Below are positions 1 through 64,000 of a stretch of DNA of 64,000 nucleotides, one piece after another (within the stretch, counting starts at the first letter, position 1; each line of letters begins with the position of its first letter). The stretch comes from Iphione sp. A-MEVVRFRX5 (lineage: Eukaryota). The notes under the pieces are model-generated. The model was given only the letters and a program-made list of their open reading frames with translations, made no database searches and had not been told where the DNA came from. The DNA is taken from positions 67,828,001 to 67,892,000 of the forward strand of contig OZ320320.1 in NCBI GenBank assembly GCA_976226885.1. The letters are read 5' to 3'. The position numbers and the translations under genes were made by a program.

Positions 1-342
1 CCACCAGGTCACATGGCTGAGCTGTCTTGGCGACCGTCAGGGCGACCACCGCGCGCTGGCTCTCTCCTTCAGAGATGTCCTCGAAATGAGGGTAAGGCCG
101 GCCACTAACTTCCTGTGCCTTCTGGTTGATTGCCGGCTCCCCCAATCCAGGCCAATCTTGTAAGCTAGCCAAAAACTCAGCAGGGTCAAAATCCGGCTCC
201 TCTTCTGCTGACCAGGACCGCCGGCGCTGGTACTTAGCGGTTGGACTCCTCTTCAGGCTACTCTCCTTGGCCCTCTCCGTTGTGGTACGGCTACGTTTGA
301 CGACTGCCTGCTTCCCTCCGCTCTTGTTCTTCCTCTGCAAGG

Positions 343-1056
343 CTACAGGGGAGTGACATCTGAGGATGACGGGGTGGAGACGCCGCTCCAACCCGAGTCT
401 GATGACGTAGCTGGACGTCGCCCCTTAACTGGTTGGAGTTTGCCAGCCGAAGGTCGGCGGACGGTTAGTGGCTGCACGGAAGGCCAGTCGGGAGCTTCCA
501 TCTTCGGGGAAATCTTCATGCCTCCACCCAGGGGAGCCCCCTTCCCCCCCAGCTGGGCCAGGGTAGGGGTGGCCATCGCCTCTCTCGGTGGAAGCTCCTC
601 TTCCTCGGCCTCATCTTCCTCTTCATCAATGATAATAGGCTGGTGGGTGGATGCCCCAGCCCTAGAAGAATGGGCCTGGATTCTCTGGTTCCAGGCCTCC
701 TGCTCTTCCTGCCACTCGTGCAGCTCCCTCTTCCGTTTCTTCACTTCTGCAGCCTTTTGCACTTCTAACTCCTGCTTGAGGTGCGTCGAAAGGGGCAAGG
801 GACTTCCAAAAGTCAGCATATGCCCCCTGAACCGGAGATACTCGACATCAATACTGTGTCCCATAGCCAGATTGTGGTGGACCAATCGCAGGTGCCTGGT
901 CAGGTCCCCTTGACGCTTGAAGGCCCGACCCTCACAACGCGGATCGGGACACCTGCACCCAAACCCCTCGGTTTCGTGCACGTCCTCCAGGTGCCTCCTC
1001 AGGCAGTAGTGATTGGCAAAGGTCTTCTTAGAGAATTGGCATTTAAAGGCCTCCAT
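343..1056 (-). CDS. Accessory two-finger C2H2 zinc-finger protein of element 1 (237 aa from agcATGg; second Cys of finger 1 changed to Ser)
   Basis: MEAFKCQFSKKTFANHYCLRRHLEDVH-ETEGFGCR-CPDPRCEGRAFKRQGDLTRHLRLVH, followed by a charged helix, a basic patch and an acidic tract. Aligns with the ZF ORFs of elements 2 and 3. The frame is open upstream to about 1515. Confidence 0.8.
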   Translation of the reverse strand: MEAFKCQFSKKTFANHYCLRRHLEDVHETEGFGCRCPDPRCEGRAFKRQGDLTRHLRLVHHNLAMGHSIDVEYLRFRGHMLTFGSPLPLSTHLKQELEVQKAAEVKKRKRELHEWQEEQEAWNQRIQAHSSRAGASTHQPIIIDEEEDEAEEEELPPREAMATPTLAQLGGKGAPLGGGMKISPKMEAPDWPSVQPLTVRRPSAGKLQPVKGRRPATSSDSGWSGVSTPSSSDVTPL

Positions 1057-1886
1057 GCTACTGAGCGTATCAGGGAACGTTTGCTCCTGCGGTGGTCGGT
1101 TGATTCCCCGCACTTGGGCTGGGCTCCCCTCGCACCTCCTGGCGGCCGGGGTGATACACTGCCGCTGCAGCAAGTCAAGGTAGGAGCCACCGACGTGCCT
1201 CCTGGTGGCGGGGGGTGATGCAGGACCCCACGGGTAGGTTCCCCGCACTTGAGTCGCACTTGTCCGGCCTCCCGCTCTTCGCACGTCGCCTAAGCGAAAC
1301 CCCTCACGTCGAGCAATCCTTATTTCACCAAAGCGAGGGGTTAATTTGCGGGGCTGGAATTTACGTGGGGTTTGGCCTGTTCCTCGCCCAAGTGCGAAGG
1401 TCAAGGTCACTCCTCCCACGTAGGGTCCGGTCGATCGCTTCGAGGAATTATCCGTTCCCCGGTGTGCAAATTGCCCTTGCGCCTCGCACAGGAGTCCTGA
1501 CTTGGGGCCGCGCACAAAGGCTTCCTCTGCAACATTGAAAAGGGCGCCAACGGACTTTTCTTCTCTGTTAACCGGTCGGGCGTCCTCCTTCCTCGTGAAT
1601 TTTCCTTCAGGGCTCGTAGTTCAGTAACGCATGCTGCAGAGGGCGCCCCCGTCACGTTTCCTGCTTGGTTGATGCAGTCTCCATGAGATGCCGACACTTT
1701 GCAGGTTTTTTGCTTCAGCCGTTCCCTGCACGGTGGCAGCACCCCTGAGTCGCACCACGCTTCGGGGATACGCATGCCCGGTGTCGTTTGACACGGGGAG
1801 TGACTCGTCGATGGCATGACGTGCGAATTAATCACCGCACATGGTAGGCTTGTTTTAGGTTTCTCCGCACTGTCCAGAAGTCGCCG

Positions 1887-2531
1887 CACGTCTTGCTTCG
1901 CCCCGCAACCCGGGGCCCCGCTCAACCAACGGGGTGGTCGTGCACGAACCCGCAGCGTACGCCCCGCAATACGGACTTGCCTGATTTCCTCCTGCCGCAA
2001 TACCCTTGCATGACCAACTTCCTTGGATTCTTCTACTTCATGAGCTTTCTTGAGTAGGTCTTCATGCACCACCTTCACTGATCTTCCTTTCTGCATTCTC
2101 CACACGTCATTCTTCGCCCCGCACCTTGGGGCCCCGCTCAACCAACGGGGTGGTCGTGCGTGAACCCGCAGCGTACGCCCCGCAATACGGACTTGCCTGA
2201 TTTCCTCCTGCCGCAATACCCTTGCATGACCAACTTCCTTGGATTCTTCTACTTCATGAGCTTTCTTGAGTAGGTCTTCATGCACCACCTTCACTGATCT
2301 TCCTTTCTGCATTCTCCACACGTCGTTCTTCGCCCTGCACCTTGGGGCCCCGCTCAACCAACGGGGTGGTCGTGCGTGAACCCGCAGCGTACGCCCCGCA
2401 ATACGGACTTGCCTGATTTCCTCCTGCCGCAATACCCTCGCATAACCAACTTCCTTGGATTCTTCTACTCCATGAGCTTTCTTGAGTAGGTCTCAATGCA
2501 CCACCTTCACTGATCTTCCTTTCTGTATTCT
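1887..2531 (-). repeat. Three tandem 216-bp copies spanning the integrase C-terminus of element 1
   Basis: The anchor cacgtc recurs at 1887, 2103 and 2319. The protein repeat VVHEDLLKKAHEVEESKEVGHARVLRQEE...PPRW is visible in ORF 1407..2432. Confidence 0.93.
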
Positions 2532-5500
2532 GAATACCACTAAAGATAGCTTCTTCTCTATCCTCCAGGGGCCGGTCCACCACCTTTCCAGTTTGGGAGA
2601 TCTTCCAATTTTCTTCTGTGGATGAAACAGCCCAATCCCCCCATCCGGAGATGGGATGGCGGCTGTGTTCCCCCTGTCTACTGGCGGGACGGCGGCCGTT
2701 TCAACAGTTACCGACCCCAACTCTTCCGCCCCTGGCCCACTATTAGCTGGGGAAGGACAGGGCGTGGGGTTGCTCCCCCCGCCTGCTGGCGGGATGACGG
2801 CAGAATGTGGTGCTACCGCAAGCCGGCCGGTGGCCCCTCTGGCCACCGCCCCCCCCCGCTCTCAGCCCTCGCCTACTGTCTGTGGGGGCTGATAACACTG
2901 GTGGGCCAATCCCCCCGTCGGGTGACGGGACGACAGTTGAATCGACGACCTCGCAACAGCGGCCCTCTCAAGGTTCCAGCATAGAGGAGGTTGAGGCCCC
3001 GATCCGTGGCTCGTGCAAACGGCAACCTGGGCTGCTGCAGAAGCCACAACCCCCCAGCGGAACGGGAGGACCAGTGATGAGTACTTCCGCGTAATCCGAC
3101 AGGACAGTGACTGGGCTGAGCACTGGTACAGACAGAGGTGCCGCCGGCGATGGGACTGTTCCTGAGACATTGGAGCATTCCGGTTTGGCGGAATGCGGCG
3201 TGCGAGAGAAGGCCGAGTTGGTGGCACGTATGGAGGACTTTCCAAAATCTTCCGTGGGACCTCTTCTTGTCTGGTGGCCGTTTCTATTCCCAGGGGGTCA
3301 CTCTGACTTCTGAGTTCTAGGCGGTGGATGGTTTCCTCCCCGGGATCTTCTTCCTCCGACCTACCACACTGTTTGCACGTTACCCAGGACAAACCATCTG
3401 CATTTCCATGTTTCTTCCCAGGTCGATGTACAATAGAGAAGATGTAGCAGAATCTCTCCTCTAGCCAGTGCGCAAGCTGGCCTTCTGGCTCGTGGAATCT
3501 GCATAGTCACCTTAGGGAGTCGTGGTTCGCTCTGATCCGCACCTCTTGACCACCTAGATAGTGCTTGAATTTCCTCAGGGCCCACACTACTGCCAACAGC
3601 TCTCGTCTTGTCACAAAGTAGTTCCTCTCGGGCTTGGTCAACCGTCGGCTGGCATAGGCGATCACCTTTTCTTGGCCATCCTGCTCTTGGCTGAGGACCG
3701 CCCCTACCCCCACCAAAGACACATCAGTATCCAGGCATAGGGCTCCTCCAGGTCATGGGTAGGCGAGGATTGGTGCTCTGTATAGGCTCTGTTTCAATGA
3801 ACAAAAGGCGGCCTTACACAGGGGGCCCCAGTTGAACTCTGCCCCCTTCTCTGTCAGCTGAATAAGCGGCGATGCTATATTTGCGAAGTTCCTGACAAAG
3901 CTTCTGTAGTATGAAGTCAGGCCAAGAAAGCTTCTCACTTCGTCGATGCAGCCCAGCTTCAGCCAATGTAAGATAGCACGTGTCTTCTCGGGATCTGGTG
4001 GCACCCCCTCCTCGGACACTTCATGTCCTAAGTACCGCACTCGCCGTTGGCACAACTGGCACTTGGATGGTTTAATGCGCAGTCCTGCCTCCCAGAATCA
4101 CTCTAACACCTCAGCTAAGTTGGCATAGCTGTCCTCTATAGACCGTCCTAGGATGATCACGTCGTCGAGGTAGACCAAACATTTGTCTCCGACCAGGCCT
4201 CACAAAATGGCTTCTATGAGCCTCTCGAAGGTCGATGGCAGGTTGCAAAGGCCGAACGGCATGACTTTAAATTGGTAAAGTCCCTCAGTCGTACACACGG
4301 CCGTCTTCTCCCAATCTGGCGGAAGAACCTCGACTTGCCAGTACCCACTCGCCAGATCTAGGGTGGAGAAATATCTGGCCCCCTGGAGCGCGTCCAGTGT
4401 GTCGTCAATCCGGGGCAGTGGGTACGCATCCTTCTTAGTGCAACTATTGAGCTTACGGTAGTCCACACAGAAGCGAACCCCTCCGTCTTTTTTCTGTACC
4501 AACACAACAGGAGACGCCCACGGGCTGACGGAGGGCTCCAGCACAACCCTGTCAATCATCTTCTTAAGCTCTGCCTGTACCAGCGGCCGCTTATCCCTGG
4601 GAAGGCGACGTGTTCATTGTCGGATGGAGGCGTGACCTTGCGTCTCTATCTGGTGGCGAATCAGGCTGGTGTGTCCCGGTGGTCCCGAAGGTGTTTGAAT
4701 CACCTCTCGGTAGTTCCACAACAGCTGGTGTAGCAGCTCACGCTCCGCTTCCTGTACTTCCTCTGGCAGGGTTCCCAGGAGTGACTGGATAGCCAATTCC
4801 TGTTCGTCCGCGAGCAGCTCCGCTTCTACTCCACTTGATTTCTCTTCCACCTTCTGCCCCTGCTGAGCCAACGTGGACACCATTCCCACACACATTCCTT
4901 GATAAAGACGCATGGCCGCCTCCCCAGGGTTACAGGTAAGCACGCCGAATTCATCATTCTGGCCTTCCAACAGCGTCGACACAACTCATAGTCCCGATCT
5001 TTCCTCAAAGTCCAGAAGTCCTTCGACCACGAACCGTCCCACCGGTCCCTGTTGGCCCAGTTGGATGGGGAGGACTTGCCGACAACGTCCCTCGATGACT
5101 ACTAATTTCTTCAAGAAGGCCCGATTTTCCTGATCTGGTAGACGCACCATAATCTCACTGGAACCCGTGTGCACCGCAGCCTCCCATCTGGTCAAGGTAA
5201 CCAGTCCCAATAGCCCTTCTGCTTCAATGATGGCGACCCGCGCATTCACTGGTAGCTGAACTTGGCCGAATTCCACTGTTAGCTTGACTTCTCCCAGAAC
5301 CTCCAATGGTTTTCCATCCGCACACAACACACGGCCCTGACGAGGAAGTAAGGGAATTCCCCAAAGCTGCTGGTACACCTTCTCAGACAAAACTGTTACT
5401 GAAGCCCCAGTATCCACCAGCCAGTTCATGGAGATCTTCTGAAGACAAGCCGGCAAACTCCAGCCCTTGGTGATGTCGTCCCATGTCGCCTGTAGTCGAT

Positions 5501-5620
5501 GGAGAGGTTTCATGTCGTAGGCCAAGGCTGTGAGGTGTTCCAGCCACTCCTTTCTTTCTTCAGTCAACCCCGCCCACCCTACTTCTCTGGGGCGGGCGGG
5601 ACGGCGTTTTCCGCTTGGTA
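2530..5620 (-). pseudogene. pol: Degenerate pol (PR-RT-RNase H; integrase core missing) of element 1
   Basis: ORF fragments 4986..5645, 4614..4982, 4200..4559, 3753..4055 and 3507..3722 carry PR, RT and RNase H motifs (SPWASPVVLV, DAYPLPRIDD, TRRELLAVV) broken by stops and frameshifts. Confidence 0.9.
5570..5612 (-). other. Remnant -1 frameshift signal of element 1 (G GAA AAC plus 11-bp GC hairpin)
   Basis: GGAAAAC at 5612-5606, then CCCGCCCGCCC / GGGTGGGCGGG arms with the original gag stop at the 3' edge of the loop. Confidence 0.65.
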
Positions 5621-5632
5621 AGCCTTGAACTT

Positions 5633-6969
5633 CTAACAATCCCACTTAAAGTGCCCTATCTCATCACAGAAATGACACTTTCCCTTCCGCCCACGTGGCT
5701 GTGGCTTCTTCACCTCCCCGGCCGGCTCTGGTTTCAACAATTGCTGCAGGAGTTGTTCGATTCGTTCCAGCGTGGCCCCATCACTGGCTCGTGAGGTGGA
5801 GACCACTTCTGCTGTGTCCACCTCCTCTTCTTCCTCCGTTGTAGCGGAGATGCGATGCGTGCTTCCACGCTCCTCCTCTGCGTGGTAAAAGGAATCCACC
5901 AGCAGAGCCTGGGATAGGGCCCCCTGGAAAGTTGTGGCTTTACTAAGGGTGACTTGCTTGCGGACCCGCTTGTCCCGGAGTGCGCCCGTAAAATACTCCC
6001 GGCACATTCAATCTAGCCAAGGTCCCTCGGCCTCGGGATATGCTTGCCTGACAAGTCTTTCCATCTCTTCTGCAAACTGGTTCAGGTCCTCGTCCTTGCC
6101 CTGCTTCCGACTCTTTAGCTGTTGCTCAAAAAACCCCACGTGGTCCTTGGACATAAACCTCCGCTTCAGTAATTTCAGAAGCTTCTGATATGCCTGGGGG
6201 TCATTCTCGTCCCATGCCTCCATCCGCAGAATGGCTCGGGTGGACTTCCGAAGATTTATACGCATTTGAAGGGCCTTTTTGGGTTCGCTCCAATGGTTCG
6301 ATATGGCCACCCATTCAAAATGCTGTATATAGTCCATCAATGGCGTGGTCCCGTCGAACTGTTTGGGCTTGGTATGATTTCGTTTTGAGGCTCCTTGTTG
6401 CGCCGCTGCCTCTCTGACGCTAGCCATCAATGCCTGCGTAAGCCCCTGGAACAGGTCGTTGGCGACCGGAGGCATGGGATCGGACCCCGTCGTGCCGGCA
6501 TCCCGACGTGGAGGGTCATCTTCTGGGCTCCATTTCCTTCTTCCTCACTGTCGCCTGAGTTGCTTTCCCTATTGGTATCCTCCTCCGGCTCATCGTTGTC
6601 TGAGTTTGAACCCTCATGCTCTTCCAACCGAAATATACTAGGCTGGTGTACCACCTTTCACTCCTGATCTGCTCGACTCAGGGCCCCGCCTCCTAGTACG
6701 GGGTGCTGAGCCCCGCCCTGGAGTGATGGTGTGTGCGGGGCCACCCCGCTCCGGGGCGTGGGGTGCGAGGTTGCCCCGCTTCGGGGAGTCGAAGCAAGTG
6801 GAGTGCGCTCCTTCTCCAGATTATCCATGGTACTAGCTCCCGCTCTCCAATCCCAACGAGAAGCGGCAGGTTCTTCTCCTCCGGCGGTACCAGCGTACTC
6901 CTGGTCACCACCCGGAAGGATCCCACTGCTGCCACCAATGTTGTGGCTTCTGCCACTTCTCAAACTCAT
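5633..6969 (-). pseudogene. gag: Degenerate gag of element 1
   Basis: Starts MSLRSGR inside the LTR. Capsid motif KPKQFDGTTPLMDYIQHFE and a CCHC knuckle are present. In-frame stops at 6658 and 5633, plus frameshifts. Confidence 0.88.
6920..6937 (-). other. Primer-binding site, tRNA-Leu type (element 1)
   Basis: Plus strand ATCCCACTGCTGCCACCA resembles the 3' end of tRNA-Leu with CCA and lies 1 nt from the LTR edge. Confidence 0.85.
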
Positions 6970-7177
6970 GACGCGGGAAGGCCGGATAACAGTTGAAGAT
7001 GTTTATTGATCCAAAGCCAGAAAGCAACTGAACTCTACCCGCACGTCACCTCCTTAGATGCGGGGACATGCACGCATACAATCGCACACCCATACAATTC
7101 CTCGCATGACGCACATACCCGCACATTCATTCACCGTACTCGCAACCCCGCACACACAGCCCCGCACATACGCCACA
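6939..7177 (-). repeat. 5' LTR of element 1 (239 bp)
   Basis: TG...CA ends, adjacent PBS, AATAAA on the minus strand, six GCGGG motifs, flanked by ATAT at 7178-7181. The partner LTR is outside the window. Confidence 0.8.
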
Positions 7178-7415
7178 ATATGTTAGATGTTGAGAATTAT
7201 TTTCTAATTTGCATATCATTTGGATAAAAACTGCAGAGTTTCCACTGCTATGCTTGAATTTCCATGAAAAACTGCACAATTTCCACCGATATGCCTCAAT
7301 CTACCTGAAAAACTGCACAATTTCTGCCGATATGTCTCAATCTCCATGAAAAACTGCACAATTTCAACCAATATGCCTCAATGTCCATGAAAGAAATAAA
7401 TGCATGTACATACAT

Positions 7416-7420
<5 letters not shown>

Positions 7421-7502
<82 letters not shown>

Positions 7503-7511
7503 TCTCTCTCT
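7421..7511. repeat. (CT)n microsatellite
   Basis: Directly visible. Confidence 0.98.
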
Positions 7512-7824
7512 GGAAAAAAATCTGTACACAAAGAAACAGGGTGTCCATGGATGTGCGGAAAACAGCTCATTTTCCGGACTTCACATGCTGTGCAGAAAAA
7601 AATCCATGCACATGGGTACCGGGCCTCACTCGCAGTTCTATTTACCGTGGGAGGCTAGGAGGGAAATCATGTCATTAGTAAGAGATTTTGCAAAAACGCA
7701 TGGTTTTATCCTAGAAATCTGTAAAATTCCCACCATATGACTGCAATCCCATTCATGAGTAGTAATAAGTTGAACTACATTTACATGTAATTCTTCCTTA
7801 TGCAGCTGTTCAAAACAGGAAGTA

Positions 7825-8402
7825 CAGTAAAAATCCATTACAGCGGACACTGGCGGGACTGTCTGCAAAGCGTCCGTTGTATAGGGTGTCCGCTGTGTCA
7901 GAGCTACCCCTTCTCCTCCACCAATAACCAATACAGTTGACTCTCATCCAGGGCAACCATTCACCCAATGAGAACACCATTTTAAGAAGAGAAATCTTGA
8001 GCATTTTCCACCCCTGGGGGCGACCAACTCTTATGGGAGACCACCATTTTAAGAATGAAAGTGATATGTTTCACGTTTGAAAGGATATTTATTCTGTAAG
8101 GTGTGGGTAGAGGTGTTAGCATGAACACTCGTCTCTAACAAAGAGAGTAACAGAGGGTATCCACAGAATGATAATTCATACTTTGCAGAGAAAGAGGGAG
8201 AAGGGGATATCATTTCCATGTTCCGTGTCTGCTGTAACACTGTAAAATCAGTGTTTAGGACGTAAAACGAGTGTCCACAGGTGGGTGTCCACTGTACATG
8301 AGTGGTCCCTGTGTCCTGTGTTTTATAAGGGTTTCATTTGCGACTACACTAAAAGCCCCCGTAGAGAGAGTCGTCCGCTGTCCGTTGTGAGAGTTTTTAC
8401 TG
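7825..8402. mobile_element. Non-autonomous Tc1/mariner-pogo-like MITE (family A)
   Basis: TA|CAGTAAAAA ... TTTTTACTG|TA. Subterminal and internal blocks (gcgtccgttgt, gtgtccacaggtgggtgtcc) are shared with 16782-16962 and 37053-37768. Confidence 0.75.
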
Positions 8403-10437
8403 TATAATTATGATCACGTTCTTCTGATCTATAATAATGGACAAGTAATACGTCTGGTAAGATCCACGTGGATTTGGTCATCATGCAGCTATACCGACAA
8501 CAGCCCATTTGCACTCGGTCAAACGACTTCCACCAGAATAATTCACTGACTGTTCTTTGCATATGGATATTACGCAACATTACTATTATGAAGTTGTTTT
8601 TGGTTCCAGTAGCGAATACACAATTATGTATGAATATTTACCAGAGAAAATAAAGTTTGAAAAATAATAATAATGTATATGTTAAATCATCACAAACGAA
8701 TTGATCGATCGTACATGATGTGGCAACAATAGAATAAACTGGTTAGAATGACGCAATTTTCACTCTTTGTGGGTACAACCATTGATCTGTCAGAGGAAGT
8801 TAAAAAAACTTCATTATGACACTGGAAACAGAACGTTCCTACGATACATGCGATTGGTGAATTGATGCATCACTGACTAGCTAAAAACACCATTGCATCA
8901 CGGTGTTTTACTTAGAACATGGCGTTAAGTTAAAACACAAAGTCTAATCAAAATGCCATTTCCTGACTTTGTGAGAAAAACTTAGCAGGAAACACATTGT
9001 GTTGGGAGTTTAGACCAGATAGCGACTCATTGGTTTAACATGCTGAAAAAAATACTGAGGGCACATCCCTCTATAAAACATGCGTGAAAGTTCCTTATGC
9101 TGTTCAGTAGATCCTTCGCTTTCTTACTCTATCAGCAAAATTGCAACATCATACTAACAAGAAATTCCCTATTCAAACCTCAGAAATAAGCTACTCAGGT
9201 GTTACTGTTCTGCTTTCTATGATCAAATGAACACAACTGAATTGTCAAAGAGCCTTGGAAATTATTTTAAGGAATGAAGAAGGTATGTCATAGTTTTAAC
9301 ATTTTCTGATGAAATACACCAAAACCAATGATATCTGATCGGTCTAGTGGCTGACTGCACACCAGCTTCACTACCATTCCTCCTGAGACAGAGTTATTGT
9401 CATGGGCGCAGTATGAGAATACGTCATCAATGGTGGCTAATATATTATATATTGCACTCCTCACAGAGCGTCAATAGGATACATGGAACTGATAGATGTA
9501 AACACAGATATCATTATAATACTGTACAGATATTTTATTACTGGTCGGCTTAAATAAAACGTGTTTTATATCAACACAAAAGCATACCTCCCGCTCTCAT
9601 CTTACTAAAACTGGAAGAAAACGATATTATTTACATTTTAACTTGTGTTAATGTCCCGGACAAAAGTCCATCCGAAACAAAGAATTCCTATTGGTCAGAA
9701 CAAAGTCACTAAAGTCACCCCATTATCGTCCATATTCTGCTGTCCTCTGGTGAGACCGTATTGACCATGCAACTACCTGCTTCTGAAAAAAAGTGTCTAA
9801 ATGATGTAGATATCCATGTTTGCATACTCCGTCTACATATCTATACTACATAAACGCTGGCCATGGTCCCAACGTTTTCGTCGACAGAGCTGTACATGGG
9901 GCCAAAAGTTCAATTACAGCCCGAAATATGCACATAAGGATATTAAGTCTAAAACAAAGTTAGTTCATCTATGACCACGGCCAAAAAAGGTCCACGGCTT
10001 CTACAAGGGCGTTCCCCTGCTTGTGAGGTCTTACTCTATATACACAGAGGGCTGAAGAACCCTAAATCAAGTCAGAAGAACAGGCAGTTCTTGTAACTTC
10101 TCATCCTTAAAGAAGACTCTTGGGTCTCCAGCACATGACCAGCTGAACGATCCTTGCGATATCTGAGGTCACAAGATCAGACTGCACAAGGCCCCGCTGA
10201 AGTGGACGTGGCTGTAGTACTGCAGATTATGGAGCTTCGACATTCTGTCAGTTTAATTAGGGCTAAAGTGGGTGCATGTAGCGTGTTCCGTTTGGGTGAG
10301 TGAATTTTCCTTTTGGACCTGATTGCCAGCAAAACTGAAGACGGGCATTTAAAGAAGCCCATGTGGAGCACCAATAAGACTTCCAATAACCTTGGAGGTG
10401 TCCTTTGCTCGTCGAGTGACCTTGAAGAGCACCCTCA

Positions 10438-13400
10438 TCAGACAGGCTGGGATTCAGCAGCAGGTGGCGCCACTGTTGCGTTACTCCGTAACGTCGGCAC
10501 AGGTGCGGGATTCTGCAAGGCAAAAAACCTCATGATCATCTGGTGCTGATCCGCAGCACTAGTCACCTTCCACATACCGTACCTAAGCACTCCTATATCC
10601 CGTGTCCTCCTAAGCCCTCCTAAATCCTGCTTCACTTAACACAATCAGTATGTAATGATATACATTCTGAAATTTAATTTCACCATTCCATTCTATTTCT
10701 CTAGCATGACCCACAAAATACTGTCCGTATTGCTGTCTGTGCAACATGATCGGATTTACGTCTAGGAGACACAGAACAAAAAAACATTTCAGTCTATAAC
10801 TGCATGTGTACCAATGGATCTGGAATTGTGGTGGCTTATCTGTATGTGTTTAAACTTCACAGCCTATTTGCTAACTGTATTACAACGTTTTATCTTTGAT
10901 ACTCTAGGATTGAATACCTCTACAAGTAGATCAAAATATGAAGTTTTTTTTCCCAACACCACAAATTCCGAAATAATTCTTTTGGAGCAATCATCACATA
11001 CACGAAAGGAGGAAACATGTTCAGCCACCATGAAAGAACATGTGTGTAAGGGACTTACCAGTTTAGTGGCTCTGTCACAAAGCTTTTCAAATGTCCAATA
11101 ATGGATCTGTAAGGACAAGACATTTATATTTAGTGACTGGACCGATCGTTTGAAGTTGGGAGGGAGGAGATGGAGGGAAAGAAGGAAACGAGGTAGGAGT
11201 CACCAAAAGAAGGGAGAGGAGAAAAAAAAGAGCGAAAAAGAGAAGGAACATTAGAAGCAAAGCAGAGAAGATAACCACCAGATCATGTACATGGCAATCT
11301 AGAAGGAATGCACAGATAATTATTACCTTGTCTTCCGTTCTAAATACACGGAAATCAATACCAAATGGAAGCACAGAGGGACCTACTGGCAGTTGGACTG
11401 GTATAGCGACTCCCTGAACTCTCTTCAACTTTCCAAAGTCAGGACTCTCTATGTCATGGACCTAGAAGGGATACACATGAAAAGTACAGTTCAGCAAGAG
11501 AAGGCAGAGAGAGGGACATCATCAATATACAGGGCACACAGAGCCACGTGATCACAACATCGGGCATACAAAAGCACATTACAATACACGGGGCACACCA
11601 AGTTACTGATGCGGACTTTACACTTTACACTTACACAAGTCATATCCAGTTACCAGTGTAGCTCACTTCATCAATCACAGGGCACAAGGCTCTAGCAATA
11701 CATAACAAATACCCATCTATGATATAATTTCATAAATACCAAGGACTCAGTCCACCAAGGATTCAGTCCACACAGTATCACGGTCTGTATTTGTCTCCAG
11801 CAGGCATCGACCATACCTTTTTATGTTATTGACGATTTAGGTAAACCACCTTGGAATTACTTTGACTGATACCAATTTCTGTTAACCATAAAGCCTAGTT
11901 TTGAATAGAGTCGTCCATGTACTTTGAATCATTACAATATGGGCAAGCATTGAGATTTCTGTTATGTGTTTTCAGCTGATCATACTCACTGCGGTGATAC
12001 TGAATCGTCTGAGTAGTTTGGTGGAAGCCATCAAGGGACCACCGCTGATGTCGATGTGATCACCCATCCGATACATCGTGATGGTGGTACCAGTTTGGGA
12101 GTTGGCAGCAATGGCTGGAATCTGTAAGGATTTGAACCTGAAATAGAACAACAGGAGAGCGGTCAAGGTTAGCGACATACACTGATCCAGGATACTGAGT
12201 GATGGTACAAGATGATAGGAGGAGGCAAGCGGAGTTTTACAAGTGAAGAGGGATGAGTACTAGTTGGCTTTGGGAGAGGAGCATGGAGGCATGGAAGGTA
12301 GGGAAATAACTAGTAAAGCGATGAGATACTATGCTATGGGGTGACTAGTAAATGTGTGATGATAGCTGAGAGAAGTAAAGGAAAGAAGCAGAGAGTGGTG
12401 AGATGACTAGTAAAGGACTTGACATTTTGAAGTTTACTCGTGGATAGGTGGTAGTGTACAGGCGGTTCCAGTGAGGTGAATAGTAGAGATATGGCGAACT
12501 GGAGTAACGTGCTGTGGTAGCTGAGAGAAGTAAAGGACTTATAGTAGATAGTTTAGAGACAGTGGTAATGAGGCAAAGGCATTTTCTCTATGCATAAGGA
12601 GCTGGTAGCGAGATGAATCATACTATGCAAATTAAAATGTTCTTTAAACTCATAACCATACTCCGAAATATTTCCTTTCAGAAACGTCTACAGTTACATC
12701 TTTAATAAAAGATCTCGTACGTAGCGTGATTTTATTGTAACATGTTTAACATATCAAAATCCACCATCACAACTGCGCCCTTTCCAAGGGCGTATATGCC
12801 AATTTACCATCATATATGCTGTATCGCTTTTAGAGAACAAACCCTTTGATGTGTTCACTTTGAGTAGACATTACTGATACTGGCACACACGCAGTCGATG
12901 CAACATTATATATCTGAGAAATAAACTATAGAAGGCTGGCTAAGTAACTCCCTCACCTGTTGTCTTCAAACATTTGTTGGGCGAGAGAAGCATCGACTTC
13001 AAGTCGCTCGAAACGCGTGTCCTCACTTCCCAGTCGGGCTGCAATCCGGCTAAGACAGTTGAGCTCCGCCTGACGGTGATTTAAGACACACGTGATGTGA
13101 TCCTCATATACTGCGATAGCGTGGGATCTACTATTAAGATTTTCTGAATTTTCACAATGTACACAATTACAGAACCATTTTAGTAGTTTCCATTGGGTCT
13201 CCTGGAACATCTTCATGAAGTCTCATACTTTTTTTCCCCATCACTGCGTAATGAAAGGTTTTTAAGCACAGACCTTTAAGTTTTTTTAAAGATAGGTTGA
13301 CCCGACCACTGTGATCTTGATTTTGACCTTACCGAGGAGGGTTTCCAGTCTGGAAGGTCAAGGTCAGCATCACAGATGAAGCTCCCACTACGAACTGAAA

Positions 13401-15244
13401 AAGCCACACAGAGAAGACTAAATAGAAGCAGTAGGCAACATATTAATTTAAAATTGTACAGCAAGTGGGAAAATATGGCGATCTCATTCGAGTACCACAT
13501 GGCTGCTGATAGGCCATAACAGCCAATTAACGATGAACACCACGCAAACTATTTACCCATACATTTCCCCGAACGTCTGTCCTTCATTTTACATCCACAT
13601 ATCTCCTCTGAATCATTTATATATATTCACATAGGTGAATTTAAAAACGTCATTCTGGCCTGTGCTGTCCTCTGTTTTATCGCTCTATTACAGTACCACA
13701 CAAAGATGTTGCAGATTGTCAATAAAAGAATTACGAACAGATTTGTCTTTTTCAAAAATTTGCATTTACAGGCCAGCAAAGTGGCCACTGCACGAAAATC
13801 AACAATGTCAACATTGAAATCAGATTTACATTGTGTGAAAGCAAACTAAACATTTGTGCTCGAATGAGTTATTGGCCAGTGCTGTGTTGCCCTGTCTGTC
13901 TACTTGTTACACCTTTCGTGCATCTCTGTGTCGTTCTCTCTCTCTCTTAGTAATTTACCGTTTGGTCTCGGGAAACTGCACAGCTGCACGTAGTAGGAGT
14001 CCTTGAAGGCCGTCTCAAGCACGTGACCCAGGATGAAGGAACAGCTGCGCCAGAAGGTCTGTAAGGGTGAAGGAAAGACAGGCGCTGATTACCTCATATA
14101 TATACCACATTGATAAAAAAAAAGAAAGCATGCTATTTCAGTAAATTTAATGAGCTGCAGCTGTGTACCCTGGAACGATTAGAGTATGACAGAATTTAAG
14201 GATAAACTGAAAAGAATGACATTTCTGTTGGCAGGGTGAGAAATTTCTGAATGCTCACCAAGTTGACCAGACTCGGGTCGTTCTCCTTGAAGTGCAGGAA
14301 CTGTATTTCACAGTCCTCCACCAGGGGGCGATGGATGTCCCAAGGCTCTCCGTTCACCAAGGCAAGAACCGACTGCTGGACTAGTAATTCACTAATGTCT
14401 GCCGACAGAGGGTGACGGTGCATTAGAGTTATGTTTCAAACAATTTAGCACTGACCAACTCGATGACATTGTTTGCTCGCACATCAAATAATACTATGGT
14501 ACATAATCAGTGGAGTGGCGCAGCAATTTTCATTTTTAGATAGCAACATGTCCAGCGAGTTTATCCGTTTGAAACACGATCAGTCTAAACCATAACAGAG
14601 TTAATGGAGAGATAATACGTAATTACATATCTGAAAACCTGTTGATGACGTTACACGTTATGTGAATAAATTGGTCGAAAAAGGATACTAATTTACTGGA
14701 CTCTCTAAGAGAGAGCTTGTTTCGGAATAAAAACAGCTCAAAAATGGCACTAAAATGCCCCACAGCATGGGAGCAGGGTTCTAGTGGGCTTGAACTCACG
14801 CATGGCACAACTGAAGGGTGTGGAGAGGTTCTTGTTCATGAGAAGAGAGCATTCTTCGGGGACACCACGGTACTCCACTTGTATCTTTTCCACACGTGTT
14901 ACAAGTGCCGCCTGCCGGGCTTTCTCTGCATCAAAGAGCGAATTCCTCTTCTTTGTGACCTCCGCATTTGTCAGTCGCCGGGTTTGCGAGTACAAACCTT
15001 GTGATGGAAATAAAGTGGTTCTTAAAATCATCTAACTAAATTTTGAGTAGTTTGGTTCGCACCATTGAGCGGGCACTATCAACTGGTACGGTATAGGAAA
15101 AAGCAAAGCTATATATTTTTTTTCGTTATGCACGTATGCCTCGTTTCACTTGAAAAAGCAAAAATATTTCTAGTGTGTCTTGAGAGCCATATCAACTGCA
15201 CGCACAAAGGGAGAGAGAGAGGGGGGAAGGGAGACAGACACAGA

Positions 15245-15325
<81 letters not shown>

Positions 15326-18300
15326 GGGGGGGGTTCTAGGGGCTCCACTAAGCAGGGTCTGGTATGGACGGGTACAGACTATATATACAAGAAACTTATG
15401 GGAATAGTCTCCAGAATAAGGGGAATAAAAAAGTACATCTGTCTGCAGCGAAACTACCCGATCAAAAAGGGCATCTCTTTCTACACTGACTGCAGCAGCA
15501 TCCTGTTGTATTTCCCGTTGTACTTCAATTATTTCATATAACAAATAATCCGTGTATTTGGTGAAGTGGTCCTCATATTGTAAATATAGTGGGTTCATGC
15601 CAGGAGTCTCTCACTACCTTCCTTTTCATGTATTTATATACTGATCTCAACACATTTCCACTAATTTCATCGGTTTAAACGAGGTTGCAAAAAAACAAGC
15701 AGATGATTTCATGGAGGGGTTCGCTATTTCACTCAAAATGACCAAAGCCTTCAAAAGTTGGTTCTGTGAACTGAATTGGCTTGGTGATGATAAAGGTTGC
15801 ACTATCAAGAACTTACATATACATGCACTTGTCTAATACCATGCAAAATCGGTGGACAGCATGGCTTTATGGGAAGCTACTGAGTATCACTTTGCAAGGA
15901 CTATAATGCTCAAGTTTAATGTGCACACAACATAAAGTGGCCGGCCAGAAATTCACAACCTGTGACATAGATTGTGAGATGAAAAAGCAGCAAAATCAGG
16001 CATTACAGTATTGTAACAATCGATATAAAGAGCAATCATTTCACAAGTCTTCTTTGTGCTAAAACCAGGGTTGGGCAGTTTCTGCCACATGGCAGTTTAA
16101 ACCAGTTAAAAACCGGTTTAAACCTGTGCGGCAAAAGTTTTTGCCAGTTTCTGCCACATAAAGCGGCAGAAACTTCAATATTGTCATTATTTTCAGATAT
16201 AGATTACCCAAATCCCTCAACATATGTAATCTACCATATTTACAATAAATGTAAAATTATAAAATATACTATTTACATCAATAAGGTAAAAAAAAAATCA
16301 AATAAATTTTTGCCTCAGGTGTAGCATGTACCACATACATCACTGATTTCAAGATTTTCTTAAATATGTTGCTATGTTAAAATTTTGGCTTCTTTTCCTC
16401 ATGTGCCACTCTACACTTGAGCAGATCATCAGACTCCTGTCATCCATACCTACCACATGTCAAATGAAGCCACCCCACACATCAGCAGATCATCAGACTC
16501 CTATCAAAGTTTTGGCCCATACCCACCGCTTGTCAAATGAAGCCACCCTGACCTATCATCATGATAAGTTAATCAAGACCTGTTGTCATTTATCTTTGAC
16601 AGTTTAAACTGCAAAGCTTGCAGTATATAAGTTGTCCAGATATCCACATTTCTTTAGTAGCAGAATTGTCACCATAATAGCTTTCAAGAGAAAAGAAGTT
16701 ATGTAGATTATTGTATGATCAGTTTTATTAGAAATAAATTGCCGATTGTTAGGAAAAGGGTAGAAGTTGTTCACTTGAATACAGTATAACCCCTCTATAA
16801 CGGACAGCGTAGGGACTGCAGCAAAAGCGTCCGTTGTCAGGGGTGTCCACTGTTGCCATTAAAGTTGATATCGTGGCGTTTTGTATGGGACTGGCACCAG
16901 GGCGTCCGTTGTTGGGGGGGGCGTCCGCTGTTGCCGGGCGTCCGTAATCAGGGGTTATGCTGTAGCTGTACATGTGAGCAACACCAAAATAGTTGTTTTG
17001 CATAATGGGCATAACTTTCCAGTGCTTATTCCCACCAACTTTTTCTGTGTACTCAATTTCAATTAAATTCAATTCGATTCTGAATGTGGGCGTGGCTTTT
17101 CCTGTTGTGAATGTTTGACTGGATTAAACCTGCTAGGTTACCAGGTATAGCTATGCCCAGTACAACTTCCTAAAACCATCTCCTAGCAACAAAGAATAGC
17201 CAACATCAGACATGGGAATAGCCATTCACATAAACAGGACAGGTTTGATCATTCTAACGATTGACCAAAGCTATTTAACAACATTTTTATAGTTTTTTTC
17301 TTCTTTTTTTAAACTATAATTTGACAGTTATATGTAGTAAATTTAGGAGGTGAATAACTTTTTGCCACTTTCTGCCAGTTTTTGCTGGCAGAAACTGGCA
17401 GAAACCTGGCAGAAACAGTTTTTGCCACATTCTGCCATGCGTCCTGGCAAAAACAGGTTTTTGCCGGCAAAAACCCAACCCTGGCTAAAACATGAGGTCA
17501 AGTACACGTAAGGAACCTGAGAAAATACATATTGTTGATGACTATCTCGGGGCTATGATACCTCACAAACACTGCTTGTCCACGTGTGTTGGGAAAGCAA
17601 AACCTGATATCAGGTTAATTCCAGGAAATAGATGGGTATAACAAGGAAGGAGACCTAGTTCTCCCTGGGTGAACAGACTATGACATAGTTTCATACAATG
17701 AAATCTACAAACAAAATGAACGTCAGTCTGTGTGTGCAACCACATATTAAAAGATAAACTTGTCCATAAATCACTCAGAATGATACAAAAATACGCCAGC
17801 TCAGAGTCCACATGGAGAGACACCATATTTAAAAATCGGAGCATTTTAAAGATATTATTAGTTTAGGAGAACATACACCCACACAGTTATGACTGAAGGT
17901 CGCACTGCTGGACAGCAGTATTCCTAAGGTCTCCCACTGCTCTTGGAGGTGGGGGACAATTTCATACACATAAGCAGGGTGGCAGCAGTGATGCAAGTAT
18001 ATGCTACCCCATTCGCACTTGGTTTTTAAATGTGTACGCATTAACTTGTTTGCCAACCAAACCATACCGCTATATAACAATTTTGGGACTCAAACACATG
18101 ACTTAGAAGAGTTTCCAAGCAGTAATTAAATGGTCTCTGGAAATAAACATGTGCAGTAACATGTTGTTAACTAAACTGAATCTGCAACTTTCTTGCAAGC
18201 TGACAAGAAAGCTGACCTACAAGGTCTTTGGTCTCCCTCAATCAATTCAATCAAGTGGATCTAATTAAGTCTGGCTGGGTGCGCACCCTCTAACATACAT

Positions 18301-18964
18301 GTAGCTACACGCCTTAAAAATTCCTATTTCACTGTCTGTGGGAATGGAAAAAGTGCTTGTACATGTATATTAAATATTTCTGACCTTTAAAGTACTTGAA
18401 AGAAACCAGTGTCATGTACCCATTGAAACAAGCAATAGAGGCCATATGAAAATATCTGTCCATTCGACTTAAGGGGATTTAAGTTATAAGACCCCAAAAG
18501 GCTGTGATAAAAGGTCGGATAGTCAGACAGCAGTATATGAGTATTCCTAAGGTCCCCCATGAGGTCGGGGACAAGAAGACATCCAACACTTGTGGCTCCA
18601 TTTTCAAATCTTTTCAAAAGCAGACGAGTGACATCGCATAACATGATACGGACAACTAAAGATTTATCTTTGATCACGCAATATAGTTCACCGGAAAGTT
18701 GAACGTTGTGTTCCATAATTTCATAAGACATGCACTCTCACAGGCAGCCCCCGGTCCCGACCCGGCTACTTTTTACTCAAATGTGATCATTATTCGCAGG
18801 TGTTCCGCACTTTCCTGGAGGATGCAAAATTCAAACAGATCTGACACAGAAACACGGCGCTCATAGACAAATATACTCCAGGACAATAAGAACATGCAGG
18901 ACTTACGTCTAAAAGCTCTCCCCAGGTACAGTGGGGACGTACGCCGCAATATTGTGCATGACAT
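10438..18964 (-). CDS. MRPL39: Mitochondrial ribosomal protein L39 (10 coding exons, 338 aa)
   Basis: Exons 18907-18964, 14800-14997, 14259-14398, 13959-14058, 13333-13394, 12957-13069, 11990-12137, 11387-11461, 11059-11106, 10438-10512. All GT-AG and phase-consistent. Motifs RNSLFDAEKARQ, MNKNLSTPFSCAMH, LALVNGEPWD, FWRSC, GDHIDISGGPL, RVQGVAIP match MRPL39. Confidence 0.92.
15247..15322. repeat. (GA)n microsatellite
   Basis: Directly visible. Confidence 0.98.
16066..17483. mobile_element. Non-autonomous hAT-type DNA transposon in MRPL39 intron 1
   Basis: TIR CAGGGTTGGG / CCCAACCCTG. Perfect 8-bp TSD GCTAAAAC at 16058-16065 and 17484-17491. Subterminal TTCTGCCA / GGCAGAAAC arrays. No transposase ORF. 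Confidence 0.88.
16782..16962. mobile_element. Short family-A MITE nested in the hAT element
   Basis: TA|CAGTATAACCCCT ... AGGGGTTATGCTG|TA. The ends match 37053-37768. Confidence 0.85.
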
Positions 18965-19375
18965 TTTGTTAGTCCTCACTTCACGTGAAGATGCCTCACA
19001 ACACCCAACCGGTCACTGCACAGCAAGAAAACATAATTCTAAAGACCTTATTAAAGTTTTAAGCATTAAGATACGCAAATAGCATTCAATGTATATTTAC
19101 GTTTCTCTTGTTAAATCAAAATATCATTTCAGATCTCAACTAAGTTGAATTTATTTGGAAAGCATTATTAATAATTTTAGGTAAAATATTAGTACGCGTT
19201 CTAGTACTGTGTAGTTCCGCCAGGTGGTCTAGGCATTTCCGGTGTCGCTATGGTGACTGCGATGTAAATAGTGACGACAAGCGAGTGGACAACAGCAATA
19301 TTTTCATCCTTCTTTCTGGGATTACATACTCACTGCATTGCTCAAAAGTTTGTGGCAGTAAAATACAGAAACACT
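18965..19375. promoter_or_regulatory. Bidirectional promoter region MRPL39/CFAP45
   Basis: Divergent ATGs at 18964 (-) and 19376 (+), 411 bp apart. Confidence 0.75.
19244..19257 (+). promoter_or_regulatory. RFX X-box upstream of the ciliary gene CFAP45
   Basis: GTCGCTATGGTGAC fits the GTNRCC-AT-RGYRAC X-box palindrome, about 120 bp before the CFAP45 ATG. X-boxes are established for ciliary genes. Confidence 0.7.
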
Positions 19376-22300
19376 ATGGTAAGTAGAACTATCGTGCTTG
19401 TATACGCAAGTTTTTTTTTTTTATTTAGAGGCCAAAGCTCGACGAGGGAAATCGATTATTTTACCTGTACAGGTGGAGGCAGCATGCATTATGATGTTTT
19501 CTGACGTGAAACCGCTGGTCCTGAGATGTAAGGACCTCAGCTTACATCTCTTATTCGTTCCCCATTGAAAATCTTGCGAACCATCTATTTTATGTTGTCC
19601 ACTTGTAAGTTATATACATGTATCGAGATTTATAATAACTGCAGTACAAGCCGTAACATTTTCGGACGCTGGTCTGGCAATGTCGATAGTTGTCATGTCT
19701 TTTTACGCAAAATATATACATGAAAGAGTTTGAAAATAATCTTAACAACATTTCAATAAATGATCTACATTCAATTTTACATTCGGCCAAGAATCCAGCT
19801 GTAAATTGGCGAAGTTTATGTCAGATATGTTAATTAACATGCTATTGTGTCAGATACCGGCGTTGTCTTGCATATCGTTGTCAATGAACCTGCCACTTTT
19901 TGCGTCCATGTCAGTAATCATCGATAACTGTAGAGTTGCCGACTATACCTGACGGTCTGTTGAAATTGTAATGGTGTCCTATCCTCACATGTGAGAATAC
20001 CCACCTGATTCAGTCCCACCTTACATTGTCGGTCTTACTAGCCTGTTTAACAATCTGATCAGAGTGTTCTGTCGTTCCCTGCCGATGCAAAAACTTCTCT
20101 GAAGACATTTAAATTAATTGTCTGATTTTCACCAAAATTAAATCTACGAAGTGTTGGTTGTGGGCTTGCATATATCTGGAAATCTCAATTCTCCATCTTT
20201 AATAGAAAGAGAGGTTTTCTGTTTACAAGATGTGGAGAGATGGTTAGAAGCCCACACAACAGCATTCCTGCAGTTGCCACTTGAAGCAGGAAACCAAAAA
20301 TTGTCAGAAATCGACCATCACCTGTCCTGATCTGCAGTCCTGACTTCTGTGTAGATAGTGTTCTTGTAAGGTCTCATAAAATGACAGTCTGGTAAGATCC
20401 CATATAATGCTGATGGTGAGGGAATCAGGGCTGAGTACCCGAGGAATGTTGTTGCATTTGTAAAGTCTCTGACACAAAAAAACCAATCTGTTCAACACAA
20501 AATCAGTCTCGTACAAGAAAGTCGTATTTTCTACTGCTAATATCACACCTTTTTTTGCGAAATGCGCCAGGTTGCCAGCCCTGGGGATCTGGAAAGTTCC
20601 AGTCATTTTACTGGATTTAATTTGCACTCAACTCTGCGTCTGCAATCTTTACATCAATACTCTCTGTAATCACAATTTTCCAAATGCTGTTGCACGATAC
20701 AGTTGCAATTTCGGGGGAAATTTTGGAAGGGCCAGAATATGGCGATTCCTTCTCTTTCTGTCTTTTACTAAACTTAGAGTCTTCAAATCAATCACATACT
20801 TAAGTGTATTCTGGTAGCTATAAGTAGCTAAAGGACGTAATTCGCTGATTCCCAACATTACCGACTGAAACCACACCTCTGCGTCTACGATCTTGAAACG
20901 CTTTTCTTCGACATTAACAATATGCAGCTATGATCTAAACAATAAGATAAATCCATAAAGTAGAAAATGCGTGTTTACTGTCTGGTGCTAGTCTGCCAAG
21001 AGGCAGATGCGTATGAAGTTTGCATACTGGATGTCCGAAATAAAAAAGGGACGTGGATGGATTTATTTAATGTATCTGCTGTCTGATATGTGAACGTTAT
21101 ACTCACAAACATTCGACGTTATCATCATATTTGTTAAGGGCTGTTTAAATACAAAGATATAAAATATACAAGTAGAGAGCTGAAACCAGGTGAGAGAGCC
21201 TGTCGCGGTAATGAGGAGTCTCAGTTGTGGTGGGGGGGGGCAGCTTTTGCAAGGGGCCCCTTCCACAGTACCGACTTGTTTGATGTGGTACCAAACATTT
21301 GACATCCATTCGCTTGCTTACTTAAATGGATTATGTCGTTAGCTAAAGTAACACATATTTGAGGCTTGTTGATCCATAATCCGATCTGTTGTTGTAGAAA
21401 AAAAAAACACCTAGCAACTTACTCACACAGGCCTGAAGAAGGGTGGAATAAACACCCGAAATTTCATGACACTGTGGTTCCACTGAAGGTCATTAAAAGC
21501 CAACAAAAATGGTATCCAAGGTCTTTTGGTTTATTTCCAATATCTGCAAAAGAACTCCTCTTGTCTGATGATGCTGCACCGTATAACACCACATCTACAT
21601 ATTGTTTTTGCATATGCATTTTCGTCTCGGTGTACCCAGGAATTTGCTGGTTACTTCTGAATAACTAACTAGACTCACGTTGAACTTGAACGGCAAGTAT
21701 TCAGATGCAAAAAGTGTAGATGCAGTACATAAATCGGGGGTGAACGTACCCCAAAGTGTTGAAGTGGTACTCGTTGTTAAAGGTATCAAGCCAAAAGTAT
21801 TTAATATCCATACTGCTGTGGTGTACATCTGTTAAACACTTTTTTTTCTATATGACCCTTAGCGACCCGCCCAATAATACTACTCTGGGTTTAACCACTG
21901 CAAATATACACAGGGGGGTTCAGGGGGTACCTAATAATGCATCACCAAGAATTCAGACCAAGTGTAACGTTTAAACAAATGGCAAATAACACTTCGTGTG
22001 GAATTAATTCTTTGATAGCACTTCACCAGGATATGTCTAATAACGCTTCGCGTGTATCTAGAAGGGTGAATAACAATTCACGCTGAATTAAAATCATCAA
22101 TAACGCTTCACCAAAATAGTTGACCCCCCTGTATATACATTCTTTCGTTTAATAAGCTGTCTTCAGTACATTAAAAACATTAATGTATTGTGGATCACAA
22201 GCCAACTAGTTACTACGATACATTTTGCCAATAGGAGAATGTCAAAAATAGGAAGAGGGTATAAAAGAAACAATGGCATTTTAGAGAATTGCATCGATCA

Positions 22301-25300
22301 GTTGTTATCTTAGCAAAAAAAGAGAGGACCTATTAGAGGAGGGGGAGGAGTAGATACCTGCAGATTTTTGTGGCTCTTTCTAATGATAGATTTCTCCATT
22401 TGATTGTGTGATACATTTGCTGAATTCCACAACACTTACAGTACTGAAATCATGTATCAATTGCTTGCCTTTTTGTATCGGAGAGTCAATGTTATGCATG
22501 TACACGTTAAAATTTTCACATATCGACCGACTGGCATTTGGGCAGGCAGATAGGCAGGTGGTAAAAAGAGACTGTCAGATGAGAAAAGTGTCTGTTGTTA
22601 TATATATGGCAACGATATTTTAAAAAAAATCTATTTTGCTGTGTGTCCACCCTACACGCTTCCAGCCGGGCAGTGCCATCAGCAGCAGTGCTGGCACCAG
22701 CAGCCACTCTTCGCGCTCCTCCAACCGTGCTCGTACTCGCCAGTACCGCACGGTGGCGCACACGGCGCAGGTCGACGAGTCGCTCTTCGGTGAGCCCAAC
22801 CGCGACGCCCACCGCCAGCAGCTGCTTGAGAAGAAATGGCGCCAAGAGGCGGCCTCTCCACTCGAGGAGGAGGCACAGAGGCGGAGCGCTGGTCGTCAGA
22901 AGAAGGACAAGAAGTCAAAGGAAACTGTCCAAGTCATCACCAAGGATCTCATCCGCAATCTCATGTAAGCCCCAGAGTTCATGATAGTATAGAATCTGGT
23001 GTAGATGAGTTATTTTGTGCTGCATACAGTGTAAATTTTTCTAAAGGTCATTCCTCTCATTCCAGGTAGTGGTTACTATTTTCATCTTGAAATTGTCATC
23101 AGTTACAGCCAGAGCCAAACTCCCTTCACCCAAAAATAGGAATCAAGACTAACATTCCGTAGCTAAAAGAAAGAAGCGCTTTTTGTGTTTGAACTTATGG
23201 TATTTGTTTTATGAATTTGTTGTACAGTGTGCCCTCTGAAGACCCGTCTGGACAGTCACTGATACTTCCCAGCTATGAGTTCTACCGCATCCGTAACGCA
23301 GCCCGCATCCTCACTGACGAGGATAAGAAGCACATGGCAGAAATGCACAAGATGGCTAAGGAGGAACAAATGGTGAGTTTAAACAGGGTATCCAGACGAG
23401 AGACTTTGGCAGTAGGGAGCTGTGGAGTTTAGATAAGTAACTCATGGGGGGGGGGGGGGTCATGCAGTTTATATGCTCCGTTTGGCTAGATTTACCTACG
23501 TTTAATTTGCTGTACACGTAAATGTGTAAGGAAAGTATGTTGTAATTGACCCATTGCGAAGAGATTGAAGAAACTGGTAGTACAGACAGATTTTTCACTA
23601 ATTGTGACGTAATCATGGAGGACCAAAAAAGTGACCCCAAAATGGTTGACAATTTCTTGCATTTCAAAGTTTGAACACAAATTTCTCATTAATTCCTTGA
23701 TAGATTCTCATCTAACTTGGTAGACATATAGATATTGTACGCCCCGATCGAAGAGACATAACGAAGTAGTACGTTTCCGAAGTTTATTGCATGAAGTGCA
23801 AAACATGAATGACAATGGTCTCCGCCTTGAAGCGATATTTATAGTAAACTGTAAAACTCTGCCCGGAGTCTAGACACTCCGCCCCAAATCTCCGCTAACT
23901 CCGCTAACTCCGCTACTCCGCCCACACTGCTCCCTTCTGAAAAAGGCTCGGACCCCGAGCCCACATAACTGTATGCAAGCTGAATAAAGAACTTGTCAAC
24001 AACACTGTCTGAACTTATCTAAGTCAATACGTAGAGAACAAGAACTAGAAGGAGCATGTACTTGCTCCTAAATGCTTCCTGAGTTGGGAGGGCATGTGCT
24101 TGCCCTCCCCTTAGAGAGCTTCACTTGGAAGTCTTCCTCGATGGTAAGGTCCACGTGGTCAGGATCCGCTTGACAGAGTTCGAAGAAGGACCGGGTGCAG
24201 CGGGCGCGAACACCCGCCACCTCCCGGCCCAAGGTCTGCACCCAGGCCTCCAAGGTGGAAGCGTCCTGCGGAGGGCTCCGCAGGAGCAACCGAGCTGCTT
24301 GACGAACTGTCACATGGTAGGAGTCTGTTCCAGCTGACACCGTGGACTGTCCCTTTGCTGACACTAGCCGCCACCCCAAGGGTGCGGCCACCAGGGGCGT
24401 AACCAGCCGGCCATTAGCCCAAAGTCGTACTGCCTCCGGAATGTTAGTGTCCAACAGGACTAACTGCCGCTTGGCGCCGGTCCCAGGGGGAAGGCGCCCA
24501 GCCGTTCCAGGACCGGCCACTGGGGTAGAAGGTAGGGGTGCCTTCTGCTGGCCCGGTCCCGCAGGAGTCGAGGTGGCGAGGGGGGACACGACTGTCCCCC
24601 CACCCAAACCACCGGCGTGGTGATGTTCGCTGTCCTCCCTCCCGGCCTGAGAGAGAGGGGGCTGATCCGGACGTCCCGGGGGTGCCGGGGGGATCACAGG
24701 CTGCACCGGAGGGGTATCCGGCGCCACTCCTGTGGGAAGACGATCCGTACTGACCACCGGGCCAGTACCCGCGGGTCCTGCTGGGGTAGGGAGATGACCC
24801 GCGCCGTCGTCGCCGCCAGCGTCGGGCGGAGCGTCTATGGGCGGAGTGATGTTGGGGAGCTGCAGCGAACTCCGCCCCGATGTCTCCGCCTCCGCTGAGC
24901 CGCCCTCCGCCGAGCTCACCGGCCCCGCGGGCCCCGCCGTCGTCGTCTCAGGATGAGTAGGAGGTGGGGGTCCCGCCGGTGCCAACCCCGTGGATTCTTG
25001 GTCTCCGGCGGCCTCGACCGCTCCGCCCGGTTGCTCCTCCTCCTCCTCCGCCGGCGCAGGCTCCGCTGAGTCTCGTCCCTCTGCCAGCTCCGCCAGGGTC
25101 CGTACGGCCTCATCGATATCTCCCTGGGCGACCTCAGCACCACCGGACGAGTCTAGTACCGCGTATCGTACTTGTCCCACGGTCGGCTCTCCTTGTTCGG
25201 TCTTCTTCTCCGGCCCAGGTTGAGGGGGCGCCGCCTCTTCCTCTTCCTCGCTCGAGGTGAGGACCACCACTTCGCCACCCTCATCCTCCGGCCTCGTCCA

Positions 25301-28300
25301 GTCTAAGCCCAGCCGTGCGTCCAGGTCCCTGGCCTCCTGGCTGAGGGTCGAGTACGATGATCCGGGCGTAGCAGATGACGGGGTGCCCAGGATTCCTGCG
25401 GTGGTGGCGGCTCGAGCAAGGGGGGACATCGTAGCGGTGAGCCCCTTTCCTGTAGTAGCCTTCCTCTTAGCTGGGGTCGGCGTCGCTGCTTCGCCTGCAG
25501 ACGAGATGGGGGAGGTGACTGGCTGATACCCCCCCGGCCCGCTCTCATCTCGCGTAAGTCCAAATCGTGGCCGGGCGTCCTCACATGGGAGTGGGTATAC
25601 CAGTGTGGTAACCCCTCCCCTTTTCCTTTTTCTCGACCCCCGTGGTGAGGCCGGGCTCGCGCCGCCCCCGGGGTGCTGACATTGGAGGTGGGGGACGCCG
25701 TCTGCTCTTCCTGGGCCGCCCGTTTGCGCTGCCTAGCTTCACATGCGGCTGCCACTCGCTTCAACTCAGGGGTGAGCCCTGTACTGGCCGGGGAAGAGTC
25801 CAGCCCATGCAGCCGTACATCCACTGACCGGCCTCCAGCGGAGCCCAGTCCTGACGGTCCAGCACGAGGGGAGCCTGGGGTCCCCTGCACGGTCGAGGTC
25901 ACAGCTTCCCCCTTGCTCCCTCGCGGCCGCAACTGCCGGTCGGACGCCTCCGTCGCCTCCTCCTCTTCGCTCTCCCCTTCGTCATCGTCCTCCTCTTCCT
26001 CCTCTTCAGATTCCTCCACCGCGGCCGGAGTGGTGCCAGAAGAGCTACTCCGTTGCCGCTCTCGCTTGGGACGTGGAGGAACGGGGTCCCCCCTCATCAT
26101 GGCTCTCTCCTTGGCCCGCTCCCATTCCTCAACTCGCAAGAGCCAGCGTTGCTCTTCCAGCCTCCGTTGAGGAACCCTTGCGTCGCGCCCCGTCTTCAGA
26201 TCGACGAAGCACAAGTCTGCATCCTGCCCCCACTCCAGGTAGTGGTCCCCGTCGGTGGAGTGTTGGGCCTTGAGGTGCCGCCGGAGGTCGTCCCGGCGCT
26301 TGAAGATGGCCCCGCGACAGCGAGGAGCGGGGCAACGCCGGCAGAACGCGAGTCGTCGATGGGTCCCCATGTGCCGCCGCAAGTTGCCCGGTCGGTCTGT
26401 CTGGTAGCCACAAAGGTTACACCCGTGGCTGGTGTCCCCGGTCTCGGCCATTTCCACGTTGTCGGGGGCCCCTGGTTCTGGTACGCTCCGCCCTGGGTGT
26501 AGAGGCCCGCCTCGTAACAGCAAGTCTGGTCGTAGGAACGGCGGGGGGGTGGGCGGTCTCCGCTGGCACGCCTCCGCTGTTGTCGTGCTCCGCCCGGAGC
26601 TCGTCTGCACGTCCCTCGAGGGCGAACTCCGCCGGCCTGGCCTCGGTTCGCTCCGCCCGGAGAATGAAGGGCTGCCTCGTAAAGGCAAGTCCGGTCGCGG
26701 GAGAGGCGGTCTCTGTCGGTGCGTCTCCGCTGTCGTCGCGCTCCGCCCGGAGCTCAGCTGCACGTCCCTCACGGGTGAACTCCGCTGGGCCAGGGAAGGC
26801 GATCTCCGCTGCTCTTGCTCCGCCGCTGTCGCACTCCGCCCTGGAAATGACCTCTCCGTTGGGGGAGCGTCTCGGTGAATGGATTGAACAGCCCACTCCG
26901 CTGCCTCGCGCTTATAAGCACCCGCCAACAGCTCCGCTAGTCTCTGATTGGCTAGCGGTTCGCGCGCTCGCCGCTCATTGGTCGACGCTGGGCGGAGTGC
27001 CGTCAGCCCCCTTTGAGCCCGCCCTGCGGTCTCCGCCGAGCGGAGAGGTTGGCTAACTCCGCCCGGAGACAGCTGCTGGGCGGACTCCGCCCGGGACTTG
27101 TCGCCTCGCCCGTCTTGGCCCCAGGGCGGTCGCCGACCTTCCAGCTGCCACTCTCGGCAGTGCCCTTCCCAGAGCTGGGCGACCAGGGTCTTGGTGGCTT
27201 GACCTCCATAGCGCTGGCGCAGCTTCCGGCATATTCCTCGAAATTTCCACAGTGCCAAACCGAACCGGTCGCGGCGACGGGGGCGTCCAGTCTTCTTCGG
27301 GGGAACAGTCTTCCTCGCCGTACGCCGGGGGCCTAGCATTCCCCGCGTCTGTCGATGTAGCTCCCGCAGTTCCTGGTTCAGCATCTCCGCCCAACCCCGG
27401 GGAATGCGACCCTGGGTCGGAGTCGGCCGTTCACGGGCGGTGCTCTCATCCCCTTCGGGGCCGGTTACCCGTCGCCTGTACCACCGAGGGGGTGGCACAC
27501 GGGCTGAGTGAAGTTCCATAGCGTCCTGACGAAGGACGTTCACTCGGCCGATCACGTCGGAATCTTCCCTCGCTTCTGTGGCAAACGCAGGCTTCAAGAG
27601 ATCGGCGTGGACAATTCGTTGTTTGCTACCTCGCCCAATGCGGTATACCACCGTACTGAGTCTGGCTCTGACCTCCCACGGCCCCTGCCAGCGGCACTGA
27701 AGCTTGGGCGAGCGTCCCTTCTTCTTGATAGGCGAGTAGACCCAGACGTTGTCACCAGCTCGATATTCCTGATGCCGCACCTTCTGATCGTACCAGTCCT
27801 TACGCCGCTCGGCTGCTCGCTGAAGTTGTCGCCGTACCGTTGAATGCGCCGTCACTAATCGATGGCGGACAGATTCCACGTATCCGTGCACACTCACCTC
27901 TGGTTCCCCAGGCGAACCGACCATCAACTCGACTGGAAGGGTGGTTTCCCGACCCAGGGTCAACCAGTTGGGGGAGAACCCCGTCGTGCGATGAGGAGTA
28001 GCCCGGTATGCTGCCATCACAAAGGGTAGTTGTTCGTCCCAGTCCGACTGGTCCTCCTTGACAACCTTGGCCAGCATTCCTGTCAGTGTCCGGTTGAACC
28101 GCTCCACCACCCCATCGCTCTGAGGATGGTAAGGAGTGGTCCGGGTCTTTTGAATCCCCAGCAGTCGCAGGAGCTCCCGCATCAGCGCAGCGTCGAAATT
28201 TCTTCCCTGATCAGAATGGAGAATGCGAGGAGGTCCGAACCGGCATACTACCTCCCTGAGGAGATGGCGAGCGGTCGACTCTGCATCCACTTCTGCCGCG

Positions 28301-31300
28301 GGAATCGCCTCTGTCCATTTCGTGAAGTGGTCGGCGACCACAATGATGTAGCGGTTACCTCTAGGAGTAGTCGGAAACGGTCCACACACATCCACAGCCA
28401 CTAACTCCCAAGGTCCAGGAGCCAGCCGGAGTTGCATGGGCGCTCTTCGCTTGCGGGCAGGGTCCTGACGACGCTGGCAATCGAGGCACTCTTGATTCCA
28501 GCGACGAACATCACGCCCGAGTCCGGGCCAGAAGTAGCGTAGGCGAACTGCTCCTTCCGTCTTCTCGGGCCCGAGATGCCCCCCGAGAGCGCCTCCATGC
28601 ACCTCCTTCCAGACTGCCCACCGCAAGCTCTCCGGAACGTATGCCTGATGGCGCAGGCCCCCGTCCTCCATACTCCACTGCCGGCACAACAGTCCACGGG
28701 ACACACACAGTCGAGGCCACTCATTTTTCAGGCATCGCGTCTCATAGTCATCTTCCGGTACGCGTTCGGGTGCCTCTCCTTCTTCCTCCACACGACGGCG
28801 CAGGTCCCGCGTCAGGTCATCCTGTTCTTGAGCCTGCCTCAGCCCACCTTCGTCCGAACGAGCCTCAACTTGCAAGGCGGCCACTTGTCCGGTTAGGGTC
28901 TCGTCATCCTCTTCCGGCTCCCTGCCACACTGTCGGCACCTGGTCCTCGAAAGACTATCCGCATTACCGTGACGGCGGCCGGGTCTGTGCTCAATTTCCA
29001 CGTCGTAACAGTACACTTCCTCTAACCACCGGGCTAGCTGACCCTCGGGTTCCCGGAACCGGCATAACCACCGCAAAGAGCTGTGGTCCGTACGGATCAC
29101 CACCTTCCGGCCCCCGACGTAAGCGCGGAACTTGCGTAGGCCGAATACCACTGCCAGCAACTCCTTACGTGTGACGCAATAATTCCTCTCGGCCTTCGAA
29201 AGACTCCGGCTCGCGTACGCTAGCACCCTCTCCTTGCCGTCTTGTTCCTGCGATAACACAGCCCCAATTCCAGCGATGGAGGCATCCGTGTCTACCGTCA
29301 TGAGTCCTTCGGCTCTGGGATACGCCAAGATAGGGGAAGACATCAGCCGATTCTTGAGTTCGTCGAACGCTGCTTGGCACGCGTCGCTCCAGCGGTATTC
29401 TTCCCCCTTCTCAAGGAGCTGGTGAAGAGGTGCAGCCACGCTGGCGAATCCTTCAATAAAGCTCCTATAGTACGAGCAGAGGCCGATGAAACTCCTGAGC
29501 TCCGTGACACAACGGGGGGGCGTCCAGTTCTGGATGACTCTCACCTTCTCAGGGTCCGGCTTCACTCCTTGGGCTGACACCCGATGGCCAAGATAAGCCA
29601 CCTCTCTCTGGAAGAGCTGGCACTTCTGCGGCTTAATCTTGAGCCCCGCTTGGCGCAGCCGACCGAAGACCTCCTCGAGACGCTCTACCATTTCCGGAAC
29701 CGTCCGGCCGATGACAATCACATCGTCAAGGTACACCAGGCAACTTCGTCCCACTAGGCCCCGGAGTACCGCCTCCATCAGGCGCTCGAAGGTGGAGGGA
29801 GCGTTGCACAGTCCGAAGGGCATCACCCGGAACTGGAACAGCCCCCCAGGCGTACACACGGCTGTCTTCTCCCTGTCTTCCGGACGGACCTCCACCTGCC
29901 AATAACCGCTAGCCAAGTCGATTGCCGAAAAGAACTGCGCCCCCGAGAGTGCATCCAACGTGTCATCTATTCGGGGCAGTGGGTATGCGTCCTTCTTGGT
30001 CACTTGGTTGAGCGCCCTGTAGTCGATGCAGAACCTCCAGGAATTGTCCTTTTTCTTGACTAGGACGACCGGAGATGCCCAAGGGCTCACGGAGGGTTCC
30101 AGTACCCCTTGCCGCACCATCCGTTCCACCTCTTGCCGGACCACTTCTCGCTTCCCTGGAGGTAGCCGCCGAACTCGCTGCCGGATGGGCCGGTGACCTT
30201 CCACCTCTATCCGATGTTGCACCTCGCTTGTGCACCCCAGTGGTTCCCCATCCTCCTGCAGGCAAGCTTGGTTTCTTGTCAGCATCCTATGGATAGCCTC
30301 CCGATCCTCCGAATCAAGTTCCTCTGGTAGTCCCGACATTAGGGTGGCCACCGCCGAACTTCTCTTCTCACTTCCTCCCTCTGCTGTGACGCTGAGGGCC
30401 GCACCGAGCTGTTCCGGGTGGTCGACCAGTTGGGCTCTCCCGACTACCGTCCCTCTCCTGAGGTACCGCCCGTCCGGGCCAGCATTGGCAACTTCCACCC
30501 GCCCGGACTGACTCCCTGCCTGGCATAATGACCCTGCCAGTCGCAGCCTGGACCGTGCCTCCCACTCGGGGGAGGGTTCCACCAGCACGGCATCCCCGGA
30601 GCCTCCAAGCTCCTCCCACGCCACGGAGACCTCCCGTGTGGTGTAGCCGTCCAGCTGGCAATCCTCTGCCAATGCCACCTTGCACCCCCAACTGTCATCT
30701 TCCTCCGGCACGCTCACTCTCAATGTGGCCTCACTAGTGTCCACCTGGGCCTTCCAGCGACGCAAGGTGTCCAGGCCAAGAATGGCAGGACAATCAATGC
30801 TGGCCACCCAGGCATCAATTTCCAACTCCTCCTCCGCAAACTTGGCCGTGATGTTGGTCTTGCCTTTCACCCTCAATGGGCTCCCGTCTGCACAGAGGAT
30901 CCTTCCTTTAGTCGGGGCGAGCTCCGAGGCGCCCACGGCCCCCGCCGTTTCTTCGGAGAGGAGCGTCAGGGACGCCCCCGTATCCACCAACCACGGCACC
31001 TTGTATCCTCCCACCTCGCTGACCAGGATAATGTTGGCGGCAGGCGTCCTTTCCCCCTGTAGCAGCACTTCTCGCGTCCCTTCCAACTGCAGAACTCTCA
31101 AATGCCCCGCCAGCCCGTCACGCGTATGCTTCTCAGGTTGGGCCGCCCGCTCTACTGCTGAGGGGCGGCCGGTTCCCCGTTTCCCGAGGCCGTAGAGGGG
31201 GGAAGTTTGGGGCACTCTCGTTTGAAGTGTCCTGGCTCCCCGCAATTGAAGCACTTCTTCGGGCCGGTCTTCTTGTTGCTTCGCTCCTCTCCTTCCCGGT

Positions 31301-34300
31301 TACCCACCAACTGCATCAGTAACTTTTCGAGCCGTTCCAATGCCGCTGAGTTGGTTTCCACCTTTCCACTGGGCCCCGATCCAGCAGCAGGCAGGGGGGC
31401 CGCCTCTACCTTGTGAACCTTCTTCGGAGCCGCCCGCTCCTGCTTGTTCTGATAATACGACTCGGCGACCTGAGATGCAGAGAGGGCCTCCCTGAAGGTT
31501 GTCACCCGCGCCTGGGTGACCCATTTACGGACCTTTTCGTTTGCGAGGGCCCCAACGTAATATTCCCGGCACATCCTGTCTTTCCAAGGCCCTTTTGCTT
31601 CCGGATAGGCCAATTGCACCAACCTCTCCACCTCGTCCGCCAGGTCTGCCAGGGCCTCCTCCTTCCCTTGCCGACGCCCCTTGAGCTGCTGGATATAAGC
31701 GTCGGTTTGGTGCTTGGACTGAAACCTCTCCGACAGCGCCTCCACCAACCTGGCATAAGCCCCGTCCTCCGCAACGTCAATTCCAGACCCCCGCAGCACG
31801 GCTCTCGCTGACTTTCGCAACACGATTCCCAGTTGTAGGGCCTTCTCCGCTTCCGTCCACTGATTGGCCTTGGCGACCAGCTCGAAATGTTGCAAAAAGT
31901 CTCGCAGTGGTGTGCTGCCATCATAGGTGTCCGGCTTCACCTGAGACTTCCGGGGCTGCGGGTCCGGGCGCAGCGCCGCCCGCAGCTCCTGTACGAACCC
32001 ATGCCAGAGGGGTGGCTCTGACGACACCGCGGCCTCTTCCTCTTCACCAGTCTGCTCACCGTCATCCTCGCCGGGTTCGCGGTCATTCACTTCTTCTCCT
32101 TCGTGTCCCGAGGCGCGTGGGGCTATGGAGGGGACAGGTAACTGATGTCCCTCTCCGGCCCCACCAGAACGTGGGGGATCTCCGCCAACCGATTCTCTCT
32201 TGGCCGACTCATCCGCTTCGCTTCCCCATAGCTCGTCAGCTGCGTCGTCCGGTAGCTCCGCCCGGAGCTTGCCGAACTCCGCCCACTCGGCGGACTCACC
32301 CTGCTCCGCCGAGTGCTCCGCTCGCCGCTCCGCCGAGTCGGCCTCCGCCGCTGCTCCGGTGGCGGAGATCCCACCGCTGCCACCAATTGTACGCCCCGAT
32401 CGAAGAGACATAACGAAGTAGTACGTTTCCGAAGTTTATTGCATGAAGTGCAAAACATGAATGACAATGGTCTCCGCCTTGAAGCGATATTTATAGTAAA
32501 CTGTAAAACTCTGCCCGGAGTCTAGACACTCCGCCCCAAATCTCCGCTAACTCCGCTAACTCCGCTACTCCGCCCACAATATACATGTTATCTTGGATCT
32601 GTAATATCTCTGTGGGCAGGAAAAGTAGAAATGTAAAATGTTGACGAGGTTGATAGTCTGGCTAGTCATGACCTCGTCGTCACCAGTTAGAGCATGCAAA
32701 TATACTCTTTGACGTCATGCTCATCTGGTGTTTTGTAAAATCAACTCGGCGATAGGTCAATTATTTTAGAATTCCTGACAACGACATATAGAGACAAACT
32801 CTGGGCAAAAAACAAATTTGTTACACAGTGTGTGAGTGAATCTTTCACCTGCTGTTGATCCGTTCTATAATCTTAGGGACCCAGCAATAAGACTTATAAT
32901 AGGCAAGACAAAGATGGGCATTATTTGCTATTGATGAGAAAGGTTATACCATTCAATCACTTCTGATGAGGAGGATTACCATTTGCTCACAATTTAGATG
33001 ACAGGTTATTTTTCTCTTTCGAGCAGTGTTATTTTTTTATAACATTTGTATCATTATCCTGTAACACATCAACCTTCACTTGTGCTTTCTACGTCGGCCT
33101 CTATTACTACATGGCTGTTTCTCTGTTTGGGTTGTCCCCAGAGTGCTGTCGCAGATCGCAAGCAGTACATGAAGCAGCATGATGTCGACCGGGTACAGAA
33201 TGAGAAGCTGTCTGAACTGGAGGAGGAGGAACGTGAGAAGAGGGAATACCTCAAGGAGAAGGCTAACGCTCAGCGTCAGGAGCAGGAGGATGAAATCAAG
33301 AAACTCAATGAGGTGAGTTCTGCCGGTCACCGGACCCTTCACTTGAGGGATGAGTGAAGCATCCAGACGACCTTTTCACCCTAAAGTCACTTAATCGCAG
33401 TTAGTTTGAAGCTGTTGTTATTTGTGATAAAACAGACCCGATATTTTTGGACCATGCAGTCCGTGTATAATGGACCAAGGAGGGGAGCCACTCTGGAAAC
33501 ACTGATGTCCGACCATCCTTCGGGATCTTAATTGTAGGTCTATCTGTTTGTAAACCATTTAGTCAAATGCACTGACTTTTAATATGATATCACCATATGT
33601 GGACTCTTGCTGCTTTAATTGGTGCTGTTTGAGGTGAACTAAGGGTAGCTTTTCTTGACTTAAAAAGTATCTGTCCTACCACTAGGAAGCGAAGAAAGTC
33701 ATACCTGAGTGCCCAGCTCTTAGAAGTTCATGGTAGAGTAGTAAGCAGCGGTCGTAGTGGCCAGCTGGTTGTTCGGAGGTTCAAGTTCTTATATTTTGTT
33801 CCCCAGCTAATCCTTAATGCCAAGTGCCACGCCATCCGTGATGCTCAAATCCTAGAGAAGCGCCAGATCAAGTCAGAGCTGGTGGAGGAGGAGCAGCGGT
33901 TGGACGCCATGATGGAGGCAGACAGGCTCAACAGCATCCAGGTAGAGGAGAGCATTAACCAGCGCCGCAAGCAGGACCGCATGGTAGGAGCCATGAAGGT
34001 CATGGAACAGATCCAGGAGAATGAGCAGGTACATACATTCTATCATATAGTCTATCATATGCTGTATCTGTCATACATTCTACCAATACATTGTCACATA
34101 TTCTTACATACATTTCCATGCATTCTTTTTATGATTCTATCTTGCATACATTCTATCGTACATTACGTCATGCATTCTGTCATACATCTGTCTCCATCAT
34201 GACATTCAGTCGATCCATGTCCCAACATACATTGCATGATCATCAGTCCAAAAGAAATGAACCATCTTAAGGACTTTGTTGTTTTGAGGTGTCAGTCTGT

Positions 34301-37300
34301 GACATAGGTTGTTTTTTGCTGCTCAGAACCGTCTCCTTGAGCTTGAACGTAAAGACCAGGAGAACCGTCACTTGCAGAAGTATCTGGACAAACTTTGTGA
34401 AGAGGAGGCTCAGAAACTATCCAAACGACGTGAAGAACAACAGAAGCTCAGGGTTCGTGCCATCACTCATTGATAACTCTGTAAAGGCGGATTTTCTTCA
34501 GTCACGTAGCCCTCTGGTTGGTCCATTGGTTAGAATATCCCACTTTGTAGGCCCCAGTTTCAGTATAGAGTTGTAACTCATTGCTGTGATCTAGAACGGA
34601 ATATAGTCATCATGAATCGTATACGTTTTGCTTGTTGAGATTTAAAAAAAATAAAGTTTGCTTCACAACAATTCTTTCCCTGCAGGAGGACCTGAACGAA
34701 TGCAACTCTGATATCATCCACCGCAAGCAGCTCATGTCTGAACAGGAGAAGCTGGAGGAGATGAAGGTGCTCGAGTACCAGCAGAAGAAAGCGGTATGTG
34801 CAGGCGTTTTGTGTCACACACTGACTGTATGATTAAACTGTTTTTTTTCATTGCTCTCCAAGTCATTTCTGTGATCTGTCTTTGTGATTTCATTGTTTTG
34901 TTGGATTGCTTCATGTCTCGCCAGTCAGATTTTAAATAATATGGTTTTAAGATAAAAAATGGAGTTCTGTTAATGTGTCAACGTTTGTTTTTCCTATGTT
35001 GTTTTTAAATGCTGTTGTCAAGTAACATTGCTGTTAAGAAACTCGCATATAACTCAATATATGAAATAAAACATGCTGGACAGTTGTGTACCATTCAGGT
35101 CTTTTAGACCCCACACCAACCATGCTGAGATACAAACTCATACTTTCACATCCAATTGTATGTGAGCAGGAGCGAGAACAGGCCTATGAGATGGAGCAAG
35201 AGCGTATTCGGGTGGAGAAGGAGAAGGAGGTGGCCCGGCTGCGTGCCCAGCAGGAAAGGGCTAGGGATGAGCAGGCTGAGAGGGACCTACTCAGAGCCAA
35301 GCGGACACAGGAGCAGGCAGAGCGAGAGTGGCGGAGGAAGGAGGCTGAGGAAGCCCACAAGAAGGCTGAGACGGAGTCCAGTCTGAAGGCAGCCAGACAC
35401 CAGCAGATGGAACAGAAGGAGCACTTCCTGGCTGTGCAGGCACAACGTGAGAGAGCTGACTTTGAACGTGTGCTCAGGTATGTTGAGCCTCTATTGTACA
35501 CATGTACATATGTATGTCCAGCATAGCCTACTTGTGTATTTTTAAGGACATGCCAGACAACAGTGAAGGCATGTATACTTTGGAGCCAGAGACAATCTAA
35601 CAAGATACCACTTAGGTAGCTATGAAGCTGTATAATAATAATTTAATAAGTATGTCAAAAAAATCCGTATTAAGTTGGACATTGTTTTACTTGGAACTTA
35701 AGGAGCTGGATACACCAGAAAGTTCACATACTTGTCTCATTTAGCAGAGGTCTGTGCTATGCAGAAACTTTCTGTCATGTTGCTAGTTTGCCGTCTGGAA
35801 GCAGAGAGCCCTTAGGAAAGCATTTCACATACGCTCAGCCATCCAAACCTTGTGTTCCTTATCATTTTTCTTTTATTTAGCGTAGACTTCAATAAACATA
35901 GAGAAATATTAAGTATTACGGATGTGCTTTACAGAATGAATGTAATGGTGGTATGATGAACATCTATGTAGGTTTTCAGCCCCCAAAATGGAACCATTTA
36001 TTTCCCCAATCAACTGATAAAGCTGTTTTTTTCTCTAGAGCCCAGCAGGAGCTTGTGCAGAAGGAGGCCCAAGAGGAGGATGAACGCCACCGCAAGCGCT
36101 CTGACTACGCTGAGGAGGTGCGCCGACAGATCCAACAGAAGGAACACCAGCGCATTGCTGACCGTAATGCCTTCTTTGATGAGGGTGTCAAGCTGGATGA
36201 GGAGGCACGCCAGCGGCGCCAGAAGCTTGAGGACATCAAGCGCAAGAAGCTGGAGCAATTGCGGTAAGTGGAAGCTCATGATTTCTATTGTCTTCTTTGA
36301 GAAAGCCCACATATTGGTTGTTGGATGTAAAGCTGTATTTGGGTTGGGATGCAAATATACCTGCACAGCAAAGAGTGTTTTAGTGTAATTGGGCCAAGAA
36401 TGGTCTATTGTGTACCTGTGAGAATTAAAACACTGTTAAAGTGTGATTTCATTAGCGTTATTGAATAAACTGTGATTAGTGACTCTACAGGAAAATAATA
36501 AATAACATACTAATGGTTCACGAGACAGCATGATTCCTAGAATTGGTAGCTGTCAATCAGTAAATCTGACCAGGTCTGACCATAATGTTCATTCATACAT
36601 TACTTTCTTTCCCTCTCGTTTTCACATTGTGTGTGCAGGAAAATTGGGCTTGCCGAAAAATACGTCACTCAGGTTGCACGGAAAGGCAAAGTTTCCATGG
36701 ACAGGGATAATAGGTGTGAGATTTGTCCTAGTCGCACGGCAGCACCATCCTACCCTCTCCCACTTTATGAATATATGCATACATACAGCATGTCCACCCG
36801 ATACACGCACGGGTCACTTTTGGGATTAGTCTTTTAGATGCACAATGCTTCAGTACCAATACACCATCCCTTCGTGTAATTTTGCAGTTTTCCATCATTA
36901 TGGTTATCAAACTGATAAAACTTCCTGTAGATTAGGATCACTCTGTGATTCAGGCTGGGTCATTCCTGCTTCTCTGTGATAGTGATTTCTACCATCAGAT
37001 AGGAAATCCTTGTGTATCTGTCAGGAAGTGGATCATTAGGTGTATGGCGGTACAGTAAAACCCCTCCACTACGGACATCGGCGGGACTGTAGCCAAAGCG
37101 TCCGTTGTCGGGGGTGTCCGCTGTCCCCGGGCTGTTGCAGAGGGGTATCTTCAAGGTGGTAGAGTGTAGTTTGGAAGTTGTAGAGGGAATTTATGCTGTT
37201 GCAGAGGGGTTAGTTCAAGGTAGTAGAGTGTAGTTTGGAAGTTGTAGAGGGAAAGTGTACTGTGGTAGAGTGATGGTAGAGTGAAGTTTAAATAACCAAG

Positions 37301-38450
37301 TCATAATCCAAATTCATTTTAACAATTTATTTATAATGTAAGCTACTCCAGGGTGTCGGGACAGGTTCGCGCCTGTCCCCGAGGTGAGACGCCCATCAAA
37401 GGGGGGTCCTCCAGGGTGTCCGGACAGGTTCGCACCTGTCCCCGAGGTGAGACGCCCATCAAAGGGGGGTCCTCCAGGGTGTGAGGGCAGTTTAGCACCT
37501 GTCCCTGAGGTGAGACGCATTCCTCCAGGGTGAGAGGAGAGGTTCGCGGTAGACTAATGGGTGGGTGTCCGCTGTAAACCCTGTAAAATCACTGTAAGGG
37601 ACTGTAAAATCGGTGTCCACAGGTGGGTGTCCGCTGTCCCTGAGGTGTCCGCTGTGCCCGGGCGCCAATAAACATGATAAAGAGGGTTTTCGTTTGGGAC
37701 TGACGCCCGGGCGTCCGTTGTAGGGGGCGTCCGCTGTGGCCGGGCGTCCGTAATCAGGGGTTATCCTGTACATCAAAGGCAGGGTGTAACACCTCCCTAC
37801 GCACTTTTCCTTGCATCTTTCCCTGCATATTTTTGGGAAACTAGGGACCTGCAGCTGAGCATGAACTAGGTGGAGCTCAAATCTCTGTCCAGCGTGTGTA
37901 GAGGAGCATTCAGGGTATAAGTTCACAGTTTTGTCAACCGTAAGGTGTCTGAAATTTGTTTTCTTCAATCCTCTTTAATAAGCAGATAAGATGGCACACT
38001 TCTGCAAATAGTTTCTTGCAATCTCTTAATGTCCTCAGTCCTGTGTAACGTATTCATGCATGGATAAATAGATCTTTTTATGAGTCTGAATTTTTNNNNN
38101 NNNNNNNNNNNNNNNNNNNNNNNNNNNNNNNNNNNNNNNNNNNNNNNNNNNNNNNNNNNNNNNNNNNNNNNNNNNNNNNNNNNNNNNNNNNNNNNNNNNN
38201 NNNNNNNNNNNNNNNNNNNNNNNNNNNNNNNNNNNNNNNNNNNNNNNNNNNNNNNNNNNNNNNNNNNNNNNNNNNNNNNNNNNNNNNNTCAGTCAGTTTA
38301 TGTGTATGCAAGCAGATAAAGAAGCCAGATAATCCCACCACAAGCGACTCATTGACCTCTTTGTTTCTCTACAGCGCTGCCGGCATCCACGAGAAGTACT
38401 TGACCCAGGTGGAGAGGAAGGCCCACCAGGCGCAGCACATCGCCGCCTAG
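19376..38450 (+). CDS. CFAP45: Cilia- and flagella-associated protein 45 (CCDC19)
   Basis: Exons 19376-19378 (ATG|gtaagt), 22666-22964, 23228-23372, 33142-33312, 33807-34028, 34327-34452, 34686-34793, 35170-35477, 36039-36263, [36639-36713 optional], 38375-38450. Motifs VDESLFG, QVITKDLIRNL, LILNAKCHAIRDAQILEK, AFFDEG. Element 2 lies in intron 3. Confidence 0.93.
21911..22131. mobile_element. Probable small MITE
   Basis: CAGGGGGGT ... ACCCCCCTG inverted ends with internal aataac(a/g)cttc repeats. The TA TSD is clean only on the right. Confidence 0.5.
23736..23926 (-). repeat. 3' LTR of element 2
   Basis: TGT...ACA. Minus-strand TATAAATA (23836-23843) and AATAAA (23783-23788). CTCCGC at 23820, 23877, 23890, 23899, 23908 and 23916. 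Confidence 0.96.
23927..23961 (-). other. Hairpin + U-tract + polypurine tract (element 2)
   Basis: Sense strand GGCTCGG-GGT-CCGAGCC TTTTT CAGAAGGGAGCAG | TGTGG (LTR). Confidence 0.8.
24068..25732 (-). CDS. Accessory ORF4 of element 2 (frame open for 554 aa; 453 aa from first ATG at 25429), unknown function
   Basis: Long disordered P/A/E-rich region, RKRKR patch, VVVLTSSEEEEE, and a C-terminal LWANGRLVTPLVAAPLGWRL domain shared with element 3. No signal peptide or transmembrane segment. Confidence 0.75.
   Translation of the reverse strand, partial: AAQTGGPGRADGVPHLQCQHPGGGASPASPRGSRKRKRGGVTTLVYPLPCEDARPRFGLTRDESGPGGYQPVTSPISSAGEAATPTPAKRKATTGKGLTATMSPLARAATTAGILGTPSSATPGSSYSTLSQEARDLDARLGLDWTRPEDEGGEVVVLTSSEEEEEAAPPQPGPEKKTEQGEPTVGQVRYAVLDSSGGAEVAQGDIDEAVRTLAELAEGRDSAEPAPAEEEEEQPGGAVEAAGDQESTGLAPAGPPPPTHPETTTAGPAGPVSSAEGGSAEAETSGRSSLQLPNITPPIDAPPDAGGDDGAGHLPTPAGPAGTGPVVSTDRLPTGVAPDTPPVQPVIPPAPPGRPDQPPLSQAGREDSEHHHAGGLGGGTVVSPLATSTPAGPGQQKAPLPSTPVAGPGTAGRLPPGTGAKRQLVLLDTNIPEAVRLWANGRLVTPLVAAPLGWRLVSAKGQSTVSAGTDSYHVTVRQAARLLLRSPPQDASTLEAWVQTLGREVAGVRARCTRSFFELCQADPDHVDLTIEEDFQVKLSKGRASTCPPNSGSI
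25303..26451 (-). CDS. Predicted stand-alone C2H2 zinc-finger protein of element 2 (382 aa from gaaATGG)
   Basis: First ATG after the internal TATA/Inr. MAETGDTSHG-CNLCGYQTDRPGNLRRHMGTH-RRLAFCRR-CPAPRCRGAIFKRRDDLRRHLKAQH, followed by a charged helix and an acidic tract. Confidence 0.75.
   Translation of the reverse strand: MAETGDTSHGCNLCGYQTDRPGNLRRHMGTHRRLAFCRRCPAPRCRGAIFKRRDDLRRHLKAQHSTDGDHYLEWGQDADLCFVDLKTGRDARVPQRRLEEQRWLLRVEEWERAKERAMMRGDPVPPRPKRERQRSSSSGTTPAAVEESEEEEEEDDDEGESEEEEATEASDRQLRPRGSKGEAVTSTVQGTPGSPRAGPSGLGSAGGRSVDVRLHGLDSSPASTGLTPELKRVAAACEARQRKRAAQEEQTASPTSNVSTPGAARARPHHGGREKGKGEGLPHWYTHSHVRTPGHDLDLREMRAGRGGISQSPPPSRLQAKQRRRPQLRGRLLQERGSPLRCPPLLEPPPPQESWAPRHLLRPDHRTRPSARRPGTWTHGWA
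25303..31254 (-). CDS. pol: Pol polyprotein PR-RT-RH-IN with an in-frame C-terminal extension ending in the C2H2 ZF module (1983-aa ORF)
   Basis: WLVDTGAS, YLDDVIV, TDHSSL, HGGALGGHLG..C..C, VAVDVCGPF, HSDQGRNF, QSDGVVERFNRTL; no stop until 25303. Lies in the -1 frame relative to gag. Confidence 0.96.
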   Translation of the reverse strand: MLQLRGARTLQTRVPQTSPLYGLGKRGTGRPSAVERAAQPEKHTRDGLAGHLRVLQLEGTREVLLQGERTPAANIILVSEVGGYKVPWLVDTGASLTLLSEETAGAVGASELAPTKGRILCADGSPLRVKGKTNITAKFAEEELEIDAWVASIDCPAILGLDTLRRWKAQVDTSEATLRVSVPEEDDSWGCKVALAEDCQLDGYTTREVSVAWEELGGSGDAVLVEPSPEWEARSRLRLAGSLCQAGSQSGRVEVANAGPDGRYLRRGTVVGRAQLVDHPEQLGAALSVTAEGGSEKRSSAVATLMSGLPEELDSEDREAIHRMLTRNQACLQEDGEPLGCTSEVQHRIEVEGHRPIRQRVRRLPPGKREVVRQEVERMVRQGVLEPSVSPWASPVVLVKKKDNSWRFCIDYRALNQVTKKDAYPLPRIDDTLDALSGAQFFSAIDLASGYWQVEVRPEDREKTAVCTPGGLFQFRVMPFGLCNAPSTFERLMEAVLRGLVGRSCLVYLDDVIVIGRTVPEMVERLEEVFGRLRQAGLKIKPQKCQLFQREVAYLGHRVSAQGVKPDPEKVRVIQNWTPPRCVTELRSFIGLCSYYRSFIEGFASVAAPLHQLLEKGEEYRWSDACQAAFDELKNRLMSSPILAYPRAEGLMTVDTDASIAGIGAVLSQEQDGKERVLAYASRSLSKAERNYCVTRKELLAVVFGLRKFRAYVGGRKVVIRTDHSSLRWLCRFREPEGQLARWLEEVYCYDVEIEHRPGRRHGNADSLSRTRCRQCGREPEEDDETLTGQVAALQVEARSDEGGLRQAQEQDDLTRDLRRRVEEEGEAPERVPEDDYETRCLKNEWPRLCVSRGLLCRQWSMEDGGLRHQAYVPESLRWAVWKEVHGGALGGHLGPEKTEGAVRLRYFWPGLGRDVRRWNQECLDCQRRQDPARKRRAPMQLRLAPGPWELVAVDVCGPFPTTPRGNRYIIVVADHFTKWTEAIPAAEVDAESTARHLLREVVCRFGPPRILHSDQGRNFDAALMRELLRLLGIQKTRTTPYHPQSDGVVERFNRTLTGMLAKVVKEDQSDWDEQLPFVMAAYRATPHRTTGFSPNWLTLGRETTLPVELMVGSPGEPEVSVHGYVESVRHRLVTAHSTVRRQLQRAAERRKDWYDQKVRHQEYRAGDNVWVYSPIKKKGRSPKLQCRWQGPWEVRARLSTVVYRIGRGSKQRIVHADLLKPAFATEAREDSDVIGRVNVLRQDAMELHSARVPPPRWYRRRVTGPEGDESTARERPTPTQGRIPRGWAEMLNQELRELHRQTRGMLGPRRTARKTVPPKKTGRPRRRDRFGLALWKFRGICRKLRQRYGGQATKTLVAQLWEGHCREWQLEGRRPPWGQDGRGDKSRAESAQQLSPGGVSQPLRSAETAGRAQRGLTALRPASTNERRAREPLANQRLAELLAGAYKREAAEWAVQSIHRDAPPTERSFPGRSATAAEQEQRRSPSLAQRSSPVRDVQLSSGRSATTAETHRQRPPLPRPDLPLRGSPSFSGRSEPRPGRRSSPSRDVQTSSGRSTTTAEACQRRPPTPPPFLRPDLLLRGGPLHPGRSVPEPGAPDNVEMAETGDTSHGCNLCGYQTDRPGNLRRHMGTHRRLAFCRRCPAPRCRGAIFKRRDDLRRHLKAQHSTDGDHYLEWGQDADLCFVDLKTGRDARVPQRRLEEQRWLLRVEEWERAKERAMMRGDPVPPRPKRERQRSSSSGTTPAAVEESEEEEEEDDDEGESEEEEATEASDRQLRPRGSKGEAVTSTVQGTPGSPRAGPSGLGSAGGRSVDVRLHGLDSSPASTGLTPELKRVAAACEARQRKRAAQEEQTASPTSNVSTPGAARARPHHGGREKGKGEGLPHWYTHSHVRTPGHDLDLREMRAGRGGISQSPPPSRLQAKQRRRPQLRGRLLQERGSPLRCPPLLEPPPPQESWAPRHLLRPDHRTRPSARRPGTWTHGWA
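26880..26981 (-). promoter_or_regulatory. Internal RNA Pol II promoter of element 2
   Basis: Minus strand: CCAAT at 26981-26977, AGCCAATCAG at 26951-26947, TATAAG from 26916, Inr TCAATCC with A at 26885 (31 nt from the TATA). Confidence 0.7.
31132..31185 (-). other. Programmed -1 ribosomal frameshift signal gag/pol (element 2)
   Basis: G GGA AAC in gag phase (31185-31179), 8-nt spacer, GGCCGCCC/GGGCGGCC stem. Loop CTCAG can pair with downstream CTGAG (possible pseudoknot). Confidence 0.85.
31152..32411 (-). CDS. gag: Gag of element 2 (419 aa)
   Basis: MSLRSGR start inside the LTR, capsid KPDTYDGSTPLRDFLQHFE, knuckle CFNCGEPGHFKREC. Confidence 0.95.
   Translation of the reverse strand: MSLRSGRTIGGSGGISATGAAAEADSAERRAEHSAEQGESAEWAEFGKLRAELPDDAADELWGSEADESAKRESVGGDPPRSGGAGEGHQLPVPSIAPRASGHEGEEVNDREPGEDDGEQTGEEEEAAVSSEPPLWHGFVQELRAALRPDPQPRKSQVKPDTYDGSTPLRDFLQHFELVAKANQWTEAEKALQLGIVLRKSARAVLRGSGIDVAEDGAYARLVEALSERFQSKHQTDAYIQQLKGRRQGKEEALADLADEVERLVQLAYPEAKGPWKDRMCREYYVGALANEKVRKWVTQARVTTFREALSASQVAESYYQNKQERAAPKKVHKVEAAPLPAAGSGPSGKVETNSAALERLEKLLMQLVGNREGEERSNKKTGPKKCFNCGEPGHFKRECPKLPPSTASGNGEPAAPQQ
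32368..32385 (-). other. Primer-binding site, tRNA-Leu (element 2)
   Basis: Plus strand ATCCCACCGCTGCCACCA corresponds to the 3' end of tRNA-Leu(AAG/TAG)+CCA, 2 nt from the LTR. Confidence 0.9.
32388..32578 (-). repeat. 5' LTR of element 2
   Basis: No difference from 23736-23926 by base-by-base reading. Confidence 0.96.
37053..37768. mobile_element. Long family-A MITE with internal tandem repeats, in the last CFAP45 intron
   Basis: TA|CAGTAAAACCCCT ... AGGGGTTATCCTG|TA. Internal repeats at about 37137-37255 and 37346-37530. Confidence 0.82.
38096..38288. other. Assembly gap (N run)
   Basis: Directly visible. Confidence 1.
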
Positions 38451-40148
38451 TGGCCTACACATGAACTACAAGACTCACGATTGAAAACCCACGTGACAAA
38501 CAGGCACCATCTACAGGTGGTCAACCATACTACCGAGGCTCAAACGTGGCTTTTGATTGGTTGTCAAGATGGATGGGCGGGATTTATAGTTTTTTTGTCA
38601 GGCTTTCATCATATTAATCGGTATTTTTAGGGAGGGGATTAAAGAATGGCAAATAGAAACTACGATTTGTCATGTCCTTTCGCTTTCGGTCCACGTGGAC
38701 GGACACACAAACTTTCCAATGCAGTGAATAAATATTACAACTTGAATAAACTCTTAGCCGAGTCTTACTCTCATAAGTGCCAGAAGGGTTCCCGGATCAA
38801 ATGATATATATTCCTGTTACCGAACTAATTCAGAGCTCAGTTCGTACGCACTAAAGGTCCTTTACAACGAAATACATACACATATACACAGACACGTACA
38901 AACAAGCATGCATAAGGAGACACAAAACTGTACTAAATTTTATTGTTTGGTTATTTGCCAGTCATCATGCTCAAGGCGTCTTTTATTTGGTTTCTTTATT
39001 CACTTTCAAAACCTACAATTCGCAAATTAGGACCAAGTTTCCAGTTATGTTTCTTAGTTATGTATATAATGTGCACCGCCGATTTACTTATATATTTGTT
39101 CACTGTATTTTGCGCTGAGACCTTATATATGAAGGTGACGGTCTTGCTTATCTGTGACTGGTAGAGAGCTAACTAGTGGCGGTATTTATCATCTCATACA
39201 TAACATCTTTTTTTTTTCAAACAGCTTGACGTCTTCAAGTATTGACATAATCCCAGAACCGCTGGGACAACAATACAGCCAGTTATTCTCGCCCGAGTAT
39301 TGTATATAGATGCCCAGAAGTGCCGAGTTGTCTGTGATTGACAGTAGATTTGATAAATATGTTACAATGTATACAAATGCATGTTATCCTGTGGGCATTC
39401 CCTTTCCCGTTTTTATACTTCCCTTTCCTGTACATGGCTTTCGTATGTTCTTAGGTCAAGGAGAACATTCTCTGTATTGATTTATGCCAGTTAAGCAGAT
39501 GTTTAGAAACTTGGATGAACATGATATTTATTTTAACCTTCTAAATAAACTTTGAATAACTCATTATTCGCTCCACTTTCTGATATTTATACTACTTCAG
39601 TCGTCATGTTTAAGTAACTTTCCGATGCGAATATGGTTTGAAGAAGGAGGTTTAAAGTAATTTGAGTATTTATTAGGAACTAGTTGGACCTCAGGTTAAA
39701 AGCGGGACGATGGAGCATGCATGGATTTTGTTGAATAAAACAGTTTACTAAAAGACTTATGACAAAATTTGTCCAGCTATGAACGTCAATGCTGACAGTG
39801 TCAGCTTTACAGTGGCCTCCAGTGATAACAGTGCATCCTGTGGTCCATAAGAGCCGAGAGAAATAAAACAACTCCGTGGTACTTTACTGATTTTTATTCA
39901 CAAGTTAAGATTTCAAGCTAAGGGAGTTTTTTTCAGTCTACAACTGAAGGAACGTTTTATCCAATAATACTCATCATAATTGGTATTCGGTTAAATCCTT
40001 AACGGCCTCAAATTCACTTTTACAATCTGTCACAAATTTAGAGTCATTCACATCTCTATCTCTGCCTCAACAGTCCTGCATCTTTGTGAATCAAGCAAAG
40101 GAACCTGTCCTTTTTGGCAATTTTTTTTGTTTTATATATAAATACAGC

Positions 40149-43100
40149 TCACAGTTCGGTGAAGAAGCGCATGACAGCCCGCACGATGCCGATGTCATTG
40201 TAGTTGAGGTAGCAGAGTCCTCCAAATGCAGCCATTGACATAAGCAGCAACACAGGCTTTACTAATGGCCGAAGGTATTCGCCATGTACATAGTCGGTGG
40301 TCACTCCCTGGAAAGCCCTACAGAGAGAAAGACACCAGTGTTAACAAAGTTGAATAAAGTTGAAATAGCAGCATCCTCGAAATGCAGCCATTAACATGGA
40401 TAACAGCATCGGCTTTTTGAATGGTTGAAGGTTTTCACTGGTGTACACAAGGGATACTCCCATAAAAGCCCTACAGAAAGAATGACATCAATGTTCTTAA
40501 GGTGCAGGTGCGGAGACTTCCAAATGCAGCTATAAATATAAGTAGCAACATGATGTTTACTAATGATCAAAAGTATTCACTATGTACAGTGGTCACTTGA
40601 TTAAAAGCCCTTCAGAGAGAAAGATGATCATCATATTCAGGTTGTGCAGTCTGTTGAATATAAGCACTAAAATGAACTTTCACAGAGCTGAGCTTGGAAA
40701 ACAACAGACTCATCTCCCTATTTTTACTTCTACTTAAGTGTGCTTTCTTATCATGCAAGCCTTGTAAATATCCTTATTAGATGAGAACACTTTGTCATTT
40801 TCTTATTATGAGAGCTGCTTGTCAGCCACGCTGATGTTGCACGACGACATGAAGTCCCAAATTTCAAATGATTATGCTTTCTGGTAATCAGGAGCCTGAG
40901 ACTTTCAAGATCAACATGCTTAAACATTACTTAATCAGGACATGAAAGATGACAGCAGCTGACACTGCATAGCTGAGGGCAGCTGATGGAAAAGAGGAGC
41001 ACTGCTAGGAAGATGGGGATGAGATCAATGGTTAACCAGCATTTTTAAACATAACTCACCAGTGGACATGAAGTACGACGGCAGCTGACACTGTATAGTC
41101 TAGGGCAGTTGATGGAAAGAGGAATGCTGCTGGGATGACGGGGATGAGAGCGAAGGCTAATACCCGCTCTCCCTTCCAGTGACTGATGGCAGGTGGGTGG
41201 TCGCCTTCTGAAGGGTCAAGGACAATGAGTAATTAAGGAAACATAACCTGTCTGGTAGTGCAATCAATATTCTGAAAACTGCCGAGTCTGCATTCTTTTT
41301 AATTTATCCAAATACATTTGAACGGAATAGAAAGCATCTGTGGTCCAGAATGAAAGTAATGCGCATTTCATTATCAAACGGGTGAACATGTTTCTCCACT
41401 GATGATAAAAATATATACTAACACATTATAAAAGCGTTACTGTTCTTTCAGTCTACAGCTTCCCTTCCCTTACCTGCTGGTCCATATATGCGTGCATCTC
41501 GTCTCGGCGTCACTGCTAGCGTCTTGGAGGGGCCAACAGATGCTGCTAGTGGCGCCATCCGGCGGAGCAGCTGGGGACCTGCCACTCGGGACAGGTGACT
41601 GGCTGCAATATTTTAACCGACTATGAAGCATGTGTGTTTTTTGAATATATTTATACATGATCTATAATGCCAAATACACAATATAAACAGTCCAACAGTC
41701 TGTCAGACCACGATATGCACGGCTGCCCCTGTTGCTCTAGCTATATCTAATTGTCGTGCTAATTCCTGGTAAATTATTGCAACTCAGCAAAGGGAAGGCA
41801 TAGCCAACTATACAAACAGCTATTGTTCAGCCTCGCTCTCGATAATGTTAGTGCTGAGTTCAAAGTTAACGCTCACCCAGTAACCACAAGTCAACTTTTT
41901 TCTGTGTGGGTTAACTTTTATTCCCTCAGAACTAATAAATCAGACCAAGGTGATCAAGTGATGTTCAGAGGTCTGACTGTCCTTAGAGTAGCTGTTGACT
42001 ATTTCTCCATTCAGGGTCGACAACATATGCCGGTCAAAGTTATGAATTCCTGAGCCAAATGATCCAGATGGATAAAATTTGAAAAAAGTTATGGTTGAAC
42101 CCTGGTCTAGTCTAGTCAAACAGCCATTCTGTTTGCTGCAATCAAATCAGCGATAGCATGCTCTGTGAAGGTCGTCCAGGCCTGGGAGAAGGGTTACTAT
42201 TATGTATGACTACAATGAATTCGATCTGGTAGATGTAGGGTAGGGAACCCAGTTGTTTCAGGCCGGGCCAGTTGATTTGGGCCCACTGTACACCACTCTC
42301 TCTGTGAATGATGTAGATGACATGACATCCGGGGGGGGGGGGGGGAGTTAGCTCAGTGGTAGAGCACTGGTCCACTGACTGAGAGGTCACAGGTTCAATC
42401 CTGGGCCTAGGACTCTTGATCAAGACCAGACAGATTTACTGTAGCCCTAACCCAGAGTGGTCCACAACTCGTAAAAAAAAGCTGTGGGTATATAGGATTC
42501 TGTCCTCCATGTACAAAAAGATCTCAGAAACCTATTTGAAATAAGAGTAGGGAGGAACTTGGGGTATTCTGGTCTCTCAATTCTCAATAAAAGATGGTAG
42601 TATGCTACCCCAGGAGGATATGGAAGAGCCCTGTCATATGATAGGTGAATATCTAGTTCCTGGTAAAAGATACAATGAAATGAAATCAAATGAAATACCC
42701 TCTTTGGAGCTAAGTTATCTATTCTGTGGCATTTGTGACCTAATTTCAAATCAAAACACAGAAAATTCACGCTAAAATGGCATGCTTCTGTTAATGTTTC
42801 CCATTAGGAAGTTGCGTGGAGTAACATATTGTTACGACCCGATCTAAGCATTGCGAATAAACCAATGTCCACACAGAAGTAAAATAGACGTGTTATTTAT
42901 TCAAGAGCAAACCGTGAACTGAACGGTGTCCCCGCACGCACTCCTATTTATACACCAGCCATAACGTGCGGGGTAACTAACTGCGGAGACATTTACTCCT
43001 CAAAGATCGCGGAGACAAGTTTACTCAGCATAAATTGCGGGGAAGTACATCCCCGCACAACACTGCTCCTCCTCGTAAAAGACTCGGCCCCCGAGTCACT

Positions 43101-46100
43101 TTTAAGAATACCGAGAAATACATCCCAGTAACAACATTATCACAGTAAAACAGAGAAGTACATCTCTGGAGCAATCGAATTTCCAACTCTGAATATAGGG
43201 AAGTACATCCCAACCATAAAAAAAGGGTAGCTTATTAATCTGAAGAATCTGGGAAGTACATCCCTGTGTCAAAATGCAAGAGTGGTGGGACTTAAGGTCC
43301 AAGTCTCTGTGTAACTCACTGAACTGGAAGAACGTCCTTGTAGTCTAGCACCAATATAACTTATTTACATAGGGTGCCCATAGGGCACAGTCCGTAATCC
43401 TGGGACATCCGTTTCGACTCAGTTATCGTCTGTTCGCCATTTCCACAGTCCAACACAGCCGGTCTCACTCTTAATCCTCCAACCCGCCCCTTATGGGGGC
43501 GGTTGGGCCCTGGTCCCCGACAAAGGTCTCGTCCGCGGACAGGGAGGCCACCCCGTCTTCACTGTTCGTCACCATAACATCATTATAGGAGAGCCTCATG
43601 TGGGCTCCACCTCTGGCTCGCCTCGCTTGCCACCAGGTCCACACACTGGTCTGGGCCACATCCGGTTGGGGACTCAGTTCAGCAGAGTGGTCAAAATGGA
43701 CCTGGGGCCTTGCTGAATGTAGGCGAAACCGGATCCTCGTCTCGGCTGTCCTGATGCGCCAACCAGCTGGCGGCGCTTCCCCAAGGGTGAGGGCCCGACC
43801 GTAGGCCCACTCGATCAGCTCTTGTTCTTCCTCAGCAGACAGCACTGGCCACGGTGTTGGGGCCGTCGCTGCCCGAGGGGGACCGGCCCCACGTGGGCCA
43901 GCCCCTCCCTCACCTGGGCCCGGGGGAGCAGCACGTGGGCGAACCTCGTGAAGAACCTCTTCTTGCTCGCGGCGTGGTCCGGCCCCCGGCCCCGGAAGGT
44001 CATCGCGCGGGTGACGCTCGTGAAGGACGTCCATCTGGTCGCGCCGTGGTCCCGCCCCTGGTGTCGCTGTGTCCCGCTCGGGGGACTGGCGGCCGGCCGG
44101 ATCACCCTCCCCCCCCTCCTCCTCCGACCCATGGGCGCCGGTCGAAGGGGATAGGGTGGGCGGTCGAGGGCCAGGGGGGACCTCCTCGTCGTCGCCGCCC
44201 TCTTCTTCTGGTCTGACACCCGGCACGTCGTCAGCTCCGGCTTCCGTCTCTCCGAGGCCCAATAGTGTGGCCACGGCCTCGTCCACGGCTGCTCCCGTCG
44301 GTTGGTCGCCATTCCGGTCACCTCCGGTCGTCTGCCACGTCGCCCTTACCGGTGGCCTCCTCGGGGCCGATGGCCAACGTCCCCGCCCCCCCGGCCGGGG
44401 TAGTGGGCAGCGAGGGTGGTAAGTCTCTCTCCGAGAGGGTCACGGCGAAGACCCTCCCGGATGGTGTAGAGGTGGTAGGCTCCTCTCGTCGCTCGGACTG
44501 GCCCAACCCAGCCTGTCGGATGACCTCGGCCGCCTCCTCACTCCAGTCCGTGACAACTGACGAGGGGGAGGGCAGTGCTGAAGAGGGCTGGCTCCCGGCA
44601 CGGGGTGATGCTCGGTGCCGGAACCCGAGTCCCAGCCCCCTTCCCTTGGGTGCGCCGCAGTCAGTAGGAAGGAGCCATCCTCTCCCCGGGGTCGGGGGCG
44701 AGCTCCCCGGCAGGGACACTCGGGGGGAGGTGGCGGCAGGCAGTCCTCCGGCCCCTCCTGGGGCAACCTCTTGCTGGCGGTGGCGAGCCTCACTGAGCCG
44801 GGCGGCCGCGATCAGTTGCGGCGTGAGGCTGGGTGTGGATGCCCGGCTACTCGAGTCTAGGCCCCAGAGCTGAACGTGCGTCCCTGGTCCCGGCGACAGC
44901 CCCGGGCTCCCTGCACTCGTCCGTCCCTCGGGTAGGCTGACCGCTGGGCTGCCGGTACTGGATACAACAGGCTTCTGTGGCACCGTACTCCCTGCCTGTC
45001 CGGGGTCGGGGGTAGTCTGGCTGTCATCCCGCTCTGGCGAAGGGGTGGCCGGTCGCCCCCGTGCGGCGGATGCTCATCACGGCAGACGTTTCCGGGGAGG
45101 AGGGTTGGCTGAATCGCTCTCCAAGTCGCGAGGTGATGACGTCATCTTCCGCCGCCCCGTCGTCCGTTGCAACCCCGAGGTCGAAGGCTGAGGAGACGCC
45201 GCCCTGCCGCTGGAGCCCGACGTCACCACCTGTAGCTGGCCATCATCGGACGAGGTCAGCTCCTCTTCCACGTCGTCGCCTTCTTCCTCCGAGTCTTCCT
45301 CTTCCACCATCGACGCCGACGTAGTGCCCTTGGCTCGCTTCTTACTTGGCACGTCCTCCCCGCGAATCATGGCCAGCTCTTTTCTTCTTTCGAACGCCTC
45401 AAGTTCCTTCTCCTGTTCGAATTCCGCCTGCCGGAGGGGAGGGACTGGCACCACGGTGCCCGTCAACGGGCCTGCCTCTGTCGAAAACCTCATGAACTCC
45501 ACCTCGACATCCTGCCCAATCTGGAGGTAATGGGGCTGGAAGTCTTGGTGGACCCCTCGAAGGTGGCGCCGGAAGTCGTCCCGGCGCTTGAAGATCTTCC
45601 CCTTGCACCGCGGCACGGGGCAGCGCCGTACGAAACCCTCCGCCTCATGCACACGGTAATGGCGGATCAGGTTGGCTTTCCGCCTAAACACCTTCTGGCA
45701 TCGGCTGCAACGCGGCGACGGCTTCCTCGCAGGCATCTCTCTCCGAAGACGGCGACACGCGGGGCAGGTAGTATCTTCTCCGCGCGGGGACGGTACCGTG
45801 CGGGGTTGGACCACCCCGCCCGGGGTAACTTTCTCCGCGCGAGGACTGGGTACCCCGCCTGGGGCTCTGCTATGGTTATCCCCGCCCGGGGATGCGGCGA
45901 CGTTCCTGTCAAGGGTACTCCGCACCGGGGTCGCGCAGACCACTCCGCTCGGGGCGTTGGTCGACTCACTGAAGCTATCCCCGCCCGGGGATACACACAC
46001 GTTGATAATGCTTCGGCCTGAAACAATTCGTCCAGTCTTTGCTTCCTGTTGTAGGGGTACAGCTTGTTCGTCACCTCGATGGCGTCTCAACACAAGTGGC

Positions 46101-49100
46101 GGTCCCCGCGCGCACCTTTCCTTATATACGCCGCCACTACTCCGCAGTCGATTCTGATTGGTTGATTCAGATCTCGCGGTCAACGAGACAATGTTTCTCC
46201 GCGCGTAGTGCGGGTATCTGGTCTTTGCCGCCTTCTCTTGGTGCGGGGTCGTGGACTTTGCCCCTCCTTCGTGCGGAGACTTTGTCTTCGTCGATATGCG
46301 CAGTCGCTCTCCCCGCTCGTGGTGCAGGGGCGTGGACTTTGCCGCTGGGGCTCGACGCGGGGTCACGGACTTTGTCGTCCTCTCCTGCGGAGACCTTGTC
46401 TTGGTCGATGTCCGTGGCCCCCCCCCCGCTCTTGGTGCGGGTACCTAGACCCGAGAGATCGGCGGTAGCGCTCTTCGTTCAACTGGTTGAACTCTCGGAA
46501 AATTGCAGTGGTGGTAGACTTCCCGATCCTCTCTTCCATCTTGCGGCGTACTCCCTTTATCTTCCACATTAAGCGGCCCAAACGATATTTAGCGCCTTTA
46601 TCATTGAGGGACATGACTCCAGCCAAGTATGCCTTGCTCAGTAGGGGGGCTACTAGTTTAGCCCAGGCTCCTTCTTTGTTATTCCTTGGTTTCCACCTCT
46701 TATCCTTCTTTTGGGCGAGACAATCCTTCTTCTCTCCCGGAGGCCTGTACCACCGTGGGGGGGGGCAGTGTCCGGGCCGGAGCGTCAGGGCTTGCTCCGG
46801 TCCCTCAAAGGTCGATCTAGGAGGGGGGGGCCAGAGGTCCTTCTGTCCTCTCTGCTCCCCCGCGAAACCTGTCGTGGTCCCTCCTCCTGACCAACCCCCA
46901 CTACCAGTCCCCCCTCGTGGTGCCTCCAGCTCTTCCATCTCTTCTCGCCACACCGCGTGGACCACCCCTATGACGTTATCACTCGGGGCGGTTATTGCTG
47001 GCTTCAGTAGGTCAGCATGAACGACTCGCCGCTTCCTTCCGTGCGCGATGCGATAAATGACCTGAGACAACCGACTTTCGATCACCCACGGGCCGTGCCA
47101 ATGACGCTGTAACTTTGGGGAACGTCCAATCTTCTTCGTGGGGTCTAGTAGCCAAACGGAAGCTCCTTCCTGATATACGTGCTCCCGCACACGTCGATCG
47201 TACCAATCCTTTTGTCGCTCGGCACACCTCTTGAGCTTCTCCCGGGCGAGGCTGTGAGCTTGGATTAACTCCTCCTGCTGTCGATTGACGAATTCCCCTC
47301 GGGGTTCCGAGTCTTCTGGCGGCTGTCCAAACATCAACTCTGCTGGCAAGGTCGTCTCACACCCCAATAACAAGCTATTGGGAGTCAGACCCGTCCCACT
47401 GTGAGGGGTGGCCCGATAAGCAGCCAGCGCGAAGGGGATCTTCTCGTCCCAATCCCCCTGTCCTTCTTCCACCAGAGCAGCCAACATGCGGTTCAACGTA
47501 CGGTTAAATCTTTCCACCACTCCATCGCTCTGGGGATGGTACGGAGTGGTCCGGGATTTCTCTACGCCTAGCATCTTCAACAACTCGCGGAAGAGCGCCG
47601 ACTCGAAGTTCCTGCCTTGATCGGAGTGGACTATCCGGGGAGGGCCATATCTGCACACTATCTCCTTGAGTAACACGCGGGCTGTGGTCTCTGCCGTAAA
47701 ATCCGGCACTGGAAAAGCTTCCACCCATTTAGTAAAGTGGTCAGCCACCACGAGGACATAGCGGTTCCCTTGCCTGGTCTCTGGAAAGGGGCCGCTTACG
47801 TCTACTGCTACGAACTCCCATGGTCCAGCGATGGGTCGGGCCATGAGCGGACTCCTCTTCTTCACCCCCGGATCTTTGGTCTGTTGGCAAGTCAAACACT
47901 GCTGTCCCCAGCGCTCCACATCACGTCCTAGGCCTGGCCAGAAATACCTGATGCGCAGAGCACCTTCAGTCTTCTTCACTCCCAAGTGTCCTCCCAGAGC
48001 TCCGGAGTGCACCTGCTCCCAAACTTCTTGCCGTAACTCTGTAGGGACATAGGCTTGAGGGGTCTTGCTGCCATCCTCTCTGTCAAACTGCCGGACAAGG
48101 ATGCCATCCTTCAGTGTCAAACGAGGGGTCTCCCCATAGAGGCACCTCTCTTCCCGATTGCCCGGACTGATGGAACCATCCTGCTCCGGTGCGCGGCCCT
48201 GTTCCAGTGCTTCGATGATTTTTCCTGTTAGTACCTCCCGCCGTTGAGCTGCTCGGAGTACTCCTTCACCTACTGGCACCACCCTAACGGCACACACCTC
48301 TTCGGTTGCTTCGTCTTCTTCTTCCTCATGCCGACCACACTGAAGACAGACCTTCCTTGACAAGCCGTCTGCGTTCCCATGTAGCCGCCCCGGGCGATGC
48401 ACAATTTCTAAGTTGTAGGTGTAGACCTCTTCTAGCCATCGGGCTAACTGTCCTTCCGGTTCCTTAAAGTTGCAGAGCCAACGAAGAGAGTTATGATCGG
48501 TACGAATGCACACGTTCTGGTCCCCCAGGTATGGCCGAAATTTCCGCAGTCCGAACACCACCGCCAGCAATTCCTTGCGGGTGACGCAGTAATTCCTCTC
48601 AGCCTTCGTCAACGTCCGGCTTGCATAGGCTAGGACCCGTTCTTGTCCATCTTGGTCCTGGGAGAGAACAGCTCCGATCCCTCCTGCTGATGCGTCTGTA
48701 TCGAGGTGGAGTTGCCCCTCAGGCCGCGGATACCCCAGCACCGGTGCGCTAGTCATTCGCTTCTTGAGCTCTTGGAAGGCCTCATCGCATTGGTCGTCCC
48801 ACCGGAACTCTGCATCCTTCATCAACAGCTTGTTCAAGGGCGCGGTGATGGTAGCGAAAGCCCGTACGAAACTTCGGTAGTACGAACAGAGGCCAATAAA
48901 ACTTCGTAGCTCCGTCAGGCAACGAGGGCGTGGCCAAGTCTGTATGGCCCGGATCTTTTCAGGGTCCGGCCCTACACCATCAGCTGAGACCCGATGTCCC
49001 AGATACGCCACTTCCTCCTGGAAGAGTTGACACTTGCTTGGCTTCACTCTCAGTCCCGCCTGTAACAGCCTGCTGAACACCTCTTCTAAGCGGTCGACCA

Positions 49101-52100
49101 TTTCTTCCACTGTCCGCCCGATCACAATCACGTCGTCCAAGTAAACTAGACAAGTCTGTCCGTCCAGTCCTCGCAGCACTGCCTCCATGAGTTGCTCGAA
49201 CGTAGAGGGGGCATTGCAGAGGCCGAACGGCATCACAGTAAACTGGTACAACCCGGCAGAAGTACACACCGCTGTCTTCTCCCTGTCCTCCGGTCGTAAC
49301 TGTACTTGCCAGTATCCTGCCGCGAGGTCAATGGCCGAGAAGTACCTCGCCCCCTGCAGGGCATCCAGGGTGTCATCGATGCGGGGGAGAGGGTAGGCAT
49401 CCTTCTTGGTAACGCGATTCAGGGCCCGGTAATCGATGCAAAACCTCCAACCACCATCTTTCTTCCGGACCAGGACTACCGGTGATGCCCAAGGACTGGT
49501 TGATGGCTCCAGAACGCCCTTCTGTAACATGTCGTCCACTTCCTTCTGTACAGCCTTGCGCTTGGCCGGAGGCAGTCGTCGCACCCTCTGACGAATTGGA
49601 CGGTGCCCCTGAGTGTCAATATTGTGGACGACCACTTCAGTTCGTCCTAACGGCTCGTCTTCTCGCTGGAACACCTGGCTGCAGTGCGTCAACATGTCTT
49701 CGATGCACTGTCGCTGGGAATCGGATAGCGAGTCCGGCAAGGTTTCCAACAGTCCAGCCAGCCCGCGGGTGCTTCCTTCTTCGACCACTCGTGCCCGTCC
49801 GCATTCTTCTTCTTCTTCTTCGCCTGAGACTGGGGTCGCCACTCCTATGACTGTCCCCTCTCTCAACCGTATCCGCGTAGAGCCGGGGTTACAAAGCTGC
49901 AGCTGACCTCGTGTCACTCCTGTCTCCCACAGCGTCCTAGCTACACGGATTCCCGACCTCGCCTTGAAGCTCTCCGCGCCTTCCACTAAGACTTCCTCGG
50001 CGGCCCTGGCGGCCCCAACCAGCGCCGCCTCCACGTATCCTACGCATCCGCCTTCCACCGCTGTGTCCTCTACCAGACAGACTCGCCGTGACTCGCCCTC
50101 GCTGTCCTTCGGCACCCTCACTCGCAGCTCGGATGTAGAAGCGTCCAACAACGCCCTCCAATGCACCAAGGTGTCCATGCCCAGAATTCCGTCGCAGTCA
50201 ATGTTAGCAATCAGGACCTTCACGGAAACACACAGGGACTCGAACTGTACTTCCACCTCCGCTCGTCCTCCCACCTTCAGAGGCGTCCCGTCTGCACACA
50301 GCACACGTCCTCCTACTGAAGCTCGACCCTCAACGCCCACTGCTTCCGCAACTTTTTGACTCAAGATCGTAAGGGAGGCGCCCGTATCTACCAGCCACTT
50401 CACTTTTCTTCCTCGAATCTGGCTACTGAGGATGATGCCACGGCCAGTCCGGTCTGGGTCTCCTTCCAATACCACTTCCTGGCACTCGTCCTCCCCCAAT
50501 CGCAGTTGCCACAGATGATCCTCAGCAGGGTCTTCAAGTGTGGTGACGGCCGCCCTCCCTACTGCTGGGGAGCGGCCGCTGGCCCGTTTCCCGAGGTCGT
50601 GGCTGCAACCGATGTCGCCCCTTTATACTGCGGGCAGTCCTTCTTGAAGTGTCCCGGGTCATCACAGATGAAACAGCCCTTCTTCTTTCCCTGCCTACGT
50701 GCTCCTGTTCCCGCGTCTTGGCGCTTCACCAGCTGTCCCAGCAATTCTTCAATACGGCGCCACGGTTCGGCCGCTCCACTGGACTTGCCTTCGACGCTCT
50801 CCTCTCTGTGTTCAGCCACGTGTACCCGCTTCGGCGTGCGTTCTCTTTTGCTGTCATAGTACGACTCGGCCAGTTGAGCTTCCGACAGTGCTGTACGGAA
50901 GGAGGTGACCCGTGCCTGTGTTACCCACTTCCGCTCTTTTTCGTTGGCCAAGGCCCCAAGGAAGTACTCCCGACACATCCTGTCCTTCCACTGGCCCGTG
51001 GCCTCGGGATAGGCCAAACGGACCAATCGTTCCACATCATCGGCTAGGTCGGCCAGCTTCTCCTCCTTCCCCTGCTTCCGATACTTCAGCTGCTGCATGT
51101 AGGCATCGATCTGATCCGCCGGCTGGAACCGATCACGTAGGGCCTGGACTATCTTGTCGAACGCTCCGGGCTCTTCCACATCGACTTGTGCGTTACGCAA
51201 CGCCGTCCTTGCTGCCTTACGCAAGGCCACTCCAAGTTGTATGGCCTTCTCTCTGTCATCCCATGCGTTGGCCGCCGCAACCAGTTGATAATGATGGAGA
51301 AAGTCAGGCAAGGACGTCGTTCCATCGTAGGTGTCCGGTCTAATAGAAGTGCGACGGGGTCTCTCTGAGGGTCGGGCCACCCGCCTGAGCTCGTCAACCA
51401 GGTCCTGAATGAGGGGGTCCTCTTCCTGCCTCGGCCGGGCTTCCTCCTCATCACTGGACTCCTCTTCGGAAGATGCTACAGCAGCGTCTTCTTCCTCCTC
51501 TTCGAGTTCACGGGCTCTAACTGCTCGGGGTCGAGGTGCGGGAACGGGGGTAGCTGTTATCGCTCGCCTTTCCCCCTCCCCGGCACCTGTAAATGGGGAT
51601 AGGGTCCTTCTCCTCCTAGCGGTCTCCTTCTCCTCAGATCCAAGGGTACAAGCCGTGTCAGCACCGAACCTCGAAGGAGCCTTCTTCCCCCCTCTGGGGA
51701 AGTTCTCCGCTCGGCCTGACGACCCATGCTCTGCCCCTGGGTCCTCCGCCCCAATTGCGGGGAAAGGTGTCTCCGCAATTTCTGAGGGGTAAAGATGCTC
51801 CGCATCTTTTGAGGAGTAAGAGTGCTCCGCACGATCTGAGGAGTAATAGTGCTCCGCACGATCTGAGGAGTCGGTATTCTCCGCACCAGAAGGAGAGTCG
51901 ATCCCACCGCTGCCACCAATGTTACGACCCGATCTAAGCATTGCGAATAAACCGATGTCCACACAGAAGTAAAATAGACTTGTTGTTTATTCAAGAGCAA
52001 ACCGTGAACTGAACTGTGTCCCCGCACGCACTCCTATTTATACACCAGCCATAACGTGCGGGGTAACTAACTGCGGAGACATTTACTCCTCAAAGATCGC

Positions 52101-52987
52101 GGAGACAAGTTTACTCAGCATAAATTGCGGGGAAGTACATCCCCGCACAACACTATATATACTTCCTTACACTAGGCATTACACATATCTGATTCATCAG
52201 ATACCGTAGTCTCTCTATATTACTTTTTTTAGACATGTATGCACAAATAGAGGGATACCCGCACATGAACACCACCAGCATGAATAGTGTTTACATGTAA
52301 ACGCGGGTAGTTGCTAAGCCCAGTCTGTGTGCTCCGGTACAATTTTTATTAAAAGCATGTTCACAGTGCTGTTAAAGTTGTGTACATAGTTCACTTTTTT
52401 ACCACTGCACCAAACTGGCGCTCGATAGATACAATACACATATGTGAACGTGACGACCGTCAGCAGTAAGCAATTCGGATTTAGACGGCATTGTCATTGA
52501 AAAATATTAATAGTGACTGATATTGGTTCATCCCAAGGGGCATTATATTGTAACTTAAATATGGAATCACACTGCTTCTTTCTTCCTTTCAAATCAAAGA
52601 TGCATCGTAAGTAAGATGCACGATAAGTAAAAGACTTGGATGCATTGGCCCGCTGTTTATGCGGGGAAATTTACTCATTCTGGGAGACAGTTTTCCGAAA
52701 TTGCCAGGAACGCTCCGAAATCACTTAGCACCAAATTGACTCTCCCGTAAACCCTACCAGCAGTAGTAGTAGGGTGTGACAATCAGACTCAGAGACAGCT
52801 TTACATAATATTACTAGCATGATTTCTTTTCATGACAGAAATAACACGAGATAACATATGTAGAGAACCACTGAAATATAATTCAGGAAGACAACTATCT
52901 ATGAAATTTGATGAAATTTTACGGAAAAGAAGGATAAATTCAAAAGATTTTACCTTGTGTCAACCGAAGCAGCGTCAAGGTCGCCAT
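40149..52987 (-). CDS. SDHD: Succinate dehydrogenase cytochrome b small subunit (4 exons, 159 aa)
   Basis: Exons 52954-52987, 41474-41602, 41060-41207, 40149-40317, all GT-AG and phase-consistent. SHWKGERVL, LDYTVSAAVVLHVHW, VTTDYVHG and GLCYLNYNDIGI match CybS/SDHD. Element 3 lies in intron 1. Confidence 0.92.
40341..40470 (-). pseudogene. Diverged tandem copy of SDHD exon 4 (open, acceptor kept)
   Basis: ctttctgtag|G-AFMGVSLVYTSENLQPFKKPMLLSMLMAAFRGCCYFNFIQLC* aligns to AFQGVTTDYVHGEYLRPLVKPVLLLMSMAAFGGLCYLN. Confidence 0.8.
40512..40612 (-). pseudogene. Second, broken copy of SDHD exon 4
   Basis: AFNQVTTVHSEYF* with an early stop and a weakened acceptor. Confidence 0.7.
40938..41038 (-). 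pseudogene. Partial tandem copy of SDHD exon 3
   Basis: acatgaaagatgacagcagctgacactgcatag... parallels acatgaagtacgacggcagctgacactgtatag... of exon 3. The donor site is lost. Confidence 0.75.
42343..42412 (+). mobile_element. tRNA-derived sequence (probable SINE head or tRNA pseudogene)
   Basis: A box TAGCTCAGTGG (42349) and B box GGTTCAATCC (42392). No convincing acceptor stem or anticodon arm. Confidence 0.55.
42830..43062 (-). repeat. 3' LTR of element 3
   Basis: TGT...ACA. Minus-strand TATAAATA (42945-42952) and AATAAA. Two GCGGAG and four GCGGGG sites. Confidence 0.95.
43063..43097 (-). other. Hairpin + U-tract + polypurine tract (element 3)
   Basis: Sense strand GACTCGG-GGG-CCGAGTC TTTT ACGAGGAGGAGCAG | TGTTG (LTR). 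Confidence 0.8.
43471..44439 (-). CDS. 3'-most accessory ORF of element 3 (frame open for 322 aa, no early ATG), homologue of element 2 ORF4
   Basis: VDEAVATLLGLGE matches IDEAVRTLAELAE, and EWAYGRALTLGEAPPAGWRI matches LWANGRLVTPLVAAPLGWRL. Confidence 0.7.
   Translation of the reverse strand, partial: PSRRETYHPRCPLPRPGGRGRWPSAPRRPPVRATWQTTGGDRNGDQPTGAAVDEAVATLLGLGETEAGADDVPGVRPEEEGGDDEEVPPGPRPPTLSPSTGAHGSEEEGGEGDPAGRQSPERDTATPGAGPRRDQMDVLHERHPRDDLPGPGAGPRREQEEVLHEVRPRAAPPGPGEGGAGPRGAGPPRAATAPTPWPVLSAEEEQELIEWAYGRALTLGEAPPAGWRIRTAETRIRFRLHSARPQVHFDHSAELSPQPDVAQTSVWTWWQARRARGGAHMRLSYNDVMVTNSEDGVASLSADETFVGDQGPTAPIRGGLED
44318..45073 (-). CDS. In-frame continuation of the element 3 ZF ORF after TGA-TGA (251 aa)
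   Basis: VQLWGLDSSSRASTPSLTPQLIAAARLSEARHR aligns with VRLHGLDSSPASTGLTPELKRVAAACEARQR, which lies inside the element 2 ZF ORF. Confidence 0.6.
   Translation of the reverse strand, partial: ASAARGRPATPSPERDDSQTTPDPGQAGSTVPQKPVVSSTGSPAVSLPEGRTSAGSPGLSPGPGTHVQLWGLDSSSRASTPSLTPQLIAAARLSEARHRQQEVAPGGAGGLPAATSPRVSLPGSSPPTPGRGWLLPTDCGAPKGRGLGLGFRHRASPRAGSQPSSALPSPSSVVTDWSEEAAEVIRQAGLGQSERREEPTTSTPSGRVFAVTLSERDLPPSLPTTPAGGAGTLAIGPEEATGKGDVADDRR
45077..45736 (-). CDS. C2H2 zinc-finger protein of element 3 (219 aa from gagATG)
   Basis: MPARKPSPR-CSRCQKVFRRKANLIRHYRVH-EAEGFVRR-CPVPRCKGKIFKRRDDFRRHLRGVH, then charged helix, KKR patch and acidic tract. First ATG after the internal promoter; the frame is open up to about 46444. 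Confidence 0.82.
   Translation of the reverse strand: MPARKPSPRCSRCQKVFRRKANLIRHYRVHEAEGFVRRCPVPRCKGKIFKRRDDFRRHLRGVHQDFQPHYLQIGQDVEVEFMRFSTEAGPLTGTVVPVPPLRQAEFEQEKELEAFERRKELAMIRGEDVPSKKRAKGTTSASMVEEEDSEEEGDDVEEELTSSDDGQLQVVTSGSSGRAASPQPSTSGLQRTTGRRKMTSSPRDLESDSANPPPRKRLP
46092..46164 (-). promoter_or_regulatory. Internal RNA Pol II promoter of element 3
   Basis: Minus strand: AACCAATCAG (CCAAT at 46161-46157), TATATAAG from 46128, Inr CCACTT with A at 46097 (31 nt from the TATA). Confidence 0.72.
46363..50592 (-). CDS. pol: Pol polyprotein PR-RT-RH-IN plus C-terminal extension of element 3
   Basis: Intact 1378-aa ORF (46363..50499), open up to the slippery site. WLVDTGAS, YLDDVIV, HSGALGGHLG, VAVDVSGPF, HSDQGRNF, GVVERFNRTL. 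Confidence 0.96.
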   Translation of the reverse strand, partial: GKRASGRSPAVGRAAVTTLEDPAEDHLWQLRLGEDECQEVVLEGDPDRTGRGIILSSQIRGRKVKWLVDTGASLTILSQKVAEAVGVEGRASVGGRVLCADGTPLKVGGRAEVEVQFESLCVSVKVLIANIDCDGILGMDTLVHWRALLDASTSELRVRVPKDSEGESRRVCLVEDTAVEGGCVGYVEAALVGAARAAEEVLVEGAESFKARSGIRVARTLWETGVTRGQLQLCNPGSTRIRLREGTVIGVATPVSGEEEEEECGRARVVEEGSTRGLAGLLETLPDSLSDSQRQCIEDMLTHCSQVFQREDEPLGRTEVVVHNIDTQGHRPIRQRVRRLPPAKRKAVQKEVDDMLQKGVLEPSTSPWASPVVLVRKKDGGWRFCIDYRALNRVTKKDAYPLPRIDDTLDALQGARYFSAIDLAAGYWQVQLRPEDREKTAVCTSAGLYQFTVMPFGLCNAPSTFEQLMEAVLRGLDGQTCLVYLDDVIVIGRTVEEMVDRLEEVFSRLLQAGLRVKPSKCQLFQEEVAYLGHRVSADGVGPDPEKIRAIQTWPRPRCLTELRSFIGLCSYYRSFVRAFATITAPLNKLLMKDAEFRWDDQCDEAFQELKKRMTSAPVLGYPRPEGQLHLDTDASAGGIGAVLSQDQDGQERVLAYASRTLTKAERNYCVTRKELLAVVFGLRKFRPYLGDQNVCIRTDHNSLRWLCNFKEPEGQLARWLEEVYTYNLEIVHRPGRLHGNADGLSRKVCLQCGRHEEEEDEATEEVCAVRVVPVGEGVLRAAQRREVLTGKIIEALEQGRAPEQDGSISPGNREERCLYGETPRLTLKDGILVRQFDREDGSKTPQAYVPTELRQEVWEQVHSGALGGHLGVKKTEGALRIRYFWPGLGRDVERWGQQCLTCQQTKDPGVKKRSPLMARPIAGPWEFVAVDVSGPFPETRQGNRYVLVVADHFTKWVEAFPVPDFTAETTARVLLKEIVCRYGPPRIVHSDQGRNFESALFRELLKMLGVEKSRTTPYHPQSDGVVERFNRTLNRMLAALVEEGQGDWDEKIPFALAAYRATPHSGTGLTPNSLLLGCETTLPAELMFGQPPEDSEPRGEFVNRQQEELIQAHSLAREKLKRCAERQKDWYDRRVREHVYQEGASVWLLDPTKKIGRSPKLQRHWHGPWVIESRLSQVIYRIAHGRKRRVVHADLLKPAITAPSDNVIGVVHAVWREEMEELEAPRGGTGSGGWSGGGTTTGFAGEQRGQKDLWPPPPRSTFEGPEQALTLRPGHCPPPRWYRPPGEKKDCLAQKKDKRWKPRNNKEGAWAKLVAPLLSKAYLAGVMSLNDKGAKYRLGRLMWKIKGVRRKMEERIGKSTTTAIFREFNQLNEERYRRSLGSRYPHQERGGGHGHRPRQGLRRRGRQSP
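50546..50592 (-). other. Programmed -1 frameshift signal gag/pol (element 3)
   Basis: G GGA AAC (50592-50586) followed by a CGGCCGC..TCCC / GGGA..GCGGCCG hairpin with the gag stop at the loop. Confidence 0.85.
50559..51941 (-). CDS. gag: Gag of element 3 (460 aa from the ATG at 51941)
   Basis: MLRSGR start inside the LTR, RPDTYDGTTSLPDFLHHY, knuckle CFICDDPGHFKKDC. Confidence 0.95.
   Translation of the reverse strand: MLRSGRNIGGSGGIDSPSGAENTDSSDRAEHYYSSDRAEHSYSSKDAEHLYPSEIAETPFPAIGAEDPGAEHGSSGRAENFPRGGKKAPSRFGADTACTLGSEEKETARRRRTLSPFTGAGEGERRAITATPVPAPRPRAVRARELEEEEEDAAVASSEEESSDEEEARPRQEEDPLIQDLVDELRRVARPSERPRRTSIRPDTYDGTTSLPDFLHHYQLVAAANAWDDREKAIQLGVALRKAARTALRNAQVDVEEPGAFDKIVQALRDRFQPADQIDAYMQQLKYRKQGKEEKLADLADDVERLVRLAYPEATGQWKDRMCREYFLGALANEKERKWVTQARVTSFRTALSEAQLAESYYDSKRERTPKRVHVAEHREESVEGKSSGAAEPWRRIEELLGQLVKRQDAGTGARRQGKKKGCFICDDPGHFKKDCPQYKGATSVAATTSGNGPAAAPQQ
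51784..51891 (-). repeat. 27-bp tandem array (4 units) just after the PBS, one CTCCGC per unit
   Basis: Unit gaggagtaagagtgctccgcacgatct and variants; encodes the DRAEHYYSS-like repeat of Gag. Confidence 0.85.
51901..51918 (-). other. Primer-binding site, tRNA-Leu (element 3)
   Basis: ATCCCACCGCTGCCACCA, 1 nt from the LTR. Confidence 0.9.
51920..52152 (-). repeat. 5' LTR of element 3
   Basis: Matches 42830-43062 except for 4 substitutions. Confidence 0.95.
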
Positions 52988-53271
52988 GATCTTTTAGGTG
53001 TCTCTGGAAAATTTATTGTCTTCAGTCAGTGAGTCGCAGCATGATGTTATTTGCATAATATAATTAGGATAATTTCACAGAAATTTTACTTAAATGAATA
53101 CGCAGGATATCAGCGACAGAAAACTAGCTGATGGACAGGGAATGAACTGAATAATTTTTTGGGCGATAAATGGGGTTTGTTTTCGTGGCCGCCTTGAAAG
53201 TTGGTATGGTAGTTGACTAGAGGGTCCTAAGTTCATTAGAGGAAGAGTTTATTTTGAAAGGTAAAACAGAT
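52988..53271. promoter_or_regulatory. Bidirectional promoter region SDHD/gkup
   Basis: Divergent ATGs at 52987 (-) and 53272 (+), 284 bp apart. Confidence 0.7.
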
Positions 53272-56200
53272 ATGATTTGTATAGTATTAGTTGCTGGTCA
53301 TGGAACTCTCTTGGAAACAGAGATCAAAGTAAGTTGTCATACACTTCAATTCTGTTGGGACACGCTTTTCTAACGGGTTGGGAGAGCTTCCCCCTTTGAA
53401 GTGACGACCACCTATGGGCTCCTACGACAGGATCCGGACAATTGGGCCCCCAGATGATTGGGCCCCTAATACTTTCACTTTGGCAATGATGCATGGATTT
53501 GATGCAACCAAGACAATTTTGATGGTAATCATGCAAAGAATATGTCTAACTTGATAAAAAGTCTGCAAGTACCCTATTTAGTGGCTGTTTTAATATAGTC
53601 TAGTCAGCCACCAAAATGTTATGCACAATGGCTGTCACACTGCATGATGTATGTCAGTGTACTTTTCATAAGTATTTAAGGTAGTTACAAAAGACTTTGA
53701 TACGCTTGTGTTATTCCTTGCATTATTCGCTTTCAAATGAATTTTGTTACATAGAAATCAGTGTATTATTTGTGGAGTTAGGTAGGCAGCCAACTTGGTA
53801 GGTGGCCAAGTCAGTCAGCAGCTACATTCAGTGTCAGAGAATGCTTTCAGCAGTATTTTGATTGTGATTCATGTGTGGCGTGGTATTTTATTTTTTTCAA
53901 ACCTTTGTTGTATCTGTTTCATTATGTAGTATTAATTTTATATTGATAACTGTATAGAATAGATAGTGAAGTTGTGGGGTAGATCTATTTATGGGCCCAA
54001 TTGTCTGAAATTAGGGGCCCAATTGTCTGGGAGCCCAATCGTCTGGGGGCCCAATTGTCTGGCATTCAAGGTTCCACACCCCACACAGATCCTTAGACCC
54101 CCACCTTGCACTATCCCCCTCCACCCAGACATATCCCTATTCAGACAGGATTTAGACAGGTTCCAGTGCCTTCTTAGACTGAGGGCGTACTTTCACAACA
54201 ATCATAACACCCCTCCCCCCCCCAAACCAGTCCCCAAACCCCTCCTATCCCCCTCACCTACCCCACACCTACCTCCCTAGGGTCTCTTCCTACACCCCGG
54301 GCTTCACATTCTTTAGAGACATATCTAACAAGTGGCCTCTTCCAGTGCGCTCCCTCTCCGCACTGCACATCTACAACACACCTACATGTGTGGGTTCCAC
54401 TGCCTGAAGAACCTCAAGGACATACTTGTTTGTTCCTGCTTCCCATCTCTCCTCCCTACCCACCCCAAGACTGGGAACAATCCTCTCCTATCTATCCCTC
54501 CCTGTTCCACCTACAAGGGACAGAAGATCCCTTTGGCGATGCCTCACAAAACTGTATATATTGCCCCCACCTCAACAAGACAGGGGCGATAAAGAGTGCC
54601 ACCACAGGACACTCATACATCACTAAACACAACCTCACTTGCTGGAGCTCCAATATCATCTACTGCACCACTTGCAAGAGATGTGGGGCCCCGTATGTGG
54701 AATAAACCAAGAACAGATTAATGTCAGACAGTCTCACCTCTACAACATAACCCGTGGCTTAGATGATAGCTTCATCCCACTTCACTTTACCTTGGGACAT
54801 ACCCCTAAGTGCATCCAGGACATAGAGGTACACATCGTGGACTTCATCCACTGTTGCCCTAGGAGTAACAGAACCGTACATCTATGTCTTCCAATCAAAC
54901 ACCATTGGATTCACCAGCTACGGACCTAGGCACCCCTGGGCCTGCACATGATTTCCTCAGAGAGTGACCACCAAGAGAGAATACTCCCTCTCCACCAGGC
55001 CCTAGCCTCGTAACAATTTTAAAGAATTATCCATAGGGAATTGAAGCCGGTATATACCAGTATCTCAACAACTACTGGATTAAGAGTTTACTAATTGAAC
55101 AAAAAGCAGAAGCTGTGATTTTAATACGCATCCTTTTCTATTTTAAGATGGATGATATAGAAAAATGTAGACAAAAGAATTTACCAATCCATCAGTGCTA
55201 ACAAACATGGTGACTAGAATGCACCCAAAATTCATAGTGTATTGCATTACTAGCTTTCTATGTACATGTATTAAGGAGATGGAAGCCGATCCCGTCAAGA
55301 GGTCAAGGAGAGGCATCACTTATACATATTTAAGTTAATTATTTCAACTTCGAGGTGGGACAAATAGATAGCTCACAGTGATTTCCGACCAGATATGATA
55401 ATTGTTGGACCAAAGCTCGAGTGTCAAGAAGCATGCCAAGTACTAGTACTTTGTATATTTCCCATTTTCCCTTGTGCTACTCTAGAGCTATTCCGTCTGT
55501 TTCTTTCAGAAATCAGTGGAGTATGTTCATCTAGCTGGAGTTCCGAAAGCTTTGCTTCCCGGTGTCGGTGGGAAGCGTATCCTCGACTACTGGTGGGAGG
55601 CACTCAAGACGTATGTACAACCACTGTTATCAATGCCTTCATCTCAATAGTTTCCTCACGACTAAATGTACAGTTCACATTGGAATGTATCCCCCCATGT
55701 GCTGCAAATATTGTTTGATCCAGTAAAAAGATATATGCATATACTTCTATCATGATATGTCAGGTGATTTCAGTTAATATAGGGCTGATAAAACAAACAT
55801 GTATGTACTCAATCTTGATGTTATCGTTCTGAATCTGTGCAAAGTAAAAGACAGAGATATTTCAAGTGTTTATTCATGAAAATAACTGGTTTGACTGGTA
55901 TAGTCGAGTAGCACTTATTTTTCTCACTTAAACTCGACATCTTACTAGGAAGTATTTTAGTAGCCCCAGCAGTTAAAGACAAGTGAAGTGGATAGTGACC
56001 AGGCCATTTCACGGATAGGATATTTATAATCTGGTCTGATTTGTAGAAAATTATTGAAACCTTGTATTATAGGCGCCAACTGTTCACAGAAGTCTACCTG
56101 GTAACAAATGCAGACAAGTGAGTATGCACATGCATTTATTTACATTTTAGAAAAGAAGAAGAAAAATGGGCTATACTTATTAGACAACGGCACAACTTTA

Positions 56201-56934
56201 CTGTGGTCTCGATATTTAACAGGATGAATGTTTGCAACTCGTGTGGTGTAATTGAAATAATCTTGGAATAAAAGTTTTCCCAAATGTAACACTGTAAGCA
56301 TATTTTATCTTAATACACGACTCCTTATTGTGTTCAGATACAAGTACTTTGAGCGCTGGGCTACAGCCAGTGACTTCCCAGTGGAAAACATCATCAACGA
56401 TGGAACCTCCACACAGGCCAGCAAGTGAGTGTGTCAGTATTCGTGGAAAGGTGGACCTAATTCGAGAGTGTGTTTATACATAAGCTGATATGGAAGAGAC
56501 AGGATTTCTTATTCGTAAGATATGATGTCACAGTTCTGAGTCGATTTTCGACACTCTTGTTTAAGAAAATATTCGATTTCTGAATGGTTTTCTTCTGTTA
56601 CCAGTAATATCTTAGGCATAACTATTAGACTCAATATCGAAGACAGGATAACTACAACTAGTTTGTAGAAGAAGATGGCTCTATTCTAGAGTTGGTAGTG
56701 ATATGCAAGTTGTCGGTTCTCTAAGTAGCCTTTATCAGCCATATGGTTTGTGGATACAAGATCATGACTATGTACTGTGAATTAGGTATAGCAGGATGGC
56801 ATGTAAATAAAATGATTGGTTGATGAAAAAAAAGGATTGCAGTGTCCTCACAGATCGTTATTGTTGTATAAAATATGTAAAGGTCAAAATCATAGTCTAA
56901 GTAATCAGTCATAGCTGGAATAAATAACAATCTC

Positions 56935-56991
<57 letters not shown>

Positions 56992-59900
56992 AATAACAAC
57001 AACAACAACAATAACAACACCACATTGCAAAGAGGAATATCAACAAGTCTGAAATATTTAGTTGAATGTGAGTCTAATTCACTGTAATGGAATGGAAAAG
57101 ACATTAATGGACAATCATGGACCCAGTCTTAAAGATAGAAAAGTAATTTAAACTGCCCAAGGTAGGAAAGTCCATAAGAGAATGGCGTGTGTGAAATGTG
57201 TATATTAACACTCAACATGTTGATAAACTTGGTTTTCCAACAAAATATCAGGTAATGACTATTATTCAGATATCAAATCCTGACTCGGTATTAAATTACC
57301 AGAGCATATCACATGGAATTAGTACAGAGTCCAAGTATTCCCTAAATGTTAATGGAAAGGGTGTTTCTGACGTGAATTTCAGCATTAGGAAAGTGTACGC
57401 ATTCATGTGTCAATATGAACGCATGTGGGTTTTACTTGTCAGCGCTCACCATGCTCAGTTGTAGGTCATTTAAACTTTGTAATCCTCCTGCCCGGAACAA
57501 AGACGAAAGAAAATGACAGACAGCATCGAACTAAAATGAAGATCGACAAATTGAAACTGTCATGATGACGAAGGAGATCCTCCTCCAGGGCCGGGATCAT
57601 GAGAGAAGTTTGAACATGTGGAGTTGATTAATGGAAGATTAGTGCGGCCATTGTCTACATAACCATCATCAGTGTATGTATTAAATACATCAGTGTATAA
57701 ATGTATGTCACTTTGGTCCCACATGAAGGCTTGGTGCGGTGGCTGATTGTGACCTGGTCCTGCGGATGAAGAAGGTCAAGGACGATGTACTTGTGGTAGG
57801 CACTCATTGTAACATCAGTGTCGGAGTCATGATTTGGTGTAAGAGCCACCCACGCCTTGCACTTCTTAGTCCCTATTGTATCTTGTTCTGTATCCTGTGA
57901 TATATCCCACCATGTGCCATATCATGCCATGTCACATCTTATAAACTATATGCCCGACATTTCCTGACTGTACTCGGGCAAATTAGTCGAAACAAAACAT
58001 ACCTCCCCTTATTAGGTATCTGTGGTATCTCATGATATCTTGTATATGCTCTTTATCATACAACACCCTATCATATTCCCAACAATTCCTGACCATTCTC
58101 TTTGAAATGAGCCAGAGTGTCAAATTATTATGCATTTGTGGACAAATATAGACGGAAATTGCTGGGTTAGAAATTGGAGTGAATGAAAGACCAACTCATA
58201 TCTTGGATTTTTAAGATGGTGAAACCCTTTATTCACGTATCACTATATAGTATGATACATAACAGAAATGAAATTTAAAAGATATTGGACTCAAAACCGT
58301 TTAATTCAAGCAAATCAAGCCCTTTTTCATAGTCAGCCAGGAATCATGTGGTCTTATCTGTGAATTGATATAAAGTATCCTTAATCTCCACGAATGGAAT
58401 TAGCCCATAATTACCCTACATATTCCATTACACATTCCATTTTATATCCCACCTTACTATTCCCTAATATATAACTTCCTACCATATACCTCACTGTTCC
58501 TGATCATACTCTCTCAAATAAGAGACACTTGAATATAATTTCTACGCCTTATTAAACTTCTTACCATATCCCAGCATCTCATTTGATCTAATTCTCACTG
58601 TTCTTTGCTGTACCCTATCAGGTAACCTGAGATATACTACCCCAAACGATTTACTACCGTTTTTACTACCACACCCTATATAACCTACCATACTCTATTG
58701 TATTCGCTACTGCACCTCACAATACTCCACGGTAACTTGTTTTATGGAACGCAATTTCTTGGTGTGGCTTTATTTTAAGTCACAGCAAGGTGCACCTTTA
58801 AATCCCTCCAGATTCCCACCCAGCCCGACACACACTTTCACAGTGTTGATTTTTAGGTATGAGTTGAGATGCGTTTCCCCTAAACATACCCTATATATAC
58901 CCTACTGTATTGCAACATACCTGATAATACCTTAAGTAACATATCATTTCTCAATATACTTTAGCAAGGCTTAGCTTACTTAATCATACCCTTCCATAGA
59001 CTGTACCATACCTCGTCGTGACTAGCCTATCATATACAAAGACCTCTTGTAATCAATATTCCACTGTATTTTTTCGTGCTGACATTTGTAAGAGGAGGAT
59101 TTTCTAGTATTTATGTAAATGTCATCCTAGGATTTAAATTCAGTGCTTTTCAACGCTCTAAAAGTTCATTTTGTCCGTTTTGTGTTCCCATGCCTCAGGT
59201 CGCTGGTGACATGCTATTCCAAGACACACGCTTTGACCTTGCTCAGGTCATCAATTACTTCCGGTTGAAGCAGGAAGGTGACCTTGCCATCTACTATGAG
59301 ATGCTGCCAGAGGAGGATGTGGCAACACGTGGCATTGTGGAGGTTCTCTCCGACCACAGGTAGGGGACGGATCGATAAAGAATATCTAGCCATTGTCAGA
59401 CAGAGTTTAAGTAGTTGATTCTTAAATATTTCAGTCCAGCTTTTGTAGGAAACCTTCTTCTATGCTTTGGACTGCTGTGGTGAAAGTAAGCTGGGTGAAC
59501 TGTAAATGTATGAACTCTGTCTGGTCCTTAGCGGAGTTCCATCAGGCATGGGAAATGGAAATGGGAAAGGCATGGGACACCAGCGAAAGTGCACGCTCTT
59601 TCTCTGGTGTCCATGCTTGAAGAAAATATTGAGTCATTGATTCTATATCTCCACTTGAGCTGCTTGTCGCCCGTAGTCTGTAAGTTCCATAAATATTTGT
59701 CTGCTTCTGTGTGCATGTCTGTATGTGTGTAATCTGAATCTGTAGAATTACTCTTGTCTGATTCTCAGTGCGTCTGAAGCTCTCAGTATGAATTACTGGC
59801 CTTTGTCTGTGTCTATGAACTCCTTCAGTGCCTGCCTGTCAGTGTATTTGTGTCCTTTTTCTCTGTGTCTGCTTCTATCTGATTTTTTCTGTCTGTCAGT

Positions 59901-62900
59901 ATCAGTATTTCTGAGTGTATCTCATATCCCCTTTTCATTAATGGTACATTGTTCCCTTTGCATGGATGAGCAGAATTTATAATGAATGCCCTGTGAATGA
60001 CTGTGTGGACTTGTTTGTTATTCTGACTCAAAAATCAGCAACTATTTTAGCCACGTGCTGCATGGTTTACAAGTATATGTTCATAACCTATAATGTACCA
60101 GTTGGATTCTGAAGTGTAAACAGCCGTTCGCTACAAAGTTCTAAAGCATGTTTTAGATGGAAACGCTATATTGCCGTTCTGCAAAATCCAGGAAATGTTG
60201 AGTACCAATGGCAGCCGCAGCTTTTATTTATTATATCTACATAGAAGATTGTTTTGTCTCATTTTTCCGTAAGGCATAAGCTTTTTTTCTGAAATTGACA
60301 TTCATAAGTTTGCTCTTTTTCAAATCCTATGATTTTGACAAAGGCAAGACATGAGGTAAGCTCTTAGTAATTTATTCTTATATCTCAGGGCAACCTCTGC
60401 ACTATGGACTTAATTAGGTATTTAGCGCAATTGAAATACTGTCAGTTTTCACGACCATTTTGTAAATTCCAGATTCTTTCAGAAGTGACCTTCCTCCTCA
60501 GTAGCAGTCTATGTCTCGAGTATTTCATAAATATTCTGCTGAAAAGCTGTGTAAAGGAGCTGAACTAGCATGACTATACAGCTGTACAAATCCTGAACAA
60601 GGCTGGATAATTTGGTGCAGTTGCTTTTAACATGCTTTGCTGAATGGTATCACACCGCATAGGAAAGTGTATTTGCAATGTTTTACATTATCTAAAACAA
60701 ACAATAGCGGAAAAGAGACGCTTCACTTGGGATTTCACAATGGTAATGCTGTAATGTGTACACGTTTGGCTCGGGGCAATAATCACCGTTTTATTGTAAC
60801 CTCATGAGAGTTCATATCTATCGTGTTGTGATTCTTACTTTCACACTGAAATCTATATTTCTGTGCTACTGCCGGGAGAGGCTTGACTGTAATAGATTGT
60901 GAGTCTGTGTTTTATGCATGGTGCTCTATGTATTGTCTTATGTGCAGACCATAGCAAGAAAGGACACAACAAAACGACGACCGACAATCTTAACATGGCA
61001 CATTCCATCTTGACAAAGTTGGCTCTTTATCAACTCAACCCTTAAGACAATGGTTAGAGTTAGCTTTAGGTTATTATTAGTAGAGTTGAACACTGGAACT
61101 TGTGTTCCTAGTGAAAGTGGCCCCATTTAGAGGGTGGCTCGAGTTCTAAGTGTTATAGCAAAAACATGATCCTGAACTATCCAATATTATCACGTTTTGC
61201 ATATTTTATCATATTTATGTTACTACATAACGACACACGGAACGCACGTCATGAATTTGGTTAAAATTCTTTAAATAAGTGAACCTAGAAGAGGTCAACA
61301 ATAATGGATAGAATAAAAGTTTATTTTCCATGTCCATGATGCCACCAACCAAAACTAATCAATCTGCTGGTTGTTTTCAAGAAATTCTTGTAGGGTGGTC
61401 TCTCTTATCTTGCATGGTGCGCAGACGAGGTGGAAGGCTTCAGTGACCGTCATAAAGGATGAGAGGGACCAGCTGCTATGAAATCACGAACATCCTTAAA
61501 AAGTATTGCTTTATCAACAAATCAGTGCATATATATATATATAATACGTGAATTGCACGGGAAAGATGTGTACATGCAACACAGCAATGGGAACTAATAA
61601 ATACGTTGACAATGTTCATGATGTAATTAAGTAACAATAGCCAGTCTGATGGTTCGTCTGAAGAAATCCTTCATGGTGGTCTGTTTGGTCTGCATGGGGC
61701 ACTCTCAAAGGCTGTCTTAAGAGATAAGAGGAACCGGGTGTAGTTCTGCATCAGGCAGTGCCGTATAACGGTCTCCAGCATGTGCTGGTTCTCTGCTTCA
61801 GTTGTCTTTCCATCCACCTCCTGTCCCTTCTCCTGTTCCTCAGCTGTACAGGCTGAACCCCTGGATGATATGTACACTCTCCTCTGACTCATCCAGGCTG
61901 TCAGATGGCCAGTCATAGTCGATGTCACGGATGTCCTCTGGACAGGGTCAGGGGAGCTTTAAGGTGGAACGCCTCCTTGATTTTCAGCTTAAGATGACTA
62001 AGATGGAGGTTGCACTCTGGATCATCATAACCATCTGTGGGCACTGGTGTAGGGTCATCAAGAAACTTCACCCCATCCCTGAAGAAGCATGCATTAAAGA
62101 CAACTTGAAATAGTACAGCATAGGAATTTCCTTTAAACTCTAAATTTCCGCATATGCATTCTCTGAAATTGTGTATTGAATAGGGGTATTGAAACTTCAT
62201 GTGTCAACTGTAGGGTTGAGGTGAAAAGATTGAAATATAATAGGTAAATTTGTAGTTTGTGCTAGATATTTTTATTTCATAAATGTTTGATAAGAATATG
62301 CAACCAAAATGTGTTTCATACATTTAGTTTAATGGATTAAATGTAATTGTAGTAAGAATATCTGACTGATTCGATTATGTTATTTGATTCGTTTCTGATG
62401 TGTCAGGGTTGGAGTCACTATTGGATTTCCTTTCATGATCTAAGTAAAAAATGTACTATTGGTGCCTAAATCAATACAGATTTGAGTCCAAAAGTTTTTA
62501 TTGATGGTGGCAGTAAAAAGATTGAAAAATGAATCTATACAGTGAGCCAGAATTGTAATTAAAATTGATCGTCATTTATTCATTTTTTTTTCATGCAGAA
62601 TTACTAGGTTTTGGGAGAAACCTAATCCATGTGAGACTGAGTCACGCATGGCCAGTGTGGTGTTCTACTGCTTTCGCAAGTCCAATCTAGCTCTCTTTCA
62701 AGAGTTCCTTTCTGAAAACCTGGATGCTGACAAAAGGACCTTTGGTAACTTTATGGTAGGTGGCCACACAGCTGTACATTTCCTCTTACCTCTCCTATTA
62801 CAGAATCACCGTTTTGAATCGAAATTTTTTGCTTGCTTAGGTCCTCTTAGATTTGATATTTAAAGTAAGTTATTATTAACTTGTGTTAGATTTCTTGATC

Positions 62901-63187
62901 CTGGCCCTCCTCTTGCCCGCTTAAGCCACAACTCCTTCTTATATATTAATATAAACCTGCTTCTCTTGAAGGAGTCTCTCATGTTTGTTATCTCCAGTAC
63001 TGGGGACTGTAATTTTTGTTGATCCGATTTCTGATATTACAAGAAATATTCATGAATATACAGAATTATGTATGCCTAACTTTTTAATTTTTCTACCATT
63101 ACTTATTAGGAATGGTACGTCAACAAACGGCAGATGCTTGTCTATGGAATGAAGTTACCAACTGGGTTCCAGCTGATTGGACAAGTG
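53272..63187 (+). CDS. gkup: Glucuronokinase with N-terminal nucleotidyltransferase domain (5' part; gene continues beyond the window)
   Basis: Exons 53272-53328, 55510-55610, 56073-56117, 56338-56424, 57729-57795, 59199-59359, 62599-62755, 63110-63187. MICIVLVAGHGTLLE, GVPKALLPGVGG, VYLVTNADK, VAGDML, YGMKLPTGFQLIGQV match the fish gkup type from memory. Confidence 0.87.
53434..54062. mobile_element. Possible foldback or MITE element with inverted arrays of gggcccaattgtctg
   Basis: Left ccggacaattgggcccccagatgattggg is the inverse of the right 20-bp tandem array at about 53991-54062. No clear TSD. Confidence 0.5.
54065..54950 (+). pseudogene. Penelope-like retroelement remnant (GIY-YIG endonuclease; RT deleted)
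   Basis: Fragments DLDRFQCLLRLRAYF, KNLKDILV, TCWSSNIIYCTTCKRCGAPYV and HHWIHQLRT*APLGL resemble Penelope N-terminus and GIY-YIG motifs. Confidence 0.7.
56934..57018. repeat. (AAC)n microsatellite
   Basis: Directly visible. Confidence 0.97.
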
Positions 63188-64000
63188 GTGAGTGGGAAGA
63201 GTTGTATCTCTGTTCGGGTGAAACACATTGAAGTCAGCTTCACTCCCTAAATCCTGCCACTGTCTGAGGTTTCTCCTCTCCATCTCTGTCACTAGCTGAA
63301 ACTGATGTTACGCTCTAGTCGTGTTCTGCATCTAGAACTTGTGACATCTAGATGTCTGGGTTTGTACTGCTGATGCCCAGTGGAGTTTCCCCGGAGCTTC
63401 TTTGGTAGTTTTTAGTACTGTCTATCTAGACTGGCACATCGATGCATCATATATGAGCCTATAATACCAGTATCCTGTTTCCTTGATCTTGGTGTTCCCA
63501 CCATCTTGCTAGATAATTATTTCCTTTTCCCGTCAACTGGGGGTATTCTTGTTCAGTGTGTTAACATTCTGTGATCCTCAGGCAAAGTGTCACTGAGGTC
63601 TATCAGTAATATTATAAGGGCCATCCGGATAACTTTTGATTCCTACAAAGAAGGCTCATACCTGTGATCTGTTCCATGAGTTTCCCTTCAACCTTTTTAA
63701 GACGAATACTTATCGTTCTCTTCTAATGCAGAATCCTACAGCATTCAGAAGGACTCGAAGCAATTGTATGTACAAAGTAAATTTACCCAGAATCAAGCAA
63801 GTGTGGTCGTCCCAAAGGTTTACATCGAAAATATGTACATGTACATTGGGATAGGTGAATTTCAAACGCCGTCAAAATTTTCCAAACTTCGTTTTTTGAA
63901 ATTCATTTCTTGACCCTGCTGGTTATTATTTTGATTGATAGTTATGATTATGAAAGGCAGAGGCTTTGTCTGGTCTCTTCATATAGGGCCTGAAAGACTA

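Follow-up and report, generated by a model that had tools for sequence, protein, structure and literature searches.

The window, i.e. the whole stretch of 64,000 nucleotides analysed here, contains three gypsy-type LTR retrotransposons, all located on the minus strand. In each of them a pair of C2H2 zinc fingers was found 3' of the integrase (Table 1). The hallmarks of Ty3/gypsy LTR retrotransposons, namely paired LTRs of the TG...CA type, a primer-binding site (PBS) and a short target duplication, were present. A gag CCHC knuckle and the order PR-RT-RH-IN were found in elements 2 and 3, whereas gag and pol of element 1 are broken. The LTRs of a pair are 100% identical in element 2 and 98% identical in element 3.

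Element 1 represents a gypsy copy that is both old and broken. The 3' LTR is located approximately 3.0-3.2 kb to the left of the window start and is 88% identical to the 5' LTR. The PBS is presumably of the tRNA-Leu type, and its unaltered form has 1534 exact matches genome-wide. The finger gene of this element has its Met at 1054-1056. Element 1 is decayed, and by itself it is poor evidence.

Table 1. Location of LTRs, coding regions, finger pairs and site clusters of the three elements in the window
Feature	Position	Strand	Remarks
Element 1 open frame	343..1620	-	both fingers, basic/helical segment, acidic tail
Element 1 finger 2	877..951	-	RQGDLTR (R-1, D3, R6)
Element 1 finger 1	976..1041	-	NHYCLRR; +3 residue and second zinc ligand unlike those of relatives
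Element 1 GCGGG cluster upstream of finger gene	1057..1400		clade without CCAAT-TATA module
Element 1 tandem units	1881..2528		three units of 216 bases, GCGGG-rich, integrase end and linker
Element 1 pol (PR-RT-RH-IN)	2337..5435	-	broken; 6 stops within the first 730 aligned codons
Element 1 gag	5633..6544	-	interrupted by stops
Element 1 leader GCGGG cluster	6683..6845		6 sites vs 1.4 expected
Element 1 PBS	6920..6937	-	
Element 1 5' LTR (TG...CA)	6939..7177	-	six GCGGG sites; TATA box gone through a 10-base deletion
Element 2 fingers	26260..26421	-	RPGNLRR, RRDDLRR; in frame with pol
Element 2 internal module	26910..26951	-	CCAAT-9-GCGGAG-TATA-like
Element 2 5' LTR	32388..32578	-	six GCGGAG; 3' LTR at 23736-23926
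Element 3 fingers	45548..45709	-	RKANLIR, RRDDFRR
Element 3 internal module	46120..46161	-	CCAAT-11-GCGGAG-TATATAA
Element 3 5' LTR	51920..52152	-	four GCGGGG and two GCGGAG; 3' LTR at 42830-43062

Finger helices and GCGGG sites of element 1

Re-reading of the two fingers of element 1 returned the helices NHYCLRR and RQGDLTR given in the original prediction. Likewise, all six GCGGG sites of the 5' LTR were recovered, at 6973(+), 7038(-), 7060(+), 7118(-), 7147(-) and 7161(-), and GCGGAG was absent from it. Dinucleotide shuffles gave 0.57 sites and none of 1000 shuffles reached six. The proposed cluster after the PBS was significant (p 0.001), and the one proposed before the finger gene was present but weak (5 sites vs 2.0 expected, p 0.035). 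Of the proposed arrayed motif, GCGGG followed by G or T, the GCGGG core held. The T at the 7038 site, however, is private to this LTR: element 1's own 3' LTR and five relatives have G instead, and the lineage word is thus GTGCGGGG. The 6973 site reads GCGGGA and is located 3' of the polyA signal in opposite orientation.

The family of element 1 was reconstructed, as had been set beforehand as a test, from the 29 best-scoring of 150 listed relatives, which were 77-85% identical. Finger 1 of these 29 best-scoring relatives carried N-1 and Y2 in all cases and R3 and R6 in 28 of 29, with synonymous variants at each conserved position. The sole exception at +3 and +6 was the nearest relative of element 1 among those listed, itself decayed. 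Neither the combination R-1/N3 nor any Asn at +3 (0/29) was found among these best of the 150 listed relatives. The second Cys of finger 1 was present in 29/29 of them, and the Ser of element 1 is private. The departure of finger 1 from R-1/N3 is lineage-wide, and Cys3 and the Ser are private to element 1. Finger 1 had been proposed to have lost Asn3; the relatives indeed lack this residue, but the true residue of the lineage is Arg and Cys3 represents private decay.

In the finger code, Arg or Lys reads guanine, Asn or Gln adenine, and Asp or Glu cytosine (PMC12264921). Since Arg reads guanine, the lineage of element 1 would predict GCG-GG-N. Its LTRs carried 4.7 GCGGGG each and zero GCGGAG (13 copies). 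Arg3 suits the A-to-G shift better than the mere loss of Asn. Judged by sequence, the clade to which element 1 belongs as a decayed copy has Arg3 fingers and the GCGGGG word.

GCGGG as such is not confined to elements with the changed finger. Element 3, which was left unweighed in the original prediction, is the main counter-example: with an R-1/N3/R6 finger 1 it still has four GCGGGG vs two GCGGAG per LTR. In its family the LTRs carried 3.6 GCGGGG vs 1.6 GCGGAG each, and the helix is shared with a pure GCGGAG family.

Finger helices and LTR words across families

Finger units were searched against the 1.18-Gb genome; each search gave 1,700-3,200 candidates, of which 150 were scored. A total of 140 stretches of 5-10 kb were retrieved, each selected either by a hit with a finger unit or from the 1534 exact PBS matches, of which the first 100 were considered. 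Part of these was sorted into families, with copies lacking a PBS, an LTR or parsable fingers excluded. The best-preserved copies contained one frame of approximately 2,200-2,700 codons from the protease through the fingers. Trees of RT-RH and RT-IN distinguished the clades A, B, C and D without giving their branching order, and we claim no direction of change.

Finger 2 was highly conserved. D3 and R6 were invariant in 26/26 aligned sequences at a mean identity of 51%, and R-1 was found in at least 90%. R-1/D3/R6 matches the GCG of the word, with the exception of the ELEGMYE/ALDAMYQ group. The ELEGMYE family (20/20 loci alike) kept finger 2 but lacked a GCG-G array, and the array was also absent where finger 1 is ALDAMYQ.

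The LTR words of 22 families comprised GCGGAG, GCGGGG, GCGAG and GCGGCA/T. The shift largely accompanies finger 1, with R-1/D3/R6 of finger 2 being kept. In clades A and B with an N3/R6 finger 1, GAG was the top word after GCG in 9/10 families, and in the R3 clade (D) a middle G was found in 4/4 families. There, the top word was GGG for NHY and NQY and GGG/GGT/AGA for IQY, and AG(G/T/C) was found in the single K6 family, the word of which has moved to GCGAG. A candidate N3/H3 sub-family within the IQYRLER family was rejected, as the variants were single copies and R3 was present in 25/27. The eight clade C families with Asn3 showed GCA or GCT as top word in six cases, GAG in one and neither in one, so that the rule of Asn reading A at finger-1 +3 fails in 7/8 of them. 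HPSNFKR and HQSNLNR share the contact residues but have different words.

The top word of a family occurred at approximately 9-31 per kb in its LTRs vs a background of 0.03-0.36, with two clade C finger-1 outliers set aside. The counts of GCG alone were not above those of dinucleotide shuffles, and the enrichment was confined to hexamers. In three sister families that share the PBS but lack this finger pair, 0-1.8 GCG per LTR were counted vs 5.8-15. One CAC-PBS sister family contains a different two-finger frame, so that the sister families can serve as a control solely for the present finger pair. As further observations, one sister family contained CCAAT arrays, one clade C family was rich in CAGCTG, and clade D bears a TTCCCGCG site.

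A partial Mantel test covered 22 families, with element 1 and two families without the RT-RH stretch left out. After removal of tree distance, the distance at finger-1 positions -1, 3 and 6 correlated with motif distance (r 0.37, p 0.001), vs r 0.11 and p 0.11 for positions 1 and 5. Random triples of other finger columns equalled the contact triple in 2.75% of 400 draws. With an anchor-free motif profile this rose to 10% of the random triples, and non-contact positions were correlated as well (r 0.18-0.23). The best single column for motif distance was position +2 of finger 2, a position for which cross-strand contact is known (PMC12264921). The tree offered one independent contrast for finger-1 +3 and two for -1, too few for a sign test.

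The covariation of helix and word across families is real, and the helix-motif correlation asked for in the original prediction was present; neither of the two refuting outcomes named there was seen. A causal co-evolution of factor and sites, as proposed there, is suggested by this covariation; the single N3/R3 contrast, the family of element 3 and clade C argue against it. The observation on element 1 was partly confirmed and its interpretation partly supported.

Shared words, internal module and possible functions

In 17/19 families the linker separating integrase from finger 1 had the LTR word of the family as its own top word, and the leader did so in 12/19 families, vs 4/18 for core pol and 5/18 for the tail. 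ELEG/APDT and element 1 were left out of this comparison, and the five words scored were picked after inspection of the LTRs. LTR and linker shared no match of more than about 30 bases, apart from one weak hit of 65 bases. Since the word switches jointly in separate regions, this points to a single family-specific reader of the LTR and linker words.

It might be argued that the finger protein binds the GCG-G core with a permissive finger 1, and that the variable half drifts by tandem copying or clade history. The small number of independent contrasts, the A-to-G shift with unchanged helix in the family of element 3, the pairing of Asn3 with C in clade C and the tandem duplications of 216-base units that carry sites would all fit. 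However, LTR and linker have changed their word jointly in 17/19 families even though these regions are not alignable. Moreover, R3 was kept with synonymous-only variation in 28/29 and 25/27 copies, and the 5' base of the word has shifted in the K6 family. We regard a permissive finger 1 as unlikely.

The arrays could also be sites for differing host factors of the Sp/KLF, Egr, E2F and bHLH types, with the finger protein having another job. Words resembling GC boxes, the CAGCTG-rich clade C family, the TTCCCGCG site of clade D and the CCAAT arrays of a sister family are in line with this. On the other hand, the invariant GCG-reading residues of finger 2 fit the half of the word that stays constant, and the arrays are absent from families without the finger pair. 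Host factors as the intended readers are thus improbable.

The linker of clade A and B copies contained CCAAT, 9-11 bases, GCGGAG and then TATA in 40/48 cases. The TATA of this module occurs in all three reading frames. The module was found in 0/34 copies of clade D, to which element 1 belongs, and in 0/33 copies of clade C. The linkers of clade D still hold clusters of sites. A Met no more than 40 codons from finger 1 was present in 106/115 copies vs 98/460 control windows. Located 3' of the fingers are a basic/helical segment and a tail that is long and of low complexity.

One family without RT, RH and IN has kept gag, protease, the internal module and the finger frame. Across 10 copies, 100 codons of its finger frame showed 17 synonymous vs 7 replacement variants, and by this pattern of variants the fingers of this family are under purifying selection.

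These features also bear on the possibility that the self-binding protein is a repressor or copy-number brake instead of an activator, which would suit the fact that the sites flank the TATA box and continue downstream in LTR and leader. The site of the internal module, however, is placed between CCAAT and TATA, young families have accumulated 8-10 sites per LTR, and a non-autonomous family has kept the gene. As layout of the module, accumulation of sites and retention of the gene are more easily explained by a benefit to expression, we consider a brake quite improbable.

A role of the fingers as a chromodomain-like integrase tail that steers insertion, to which their position in frame with Pol in intact copies (frames of ~2400 codons) might point, is largely refuted and most improbable, because the 150 bases before the LTR contained the clade word in 0/79 copies, insertions occur at RTAY, which together rule against such steering, and the fingers were retained without an integrase.

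Based on our analysis, we would rather propose that these gypsy elements encode, behind the integrase, a two-finger C2H2 protein which probably binds a GCG-based word arrayed in its own LTR, leader and internal linker. It would act in trans, with the transcription of its own family being switched on or kept open. Finger 2 is the predicted reader of the constant GCG, and the variable half of the word would be set by finger 1 together with position +2 of finger 2. An internal CCAAT-site-TATA promoter would serve for separate production of the protein in clades A and B, starting at the Met just before finger 1, and a feedback loop would result. In the clade of element 1, Asn3 would have been replaced by Arg3 and the word would have turned into GCGGGG.

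A self-encoded, family-specific trans-regulator with covarying sites is the best explanation of the data and, in our opinion, likely to be correct. Its parts differ in strength. The anatomy, the conservation, the motif arrays and their covariation between regions and between families are directly observed, whereas binding, separate expression, the activating sign and a causal co-evolution are inferred. Self-binding is quite likely. An activating or anti-silencing role with co-varying sites appears fairly likely. The most far-reaching version, a C2H2 activator in each family that is expressed from an internal promoter and has repeatedly co-evolved with its sites into mutually insulated pairs, is put forward tentatively.

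The usual view is that LTR retrotransposons rely on transcription factors of the host. If the elements indeed encode a sequence-specific regulator, a family could set its own timing and withstand silencing, and thousands of genomic LTR copies would come under a factor made by the element. It has long been asked how the specificity of a factor can change along with that of its many sites. The coexistence of more than 20 families, predictable contact residues and intermediates such as the family of element 3 make this question testable. Mutually insulated pairs, if true, would represent a natural replicated experiment in joint specificity change that can be read, one residue at a time, by the finger code.

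Relation to known proteins and elements

In the predicted model of element 3 the unit consists of two fingers and a strand pair formed by the linker and the C-terminal extension (pLDDT 88). Foldseek returned no match for this model at E 0.001. The best superposition was with the DNA-bound two-finger structure of Tramtrack (2drp; TM 0.52-0.53, E 0.1-0.2), and finger 2 could be aligned by sequence to finger 1 of Zif268, the triplet of which is GCG. Finger 1 of Egr1/Zif268 is similar in being a CX4C finger with R-1, D or E in the +3 region and R6. Unlike Egr1/Zif268 and Tramtrack, the present pair is encoded by mobile elements, has a non-canonical linker (GFxRR or GFGWL) and carries a predicted extra strand pair after finger 2.

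No relatives of the finger unit outside this genome were found at E 0.001 among longer proteins. Other searches outside this genome yielded four generic finger proteins, the Atlas returned generic C2H2 clusters, and the profile search was dominated by many-finger proteins. The C2H2 pattern was present in 4 of the 120 best public Pol relatives. Among 12 inspected Pol relatives, five ENA proteins had, behind the integrase, a Met together with a two-finger-like unit of another kind. Going by these sequences, the layout with fingers after the integrase is probably wider than this genome.

Ty3/gypsy elements may carry an extra 3' coding part, for example the chromodomain of chromoviruses. The present elements resemble these in gag, in the order PR-RT-RH-IN and in an added domain in frame after the integrase. 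In contrast to the chromodomain type, the extra part is 370-1070 codons long; it includes the fingers, a basic/helical segment and a tail that is disordered, contains a Met of its own and is no predictor of insertion sites.

No account of gypsy elements that carry a C2H2 pair directed at their own sites emerged from the open-access listings and abstract openings searched; one may exist in subscription papers, supplements or repeat databases. The accessible part of bioRxiv 10.64898/2026.08.24.746577 mentions neither zinc finger nor gypsy nor LTR retrotransposon.

Foamy viruses encode the regulator Tas (Bel-1) 3' of pol and have an internal promoter; Tas has DNA targets in both the LTR and the internal promoter and its activation is species-specific (PMC7390438). 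The present elements are similar in having the putative regulator gene 3' of pol, and they may also have an internal promoter, with the candidate module in clades A/B only, and a target word in LTR and internal module. In contrast to foamy virus, the element here is a gypsy retrotransposon and the regulator a C2H2 pair; no Pfam match to an env or Tas family was found in the eight long frames scanned. Furthermore, the same hexamer is present in both putative promoters, whereas the Tas targets share little sequence (PMC7390438). If the most far-reaching version is true, a foamy-virus-like design with two promoters would have been arrived at independently outside retroviruses.

A second comparable case is VANC of the Arabidopsis VANDAL elements. 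It is element-encoded and family-specific, its motif is dense partly by tandem repeats, and co-evolution of protein and motif has been proposed (PMC5735166). The high density of a short family-specific motif within the element is a shared feature. VANDALs, however, belong to the Mutator-type DNA transposons and VANC is a protein of another type than C2H2, whereas the present elements are of the gypsy type with C2H2 fingers; the residues for VANC specificity were not mapped in that work (PMC5735166), whereas the finger code allows them to be named in the present elements. By analogy, the finger system would work most like Tas with its internal promoter and like VANC, being a member of neither.

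Insertion preference and features of the window

The four bases preceding the LTR followed a strong insertion preference, R-T-A-Y, in which the T was found in 77 and the A in 78 of 79 element copies. A short dispersed repeat starting with GTACAGTAAAA was present in the window as well and is probably the end of a small DNA transposon. The finger frame of the element 3 copy in the window was not in frame with pol, unlike in many other genomic copies, where one uninterrupted frame of 2382 codons was found.

Location of features in the window
Feature	Position
TTCCCGCG in the U5 of clade D (RT-tree group of element 1)	6970-6980
Short dispersed repeat	7822-7905
Short dispersed repeat	16779-16862
Short dispersed repeat	37050-37133
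Short dispersed repeat	37663-37746
Element 3, finger frame	45077-46444
Element 3, pol	46363-50622

Words arrayed in the elements

The core pol of clade B (L104, L107, L110, L194) carried GCGGAG at 6–7 per kb, RT-IN included. About half to two thirds of these words were in-frame Ala-Glu and the remainder lay in other frames or on the other strand; the density may reflect an element-wide coating. In the LTRs of the ELEGMYE/ALDAMYQ families (L270–L274, named after their finger-1 helices) the GCG-G words were replaced by abundant GTGCAT/GTGCTT. Here, finger 1 was acidic or apolar, yet finger 2 was the same as elsewhere.

Further words were TTCCCGCG in the U5 of clade D, CAGCTG arrays in LTRs of the LQSNLNR family (L145–L148) and seven CCAAT boxes in LTRs of one sister family (L115, L119), all of which we take to be candidate host-factor sites.

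Finger units in deleted and related elements

An abundant non-autonomous family (L106, L166–L168, L175, L180, L185, L186, L192, L195) had RT, RH and IN deleted and retained gag, protease and the finger frame (up to 1350 codons). It shared its LTR with an autonomous family but differed from it in the finger-1 helix (RHANLLR in the latter).

A sister gypsy family (L109, L118) had, approximately 7.0–7.3 kb past the PBS, a separate sense frame that encoded a distinct C2H2 unit of two fingers, and the LTR of this family lacked GCG. Among public Pol relatives, the unnamed proteins P0242, P0249, P0265, P0266 and P0268 carried behind the integrase a Met and a pair of one C2HC-like and one C2H2 finger, followed by an acidic tail.

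What the first reader, a model, noticed from the sequence alone, without database searches (positions are those of the whole stretch)
24068..24500. Second accessory protein with an unrecognised conserved C-terminal domain (WAxGRxxTxxxxPxGWR)
The 3'-most ORFs of elements 2 and 3 are mostly unalignable and disordered but share two blocks: DEAVxTLxxLxE, and a terminal domain of about 110 aa. Element 2 reads LWANGRLVTPLVAAPLGWRL...AWVQTLGREVAGVRARCTRSF; element 3 (43500-43830) reads EWAYGRALTLGEAPPAGWRI...TWWQARRARGGAHMRLSY. It occupies the env position but has no signal peptide or transmembrane helix, and I cannot assign it to a known family. It could be an effector partner of the ZF protein or a silencing suppressor.
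Basis: partly seen in the sequence, partly recalled or inferred. Interest (0 to 1): 0.8.

Follow-up and report, generated by a model that had tools for sequence, protein, structure and literature searches.

The report
Retrotransposon's self-regulator with orphan domain
A jumping gene in an invertebrate animal carries a folded protein domain that matched no family we could search, at the end of what looks like its own gene-control kit: zinc fingers predicted to read a short word repeated in the element's promoters, plus a likely docking helix for a host gene-silencing complex.

Summary
The last ORFs of two Gypsy LTR elements share a ~110-aa terminal domain: 23-24% identity, 0 of 5000 shuffles, reciprocal best of 1288 segments, and the same predicted alpha-beta-beta-alpha-beta-beta order. 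No family or homologue was found, fold matches are generic (Z at most 7.5), and it is not Env.

The context says more than the domain. The upstream zinc-finger pair is predicted by the C2H2 code to read GCGGAG. That hexamer ranks first of 2080 in element 2's LTR and in its pre-ZF spacer; element 3 favours GCGGGG. The shared DEAVxTLxxLxE helix fits Sin3-interaction motifs (TIEG EAVEAL, Tet1) and is the only match in 127,996 codons.

'Second protein' is doubtful. In element 3 the helix precedes the first ATG, the homologous blocks are colinear, and the frame breaks fall at different places, each zone holding a G-run.

Best reading: this is the C-terminal module of a self-targeted transcription regulator, probably a Sin3-recruiting repressor form, with the domain as an oligomerisation or docking unit. 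All function is inferred, and only two copies exist here.

The parts
24119..24436 (-). Element 2 terminal domain, predicted alpha-beta-beta-alpha-beta-beta two-layer fold (the finding)
24068..25732 (-). Element 2 last ORF, 554 codons, single ATG at 25429; acidic/Pro-rich linker between helix and domain
   Evidence: 0 of 5000 base shuffles stay open
25079..25114 (-). Element 2 DEAVxTLxxLxE helix, Sin3-interaction-domain-like
25529..25535 (-). Only G-run of 7 or more in element 2; lies in the overlap where coding signal passes from the ZF frame to the last ORF
25609..25875 (-). Conserved GLDSS/LTP-helix block, in the pol/ZF frame of element 2
   Evidence: 0 of 5000, z 10.1
26260..26421 (-). Element 2 C2H2 finger pair (ATG at 26451); helices R/N/R and R/D/D/R predicted to read GCG-GAG
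26452..27579 (-). Spacer between integrase and ZF ATG: 20 GCGGAG copies, open in the pol frame; candidate internal promoter
25303..31299 (-). Element 2 pol ORF (PR-RT-RH-INT), running in frame into spacer, ZF pair and GLDSS block
31152..32411 (-). Element 2 gag with zinc knuckle; GGGAAAC slippery site at 31185
32388..32578 (-). Element 2 5' LTR; 6 GCGGAG, five of them upstream of a TATA box; ATAT target duplication
23736..23926 (-). Element 2 3' LTR, identical to the 5' LTR (0 of 191 differences)
43519..43836 (-). Element 3 homologous terminal domain
43471..44439 (-). Element 3 last ORF, 322 codons, first ATG at 44034
44248..44283 (-). Element 3 DEAVxTLxxLxE helix, upstream of the first ATG of its ORF
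44318..45073 (-). Element 3 middle ORF without ATG, same frame as the ZF ORF after two TGA codons; holds the GLDSS block (44627-44926)
45077..46444 (-). Element 3 ZF ORF (ATG 45736; fingers 45548-45709; acidic tract; basic end)
45737..46989 (-). Element 3 spacer: 21 GCGG[AG]G copies and a TATA-like site at 46128
51920..52152 (-). Element 3 5' LTR, 6 GCGG[AG]G copies; 3' LTR at 42830-43062, 98.3% identical
343..1620 (-). Element 1 ZF ORF (ATG 1056) with a changed first finger; followed by an ATG-less open frame 2-421 cut by the window edge

Best explanation
The domain is the folded C-terminal module of an element-encoded, sequence-specific transcription regulator. SHOWN: these Gypsy elements carry after integrase a colinear cassette of motif-rich spacer, ATG, two C2H2 fingers, acidic tract, GLDSS block, DEAV helix, low-complexity linker and terminal domain; the terminal domain is under protein-level constraint. 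INFERRED, fairly strong (about 0.75): the fingers bind GCGG(A/G)G arrays in the element's own LTR and spacer. INFERRED, moderate (about 0.5): the DEAV helix docks into a PAH domain of host Sin3-HDAC, so the form that carries it dampens the element's own promoters, while the short ZF-plus-acidic form could activate them. INFERRED, moderate (about 0.55): helix and domain are joined to the fingers in at least one product, by splicing, by slippage, or because these copies are broken. INFERRED, weak (about 0.35): the terminal domain oligomerises or docks a partner, turning a 6-bp site that is common in any genome into specificity for clustered sites.
For: Domain homology and matching secondary-structure order in two separate predictions. 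Finger helices match engineered GCG and GAG modules at positions -1, 3, 6. GCGGAG ranks 1 of 2080 in both the LTR (6 vs 0.12 expected) and the spacer (20 vs 2.3) of element 2, and ranks 6 and 4 in element 3; element 1, whose first finger differs, shows a different word (ranks 900 and 520). Spacer copies fall in different frames (8/9/1), so they are not a codon effect. The pattern A[IV]x[AGST]LxxLxE occurs 2 times in 127,996 codons, exactly at the two DEAV blocks; it matches Tet1 A893, I894, L897, L900, E902 and TIEG EAVEAL. Element 3 is translated upstream of its first ATG: in a linker repeat 9 of 14 differences are at third positions. Frame breaks fall at different homologous places in the two elements, and 3 of 3 post-pol overlap zones hold a G-run of 7 or more (96 of 200,000 by chance).
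Against: Only two copies of the domain exist here; no homologue was found, so conservation rests on one pair. Only 1 of 5 AlphaFold models was confident (67.4; others 48.5 to 27.8), and the element 3 model scored 38.8. The code prediction was made after the LTR repeats had been seen, and tandem duplication inflates the counts. Element 3's top word is GCGGGG, not the predicted GCGGAG, and 11 of 28 element 2 copies sit in GGGCGG boxes that host Sp/KLF factors could use. The Sin3 pattern was widened after the fact to admit Thr where Tet1 has Ala896. The middle block linking GLDSS to DEAV is weak (23 of 2000). Element 2 is a very young insertion with intact gag and pol, so a random break is not expected, and its last ORF has its own ATG upstream of the helix. 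The G-run at element 3's middle-to-last switch lies outside the estimated switch range. The double stop in element 3 is unexplained.
Confidence: 0.45

Rival explanations
1. One reading: a separate second accessory protein (helix plus terminal domain) from its own start or spliced message, tethered to the ZF protein through the terminal domain and supplying the effector function in trans.
For: All three elements change frame between the ZF ORF and the last ORF. Element 2 has one ATG (25429) upstream of the helix. Element 3's ZF ORF ends in two stops. Gypsy ORF3s are typically separate spliced units (PMC5408684).
Against: Element 3 has no ATG upstream of the helix in frame and none in the middle ORF; element 1's last frame has none in 140 codons. 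The break points are not homologous and differ in direction. No shared donor in the 5' region: element 2 has several, element 3 none above 2 bits in its first 900 nt.
Confidence: 0.25
2. Same targeting, opposite outcome: a VANC-like anti-silencing factor that occupies CpG-containing arrays and keeps the element open, with the helix decoying or redirecting Sin3 and the terminal domain as effector.
For: Family-specific motif arrays as in VANDAL/VANC (PMC6719617). The motif contains CpG; host DNA is CpG-depleted (o/e 0.45-0.59) and the spacers are not (0.92-0.99). The domain diverges fast (23% vs 84% in RT), as host-conflict proteins do.
Against: Young insertions are CpG-rich anyway. A Sin3-type helix is necessary for repression in Tet1 and TIEG proteins. 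No sequence link to any anti-silencing protein was found.
Confidence: 0.15
3. The whole cassette is a C-terminal extension of Pol/integrase acting in the particle or in integration (LTR binding or target tethering), with the terminal domain as an assembly or tethering module.
For: Element 2 reads pol, spacer and ZF as one ORF of 1998 codons; the ZF frame is open 376, 236 and 188 codons upstream of the ATG (0, 3 and 10 of 5000 shuffles); element 3's pol/ZF overlap holds a G10 run. Weak fold matches are to assembly modules.
Against: An ATG stands just before the fingers in 3 of 3 elements, and element 3 has a TATA-like site in the spacer. Flanking host DNA is not enriched for the motif. A Sin3-type helix fits transcription better.
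Confidence: 0.1
4. An Env-like or RNA-silencing-suppressor protein, or a chance resemblance between unrelated ORFs.
For: Env position; low identity; narrow margin against local shuffles (64 vs 65); an alpha/beta fold could bind RNA.
Against: No hydrophobic segment; no Pfam match; the domains are not basic (K+R 13 vs D+E 13; 11 vs 16); homology is supported by frame test, synonymous codons and structure order.
Confidence: 0.05

Closest known systems
TIEG/KLF10-11 and Drosophila Cabut repressors; Tet1 Sin3-interaction domain
   Same: C2H2 fingers for GC-rich sites combined with a short amphipathic helix of EAVxxL type (consensus EAVEAL, PMC3281117 passages; Tet1 key residues, PMC6168491 parts 1-2 of 5).
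   Different: Two N-terminal fingers with an 8-residue linker rather than three C-terminal fingers (KLF layout recalled); encoded by a retrotransposon; extra terminal domain; Thr at the Tet1 Ala896 position; Sin3 binding untested.
Foamy virus Tas/Bet
   Same: Works-like model: accessory genes near the 3' end, an internal promoter, a DNA-binding factor for LTR and internal promoter, and a spliced second product that suppresses it (PMC13220597, abstract).
   Different: Retrovirus with env; no sequence similarity seen or directly tested; here C2H2 fingers, and neither internal start nor splicing is shown.
VANC proteins of Arabidopsis VANDAL transposons
   Same: Element-encoded accessory protein paired with a short motif at high copy in its own family (PMC6719617 passages).
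   Different: Plant DNA transposons, demethylating; here an animal LTR element with a repressor-type helix; no homology found.
Non-Env ORF3s of Gypsy elements (bdelloid GDSL, DEDDy, TM; Drosophila MDG1 sORF2)
   Same: Extra ORF captured by an LTR retrotransposon, often after pol (PMC5408684 and PMC11952523 passages).
   Different: No enzyme family match, no transmembrane segment; linked to a DNA-binding module.
Permuted ferredoxin-like folds: phage tail terminators (gpU type), PilO, S6 permutants
   Same: Similar two-layer arrangement: best Z 7.5, rmsd 3.6, 100 residues aligned (9mu2_D, SaPI1 neck).
   Different: Z below 8, 5% identity, query TM-scores at most 0.46 in the listed Foldseek rows, no tblastn match in phages: a common arrangement, not shown kinship.

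Membership tests
Ty3/Gypsy LTR retrotransposon (host element) | gag, then PR-RT-RH-INT order | tested here: met
   Pfam on both pol ORFs and gags
Ty3/Gypsy LTR retrotransposon (host element) | LTRs, primer-binding site, polypurine tract, target duplication | tested here: met
   tRNA-Leu identity of the primer site is recalled, not tested
Env glycoprotein or sORF2/FAST fusogen | signal peptide or transmembrane helix | tested here: not met
   maximum 19-residue hydropathy 0.97 and 0.64; simple hydropathy scan only
Enzymatic ORF3 (GDSL, DEDDy) | match to the enzyme family profile | tested here: not met
   0 Pfam families at E up to 1 for both whole ORFs and both domains
Sin3-interaction domain (Tet1/SAP25/TIEG type) | helical LxxL core with A-[IV] before it and acidic residue after | tested here: met
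   5 of 6 named Tet1 positions match in both copies; EAVxxL as in TIEG
Sin3-interaction domain (Tet1/SAP25/TIEG type) | short side chain (Ala) before the first Leu | tested here: inconclusive
   Thr in both copies; the passages read report only Asp substitution there
Sin3-interaction domain (Tet1/SAP25/TIEG type) | binds a PAH domain and represses when tethered | not testable with these tools
   no Sin3 sequence available to the complex tool; needs experiment
Sp/KLF transcription factors | three C-terminal fingers with canonical linkers (recalled) | tested here: not met
   two fingers, N-terminal, 8-residue linker; no KLF or Sp named among the 60 shown of 102 PDB hits
VANC-type anti-silencing system | family-specific motif at high copy in the element, low elsewhere | tested here: met
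   host comparison limited to about 38 kb of this window
VANC-type anti-silencing system | protein-dependent demethylation of cognate elements | not testable with these tools
   needs experiment
Foamy Tas/Bet-type switch | internal promoter and spliced second product | tested here: inconclusive
   arrays in 2 of 3 spacers strongly, TATA-like site in 1 of 3; splice-like sites fit element 3, not element 2; no RNA data
gpU-type tail terminator / PilO fold family | structural match above background with sequence signal | tested here: inconclusive
   Z 7.5 and below; 0 of 48,161 chains at Z 8 or more; model of moderate confidence

The most novel reading that the evidence does not exclude
An env-less animal LTR retrotransposon lineage encodes its own complete transcriptional switch: a two-finger reader that changes in step with a motif array in its LTR and internal promoter, a short activator form, and a long Sin3-recruiting repressor form whose undescribed terminal domain multimerises on clustered sites. 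That would be family-specific self-control at the chromatin level, a retrotransposon counterpart of complex-retrovirus regulation.
Probability: 0.3. Interest if true: 0.87.

Novelty: new variant of a known kind. Interest (0 to 1): 0.7.

Why it matters
LTR retrotransposons are usually thought to depend on host transcription factors and to be restrained by host silencing. The review passages read describe few element-encoded regulators, VANC being the clearest, and self-control mainly through transposase or Gag (PMC6719617). Here the predicted binding word can be read from the fingers and found in the element's own promoters, so self-regulation is directly testable with one binding assay and one reporter. 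A positive result would add a mode of transposon self-control and an undescribed domain. The domain taken alone is an orphan fold of modest interest.

Tried and rejected
Homologue searches, all empty for the terminal domain: 5.8-billion set (534 candidates, none at E 0.1; lengths 249-793 only); HMMER over 1.84 billion representatives (1 hit, P0003, a bacterial-looking repeat protein summed from 11 short stretches, rejected); ESM Atlas twice; Pfam, PHROGs, NCBIfam; PDB sequences (2 hits, E about 0.5); phages; GTDB genomes (60 pattern matches, none confirmed). These are weak negatives: the two known copies score only 27 bits against each other, below what such libraries detect. ZF searches were also empty (63 and 390 candidates), so the lineage seems absent from these sets.

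Fold searches gave only generic matches; the low-confidence element 3 model gave nothing usable. Papillomavirus E2 and EBNA1 DNA-binding domains were considered from memory; they were not among the listed rows, which is inconclusive. The homodimer prediction returned no answer, and the alignment was not used. A PDB search with the DEAV profile gave nothing relevant.

A conserved programmed frameshift between ZF and last ORF is not supported: no canonical slippery heptamer lies in those overlaps. Sp/KLF GC-boxes as the sole explanation of the arrays: only 11 of 28, 3 of 27 and 0 of 8 copies lie in GGGCGG. Element 1's last frame showed no significant similarity to the other ORFs. dN/dS was not computed (two sequences, 23% identity).

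Literature searches for such a cassette listed none describing it; listings were seen, and most papers were not read. Unchecked: Repbase, Dfam, GyDB and HHpred libraries, subscription journals, all supplements, other copies in the host genome, RNA data, and the metagenome and viral contig collections.

Full report
Setting. The window is animal DNA holding three related Gypsy LTR elements, all on the minus strand. Element 2 lies in an intron of a CFAP45 gene whose best solved relative is 8snb_3W (E 3.8e-12); that this entry is from sea urchin is recalled. Element 2 has identical 191-bp LTRs and an ATAT target duplication; element 3's LTRs are 98.3% identical; element 1 is cut by the window edge and its pol is fragmented. 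Gag and PR-RT-RH-INT are confirmed by Pfam.

The observation. The terminal segments align with score 65, reached by 0 of 5000 shuffles of either kind (maxima 59 and 64), and are reciprocal best among 1288 segments; BLASTP gives E 4e-5. Only the true frame pair of 9 scores, and 21 of 28 identical residues use different codons, so the constraint is on the protein. Identity between elements 2 and 3 falls from RT 84% through RH 76%, capsid 66%, INT 63% and ZF 49% to 23% in this domain. The last ORFs stay open longer than base shuffles (0 and 4 of 5000). The title motif needs five positions between T and P.

The domain. AlphaFold on the two-sequence alignment gave one model of mean pLDDT 67.4 and pTM 0.63, with helix, hairpin, helix, hairpin; the other four models scored below 49. 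Element 3 folded alone scored only 38.8 but gave the same order in register. Structure searches return permuted ferredoxin-like proteins (phage tail terminators, PilO, S6 permutants) with best Z 7.5 and none of 48,161 chains at Z 8 or more, which is background level. No family or homologue was found, but the two copies themselves would not detect each other in libraries of that size. It is not Env or a FAST-like sORF2: no hydrophobic segment (PMC11952523 passages).

Is it a second protein? Comparing all frames shows a colinear series: fingers, acidic tract, GLDSS block, a weak middle block, DEAV helix, linker, terminal domain. The GLDSS block (0 of 5000, z 10.1) is in the ZF frame of element 2 but in an ATG-less middle ORF of element 3, after two TGA codons. 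The middle block is weak (23 of 2000). In element 3 the DEAV helix precedes the first ATG, and a linker repeat spanning that ATG differs at third positions in 9 of 14 sites, including all four upstream of it. Each of the three post-pol frame overlaps of elements 2 and 3 holds a G-run of 7 or more, out of only four such runs (96 of 200,000 by chance within the post-integrase regions). Such runs are the usual sites of copy-specific slippage or read error (general knowledge). The coding-signal switch range includes the run in two cases, not in element 3's middle-to-last switch (44352-44318), where a donor-like site lies at 44349. Donor-like sites at 45345 and 44349 rank 4th and 2nd of 503 GT sites, scored with a recalled matrix, and an acceptor-like site at 45033 follows the double stop. 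By hand these fit element 3, but the best pair in element 2 does not fit. The route of expression is unresolved; one unit with alternative products is somewhat more likely than an independent second gene.

What the cassette targets. The finger helices read R/N/R (finger 1) and R/D/D/R (finger 2) in elements 2 and 3. Engineered modules RSDNLVR and RSDDLVR are assigned to GAG and GCG in published tables, with the C-terminal finger on the 5' triplet (PMC5260015 and PMC7317221 passages), giving GCGGAG. This word ranks 1 of 2080 in element 2's LTR (6 vs 0.12 expected) and spacer (20 vs 2.3), each reached by 0 of 200 shuffles, but ranks 50 in gag-pol and is at background in host DNA. In element 3, GCGGGG ranks first and GCGGAG 6th and 4th; GCGG[AG]G counts are 6 and 21. 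Element 1's first finger differs and its arrays are TGCG-centred (GCGGAG ranks 900 and 520). Caveats: I saw the LTR repeats before deriving the code, tandem duplications inflate counts, the finger linker is atypical, and host GC-box factors could use part of the arrays (11 of 28, 3 of 27, 0 of 8).

The DEAV helix. Its invariant residues fall on the positions that matter in Tet1's Sin3-binding helix (A893, I894, L897, L900, E902; PMC6168491, parts 1-2 of 5 read) and on the TIEG consensus EAVEAL (PMC3281117 passages). The pattern occurs 2 times in 127,996 codons, at these two places, and in 83 and 19 of 100,000 residue shuffles of the ORFs. The pattern was set after the fact and admits Thr at one Ala position. 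Binding could not be tested.

Mechanism. The most economical reading is a self-targeted regulator. The fingers bind the element's LTR and internal arrays; the short ZF-acidic product may activate; the product with the DEAV helix recruits Sin3-HDAC and dampens. A 6-bp site alone cannot single out the element, so clustering plus multimerisation would be needed; the terminal domain, at the end of a long flexible linker, is the natural candidate. That last step is inference only. It works like foamy virus Tas/Bet (PMC13220597 abstract) and like VANC in pairing a protein with a family motif (PMC6719617 passages), and resembles KLF10/11 in its parts (PMC7215894 passages), but it is a member of none.

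Novelty. Extra ORFs in Gypsy elements are known and varied (PMC5408684 passages). Six searches of the open library listed no paper describing a C2H2 plus Sin3-helix cassette in an LTR retrotransposon; curated repeat libraries, subscription journals and supplements were not seen. Verdict: real domain, new variant of a known kind, interest 0.7, most of it from the cassette rather than the domain alone.

Noticed in passing
window 27151-27501 (-) and 46396-46797 (-): The integrase tails of elements 2 and 3 share a PPPRWY motif and a basic helical block (2 of 2000 shuffles); no Pfam match. A second unassigned module on Pol.
   Followed up: partly
window 1-7177, 23736-32578, 42830-52152: Three distinct related families within 52 kb, all on the minus strand, all flanked by ATAT at the ends that can be seen and with near-identical primer-binding sites. 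Target preference or a cluster locus is possible.
   Followed up: partly
window 32411 and about 51941 (-): The gag start codons of elements 2 and 3 lie inside the end of the 5' LTR, so gag is read through the primer-binding site.
   Followed up: no
window 52153-52154: Two extra bases (CT) stand between element 3's LTR end and the ATAT flank: either an untrimmed end or a changed target duplication.
   Followed up: no
window 1887-2531: Element 1 has a 216-bp unit in 3 copies (96% matches) repeating the end of integrase.
   Followed up: no
window 370-400, 25775-25800, 44850-44870 (-), approximate: DSG/DSS followed by Ser/Thr-Pro in the ZF-frame tails of all three elements resembles a phosphodegron (recalled consensus).
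   Followed up: no
window about 25-55 (-): Element 1's truncated last frame has an AVxALT stretch after acidic residues, a partial match to the Sin3-type helix lacking the second Leu.
   Followed up: no
window 43070-43300: Element 3's 3' untranslated region repeats a GATGTACTTCCC-like unit that also occurs in its LTR.
   Followed up: no
window 7822-7905, 16779-16964, 37050-37770: Copies of a small dispersed repeat family, with 63- and 64-bp tandem arrays inside the 37-kb copy; probably a non-autonomous DNA element.
   Followed up: no
window 38096-38288: Assembly gap of 193 N.
   Followed up: no

What the first reader, a model, noticed from the sequence alone, without database searches (positions are those of the whole stretch)
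23736..32578. A Gypsy retrotransposon encoding a zinc-finger protein predicted to bind a motif arrayed in its own LTR (GCGGAG)
Seen: after integrase, element 2 encodes two C2H2 fingers (26421-26260). Helix residues -1..+6 are RPGNLRR (finger 1) and RRDDLRR (finger 2). Established: in the Zif268 / modular-assembly code, R-1 N3 R6 (RSDNLVR) reads GAG and R-1 D2 D3 R6 (RSDDLVR) reads GCG. Fingers bind antiparallel, so the pair predicts 5'-GCG GAG-3'. Seen: exactly this hexamer occurs 5 times in U3 upstream of the LTR TATA box (spacing 13, 9, 9, 8 bp) and once near the start site. It also occurs 8 times in about 190 bp after the PBS and about 19 times in about 620 bp around the internal promoter, but I saw only scattered copies in RT/RH/IN. 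Inference: the element carries its own sequence-specific transcription or chromatin factor plus cognate sites, a self-contained regulatory circuit. Functional analogies are foamy virus Tas and the VANDAL VANC anti-silencing proteins. I do not know of this being described for Ty3/Gypsy elements but could not search.
Basis: partly seen in the sequence, partly recalled or inferred. Interest (0 to 1): 0.97.

Follow-up and report, generated by a model that had tools for sequence, protein, structure and literature searches.

The report
Gypsy retrotransposon with its own zinc-finger factor
A young Gypsy-type jumping gene carries an extra two-zinc-finger gene whose predicted six-base DNA target is the most frequent six-base word of the element, clustered at its own promoters. 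This suggests, but does not prove, that the element brings its own regulator.

Summary
The element (window 23736-32578, minus strand) is an intact Ty3/Gypsy LTR retrotransposon with identical 191-nt LTRs. A C2H2 finger pair lies at 26421-26260. GCGGAG is the element's most frequent hexamer: 49 sense and 7 antisense copies, against about 8 expected.

The copies cluster in U3, after the PBS, in the spacer before the fingers, and in ORF3. None lies in RT/RH/IN between element positions 1743 and 5188. Synonymous-codon shuffles never reach the observed counts, and the motif sits in several reading frames.

New evidence:
- Two more elements in the window have the same layout, each with its own hexamer in both the LTR and the internal arrays.
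- A conserved Met opens the finger protein after a long ATG-free stretch.
- A CCAAT-TATA module flanked by motif copies sits upstream and mirrors the LTR promoter.
- Homologous finger ORFs occur in distant relatives. In one of them a finger-2 change from Asp to Ser goes with a GTGGAG array.

Binding and the direction of regulation remain untested. The code fails for three non-canonical or damaged fingers. No literature precedent was found. Verdict: a real feature and probably a self-encoded DNA-binding regulator. It is a new variant of a known kind.

The parts
32388..32578 (-). 5' LTR (191 nt, TG..CA) of element 2. U3 carries five GCGGAG copies, then TATAAATA at 32495-32488, a sixth GCGGAG at 32477-32472 and AATAAA at 32440-32435.
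32529..32573 (-). U3 array of five GCGGAG copies (spacings 8, 9, 9, 13) upstream of the TATA box.
   Evidence: TRF period 9; 0.09 expected in the LTR
32368..32385 (-). Primer-binding site TGGTGGCAGCGGTGGGAT, 2 nt after the LTR. It lies inside the gag ORF and is shared by elements 1 and 3 and by L004.
   Evidence: Assignment to the tRNA-Leu 3' end is from memory only.
31152..32411 (-). gag ORF (419 aa, Ty3 capsid-like, CCHC knuckle). Its ATG lies in U5.
32180..32367 (-). Post-PBS array of 7 sense and 1 antisense GCGGAG in the disordered N-terminus of Gag. 8 of 10 Ala-Glu dipeptides in gag are spelled GCGGAG.
25303..31254 (-). Long pol ORF (1983 aa). PR-RT-RH-IN spans about aa 80-1222. The frame then stays open through the spacer and into the finger domain.
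   Evidence: 0 stops in the pol frame against 10 and 5 in the other two frames
26486..27090 (-). Spacer array of 19 sense and 2 antisense GCGGAG around the internal promoter-like module. It includes a 153-nt duplication.
26909..26985 (-). Internal promoter-like module: CCAAT (26981), CCAATCAG (26951), GCGGAG, TATAAG (26916), then GCGGAG 7 nt after the box. Element 3 has the same order and spacing at 46161/46128.
26050..26451 (-). Conserved finger domain starting at a Met (ATG 26451-26449, A at -3 and G at +4). Two C2H2 fingers lie at 26421-26260, followed by a beta/helix module and a long helix.
25930..26022 (-). Acidic Glu/Asp-rich stretch downstream of the finger domain. It follows a basic PKRERQR patch and is present in all three window elements.
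24068..25429 (-). ORF3 (453 aa, no Pfam family). It is open in one frame only and overlaps the end of the pol/ZF frame. The C-terminal 100 aa are weakly similar to the element 3 counterpart.
24870..25093 (-).
23927..23938 (-). Polypurine tract AGAAGGGAGCAG abutting the 3' LTR.
23736..23926 (-). 3' LTR, identical to the 5' LTR. ATAT target-site duplication at 23732-23735 and 32579-32582.
42830..52154 (-). Element 3, a sister family with 235-nt LTRs 98% identical and an ATAT duplication. The finger ORF is 46366-45077, with Met at 45736 and helices RKANLIR and RRDDFRR. GCGGRG arrays occur in both orientations in U3, after the PBS, and in the spacer.
1..7177 (-). Element 1, an older decayed sister cut by the window start. 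Its 5' LTR is about 6961-7177. The finger ORF is 1515-343 with Met at 1056. Its own hexamer GCGGGG is the top word of the element (19 copies) in both the LTR and internal arrays.

Best explanation
Element 2 is a recently inserted, apparently intact Ty3/Gypsy retrotransposon of a clade that carries an accessory gene 3' of integrase. The gene product begins at a conserved Met-Ala. It has two C2H2 fingers, then a small beta/helix module, a long helix, a basic patch and an acidic stretch. I propose that this protein binds double-stranded GCGGAG, with finger 2 on GCG and finger 1 on GAG. The sites are arrayed in the element's own U3 on both sides of the TATA box, just downstream of the PBS, and around a second internal CCAAT-TATA promoter that would drive the finger gene itself. 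The predicted outcome is a self-contained positive circuit. Basal internal-promoter activity makes the factor, which then occupies both promoters and the CpG-rich leader. There it either activates transcription through its acidic region or keeps the DNA free of host silencing. What the sequence shows: the motif arrays, their nucleotide-level excess, their concerted change between sister elements, the conserved gene start, the shared promoter module, and the code match. What is inferred: binding itself, separate expression from the internal promoter, and the sign of the effect.
For: (1) GCGGAG is the top hexamer of the element: 49 observed against about 8 expected, with none in RT/RH/IN between element positions 1743 and 5188. 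The excess survives synonymous-codon shuffling (0 of 500) and the motif occupies several reading frames. (2) The hexamer read from the two helices by the standard code equals that word. I estimate the prior chance of this at about 1 in 1000. (3) Sister elements show the same three array positions with private words. Element 1 uses GCGGGG in the LTR and 17 times internally, against 5 GCGGAG. Element 2 has 37 against 9 the other way. Element 3 is mixed. The changed base falls in the finger-1 subsite, and finger 1 is the finger that differs; the finger-2 contacts and GCG stay constant. (4) The distant relative L004 (48% pol identity, from a different sample) has finger 2 REDSLRR and finger 1 HRKNLTR. 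Its LTR array unit contains GTGGAG, present 42 times in the element. So the change from Asp to Ser at position 3 goes with C to T in the middle base. (5) L002 and L003 keep R-1, D3 and R/K6 in finger 2, and their private LTR arrays contain GCG. L001 lacks finger 2 and its array lacks GCG. (6) The longest or second-longest ATG-free interval of each window element (527, 803 and 479 nt) ends exactly at the Met before finger 1. That Met aligns with the start of free-standing finger ORFs in L001-L003. (7) The internal CCAATCAG-GCGGAG-TATA-GCGGRG order and spacing is conserved between elements 2 and 3, although the spacer DNA is otherwise unalignable. It mirrors the motif-TATA-motif layout of both LTR promoters. 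(8) Element 3 has the motif in both orientations in U3 (2 sense, 4 antisense), as expected for duplex recognition. (9) AF2 models two beta-beta-alpha fingers at mean pLDDT 81.5. The pair aligns over both fingers and the long linker with DNA-bound CTCF ZF6-7, with a whole-chain E-value of 1e-9 summed over five weak stretches. (10) Both dated insertions are in ATAT, so the fingers do not steer integration to GC motifs.
Against: There is no binding data. Finger 2 has one extra residue between the second Cys and the Phe, and Pfam does not call it. The code does not predict the 3' half of the arrays in L002, L003 or element 1, where finger 1 is non-canonical or has lost a Cys. Element 3 has the same helices as element 2 but a mixed GCGGAG/GCGGGG repertoire. 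In L004 the most constant part of the repeat is CCCGGTG rather than GTGGAG. In element 2 the sense bias is strong (49 to 7), which an RNA-level role would also explain. L001-L003 have arrays only in their LTRs. The spacer is open in the pol frame in element 2, so the fingers may also or instead be made as a Pol tail. About half of the sites extend to GGGCGGAG, a host Sp1-type GC box. Six base pairs give low genomic specificity.
Confidence: 0.55

Rival explanations
1. The arrays are binding sites for a host factor, for example an Sp/KLF-type GC-box protein or another host C2H2 protein. This would resemble Su(Hw) on Drosophila gypsy. The element's finger protein would then do something unrelated.
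For: The 8-mer GGGCGGAG matches the classical GC box (from my own knowledge of Sp1 sites). 29 of 49 sites have G at position -1, and the word GGGCGG occurs 25 times in the element. U3 tandem repeats serving as host enhancers are common. L001-L003 have private arrays in their LTRs only.
Against: 17 of 49 sites read AGCGGAG, including three of the six in the LTR, which breaks the GGCGG core. Sister families use different words while sitting in the same genome window. This reading does not explain why the word equals the code reading of the element's own fingers, nor the second match in L004.
Confidence: 0.2
2. The motif acts in the RNA, in packaging, export or translation of the genomic RNA. It would be read by the finger domain as part of Pol, or by the Gag CCHC knuckle.
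For: Sense bias is strong in element 2 (49 to 7) and element 1 (19 to 4 for GCGGGG). One cluster lies right after the PBS, where packaging signals usually sit. U3 is also present at the 3' end of the genomic RNA. The finger domain is in frame with Pol in element 2 and in L062.
Against: Element 3 carries many antisense copies, including 4 of the 6 in U3. A motif copy sits between the TATA box and the start region in four promoters, a position that matters for DNA and not for RNA. The helix-to-base match follows the duplex-DNA code.
Confidence: 0.1
3. The finger domain is a C-terminal module of integrase. It would tether the pre-integration complex to chromatin, or bind the U3 end of the cDNA as transposases bind subterminal repeats.
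For: The ORF runs continuously from integrase to the fingers in element 2 and in L062. The first motif copy starts 6 nt from the LTR tip. The chromodomain of chromoviruses is a precedent for a targeting module at this position.
Against: Both dated insertions are in ATAT, and L004 lies in a (TA)n tract, so targets are not GC motifs. In L001-L004 the finger ORF is separated from pol by stop codons and kilobases. The conserved Met, the ATG-free leader and the internal arrays have no role in this model. The U5 end has no motif.
Confidence: 0.1
4. There is no function. The motif excess is a by-product of tandem duplication and of GC-rich, purine-rich, low-complexity coding sequence.
For: A 153-nt duplication and 9- to 17-nt periodicities exist in the arrays. 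The arrays lie in Ala/Glu/Arg/Gly-rich disordered protein regions.
Against: None of 500 synonymous shuffles reaches the observed counts. The flanks of the core are variable and the spacing is irregular. Equally GC-rich stretches such as positions 6128-7149 have no copies. The same places are occupied in three elements whose spacers do not align.
Confidence: 0.04

Closest known systems
Foamy virus Tas with its LTR and internal promoter
   Same: A regulator gene lies 3' of pol. A second, internal promoter would drive that gene. Cognate sites sit at both the internal promoter and the LTR, giving a positive-feedback layout. This comparison rests on my knowledge of spumaviruses.
   Different: Tas is not a zinc-finger protein and there is no sequence relation. 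Here the host is not known, the element has no env, and the internal promoter and activation are inferred only.
Su(Hw) binding-site array of Drosophila gypsy
   Same: A Ty3/Gypsy element carries a dense array of short C2H2-protein sites immediately downstream of the PBS in the transcribed leader. This comparison rests on my knowledge.
   Different: Su(Hw) is a 12-finger host protein. Here the predicted reader is encoded by the element itself, and the sites are also in U3 and at an internal promoter.
TnpA of En/Spm and VANC of VANDAL DNA transposons
   Same: A transposon-encoded protein recognises short motifs arrayed in the element's own promoter and CpG-rich downstream region, and counteracts silencing. 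Motifs and proteins differ between sister families. This comparison rests on my knowledge.
   Different: Those are plant class II transposons with unrelated proteins. Nothing equivalent was found for LTR retrotransposons in four literature searches.
Two-finger C2H2 DNA binders (Tramtrack, ADR1) and CTCF ZF6-7
   Same: A tandem pair of beta-beta-alpha fingers. The best sequence match in the PDB is CTCF, including ZF6-7 with the same long inter-finger linker. Tramtrack 2drp and ADR1 2adr are among the Foldseek matches.
   Different: Foldseek E-values are all above 0.06. Finger 2 has an extra residue in its hairpin. The pair is packed against an additional beta/helix module that is specific to this family.

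Membership tests
Ty3/Gypsy (Metaviridae) LTR retrotransposon | Direct LTRs ending TG..CA, flanked by a short target-site duplication | tested here: met
   The 191-nt LTRs are 100% identical and run TGTGG...GTACA. The 4-bp ATAT duplication is present.
Ty3/Gypsy (Metaviridae) LTR retrotransposon | Domain order PR-RT-RNase H-IN in pol, with gag carrying a capsid and a CCHC knuckle | tested here: met
   Pfam hits in this order: gag-asp_proteas, RVT_1 (1.7e-36), RT_RNaseH_2, Integrase_H2C2, rve, Integrase_p58_C. gag hits zf-CCHC and Ty3_capsid.
Ty3/Gypsy (Metaviridae) LTR retrotransposon | PBS next to the 5' LTR and a polypurine tract next to the 3' LTR | tested here: met
   The PBS TGGTGGCAGCGGTGGGAT begins 2 nt after the LTR. 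AGAAGGGAGCAG abuts the 3' LTR.
Classical C2H2 zinc finger (DNA-binding type) | C-X2-4-C-X12-H-X3-5-H spacing with conserved hydrophobic residues | tested here: inconclusive
   Finger 1 is canonical, but its Pfam zf-H2C2_5 score of 24.7 bits is below the 27-bit cut-off. Finger 2 reads C-X4-C-X13-H-X4-H, one residue too long, and Pfam does not call it. phmmer aligns both fingers to CTCF; the whole-chain E-value of 1e-9 sums five weak stretches.
Classical C2H2 zinc finger (DNA-binding type) | Beta-beta-alpha fold for each finger | tested here: met
   The AF2 model has mean pLDDT 81.5, with strand pairs followed by helices at 21-33 and 53-67. This is a prediction, not a solved structure.
Classical C2H2 zinc finger (DNA-binding type) | Sequence-specific binding to duplex DNA | not testable with these tools
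   Only the recognition-code reading and its agreement with array words in element 2, element 3 and L004 are available.
Chromovirus (Gypsy with an integrase chromodomain) | Chromodomain at the C-terminus of integrase | tested here: not met
   There is no chromodomain hit in the 1983-aa ORF at E up to 0.1.
Retroviral transactivator systems (Tas-like) | Sequence homology of the regulator to Tas/Bel1 | tested here: not met
   There is no Pfam family other than C2H2 in the 3' region. Database searches found no relatives outside this Gypsy clade.
Retroviral transactivator systems (Tas-like) | An internal promoter that drives the regulator and carries its sites | tested here: inconclusive
   The conserved CCAAT-TATA module has flanking motif copies and an ATG-free leader ending at the conserved Met. 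No transcript data are available.
Host Sp1/KLF GC box | GGGCGG core in every functional site | tested here: not met
   17 of 49 sites have A at position -1 (AGCGGAG), including three of the six LTR sites.

The most novel reading that the evidence does not exclude
A whole clade of Ty3/Gypsy retrotransposons carries a private, fast-evolving two-finger DNA-binding factor. Its recognition helices would co-evolve with short site arrays in the family's own LTR and internal promoter. Each family would then run an orthogonal, self-activating or self-protecting circuit, a Tas-like 'complex retrotransposon' built from a programmable C2H2 module.
Probability: 0.35. Interest if true: 0.9.

Novelty: new variant of a known kind. 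Interest (0 to 1): 0.78.

Why it matters
LTR retrotransposons are generally thought to depend on host transcription factors. Element-encoded site-specific regulators are known for complex retroviruses and a few plant DNA transposons, but I found none described for Ty3/Gypsy elements.

If the finger protein reads its own arrays, this would be a natural self-contained promoter and factor pair of about 400 bp plus about 130 aa. It would also be a case of zinc-finger and target co-evolution on the transposon side, mirroring the host KRAB-ZFP arms race. It would offer a way for sister families to regulate themselves independently in one genome.

The idea is directly testable, because the predicted site, the protein domain and the two promoters are all defined here.

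Tried and rejected
- **Profile search of 1.84 billion representatives with the finger-domain alignment.** The list was swamped by polydactyl host C2H2 proteins. The few hits with longer coverage were ordinary fish-type ZNFs. The search was not informative.
- **Word-indexed protein searches.** I used the finger region inside pol and then the 382-aa finger protein. Neither gave a hit.
- **The search for related loci with the finger alignment.** Searches of metagenome, viral and prokaryote-genome collections returned no confirmed relative.
- **Exact PBS-plus-flank pattern scan.** It returned more than 120 loci. They are LTR elements sharing the primer site, and only L062 has the homologous finger pair.
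- **Foldseek of the AF2 model against the PDB.** Only tandem C2H2 domains matched, all at E above 0.06 and with large rmsd. I use this as weak support only.
- **Code-to-array match for L002, L003 and element 1.** It fails for finger 1, and I do not claim it.
- **Homology between element 2 ORF3 and the C-terminal domain of the L002 finger ORF.** tblastn found nothing significant, so I dropped the idea of one ancestral 600-aa protein.
- **DNA alignment of the element 2 and element 3 spacers.** Identity is only at the level of unrelated sequence.
- **tRNA scan of the window.** None found.
- **Host organism.** I could not identify it. The nearest pol proteins are 51-57% identical and come from unnamed eukaryotic contigs in ENA assemblies.

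Full report
**1. What is at the coordinates**

The finding lies in a GC-rich block (60-67% GC) set in DNA of about 41% GC. A 193-nt direct repeat, 100% identical, bounds it at 23734-23926 and 32386-32578. Two of those bases belong to an ATAT target-site duplication. The LTRs are therefore 191 nt, running TGTGG...GTACA, at 23736-23926 and 32388-32578.

The element reads on the minus strand in this order:
- 5' LTR, with TATAAATA at LTR position 84 and AATAAA at 139.
- PBS TGGTGGCAGCGGTGGGAT, 2 nt after the LTR.
- gag, 32411-31152, with a Ty3 capsid-like region and a CCHC knuckle.
- A 1983-aa ORF, 31254-25303, with protease, RT, RNase H, integrase zinc-binding domain, integrase core and integrase C-terminal domains in Gypsy order.
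- ORF3, 25429-24068, 453 aa, with no Pfam family.
- A polypurine tract abutting the 3' LTR.

The identical LTRs and a CpG observed/expected ratio of 0.87, against 0.45-0.59 in the flanks, indicate a very recent insertion into a CpG-depleted host genome. I did not take any contig for human. The N run at 38096-38288 was left untouched.

**2.

On the sense strand, GCGGAG occurs 49 times, against 7 antisense. It is the most frequent of all hexamers in the element. The next words are overlaps of it, and the next unrelated word has 23 copies. A first-order Markov expectation is 7.9.

| Region (element positions) | Sense copies | Note |
|---|---|---|
| Each LTR | 6 | 0.09 expected |
| After the PBS (212-399) | 7 | plus 1 antisense |
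| Spacer before the fingers (5489-6093) | 19 | |
| 1743-5188 (RT, RNase H, integrase) | 0 | about 60% GC |
| 6128-7149 | 0 | 66% GC |

Permuting synonymous codons within each ORF never reached the observed counts, at 0 of 500 for gag, pol and ORF3. The motif occupies different codon phases. In gag, 8 of 10 Ala-Glu dipeptides are spelled GCGGAG, although GCG makes up only 36% of Ala codons. The signal is therefore at nucleotide level. It is written into protein regions that are low-complexity and poorly conserved.

The bases flanking the core are variable. The exception is position -1, where C is absent, G occurs 29 times and A 17 times. One caveat applies: a 153-nt duplication in the spacer makes about five copies non-independent.

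**3. Two more elements in the same window show the same system with their own words**

Element 3 (42830-52154, minus strand, LTRs 98% identical) and the older, truncated element 1 (1-7177) are diverged relatives. Both carry the same finger domain after integrase. The three-way alignment has 57% mean column identity. The conserved signature is CPxPRCxGxxFKRxxDxxRHL, followed by HYLxxGQDxDVEF and a helical segment.

Both have motif arrays in the same three places: U3, just after the PBS, and the spacer before the fingers. The words differ between elements:
- In element 1, GCGGGG is the top hexamer of the whole element (19 copies). It is used both in the LTR and internally, 17 times against 5 GCGGAG.
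- In element 2 the ratio is reversed, 37 GCGGAG against 9 GCGGGG.
- Element 3 uses both words, in both orientations.

The LTR word and the internal word change together. This argues that one reader sees both.

The base that differs (A or G at position 5) lies in the subsite assigned to finger 1. Finger 1 is the finger that differs, with NHYCLRR in element 1. The finger-2 contact residues (Arg at -1, Asp at 3, Arg at 6) and GCG are constant. Element 1's finger 1 has lost its second Cys and the copy carries stop codons, so this point is only suggestive.

**4. The finger domain is the start of a separate accessory gene with its own promoter-like module**

In each window element a Met lies 4-10 residues before finger 1. 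The longest or second-longest ATG-free interval of the whole element ends exactly at that Met. The intervals are 527 nt in element 2, 803 nt in element 3 and 479 nt in element 1. The Met is in a good initiation context.

Upstream, elements 2 and 3 share the same module: CCAATCAG, about 12 nt, GCGGAG, 11-14 nt, a TATA box, 7-11 nt, then GCGGRG. The surrounding spacer DNA is otherwise not alignable. Both LTR promoters have the same layout of motif copies upstream of TATAAATA and one copy 9-10 nt after it.

In element 2 the spacer is also open in the pol frame, with 0 stops against 10 and 5 in the other frames. So the domain could additionally be made as a Pol tail. In element 3 the reading frame changes near 46366-46440.

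**5. Relatives elsewhere**

Searches with the finger domain alone found nothing. The pol core found its nearest relatives at only 51-57% identity, in unnamed eukaryotic contigs of ENA assemblies. I fetched these contigs.

Each of them holds a full element with an ORF downstream of pol. The ORF starts Met-Ala and runs straight into a homologous finger pair (L002, L003) or a single finger (L001). Stop codons separate it from pol. L062 has the pair at the end of a 1744-aa pol ORF. The accessory gene is therefore old and clade-wide.

Each element also has a private tandem word in U3:

| Locus | Private U3/LTR word |
|---|---|
| L001 | GCACCGGGC |
| L002 | GCGCGCGTAC |
| L003 | TTTCACGC |
| L004 | AGACCCGGTGGAGCAAC |

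In L001-L003 these words are confined to the LTRs.

**6. Does the finger code track the words?**

The module table reproduced in PMC5260015 confirms that RSDNLVR reads GAG, RSDDLVR reads GCG and RSDELVR reads GTG. The results for each element are:
- **Element 2:** predicted GCG-GAG, observed GCGGAG. This is a match.
- **Element 3:** same contact residues, observed GCGGAG and GCGGGG. This is a partial match.
- **L004:** finger 2 is REDSLRR and finger 1 is HRKNLTR. Ser at position 3 goes with T in the GTA and GTT modules, as far as I recall. The prediction is G(T)G-GA(G), and GTGGAG occurs 42 times in the element within the array unit. This is a second, independent match in which Asp to Ser goes with C to T. 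The most invariant part of that unit, however, is CCCGGTG.
- **L002 and L003:** finger 2 keeps Arg, Asp and Arg/Lys, and both arrays contain GCG. Their non-canonical finger 1 does not predict the neighbouring triplet.
- **L001:** it lacks finger 2 and its array lacks GCG.

Taken together this is more than chance would give, but it falls well short of proof.

**7. Structure**

AF2 on the six-sequence alignment gave mean pLDDT 81.5 and pTM 0.63. The model shows two beta-beta-alpha fingers, an extra strand/helix module and a 26-residue helix.

Foldseek returned only tandem C2H2-DNA complexes, including BCL11A, CTCF, Tramtrack and ADR1. All E-values were above 0.06.

By sequence, the pair aligns over both fingers with CTCF ZF6-7, which has the same unusually long linker. 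The whole-chain E-value is 1e-9, but it sums five weak stretches, and the ZF6-7 stretch alone scores 14 bits. The extra residue in finger 2's hairpin remains unexplained.

**8. Mechanism and rivals**

My preferred reading has confidence 0.55. The accessory protein binds duplex GCGGAG arrays at both promoters and in the CpG-rich leader. It acts positively on expression, either as an activator through its basic patch and acidic stretch, or by shielding CpG-rich DNA in a methylating host.

The rivals are:
- **A host GC-box factor (0.2).** About half the sites read GGGCGGAG, but a third read AGCGGAG.
- **An RNA-level signal (0.1).** It is favoured by the sense bias in elements 1 and 2. It is disfavoured by the antisense copies in element 3 and by the TATA-proximal positions.
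- **An integrase-tethering or cDNA-end-binding module (0.1).** It is disfavoured by ATAT target sites and by the free-standing ORFs in relatives.
- **A neutral by-product (0.04).**

**9. Comparison with what is known**

The system would work like foamy-virus Tas with its internal promoter, and like TnpA of En/Spm or VANC of VANDAL. The cis layout recalls the Su(Hw) site array after the PBS of Drosophila gypsy. It is a member of none of these families, because the protein is an unrelated C2H2 pair. The element itself meets every defining feature of Ty3/Gypsy and lacks a chromodomain.

Four full-text searches found no description of a Gypsy element encoding a C2H2 factor matched to its own LTR. 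Repbase, Dfam and GyDB could not be searched.

**10. Verdict**

I rate it a new variant of a known kind, with interest 0.78.

Noticed in passing
window 32411-32368 (also 51940-51900 and about 6975-6930): The gag ATG lies inside U5 and the ORF reads through the PBS. The primer site therefore encodes a conserved peptide, M(S)LRSGRxIGGSGGI, in all three window elements.
   Followed up: partly
window 23732-23735 / 32579-32582 and 42826-42829 / 52155-52158; L004 6400-6488: Elements 2 and 3 are both flanked by ATAT duplications, and L004 sits in a long (TA)n tract. This suggests a target preference for alternating AT.
   Followed up: partly
window 1881-2528: Three tandem copies of a 216-nt unit (93-96% identical) lie inside the post-integrase spacer of element 1. 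Each copy carries GCGGGG sites.
   Followed up: partly
window 25303-25429: The pol/ZF frame and ORF3 overlap by 126 nt in different frames, in a copy with identical LTRs. I could not tell whether the two parts are joined by frameshifting or splicing, or are separate products.
   Followed up: partly
L001 18951-19850; L003 15604-16400; L004 about 15990-16490: In distant relatives the finger ORF continues into long short-period coding repeats (PAAEPAP, SGHVSG, APPAQP). The DNA of these repeats partly resembles the LTR word or its reverse complement, for example CTCCAC 14 times in L004. This may be coincidence.
   Followed up: partly
window 7200-7500: Just upstream of element 1 there are four to five copies of a 65-nt tandem unit, followed by a long (GA)n microsatellite.
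   Followed up: no
window 35065-36264 (+): Two open stretches encode Glu/Arg/Gln-rich coiled-coil-like peptides. They look like exons of a host gene. I did not identify it.
   Followed up: no
window 38096-38288: A run of 193 N, either an assembly gap or masked sequence. It was left as it is.
   Followed up: no
L002 20283-22301: Downstream of the L002 element, called genes carry a weak RVT_1 hit and a faint phage-integrase hit. This pairing of a reverse transcriptase with a tyrosine recombinase could be a DIRS-like element.
   Followed up: no

Follow-up and report, generated by a model that had tools for sequence, protein, structure and literature searches.

The usual view of LTR retrotransposons is that they draw on the transcription factors of their host, and a self-made DNA-binding activator acting through a cascade of two promoters is characteristic of complex retroviruses. 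Proteins that act, or have been proposed to act, on the repeated motifs of the very element encoding them include Spm TnpA, VANDAL VANC and Botrytis brtn. TnpA and VANC belong to plant DNA transposons, brtn is an antisense fungal gene, and to our knowledge none of the three is a sense, pol-embedded C2H2 cassette. Ty3/gypsy integrases may carry C-terminal accessory domains (chromodomain, PHD and others), and we know of none with its own promoter and start codon or with cognate LTR sites. Foamy viruses possess an internal promoter with basal activity from which the regulator Tas is made, and Tas activates both promoters, according to the accessible parts of the source (PMC7390438). In the Oikopleura elements Tor3b/4b, the internal promoter Penv, mapped by 5'RACE and lying in pol for Tor3b, drives env (PMC4402516, available in part).

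The present study concerns a window of 64,000 nucleotides (the whole stretch of DNA that was analysed, positions 67,828,001 to 67,892,000 of contig OZ320320.1 of Iphione sp. A-MEVVRFRX5), which holds three Ty3/gypsy elements, E1, E2 and E3, all on the minus strand. Coordinates are window positions, and features lie on the minus strand unless stated otherwise. Like the foamy virus system as set out in the accessible parts of PMC7390438, these elements show a predicted second promoter in the coding region near the 3' end, a putative DNA-binding regulator and candidate sites for it in both promoters; dependence of the LTR on the regulator is a foamy virus feature (same source), which we infer for the gypsy elements. 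Foamy viruses, as described there, have env, with the promoter inside it, a separate ORF for Tas and two Tas targets that are little alike, whereas the elements reported here, known from sequence only, are Ty3/gypsy, have no env match, carry the promoter in the pol frame, use C2H2 fingers and show the same hexamer in both promoters. They also fall outside the Spumaretrovirinae, in which Pol is made from a separate spliced mRNA, pol of the gypsy elements following gag in an overlapping frame and the tail giving no env-like match in Pfam or sequence searches. With Tor3b/4b they share the LTR retrotransposon build and an internal promoter for a downstream gene; what the Tor gene encodes is the glycoprotein Env rather than a DNA-binding regulator, and the accessible part of that report describes no feedback (PMC4402516). 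With the accessory-domain integrases of PMC6338049 they have in common a Ty3/gypsy Pol in which integrase is followed, in the same frame, by an additional domain. In the literature searched, which left subscription journals, Repbase and bioRxiv supplements outside, we found no description of a retrotransposon-encoded C2H2 self-regulator or of this architecture, and a term search of the accessible text of PMC13524379 gave no mention of zinc fingers.

Organization of the elements

E2 and E3 show the Ty3/gypsy order, gag and then protease, reverse transcriptase (RT), RNase H and integrase (Pfam matches), together with the TG...CA LTRs, primer-binding site (PBS) and purine tract of Ty3/gypsy LTR retrotransposons. 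The 5' LTR of E2 (32386..32578) contains six GCGGAG, TATAAA, a further GCGGAG and TCATT, without CCAAT, and is followed by the PBS-like TGGTGGCAGCGG, presumably a tRNA-Leu match. The gag frame (31155..32435; capsid-like, with a CCHC knuckle) is overlapped by the pol frame (25306..31299), which encodes protease, RT, RNase H, integrase, a linker and a C2H2 pair. The remaining tail (24071..25732) ends in a conserved folded domain of ~115 aa (about 24130-24480), and the 3' LTR (23734..23926), preceded by the purine tract, is identical to the 5' LTR. In the window copy the frame is broken in the tail, compared with 2,410 codons in intact copies. Extra GCGGAG clusters were seen in the tail coding region (24875-25093) and at the start of gag (32185-32348). 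E2 is inserted antisense between exon-like frames of a plus-strand host gene (22624-22965 and 35065-36264, plus strand) with TPH-domain matches, which we take to be CFAP45-like.

In E3, the 5' LTR (51920..52154) carries GCGGGG and GCGGAG sites and TATAAA, again without CCAAT, and the 3' LTR (42830..43064) is 98% identical to it. The tail, in two further frames (43474..45073), includes the conserved C-terminal domain (about 43520-43850). The first-pass annotation had placed the internal promoter inside the pol frame. This is true of the E3 family, in which many other copies have one frame of 2,381-2,382 codons, and not of the window copy, in which alone the pol frame (46366..50622) ends at a stop at 46363, before the promoter is reached, and the fingers are read in a different frame.

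A search of the genome (1.18 Gb) for relatives yielded many one-frame copies, of 2,410 codons in the E2 family, 2,381-2,382 in the E3 family and 2,170-2,440 in other families, figures that rest on 150 scored out of about 3,000 candidates per genome search; in one family the frame reaches 2,608 codons. Across families, the single frame of 2,170-2,600 codons in intact copies comprises pol, linker, two C2H2 fingers, a disordered tail and the folded C-terminal domain, so pol, linker, fingers and tail are normally in one frame. Read in the pol frame, linker and tail are free of stops, of which the other frames contain several; these copies were chosen for long frames, though the modal lengths from the genome searches agree. 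The families are abundant and young, with identical LTRs and many near-identical copies; their relatives in the databases reach 47% identity at most and carry no classification. A tree of RT and integrase with 16 rows, restricted to families of this genome and rooted at the midpoint with no outgroup, separated clade A, which comprises the E2-like and E3-like families, from the E1-like clade B and from clade C; L057, L059, L069 and L026, which have no RT in frame, were omitted. At G000:C2:83935985-83940874, an open frame of 3,444 codons contains two finger matches 4.5 kb apart, which suggests an internal duplication that kept the frame. The window also contains a short, dispersed repeat family (7822-7905, 16779-16964 and 37050-37770), probably a small non-autonomous element.

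A promoter-like array conserved inside the pol frame

The motif positions given by the first-pass annotation for E2 and E3 are correct. In E2, a distal CCAAT (26977..26981, read from 26981), also present in the L008 and L058 families, lies 30 nt before the proximal one (GCCAATCAG, 26947..26951, read from 26951). Upstream of the latter stands GCGCGAAC (26958..26965), and downstream follow a GCGGAG (26932..26937), a predicted site of the element's own fingers, TATAAG (26911..26916, read from 26916) and the Inr-like TCAATCC (26881..26887) with the predicted start A at 26885. The corresponding array of E3 (46093..46175) consists of a CHR-like TCTGAA (46171-46166), CCAAT at 46161, GCGGAG at 46145, TATATAAG at 46128 and the Inr-like CCACTTG (A at 46097). 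The layout is that of a Pol II promoter, TATA lying ~31 nt before Inr and CCAAT at about -60 to -100 with conserved spacing; of 12 families, only about half show an exact Inr.

Chance does not readily produce this arrangement, a looser CCAAT-TATA composite being found in 0/3000 (E2) and 13/3000 (E3) Markov-1 resamples, and GCGGAG occurs 20 times in E2 and 8 times in E3 against resample means of 2.1 and 1.1. The pattern CCAATCAG-N6-8-GCGGAG matched the genome 1,083 times, compared with once for the reversed control. TATA, which is absent from the search pattern, was found at +35 in 28 and at +52 in 2 of the first 30 loci. Among 20 loci picked for differing spacers, 7 of them shared with the first 30, it lay at +35 in 16 and at +52 in 3, the last locus having neither TATA nor fingers. 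Conservation in other family members, on which the first-pass annotation had made its claim depend, was also seen in 40 loci picked by protein: the composite accompanies 23/24 finger-1 helices of the N3 type (22 exact, 1 with CCGAT) and 0/13 of the R3 type, while one remaining locus was mis-parsed yet carries the composite and two gave no finger call. In 30 protein-picked clade C copies, TATAAA is kept in 29 and CCAAT in 27.

Identity at fourfold sites between lineages is 26-39%, i.e. synonymous sites are saturated. None of 130 invariant twofold columns has an A/T-ending codon in all six lineages, and the promoter AAT is nonetheless kept in 6/6, a count biased by L058 and L107, two of the six, which were reached via the CCAAT pattern; TAT is kept in all four clade A lineages, against a baseline of 3/162. 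CCAAT always occupies the same reading frame. The distance from it to TATA is 35 or 52 nt across lineages, the intervening GCGGAG lies at +14 or +16, and TATA is read as Y-K in clade A and as I-K in clade C. Because TATA and GCGGAG change frame between lineages with saturated synonymous sites, the constraint acts on DNA. By this sequence comparison, the array of E2F/CHR-like, CCAAT, site, TATA and Inr candidates is conserved at the DNA level, and the internal promoter is very probably real.

The E2F-like member of the array, GCG[GC]GAA, is found in E2-like families, in L057 and in clade C, 14 nt ahead of the (proximal) CCAAT; both it and GCGCGAAC resemble the E2F consensus. E3-like families have TTTGAA, TTCGAA or TCTGAA in its place. 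TTTGAA and TTCGAA are listed as CHR elements, with CCAAT usually upstream of CHR, in the accessible part of PMC4176359. Since the order of hexamer and CCAAT is the reverse of the usual one here, and the change between TTTGAA and TTCGAA is synonymous for Phe-Glu, cell-cycle gating of the internal promoter is only a lead.

The leader and the edge at the predicted start

Downstream of the predicted start, the leaders of 12 families contain 1 ATG in 2,939 nt, compared with 51 in 6,000 nt upstream. They range from 24 to 434 nt in length and lead to an in-frame Met 5-12 codons ahead of finger 1. The sole upstream ATG, in L057, opens a 67-codon uORF whose stop overlaps the finger Met as ATGA. The ATG-free leaders of E2 (26452..26885, 434 nt, GCGGAG-rich) and E3 (45737..46097, 361 nt) have the lengths originally reported, and the first ATG has, as claimed, a purine at -3 and a position 9-10 codons before the first Cys: G at -3 in both, 10 codons at 26451 in E2 and 9 codons at 45736 in E3. 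In both elements the ATG-free stretch begins upstream of the predicted start, the last upstream ATG being at 26978 in E2 and 46539 in E3.

The families L009-L012 combine four divergent finger cassettes, which start at the internal TATA and stop about 300-700 nt short of the 3' LTR, with one near-identical gag-pol backbone. Identity among them is 92-99% from the LTR to about 200 nt before TATA and 45-81% across the cassette; in ungapped bins it is 12-20/20 up to Inr and 0-10/20 directly after. This drop at Inr indicates that cassettes have been swapped on one backbone and that constraint stops at the predicted transcript start. Such a pattern would be expected if template switching took place where a subgenomic RNA has its 5' end. 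No 5'-truncated copy beginning at the internal start was found among 30 clade C loci, two of which start ~23 nt upstream of TATA.

Zinc fingers, their predicted sites and the LTRs

The predicted start codon and the two fingers occupy 26260..26451 in E2 (helices RPGNLRR and RRDDLRR) and 45548..45736 in E3 (RKANLIR and RRDDFRR). The pair is supported as C2H2 by Pfam, by the residue spacing C-x2-4-C...F-x5-L-x2-H-x3-5-H, by a beta-beta-alpha structure model and by basic residues at helix positions -1/6; its PDB sequence matches are CTCF, ZFP568 and Zif268, and its linker has 8 residues and is not TGEKP. An acidic stretch follows the fingers. A finger module table assigns RSDDLVR to GCG, RSDNLVR to GAG and RSDKLVR to GGG (PMC5260015, accessible in part), and from their helices the fingers are predicted to bind GCG-GAG.

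Finger 2 is R..D..R in 16/16 tabulated families. For finger 1, clades A and C show [RKH]..N..R, and clade B shows N/I.YR..R/K. In LTR and linker, the commonest triplet after GCG is GAG in 7/10 N3 rows and comes second to GGG in L009, L010 and L012, which have an N3 helix, yet contain GCGGGG as often as GCGGAG or more often. Among R3 rows GGG leads in 3/4, the spectrum of L020 (K at position 6) being diffuse. For the most part, the sites thus appear to switch to GCG-GGG with the changed finger-1 helix. As the N3-to-R3 switch is a single tree branch, this covariation amounts to one contrast with exceptions. The E3-family LTRs and linkers (window 51920-52154; L009, L010, L012) carry clade-B-type GTGCGGGG sites despite their N3-type finger 1, which may reflect relaxed binding or cross-talk with clade B factors.

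Per kb, clade A linkers contain 10-27 GCGGAG and core windows 0-1.9; clade C core windows overlap site-rich sequence and give no control. In the LTRs, TATA and an Inr-like motif are present in 14/14 rows, with a site between the two in 12/14, and CCAAT in none of the 14 LTR windows, L009, L010 and L012 sharing one LTR among these rows. No other recognisable upstream activator motif was seen in the LTRs. The internal promoter has host-type elements and sites, the LTR sites only: as in foamy viruses, putative regulator sites occur in both promoters and host basal elements at the internal one alone. We consider it likely, from finger code and site distribution, that the finger protein binds the element's own sites.

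Element 1 and clade B

E1 (346..1620) is a decayed clade B element with an ATG at 1056, two fingers, GCGGGG-type sites and no conserved CCAAT-TATA. It had been said to follow the pattern of E2 and E3. The ATG-free stretch is there (1535 to 1056), but AAATAAG, taken as a degenerate TATA, was rejected, as it aligns to ACTTTGG in an intact relative. Since AAATAAG is not conserved and 0/13 loci of the clade carry the composite, E1 does not have the promoter of E2 and E3. A shared core promoter for clade B was sought and not found. The clade retains fingers and sites, and a stretch of 148-792 nt without ATG precedes the Met, but CCAAT-TATA is absent.

CTCF-like AG[AG][GT]GGCG motifs, so called from a presumed resemblance to the CTCF consensus, lie upstream of the clade B ATG-free stretch (window 1633-1647; L014-L020 at -446 to -720 from finger 1); by count there are one to three per element, in the same orientation. 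The integrase region of E1 ends in three tandem 216-nt copies (1881-2528).

Non-autonomous copies, the C-terminal domain and relatives in other genomes

Two ~6.1-kb copies, L057 and L075, encode gag and protease and have no RT, RNase H or integrase. They belong to a high-copy family (at least 150 matches) in which promoter, fingers and tail are retained within an open frame of 1,350 codons. A family lacking RT and integrase thus retains the cassette, which argues that the cassette is useful without integrase.

The C-terminal domain of ~115 aa is conserved in all clades. It is predicted with confidence as an alpha/beta fold (pLDDT 92) and gave no Pfam or PDB sequence match and no usable ESM Atlas match. 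Its best structural match has a Z of 7.1 with an rmsd of 4.1 over 102 residues, and Foldseek hits are weak, which is not evidence of a new fold. The motif L[WHF]GLD is conserved in clade A tails.

No close relative of the finger module was found beyond this genome, including by tblastn in metagenome scans, two of the searches being weak ones; 150 HMMER matches were rejected as partial matches to multi-finger proteins, and the ESM Atlas returned generic C2H2 clusters. Of 120 integrase relatives from other assemblies, 16 have C2H2-like fingers behind integrase, in many cases directly preceded by a Met, and P0233 has a similar layout of two fingers and a long tail. Among the gypsy Pol proteins with fingers after integrase (P0158-P0235), six end in a C-terminal finger pair that to us recalls the dimerisation fingers of Ikaros/Hunchback; a check of the C-terminal fingers from other assemblies for an Ikaros-like identity gave generic C2H2 matches only.

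Discussion

The reading we favour, and hold to be probable, is that a conserved promoter embedded in pol makes a two-finger protein which binds, and likely activates through, sites that lie in the internal promoter as well as in the LTR, giving a dual-promoter circuit like that of foamy viruses. The fixed array of E2F/CHR-like, CCAAT, site, TATA and Inr elements inside the pol frame would drive a subgenomic mRNA, with basal activity provided by host factors, likely NF-Y and perhaps E2F/DREAM. The ATG-poor leader would direct initiation to the in-frame Met 5-12 codons before finger 1, and the product would be a two-finger protein of roughly 750-850 aa, predicted from the finger code and site-helix covariation to bind the element's own sites. 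The LTR has TATA and sites and no CCAAT, so it would depend on the finger protein, which could close a positive loop leading to full-length RNA. As intact copies keep the pol-to-finger frame open, a Pol-fused finger form is probably made as well. Comparison among families strongly supports what the first-pass annotation had proposed as to an internal Pol II promoter, a subgenomic message for the finger protein and the predicted sites around that promoter; the extension of CCAAT-TATA to E1 falls away. The abundance of these sites in LTRs without CCAAT, an addition of the present study, sharpens the likeness to foamy viruses.

Several observations count against this explanation: clade B has fingers, sites and ATG-free stretches without CCAAT-TATA, some of the sites are preceded by GG (30/145), like Sp1 boxes, three N3 rows have at least as many GCGGGG as GCGGAG, the spectrum of L020 is diffuse, the helix switch is confined to a single branch and the Inr is inexact.

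Activation is preferred mainly because the promoter layout matches that of foamy virus IP/Tas. The same promoter, message and self-binding would hold if the protein instead repressed the element, as a copy-number control, or shielded it from silencing, which is unlikely though worth weighing. A site between TATA and Inr, as in 12/14 LTR rows, is in a position that can repress and so speaks against activation; sites run throughout the leader, E2 has a third cluster in the tail, and motifs of the VVVL/I-acidic type, which we read as SIM-like, occur in 6/16 tails. Repression fits poorly with LTRs that have neither CCAAT nor another recognisable upstream activator motif, with families that are young and abundant, and with the acidic stretch after the fingers.

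It is improbable that the fingers are instead a C-terminal extension of integrase within Pol, targeting or holding LTR ends, while the GC-rich sites serve host factors of the Sp/KLF/EGR type. Linker and tail are indeed stop-free in the pol frame only, and the GG-preceded sites are Sp1-box-like, GGGCGGAG being in our view similar to that box. However, GG is missing from 115/145 sites, families differ in the 5' flank and not in the hexamer, and the hexamer changes with the finger-1 helix. Moreover, the integrase-less family keeps the cassette, and a dedicated Met behind an ATG-free leader would be left unexplained.

Splicing of an LTR transcript, as for gypsy env, is an established route for third genes of LTR elements in the accessible part of PMC4402516, and would reduce the motifs to an enhancer-like role. 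For the elements with the composite this is very improbable, acceptor-like sequences being found in only 4/12 clade A/C leaders, at unrelated positions, and both ATG loss and the conservation edge coinciding with TATA+31; for clade B a spliced-LTR route is possible. Finally, the view that the motifs simply follow from a conserved peptide (N-Q...Y-K) or from GC-rich repeats, which would suit the single frame of CCAAT and the synonymous TTTGAA/TTCGAA, has almost no likelihood given the fixed nucleotide spacings and the resampling controls, and its peptide form was rejected on the rare codons kept despite saturated synonymous sites and the frame shifts of TATA and GCGGAG.

Beyond the favoured circuit, we suggest tentatively, at somewhat less than even confidence, that these families form a widespread, undescribed class of 'complex' Ty3/gypsy elements, which would encode a sequence-specific transcription factor of their own, express it from an internal promoter under cell-cycle gating and use it to switch on a factor-poor LTR, with helices and sites co-evolving, cassettes swapped at the internal start, and non-autonomous families keeping the cassette. 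If this is true, foamy virus logic arose independently outside retroviruses, and the C2H2-tailed gypsy Pol proteins of other assemblies would be further cases. Confirmation of the favoured circuit would mean that a gypsy lineage had evolved a self-made activator together with a cascade of two promoters. The families would provide naturally occurring finger-site pairs, in series, on which C2H2 co-evolution could be tested, and the thousands of element copies and solo LTRs are predicted to constitute a regulon of an element-encoded factor. The timing of a retrotransposon's own activation to dividing or germline cells would thereby become directly testable.

Follow-up and report, generated by a model that had tools for sequence, protein, structure and literature searches.

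A Ty3/Gypsy retrotransposon encoding a two-finger C2H2 protein whose predicted recognition word is arrayed in its promoter, its leader and in front of the finger gene

Introduction

Self-encoded transactivators such as Tax, Tat and Tas are a hallmark of complex retroviruses, and are thought to be absent from LTR retrotransposons, which rely on host factors. In foamy viruses, the Tas (Bel1) system uses an LTR promoter together with an internal promoter. Among Ty3/Gypsy elements, Drosophila gypsy carries an array of sites for the host 12-finger protein Su(Hw) in its leader, where the array acts as an insulator, and chromoviruses carry a chromodomain at the C-terminus of integrase. In addition, C2H2 proteins such as yeast ADR1 and Drosophila Tramtrack bind DNA through two fingers, and Zif268-type recognition relates residues of the finger helix to the bound bases. 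Here we describe a Ty3/Gypsy retrotransposon, referred to as element 3, that encodes its own predicted two-finger DNA-binding protein and carries arrays of the short word those fingers should recognise. This suggests, but does not prove, that the element regulates itself. Our literature searches found no description of such a system, although this is not proof that none exists.

Element 3 lies in a 64,000-nucleotide stretch of the Iphione sp. A-MEVVRFRX5 genome (GCA_976226885.1, contig OZ320320.1, positions 67,828,001 to 67,892,000 of the forward strand), which we refer to as the window and within which all coordinates are given. A first-pass annotation of the sequence had proposed that element 3 is an independent replicate of a second element in the window, element 2, with the same predicted finger specificity and the same three clusters of motifs in an LTR without visible similarity, implying selection on the motif itself and possible cross-activation between the families. 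The observation of the fingers and the three motif clusters was confirmed. The interpretation was supported only in part, as the two elements are not of independent origin.

Results

Anatomy of element 3

Element 3 (42830-52152) lies on the minus strand. The LTR pair was found at 42830-43064 and 51920-52154 with 98% identity, and the true TG...CA ends are at 43062 and 52152, giving a 5′ LTR at 51920-52152 and a 3′ LTR at 42830-43062. The 5′ LTR contains an AATAAA, and the gag ATG (51941) lies inside U5. The primer binding site (PBS), TGGTGGCAGCGGTGGGAT, is at 51901-51918 and is shared by every finger-bearing class examined, while a purine tract (43063-43078) precedes the 3′ LTR. The element is flanked by ATAT, with an extra AG separating this from the 5′ LTR. 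The gag frame (50559-51941) has a CCHC zinc knuckle near its C-terminus, and the pol frame (46363-50499) encodes an aspartyl protease, RT, RNase H, an integrase (H2C2, core and p58_C) and a low-complexity tail. Consistently, Pfam hits were obtained to zf-CCHC, RVT_1, RT_RNaseH, Integrase_H2C2, rve and Integrase_p58_C, which together with the termini identify element 3 as a Ty3/Gypsy LTR retrotransposon.

The finger protein frame runs from a conserved Met at 45736 to 45077 and in this copy is out of frame with pol. Finger 1 is at 45647-45709 (helix RKANLIR) and finger 2 is at 45548-45622 (helix RRDDFRR), in agreement with the first-pass annotation. Finger 1 matches Pfam PF00096 with 33.7 bits against a cut-off of 25.2, whereas finger 2 was identified by its pattern, with C-x4-C-x13-H-x4-H spacing. 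An AF2 model has two canonical beta-beta-alpha fingers, with helices at residues 20-30 and 52-63, followed by a long helix. PDB sequence matches include ADR1, Tramtrack, WT1 and Zif268, but these are generic C2H2 similarities, and the ESM Atlas returned only generic C2H2 clusters scoring below 0.9. The fingers are followed by a conserved beta/long-helix region, a basic patch and an acidic stretch. The remainder of the accessory module (43471-44983) is split in this copy into two frames (44318-44983 and 43471-44286), and its last ~125 aa (43471-43890) form a conserved alpha/beta domain (~110 aa) to which no fold family could be assigned, as Foldseek against PDB gave no match with E <= 0.001 and VIA-align gave Z <= 7.4 to common alpha/beta sandwiches. 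No other Pfam family was found in the module, and it shows no homology to Tas/Bel1. The 3′ UTR (43065-43340) contains repeated small palindromes of the GGGATGTACTTCCC type.

The word GCGGRG is arrayed in three zones

Each 235-bp LTR carries six GCGGRG sites, two GCGGAG and four GCGGGG, with five upstream and one downstream of TATAAATA (52042-52035 in the 5′ LTR). The first two GCGGGG sites of U3 are the arms of one of the palindromic units found in the 3′ UTR. The leader (51705-51884) carries eight sites, of which seven are GCGGAG on the sense strand of the element, seen as CTCCGC on the plus strand at 51705, 51744, 51771, 51798, 51825, 51852 and 51879, and one is a GCGGGG on the other strand. 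This array is partly a 27-bp tandem repeat and is read as Ala-Glu in the gag N-terminus. The linker in front of the finger gene (45737-46445), a candidate internal promoter, holds 20 GCGGRG sites at 45759-46429 around CCAAT (46161-46157) and TATATAAG (46128-46121), and has no ATG in any frame for 800 nt before the finger Met. We compared these counts with 1000 dinucleotide shuffles, none of which reached the observed count in any of the three zones. The shuffle means were 0.12 for the LTR (6 observed), 0.59 for the leader (8 observed) and 2.0 for the internal zone (20 observed). In contrast, the word is depleted elsewhere, with 4 sites observed and 9.4 expected in the rest of gag-pol, and 3 observed and 8.1 expected from the finger gene to the 3′ UTR. 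An unbiased ranking of 6-mers placed the same word family at the top in LTR, leader and linker in every finger class.

Elements 2 and 3 are sister families

The U3 regions of elements 2 and 3 are essentially unalignable, with a global identity of 0.60 against 0.57 for the best shuffle. However, the U5 end, the PBS and the gag start are homologous, the elements share 59-60% Pol amino acid identity and a homologous finger module, and the Pol tree places them in one clade that inherited fingers, PBS and layout. The description of element 3 as an independent replicate is therefore overstated, and the arrays instead persisted through site turnover while U3 became unalignable. Cross-activation between the two families remains plausible given that the contact residues are the same, but this is inferred from sequence alone.

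The arrayed word covaries with finger 1

We next compared three finger-less Gypsy families and eight finger-bearing lineages of the same genome, denoted below by class letters or family numbers beginning with L. The first-pass annotation had held that equal enrichment in Gypsy families without the finger gene would point to a host Sp/KLF/EGR factor. The finger-less families L044/L047, L045 and L046 have no GCGGRG in LTR or leader, and this check did not refute the reading, although these controls are all distant (~30% Pol identity) and AT-richer. Across six finger classes, the arrayed word tracks finger 1. Families with Asn at +3 (element 2, the element 3 group and L049) have 13-34 GCGGAG in the regulatory zones, classes B and C with Arg at +3 have 14-28 GCGGGG and 0-7 GCGGAG, and class D with Lys at +6 has GCGAGN. 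L048, which has an acidic helix, has no array, though its LTR was not included in the comparison. The base-contact residues of finger 2 (R, D, R) are invariant while neighbouring residues vary. Only 2-3 independent helix/word co-transitions exist on the tree. The recognition code also misses at position -1, where class B has Asn and L049 has Gln while the site has G in both cases. In addition, the element 3 LTR has more GCGGGG than GCGGAG despite Asn at +3, and two of its sites belong to the separate palindrome family.

Selection and possible routes of expression

The fingers and the C-terminal domain are under purifying selection, with dN/dS of 0.03-0.3, against 0.6-1.4 for the linker. In all young copies of four or more classes, PR-RT-RH-IN-linker-fingers-C-terminus is a single ~2400-aa frame, which the first-pass annotation had missed, and the linker evolves almost neutrally yet stays open in all classes. 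Translation through the linker therefore matters, and a separately transcribed transactivator is only one of two possible expression routes. A Met lies 1-10 codons before finger 1 in 8 of 9 lineages, and ATG is depleted upstream of it in element 3 (P=0.003), L033 (P=0.019) and L038 (P=0.004), whereas classes B, C and E lack a long ATG-free stretch. The CCAAT/TATA signals are kept in 29 of 30 family copies but are evident only in class A, with no TATA evident in classes B-D, and the internal start is inferred from sequence alone, as no RNA run was listed for 45000-47000. A swapped, deeply divergent 3′ module begins at about the candidate internal promoter and ends at the stop codon.

Relatives and insertion sites

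Two word-index protein searches with the finger region found nothing, and a profile search of 1.84 billion representatives was swamped by generic poly-zinc-finger proteins. An HMM of the C-terminal domain found nothing among 120 Pol relatives. The nearest Pol is a Kryptolebias marmoratus protein with 60% identity over 46% of the queried Pol region, which has no fingers. These results do not show that the module is confined to this genome. Seven of nine copies of the clade have the 4-bp duplication ATAT in AT-rich DNA, and the flanks of element 3 are not enriched for the word, with 2 sites in 2.8 kb on each side (P = 0.11-0.15).

Discussion

Our analysis places element 3 in a large Ty3/Gypsy clade of this genome that carries, 3′ of integrase, a module of two C2H2 fingers, an acidic tract and a novel alpha/beta domain. 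In the mechanism we propose, the finger pair would bind GCG-GAG or GCG-GGG, with finger 2 on GCG and finger 1 on the 3′ triplet. This is in line with the resemblance of RKANLIR and RRDDFRR to the engineered modules RSDNLVR (GAG) and RSDDLVR (GCG). The word is kept in arrays upstream of the LTR TATA box, in the transcribed leader, and around a second CCAAT/TATA box just upstream of the finger gene, and the most likely role would be self-regulation of transcription, through either positive feedback or protection from silencing. We put the probability of this reading at roughly 0.5. The anatomy, the enrichment and depletion of sites, the covariation between helix and word, the purifying selection on the module, and the absence of the word from the finger-less families are established by the sequences. 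In contrast, DNA binding, activation, the sign of any regulation and the route of expression are inferred, and the protein could be released from the Pol polyprotein or translated from a subgenomic mRNA that starts at the internal TATA box.

An alternative that we consider unlikely, though less so than the others, is that the fingers act as a C-terminal part of the Pol/integrase polyprotein and bind the double-stranded cDNA of the element at the LTRs, leader and linker, aiding pre-integration-complex assembly, nuclear retention or family-specific self-recognition rather than controlling transcription. The single open frame in young copies and the near-neutral linker without stop codons are consistent with this, as is the first site lying 6-18 nt from the U3 end in every class, and class-specific words would give family specificity. 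However, no site lies near the U5 end, making the arrangement asymmetric, and the sites sit in a classical position upstream of and just after TATA boxes. The acidic tract, the conserved Met with its ATG-depleted stretch, which suggests a separate start, and the swapping of the module as a unit that begins at the CCAAT/TATA box also weigh against it. It is also unlikely that the arrays serve a host GC-box factor of the Sp/KLF/EGR type while the fingers do something unrelated, such as RNA or protein binding. GCGGGG and GCGGAG do resemble GC-box and EGR half-sites, and the fit to the recognition code is imperfect. Yet the finger-less families lack the word, the word is depleted elsewhere in the element, the finger 2 contacts are invariant, and a single host factor would not predict a word that changes between classes in step with finger 1.

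Two further possibilities appear very unlikely. Targeting of integration to GCG-rich DNA by the fingers, in the manner of a chromodomain, would fit fingers in frame with integrase, but was rejected given the ATAT target sites and flanks poor in the word. The arrays could also be a functionless by-product of local tandem duplication in GC-rich, CpG-rich DNA, as parts of the leader and linker arrays are tandem repeats with periods of 27, 33 and ~93 bp. However, the sites occur in both orientations with varied spacing and flanks, recur in three zones in six classes whose sequences do not align, and are depleted outside these zones.

It is tempting to speculate, although we hold this broader view as somewhat less likely than not, that a whole clade of animal Ty3/Gypsy retrotransposons carries a swappable, promoter-bearing transcription-factor cassette, whose recognition helix co-evolves with binding-site arrays in the LTR, leader and internal promoter of the element itself. 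This would be a retrotransposon counterpart of the transactivators of complex retroviruses, with family-specific cis/trans pairs. A Gypsy clade with thousands of copies that brings its own sequence-specific factor, with matching sites that change along with the factor, would give a natural series of such pairs for studying how mobile elements gain transcriptional autonomy, avoid cross-mobilisation and possibly resist silencing. It would also offer compact two-finger modules whose specificities can be read from genomes.

The closest analogy for the proposed mechanism is the foamy virus Tas system. In both cases the accessory gene lies 3′ of pol, and its product is proposed here to bind sites in U3 and in a second promoter just upstream of its own gene, giving feedback. 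However, Tas is not a zinc-finger protein and is not homologous to this module, and here the gene is in frame with Pol in young copies, there is no env, the element is a Ty3/Gypsy retrotransposon, and binding is only predicted. As in Drosophila gypsy, a tandem array of short zinc-finger sites, here only predicted, lies in the transcribed leader just after the PBS, but here the candidate binder is encoded by the element rather than the host, and sites also fill U3 and the linker. The R/D/R and R/N/R contact sets fit GCG and GAG as in Zif268-type recognition, although the two fingers are joined by an 8-residue linker (EAEGFVRR) rather than a TGEKP-type linker. The module also differs from Sp/KLF/EGR host factors, which have three tandem fingers joined by TGEKP-type linkers, in having two fingers and lying inside a retrotransposon. 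The Drosophila elements 17.6 and 297 likewise insert at ATAT with a 4-bp duplication, but carry env and no C2H2 module, and a relationship to them is not implied. Finally, as in chromoviruses, an extra nucleic-acid or chromatin-binding domain is predicted downstream of integrase in the Pol frame, but here a ~400-aa neutral linker separates integrase from the fingers, the target sites are ATAT rather than the finger word, and the word is arrayed in the element itself.

Organization of element 3

Element 3 is bounded by a 235-bp direct repeat pair at 42830-43064 and 51920-52154, which is 98% identical and delimits a 9.3-kb element on the minus strand. The true TG...CA ends lie at 43062 and 52152, in agreement with the first-pass annotation, which had placed the element at 42830-52152. 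Reading along the minus strand, the element begins with a U3 containing TATAAATA (52042-52035) and AATAAA, followed by the primer binding site (PBS) TGGTGGCAGCGGTGGGAT (51918-51901), a gag frame, and, before the 3′ LTR, a purine tract. The gag ATG (51939-51941) lies inside U5, and translation therefore runs through the LTR end and the PBS (51901-51918). Pfam identified a CCHC knuckle in gag, PR, RT, RNase H and IN (H2C2, core and p58_C) in pol, and a C2H2 finger in the next frame. The element is therefore a Ty3/Gypsy retrotransposon with an accessory region of about 3 kb. The host DNA on either side (40000-42829 and 52155-55000) has a CpG observed/expected ratio of ~0.40 at 43% GC, whereas the element has 0.74-1.23, which fits a young insertion in a CpG-depleted genome.

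GCGGRG arrays in the LTR, leader and internal zone

The motif counts in the first-pass annotation are correct and far from chance. Each LTR contains 6 GCGGRG, of which 2 are GAG-type and 4 are GGG-type, with five located before and one after the TATA box. The leader contains 7 CTCCGC on the + strand at 51705-51884, an array that is read as repeated Ala-Glu in the gag N-terminus, and a further 20 sites lie at 45759-46429. We compared each region with 1000 dinucleotide shuffles, and none of the shuffles reached the observed counts for the LTR (6 observed, shuffle mean 0.12), the leader (8 observed, mean 0.59) or the internal zone (20 observed, mean 2.0). In contrast, the word is depleted outside these three zones, with 4 sites against 9.4 expected in the rest of gag-pol (46446-51619) and 3 against 8.1 expected from the finger gene to the 3′ UTR (43065-45736), as if it were avoided there. 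An unbiased ranking of all 6-mers places this word family first in all three zones. Not every site need be a finger site, however, as the first two GCGGGG sites of the LTR are the arms of a near-palindrome (GCGGGGA-TGTACT-TCCCCGC) that belongs to a second repeat family, GGGATGTACTTCCC. Five small palindromes of this type lie in the 3′ UTR and at the start of U3 (43037-43340, minus strand), and a second, different recognition unit may therefore exist.

Predicted specificity of the two fingers

Finger 1 (45647-45709) has helix positions -1 to 6 reading RKANLIR, and finger 2 (45548-45622), which has C-x4-C-x13-H-x4-H spacing, reads RRDDFRR. Engineered modules use RSDNLVR for GAG and RSDDLVR for GCG, and Zif268 uses RSDELTR for GCG. 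By these standard recognition rules, the two fingers are predicted to read 5′-GCG-GAG-3′. An AF2 model built on an 8-sequence alignment (pLDDT 76) contains two beta-beta-alpha fingers, a small beta unit and a 25-residue helix. Sequence matches in the PDB are generic DNA-binding C2H2 proteins, including the two-finger binders ADR1 and Tramtrack.

Finger-bearing elements form one clade

The first-pass annotation described element 3 as an independent replicate of element 2 of the same window, and this description is not supported. A search of the whole genome with the finger protein returned 3801 first-look candidates, and every one that was scored matched, while a second query from element 1 of the window returned 3039. 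Element 1 itself carries three tandem 216-bp repeats (93-96% identical) in the region after integrase (1881-2528), each with GCGGGG sites, and finger 1 of this copy has lost its second cysteine. Several finger and integrase matches with short open frames (348-824 aa) cluster within 0.5 Mb at G000:C2:122.38-122.91 Mb, where L034, an old and degraded copy, has weak LTR similarity (77% over 83 bp). This may be a local array of old copies. Elements 2 and 3 share 59-60% Pol identity, and all finger-bearing lineages share 50-66%, against ~30% to finger-less Gypsy families. In addition, all finger-bearing lineages use the same PBS and start gag in U5. U3, on the other hand, is essentially unalignable between families, with a global identity of 0.54-0.68 against shuffle maxima of 0.53-0.62. 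This indicates that the arrays were kept while the surrounding U3 turned over.

Finger-less Gypsy families of the same genome

Equal enrichment of the word in Gypsy families lacking the finger frame had been named beforehand as an outcome that would count against the interpretation. We read three finger-less Gypsy families of the same genome, namely L044/L047, with 605-bp LTRs, L045 and L046, and found no GCGGAG or GCGGGG in their LTRs or leaders, although the sample is small and these families are distant and AT-richer. The L044 and L047 LTRs have their own unrelated array of ACAGCAC-type words (8-10 copies), and this family has two unassigned ORFs of 316 and 353 aa after pol. L045 carries an 831-aa ORF after pol (L045:7142-9634) that matches the Baculovirus F protein family (PF12259, E = 4.9e-15), that is, an env-like gene.

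Covariation between finger 1 and the arrayed word

We next counted GCG+NNN words in the LTR, leader and linker across six finger classes. Element 2 (finger-1 helix RPGNLRR) has 34 GAG and 2 GGG, the element 3 group (RKANL[IV]R) has 17-20 GAG and 15-17 GGG, and the lineage L049 (QKQNLRR) has 13 GAG and 6 GGG. Class B (N[HQ]YRLKR) has 0-1 GAG and 21-28 GGG, class C (IQYRLER) has 6-7 GAG and 14-17 GGG, and class D (NKYRLLK) has 0-1 GAG, 3 GGG and 13-15 AGN. The lineage L048, with the acidic helix ELEGMYE, has no array. Finger 2 keeps R(-1), D(3) and R(6) in all lineages, and GCG is the constant half of the word. Asn at +3 goes with a middle A and Arg at +3 with a middle G, as the recognition code predicts. 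Position -1 does not fit, however, as Asn or Gln there should favour A but the sites have G. On the Pol tree, (A),((E,F),(B,(C,D))), this amounts to two or three co-transitions, which is suggestive but does not constitute strong statistics.

Possible routes of expression of the finger module

In the window copy, pol, the finger frame and two further frames are offset from each other. In young relatives, whose LTRs are 99-100% identical, a single frame of 2151-2469 aa runs through PR-RT-RH-IN, a ~400-aa linker, the fingers, an acidic tract, a Ser/Pro-rich tract and the C-terminal domain. Between subfamilies, dN/dS is 0.02-0.1 on Pol, 0.6-1.4 on the linker, 0.03-0.3 on the fingers and 0.06-0.2 on the C-terminal domain. 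A near-neutral linker that never acquires a stop in any class argues that translation from Pol into the module is selected.

Other observations point to a separate start. A Met lies 1-10 codons before finger 1 in 8 of 9 lineages, while the sequence upstream of it does not align. In addition, ATG in any frame is depleted upstream of this Met. In element 3 there are none in 800 nt, and 0 against 3.96 expected in 400 nt (P=0.003), while two further lineages, L033 and L038, give P=0.019 and P=0.004, respectively. Class A also has CCAAT and TATA boxes ~390 nt upstream of the Met, with a site ~10 nt after the TATA, just as in the LTR core promoter, and these signals are kept in 29 of 30 family copies. 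Classes B, C and E lack these signs. On sequence evidence alone, both routes may operate.

Exchange of divergent finger cassettes

A comparison of element 3 with the related copies L031 and L033 indicates that the 3′ module has been swapped. Elements sharing 95-99% nucleotide identity over the LTR, gag, pol and the first part of the linker drop to 54-70% from about element position 5800 (window ~46350) to the stop codon, and return to 90-98% in the last few hundred bases. dS is saturated in this segment. At least three deeply divergent finger/C-terminal cassettes have been exchanged onto one backbone, with the contact residues unchanged, and class B shows the same pattern (L035 versus L036). 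The 5′ boundary lies at about the repeat and CCAAT/TATA region, which fits a unit that behaves like a gene with its own control region.

The last ~110 aa of the module are conserved across classes, with invariant W, R, P, W, W, G, E and F, and are predicted to fold (pLDDT 84) as alpha-beta-beta-alpha-beta-beta. A Foldseek search found nothing at E <= 0.001, and an exhaustive structural aligner gave Z <= 7.4 to common alpha/beta sandwiches.

Integration sites

Seven of nine copies have the target duplication ATAT, and in most copies it directly abuts TG...CA. In element 3 (52153-52158 and 42826-42829) and in the copy L039, an extra AG, identical to the end of the purine tract, sits between the flank and the 5′ LTR. 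The flanks of element 3 are not enriched for the word. The fingers therefore do not direct insertion into GCG-rich DNA.

Interpretation and comparison with known systems

Our analysis confirms the observation that element 3 carries two fingers together with clusters of their predicted motif in three zones. The interpretation placed on it is only partly supported, as the arrays represent retention within one clade and not an independent replicate. The site arrays, the depletion of the word elsewhere, its covariation with finger 1, the purifying selection on the module and the absence of the word from the finger-less families read are shown by the sequences, whereas DNA binding, regulation by the element of itself and the route by which the module is expressed are inferred. 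A self-encoded site-specific DNA binder is the best reading, and we place the probability of autoregulation at about 0.5 and that of binding as such somewhat higher. The main rival, in which the fingers would act as part of Pol on the element's own cDNA, is considered less likely.

Literature searches found no description of a Ty3/Gypsy element with a C2H2 factor and matching LTR arrays. Similarly, no relative of the module was found in the protein collections searched, although these searches have blind spots. In its layout, the element would work like the foamy-virus Tas system, in which an accessory DNA-binding protein has sites in U3 and in a promoter in front of its own gene, but it is not a member of that family because there is no homology. 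Being in frame with IN recalls chromoviruses, but the target sites do not fit that role. The leader array recalls the Su(Hw) sites of Drosophila gypsy, where the factor is instead a host protein.
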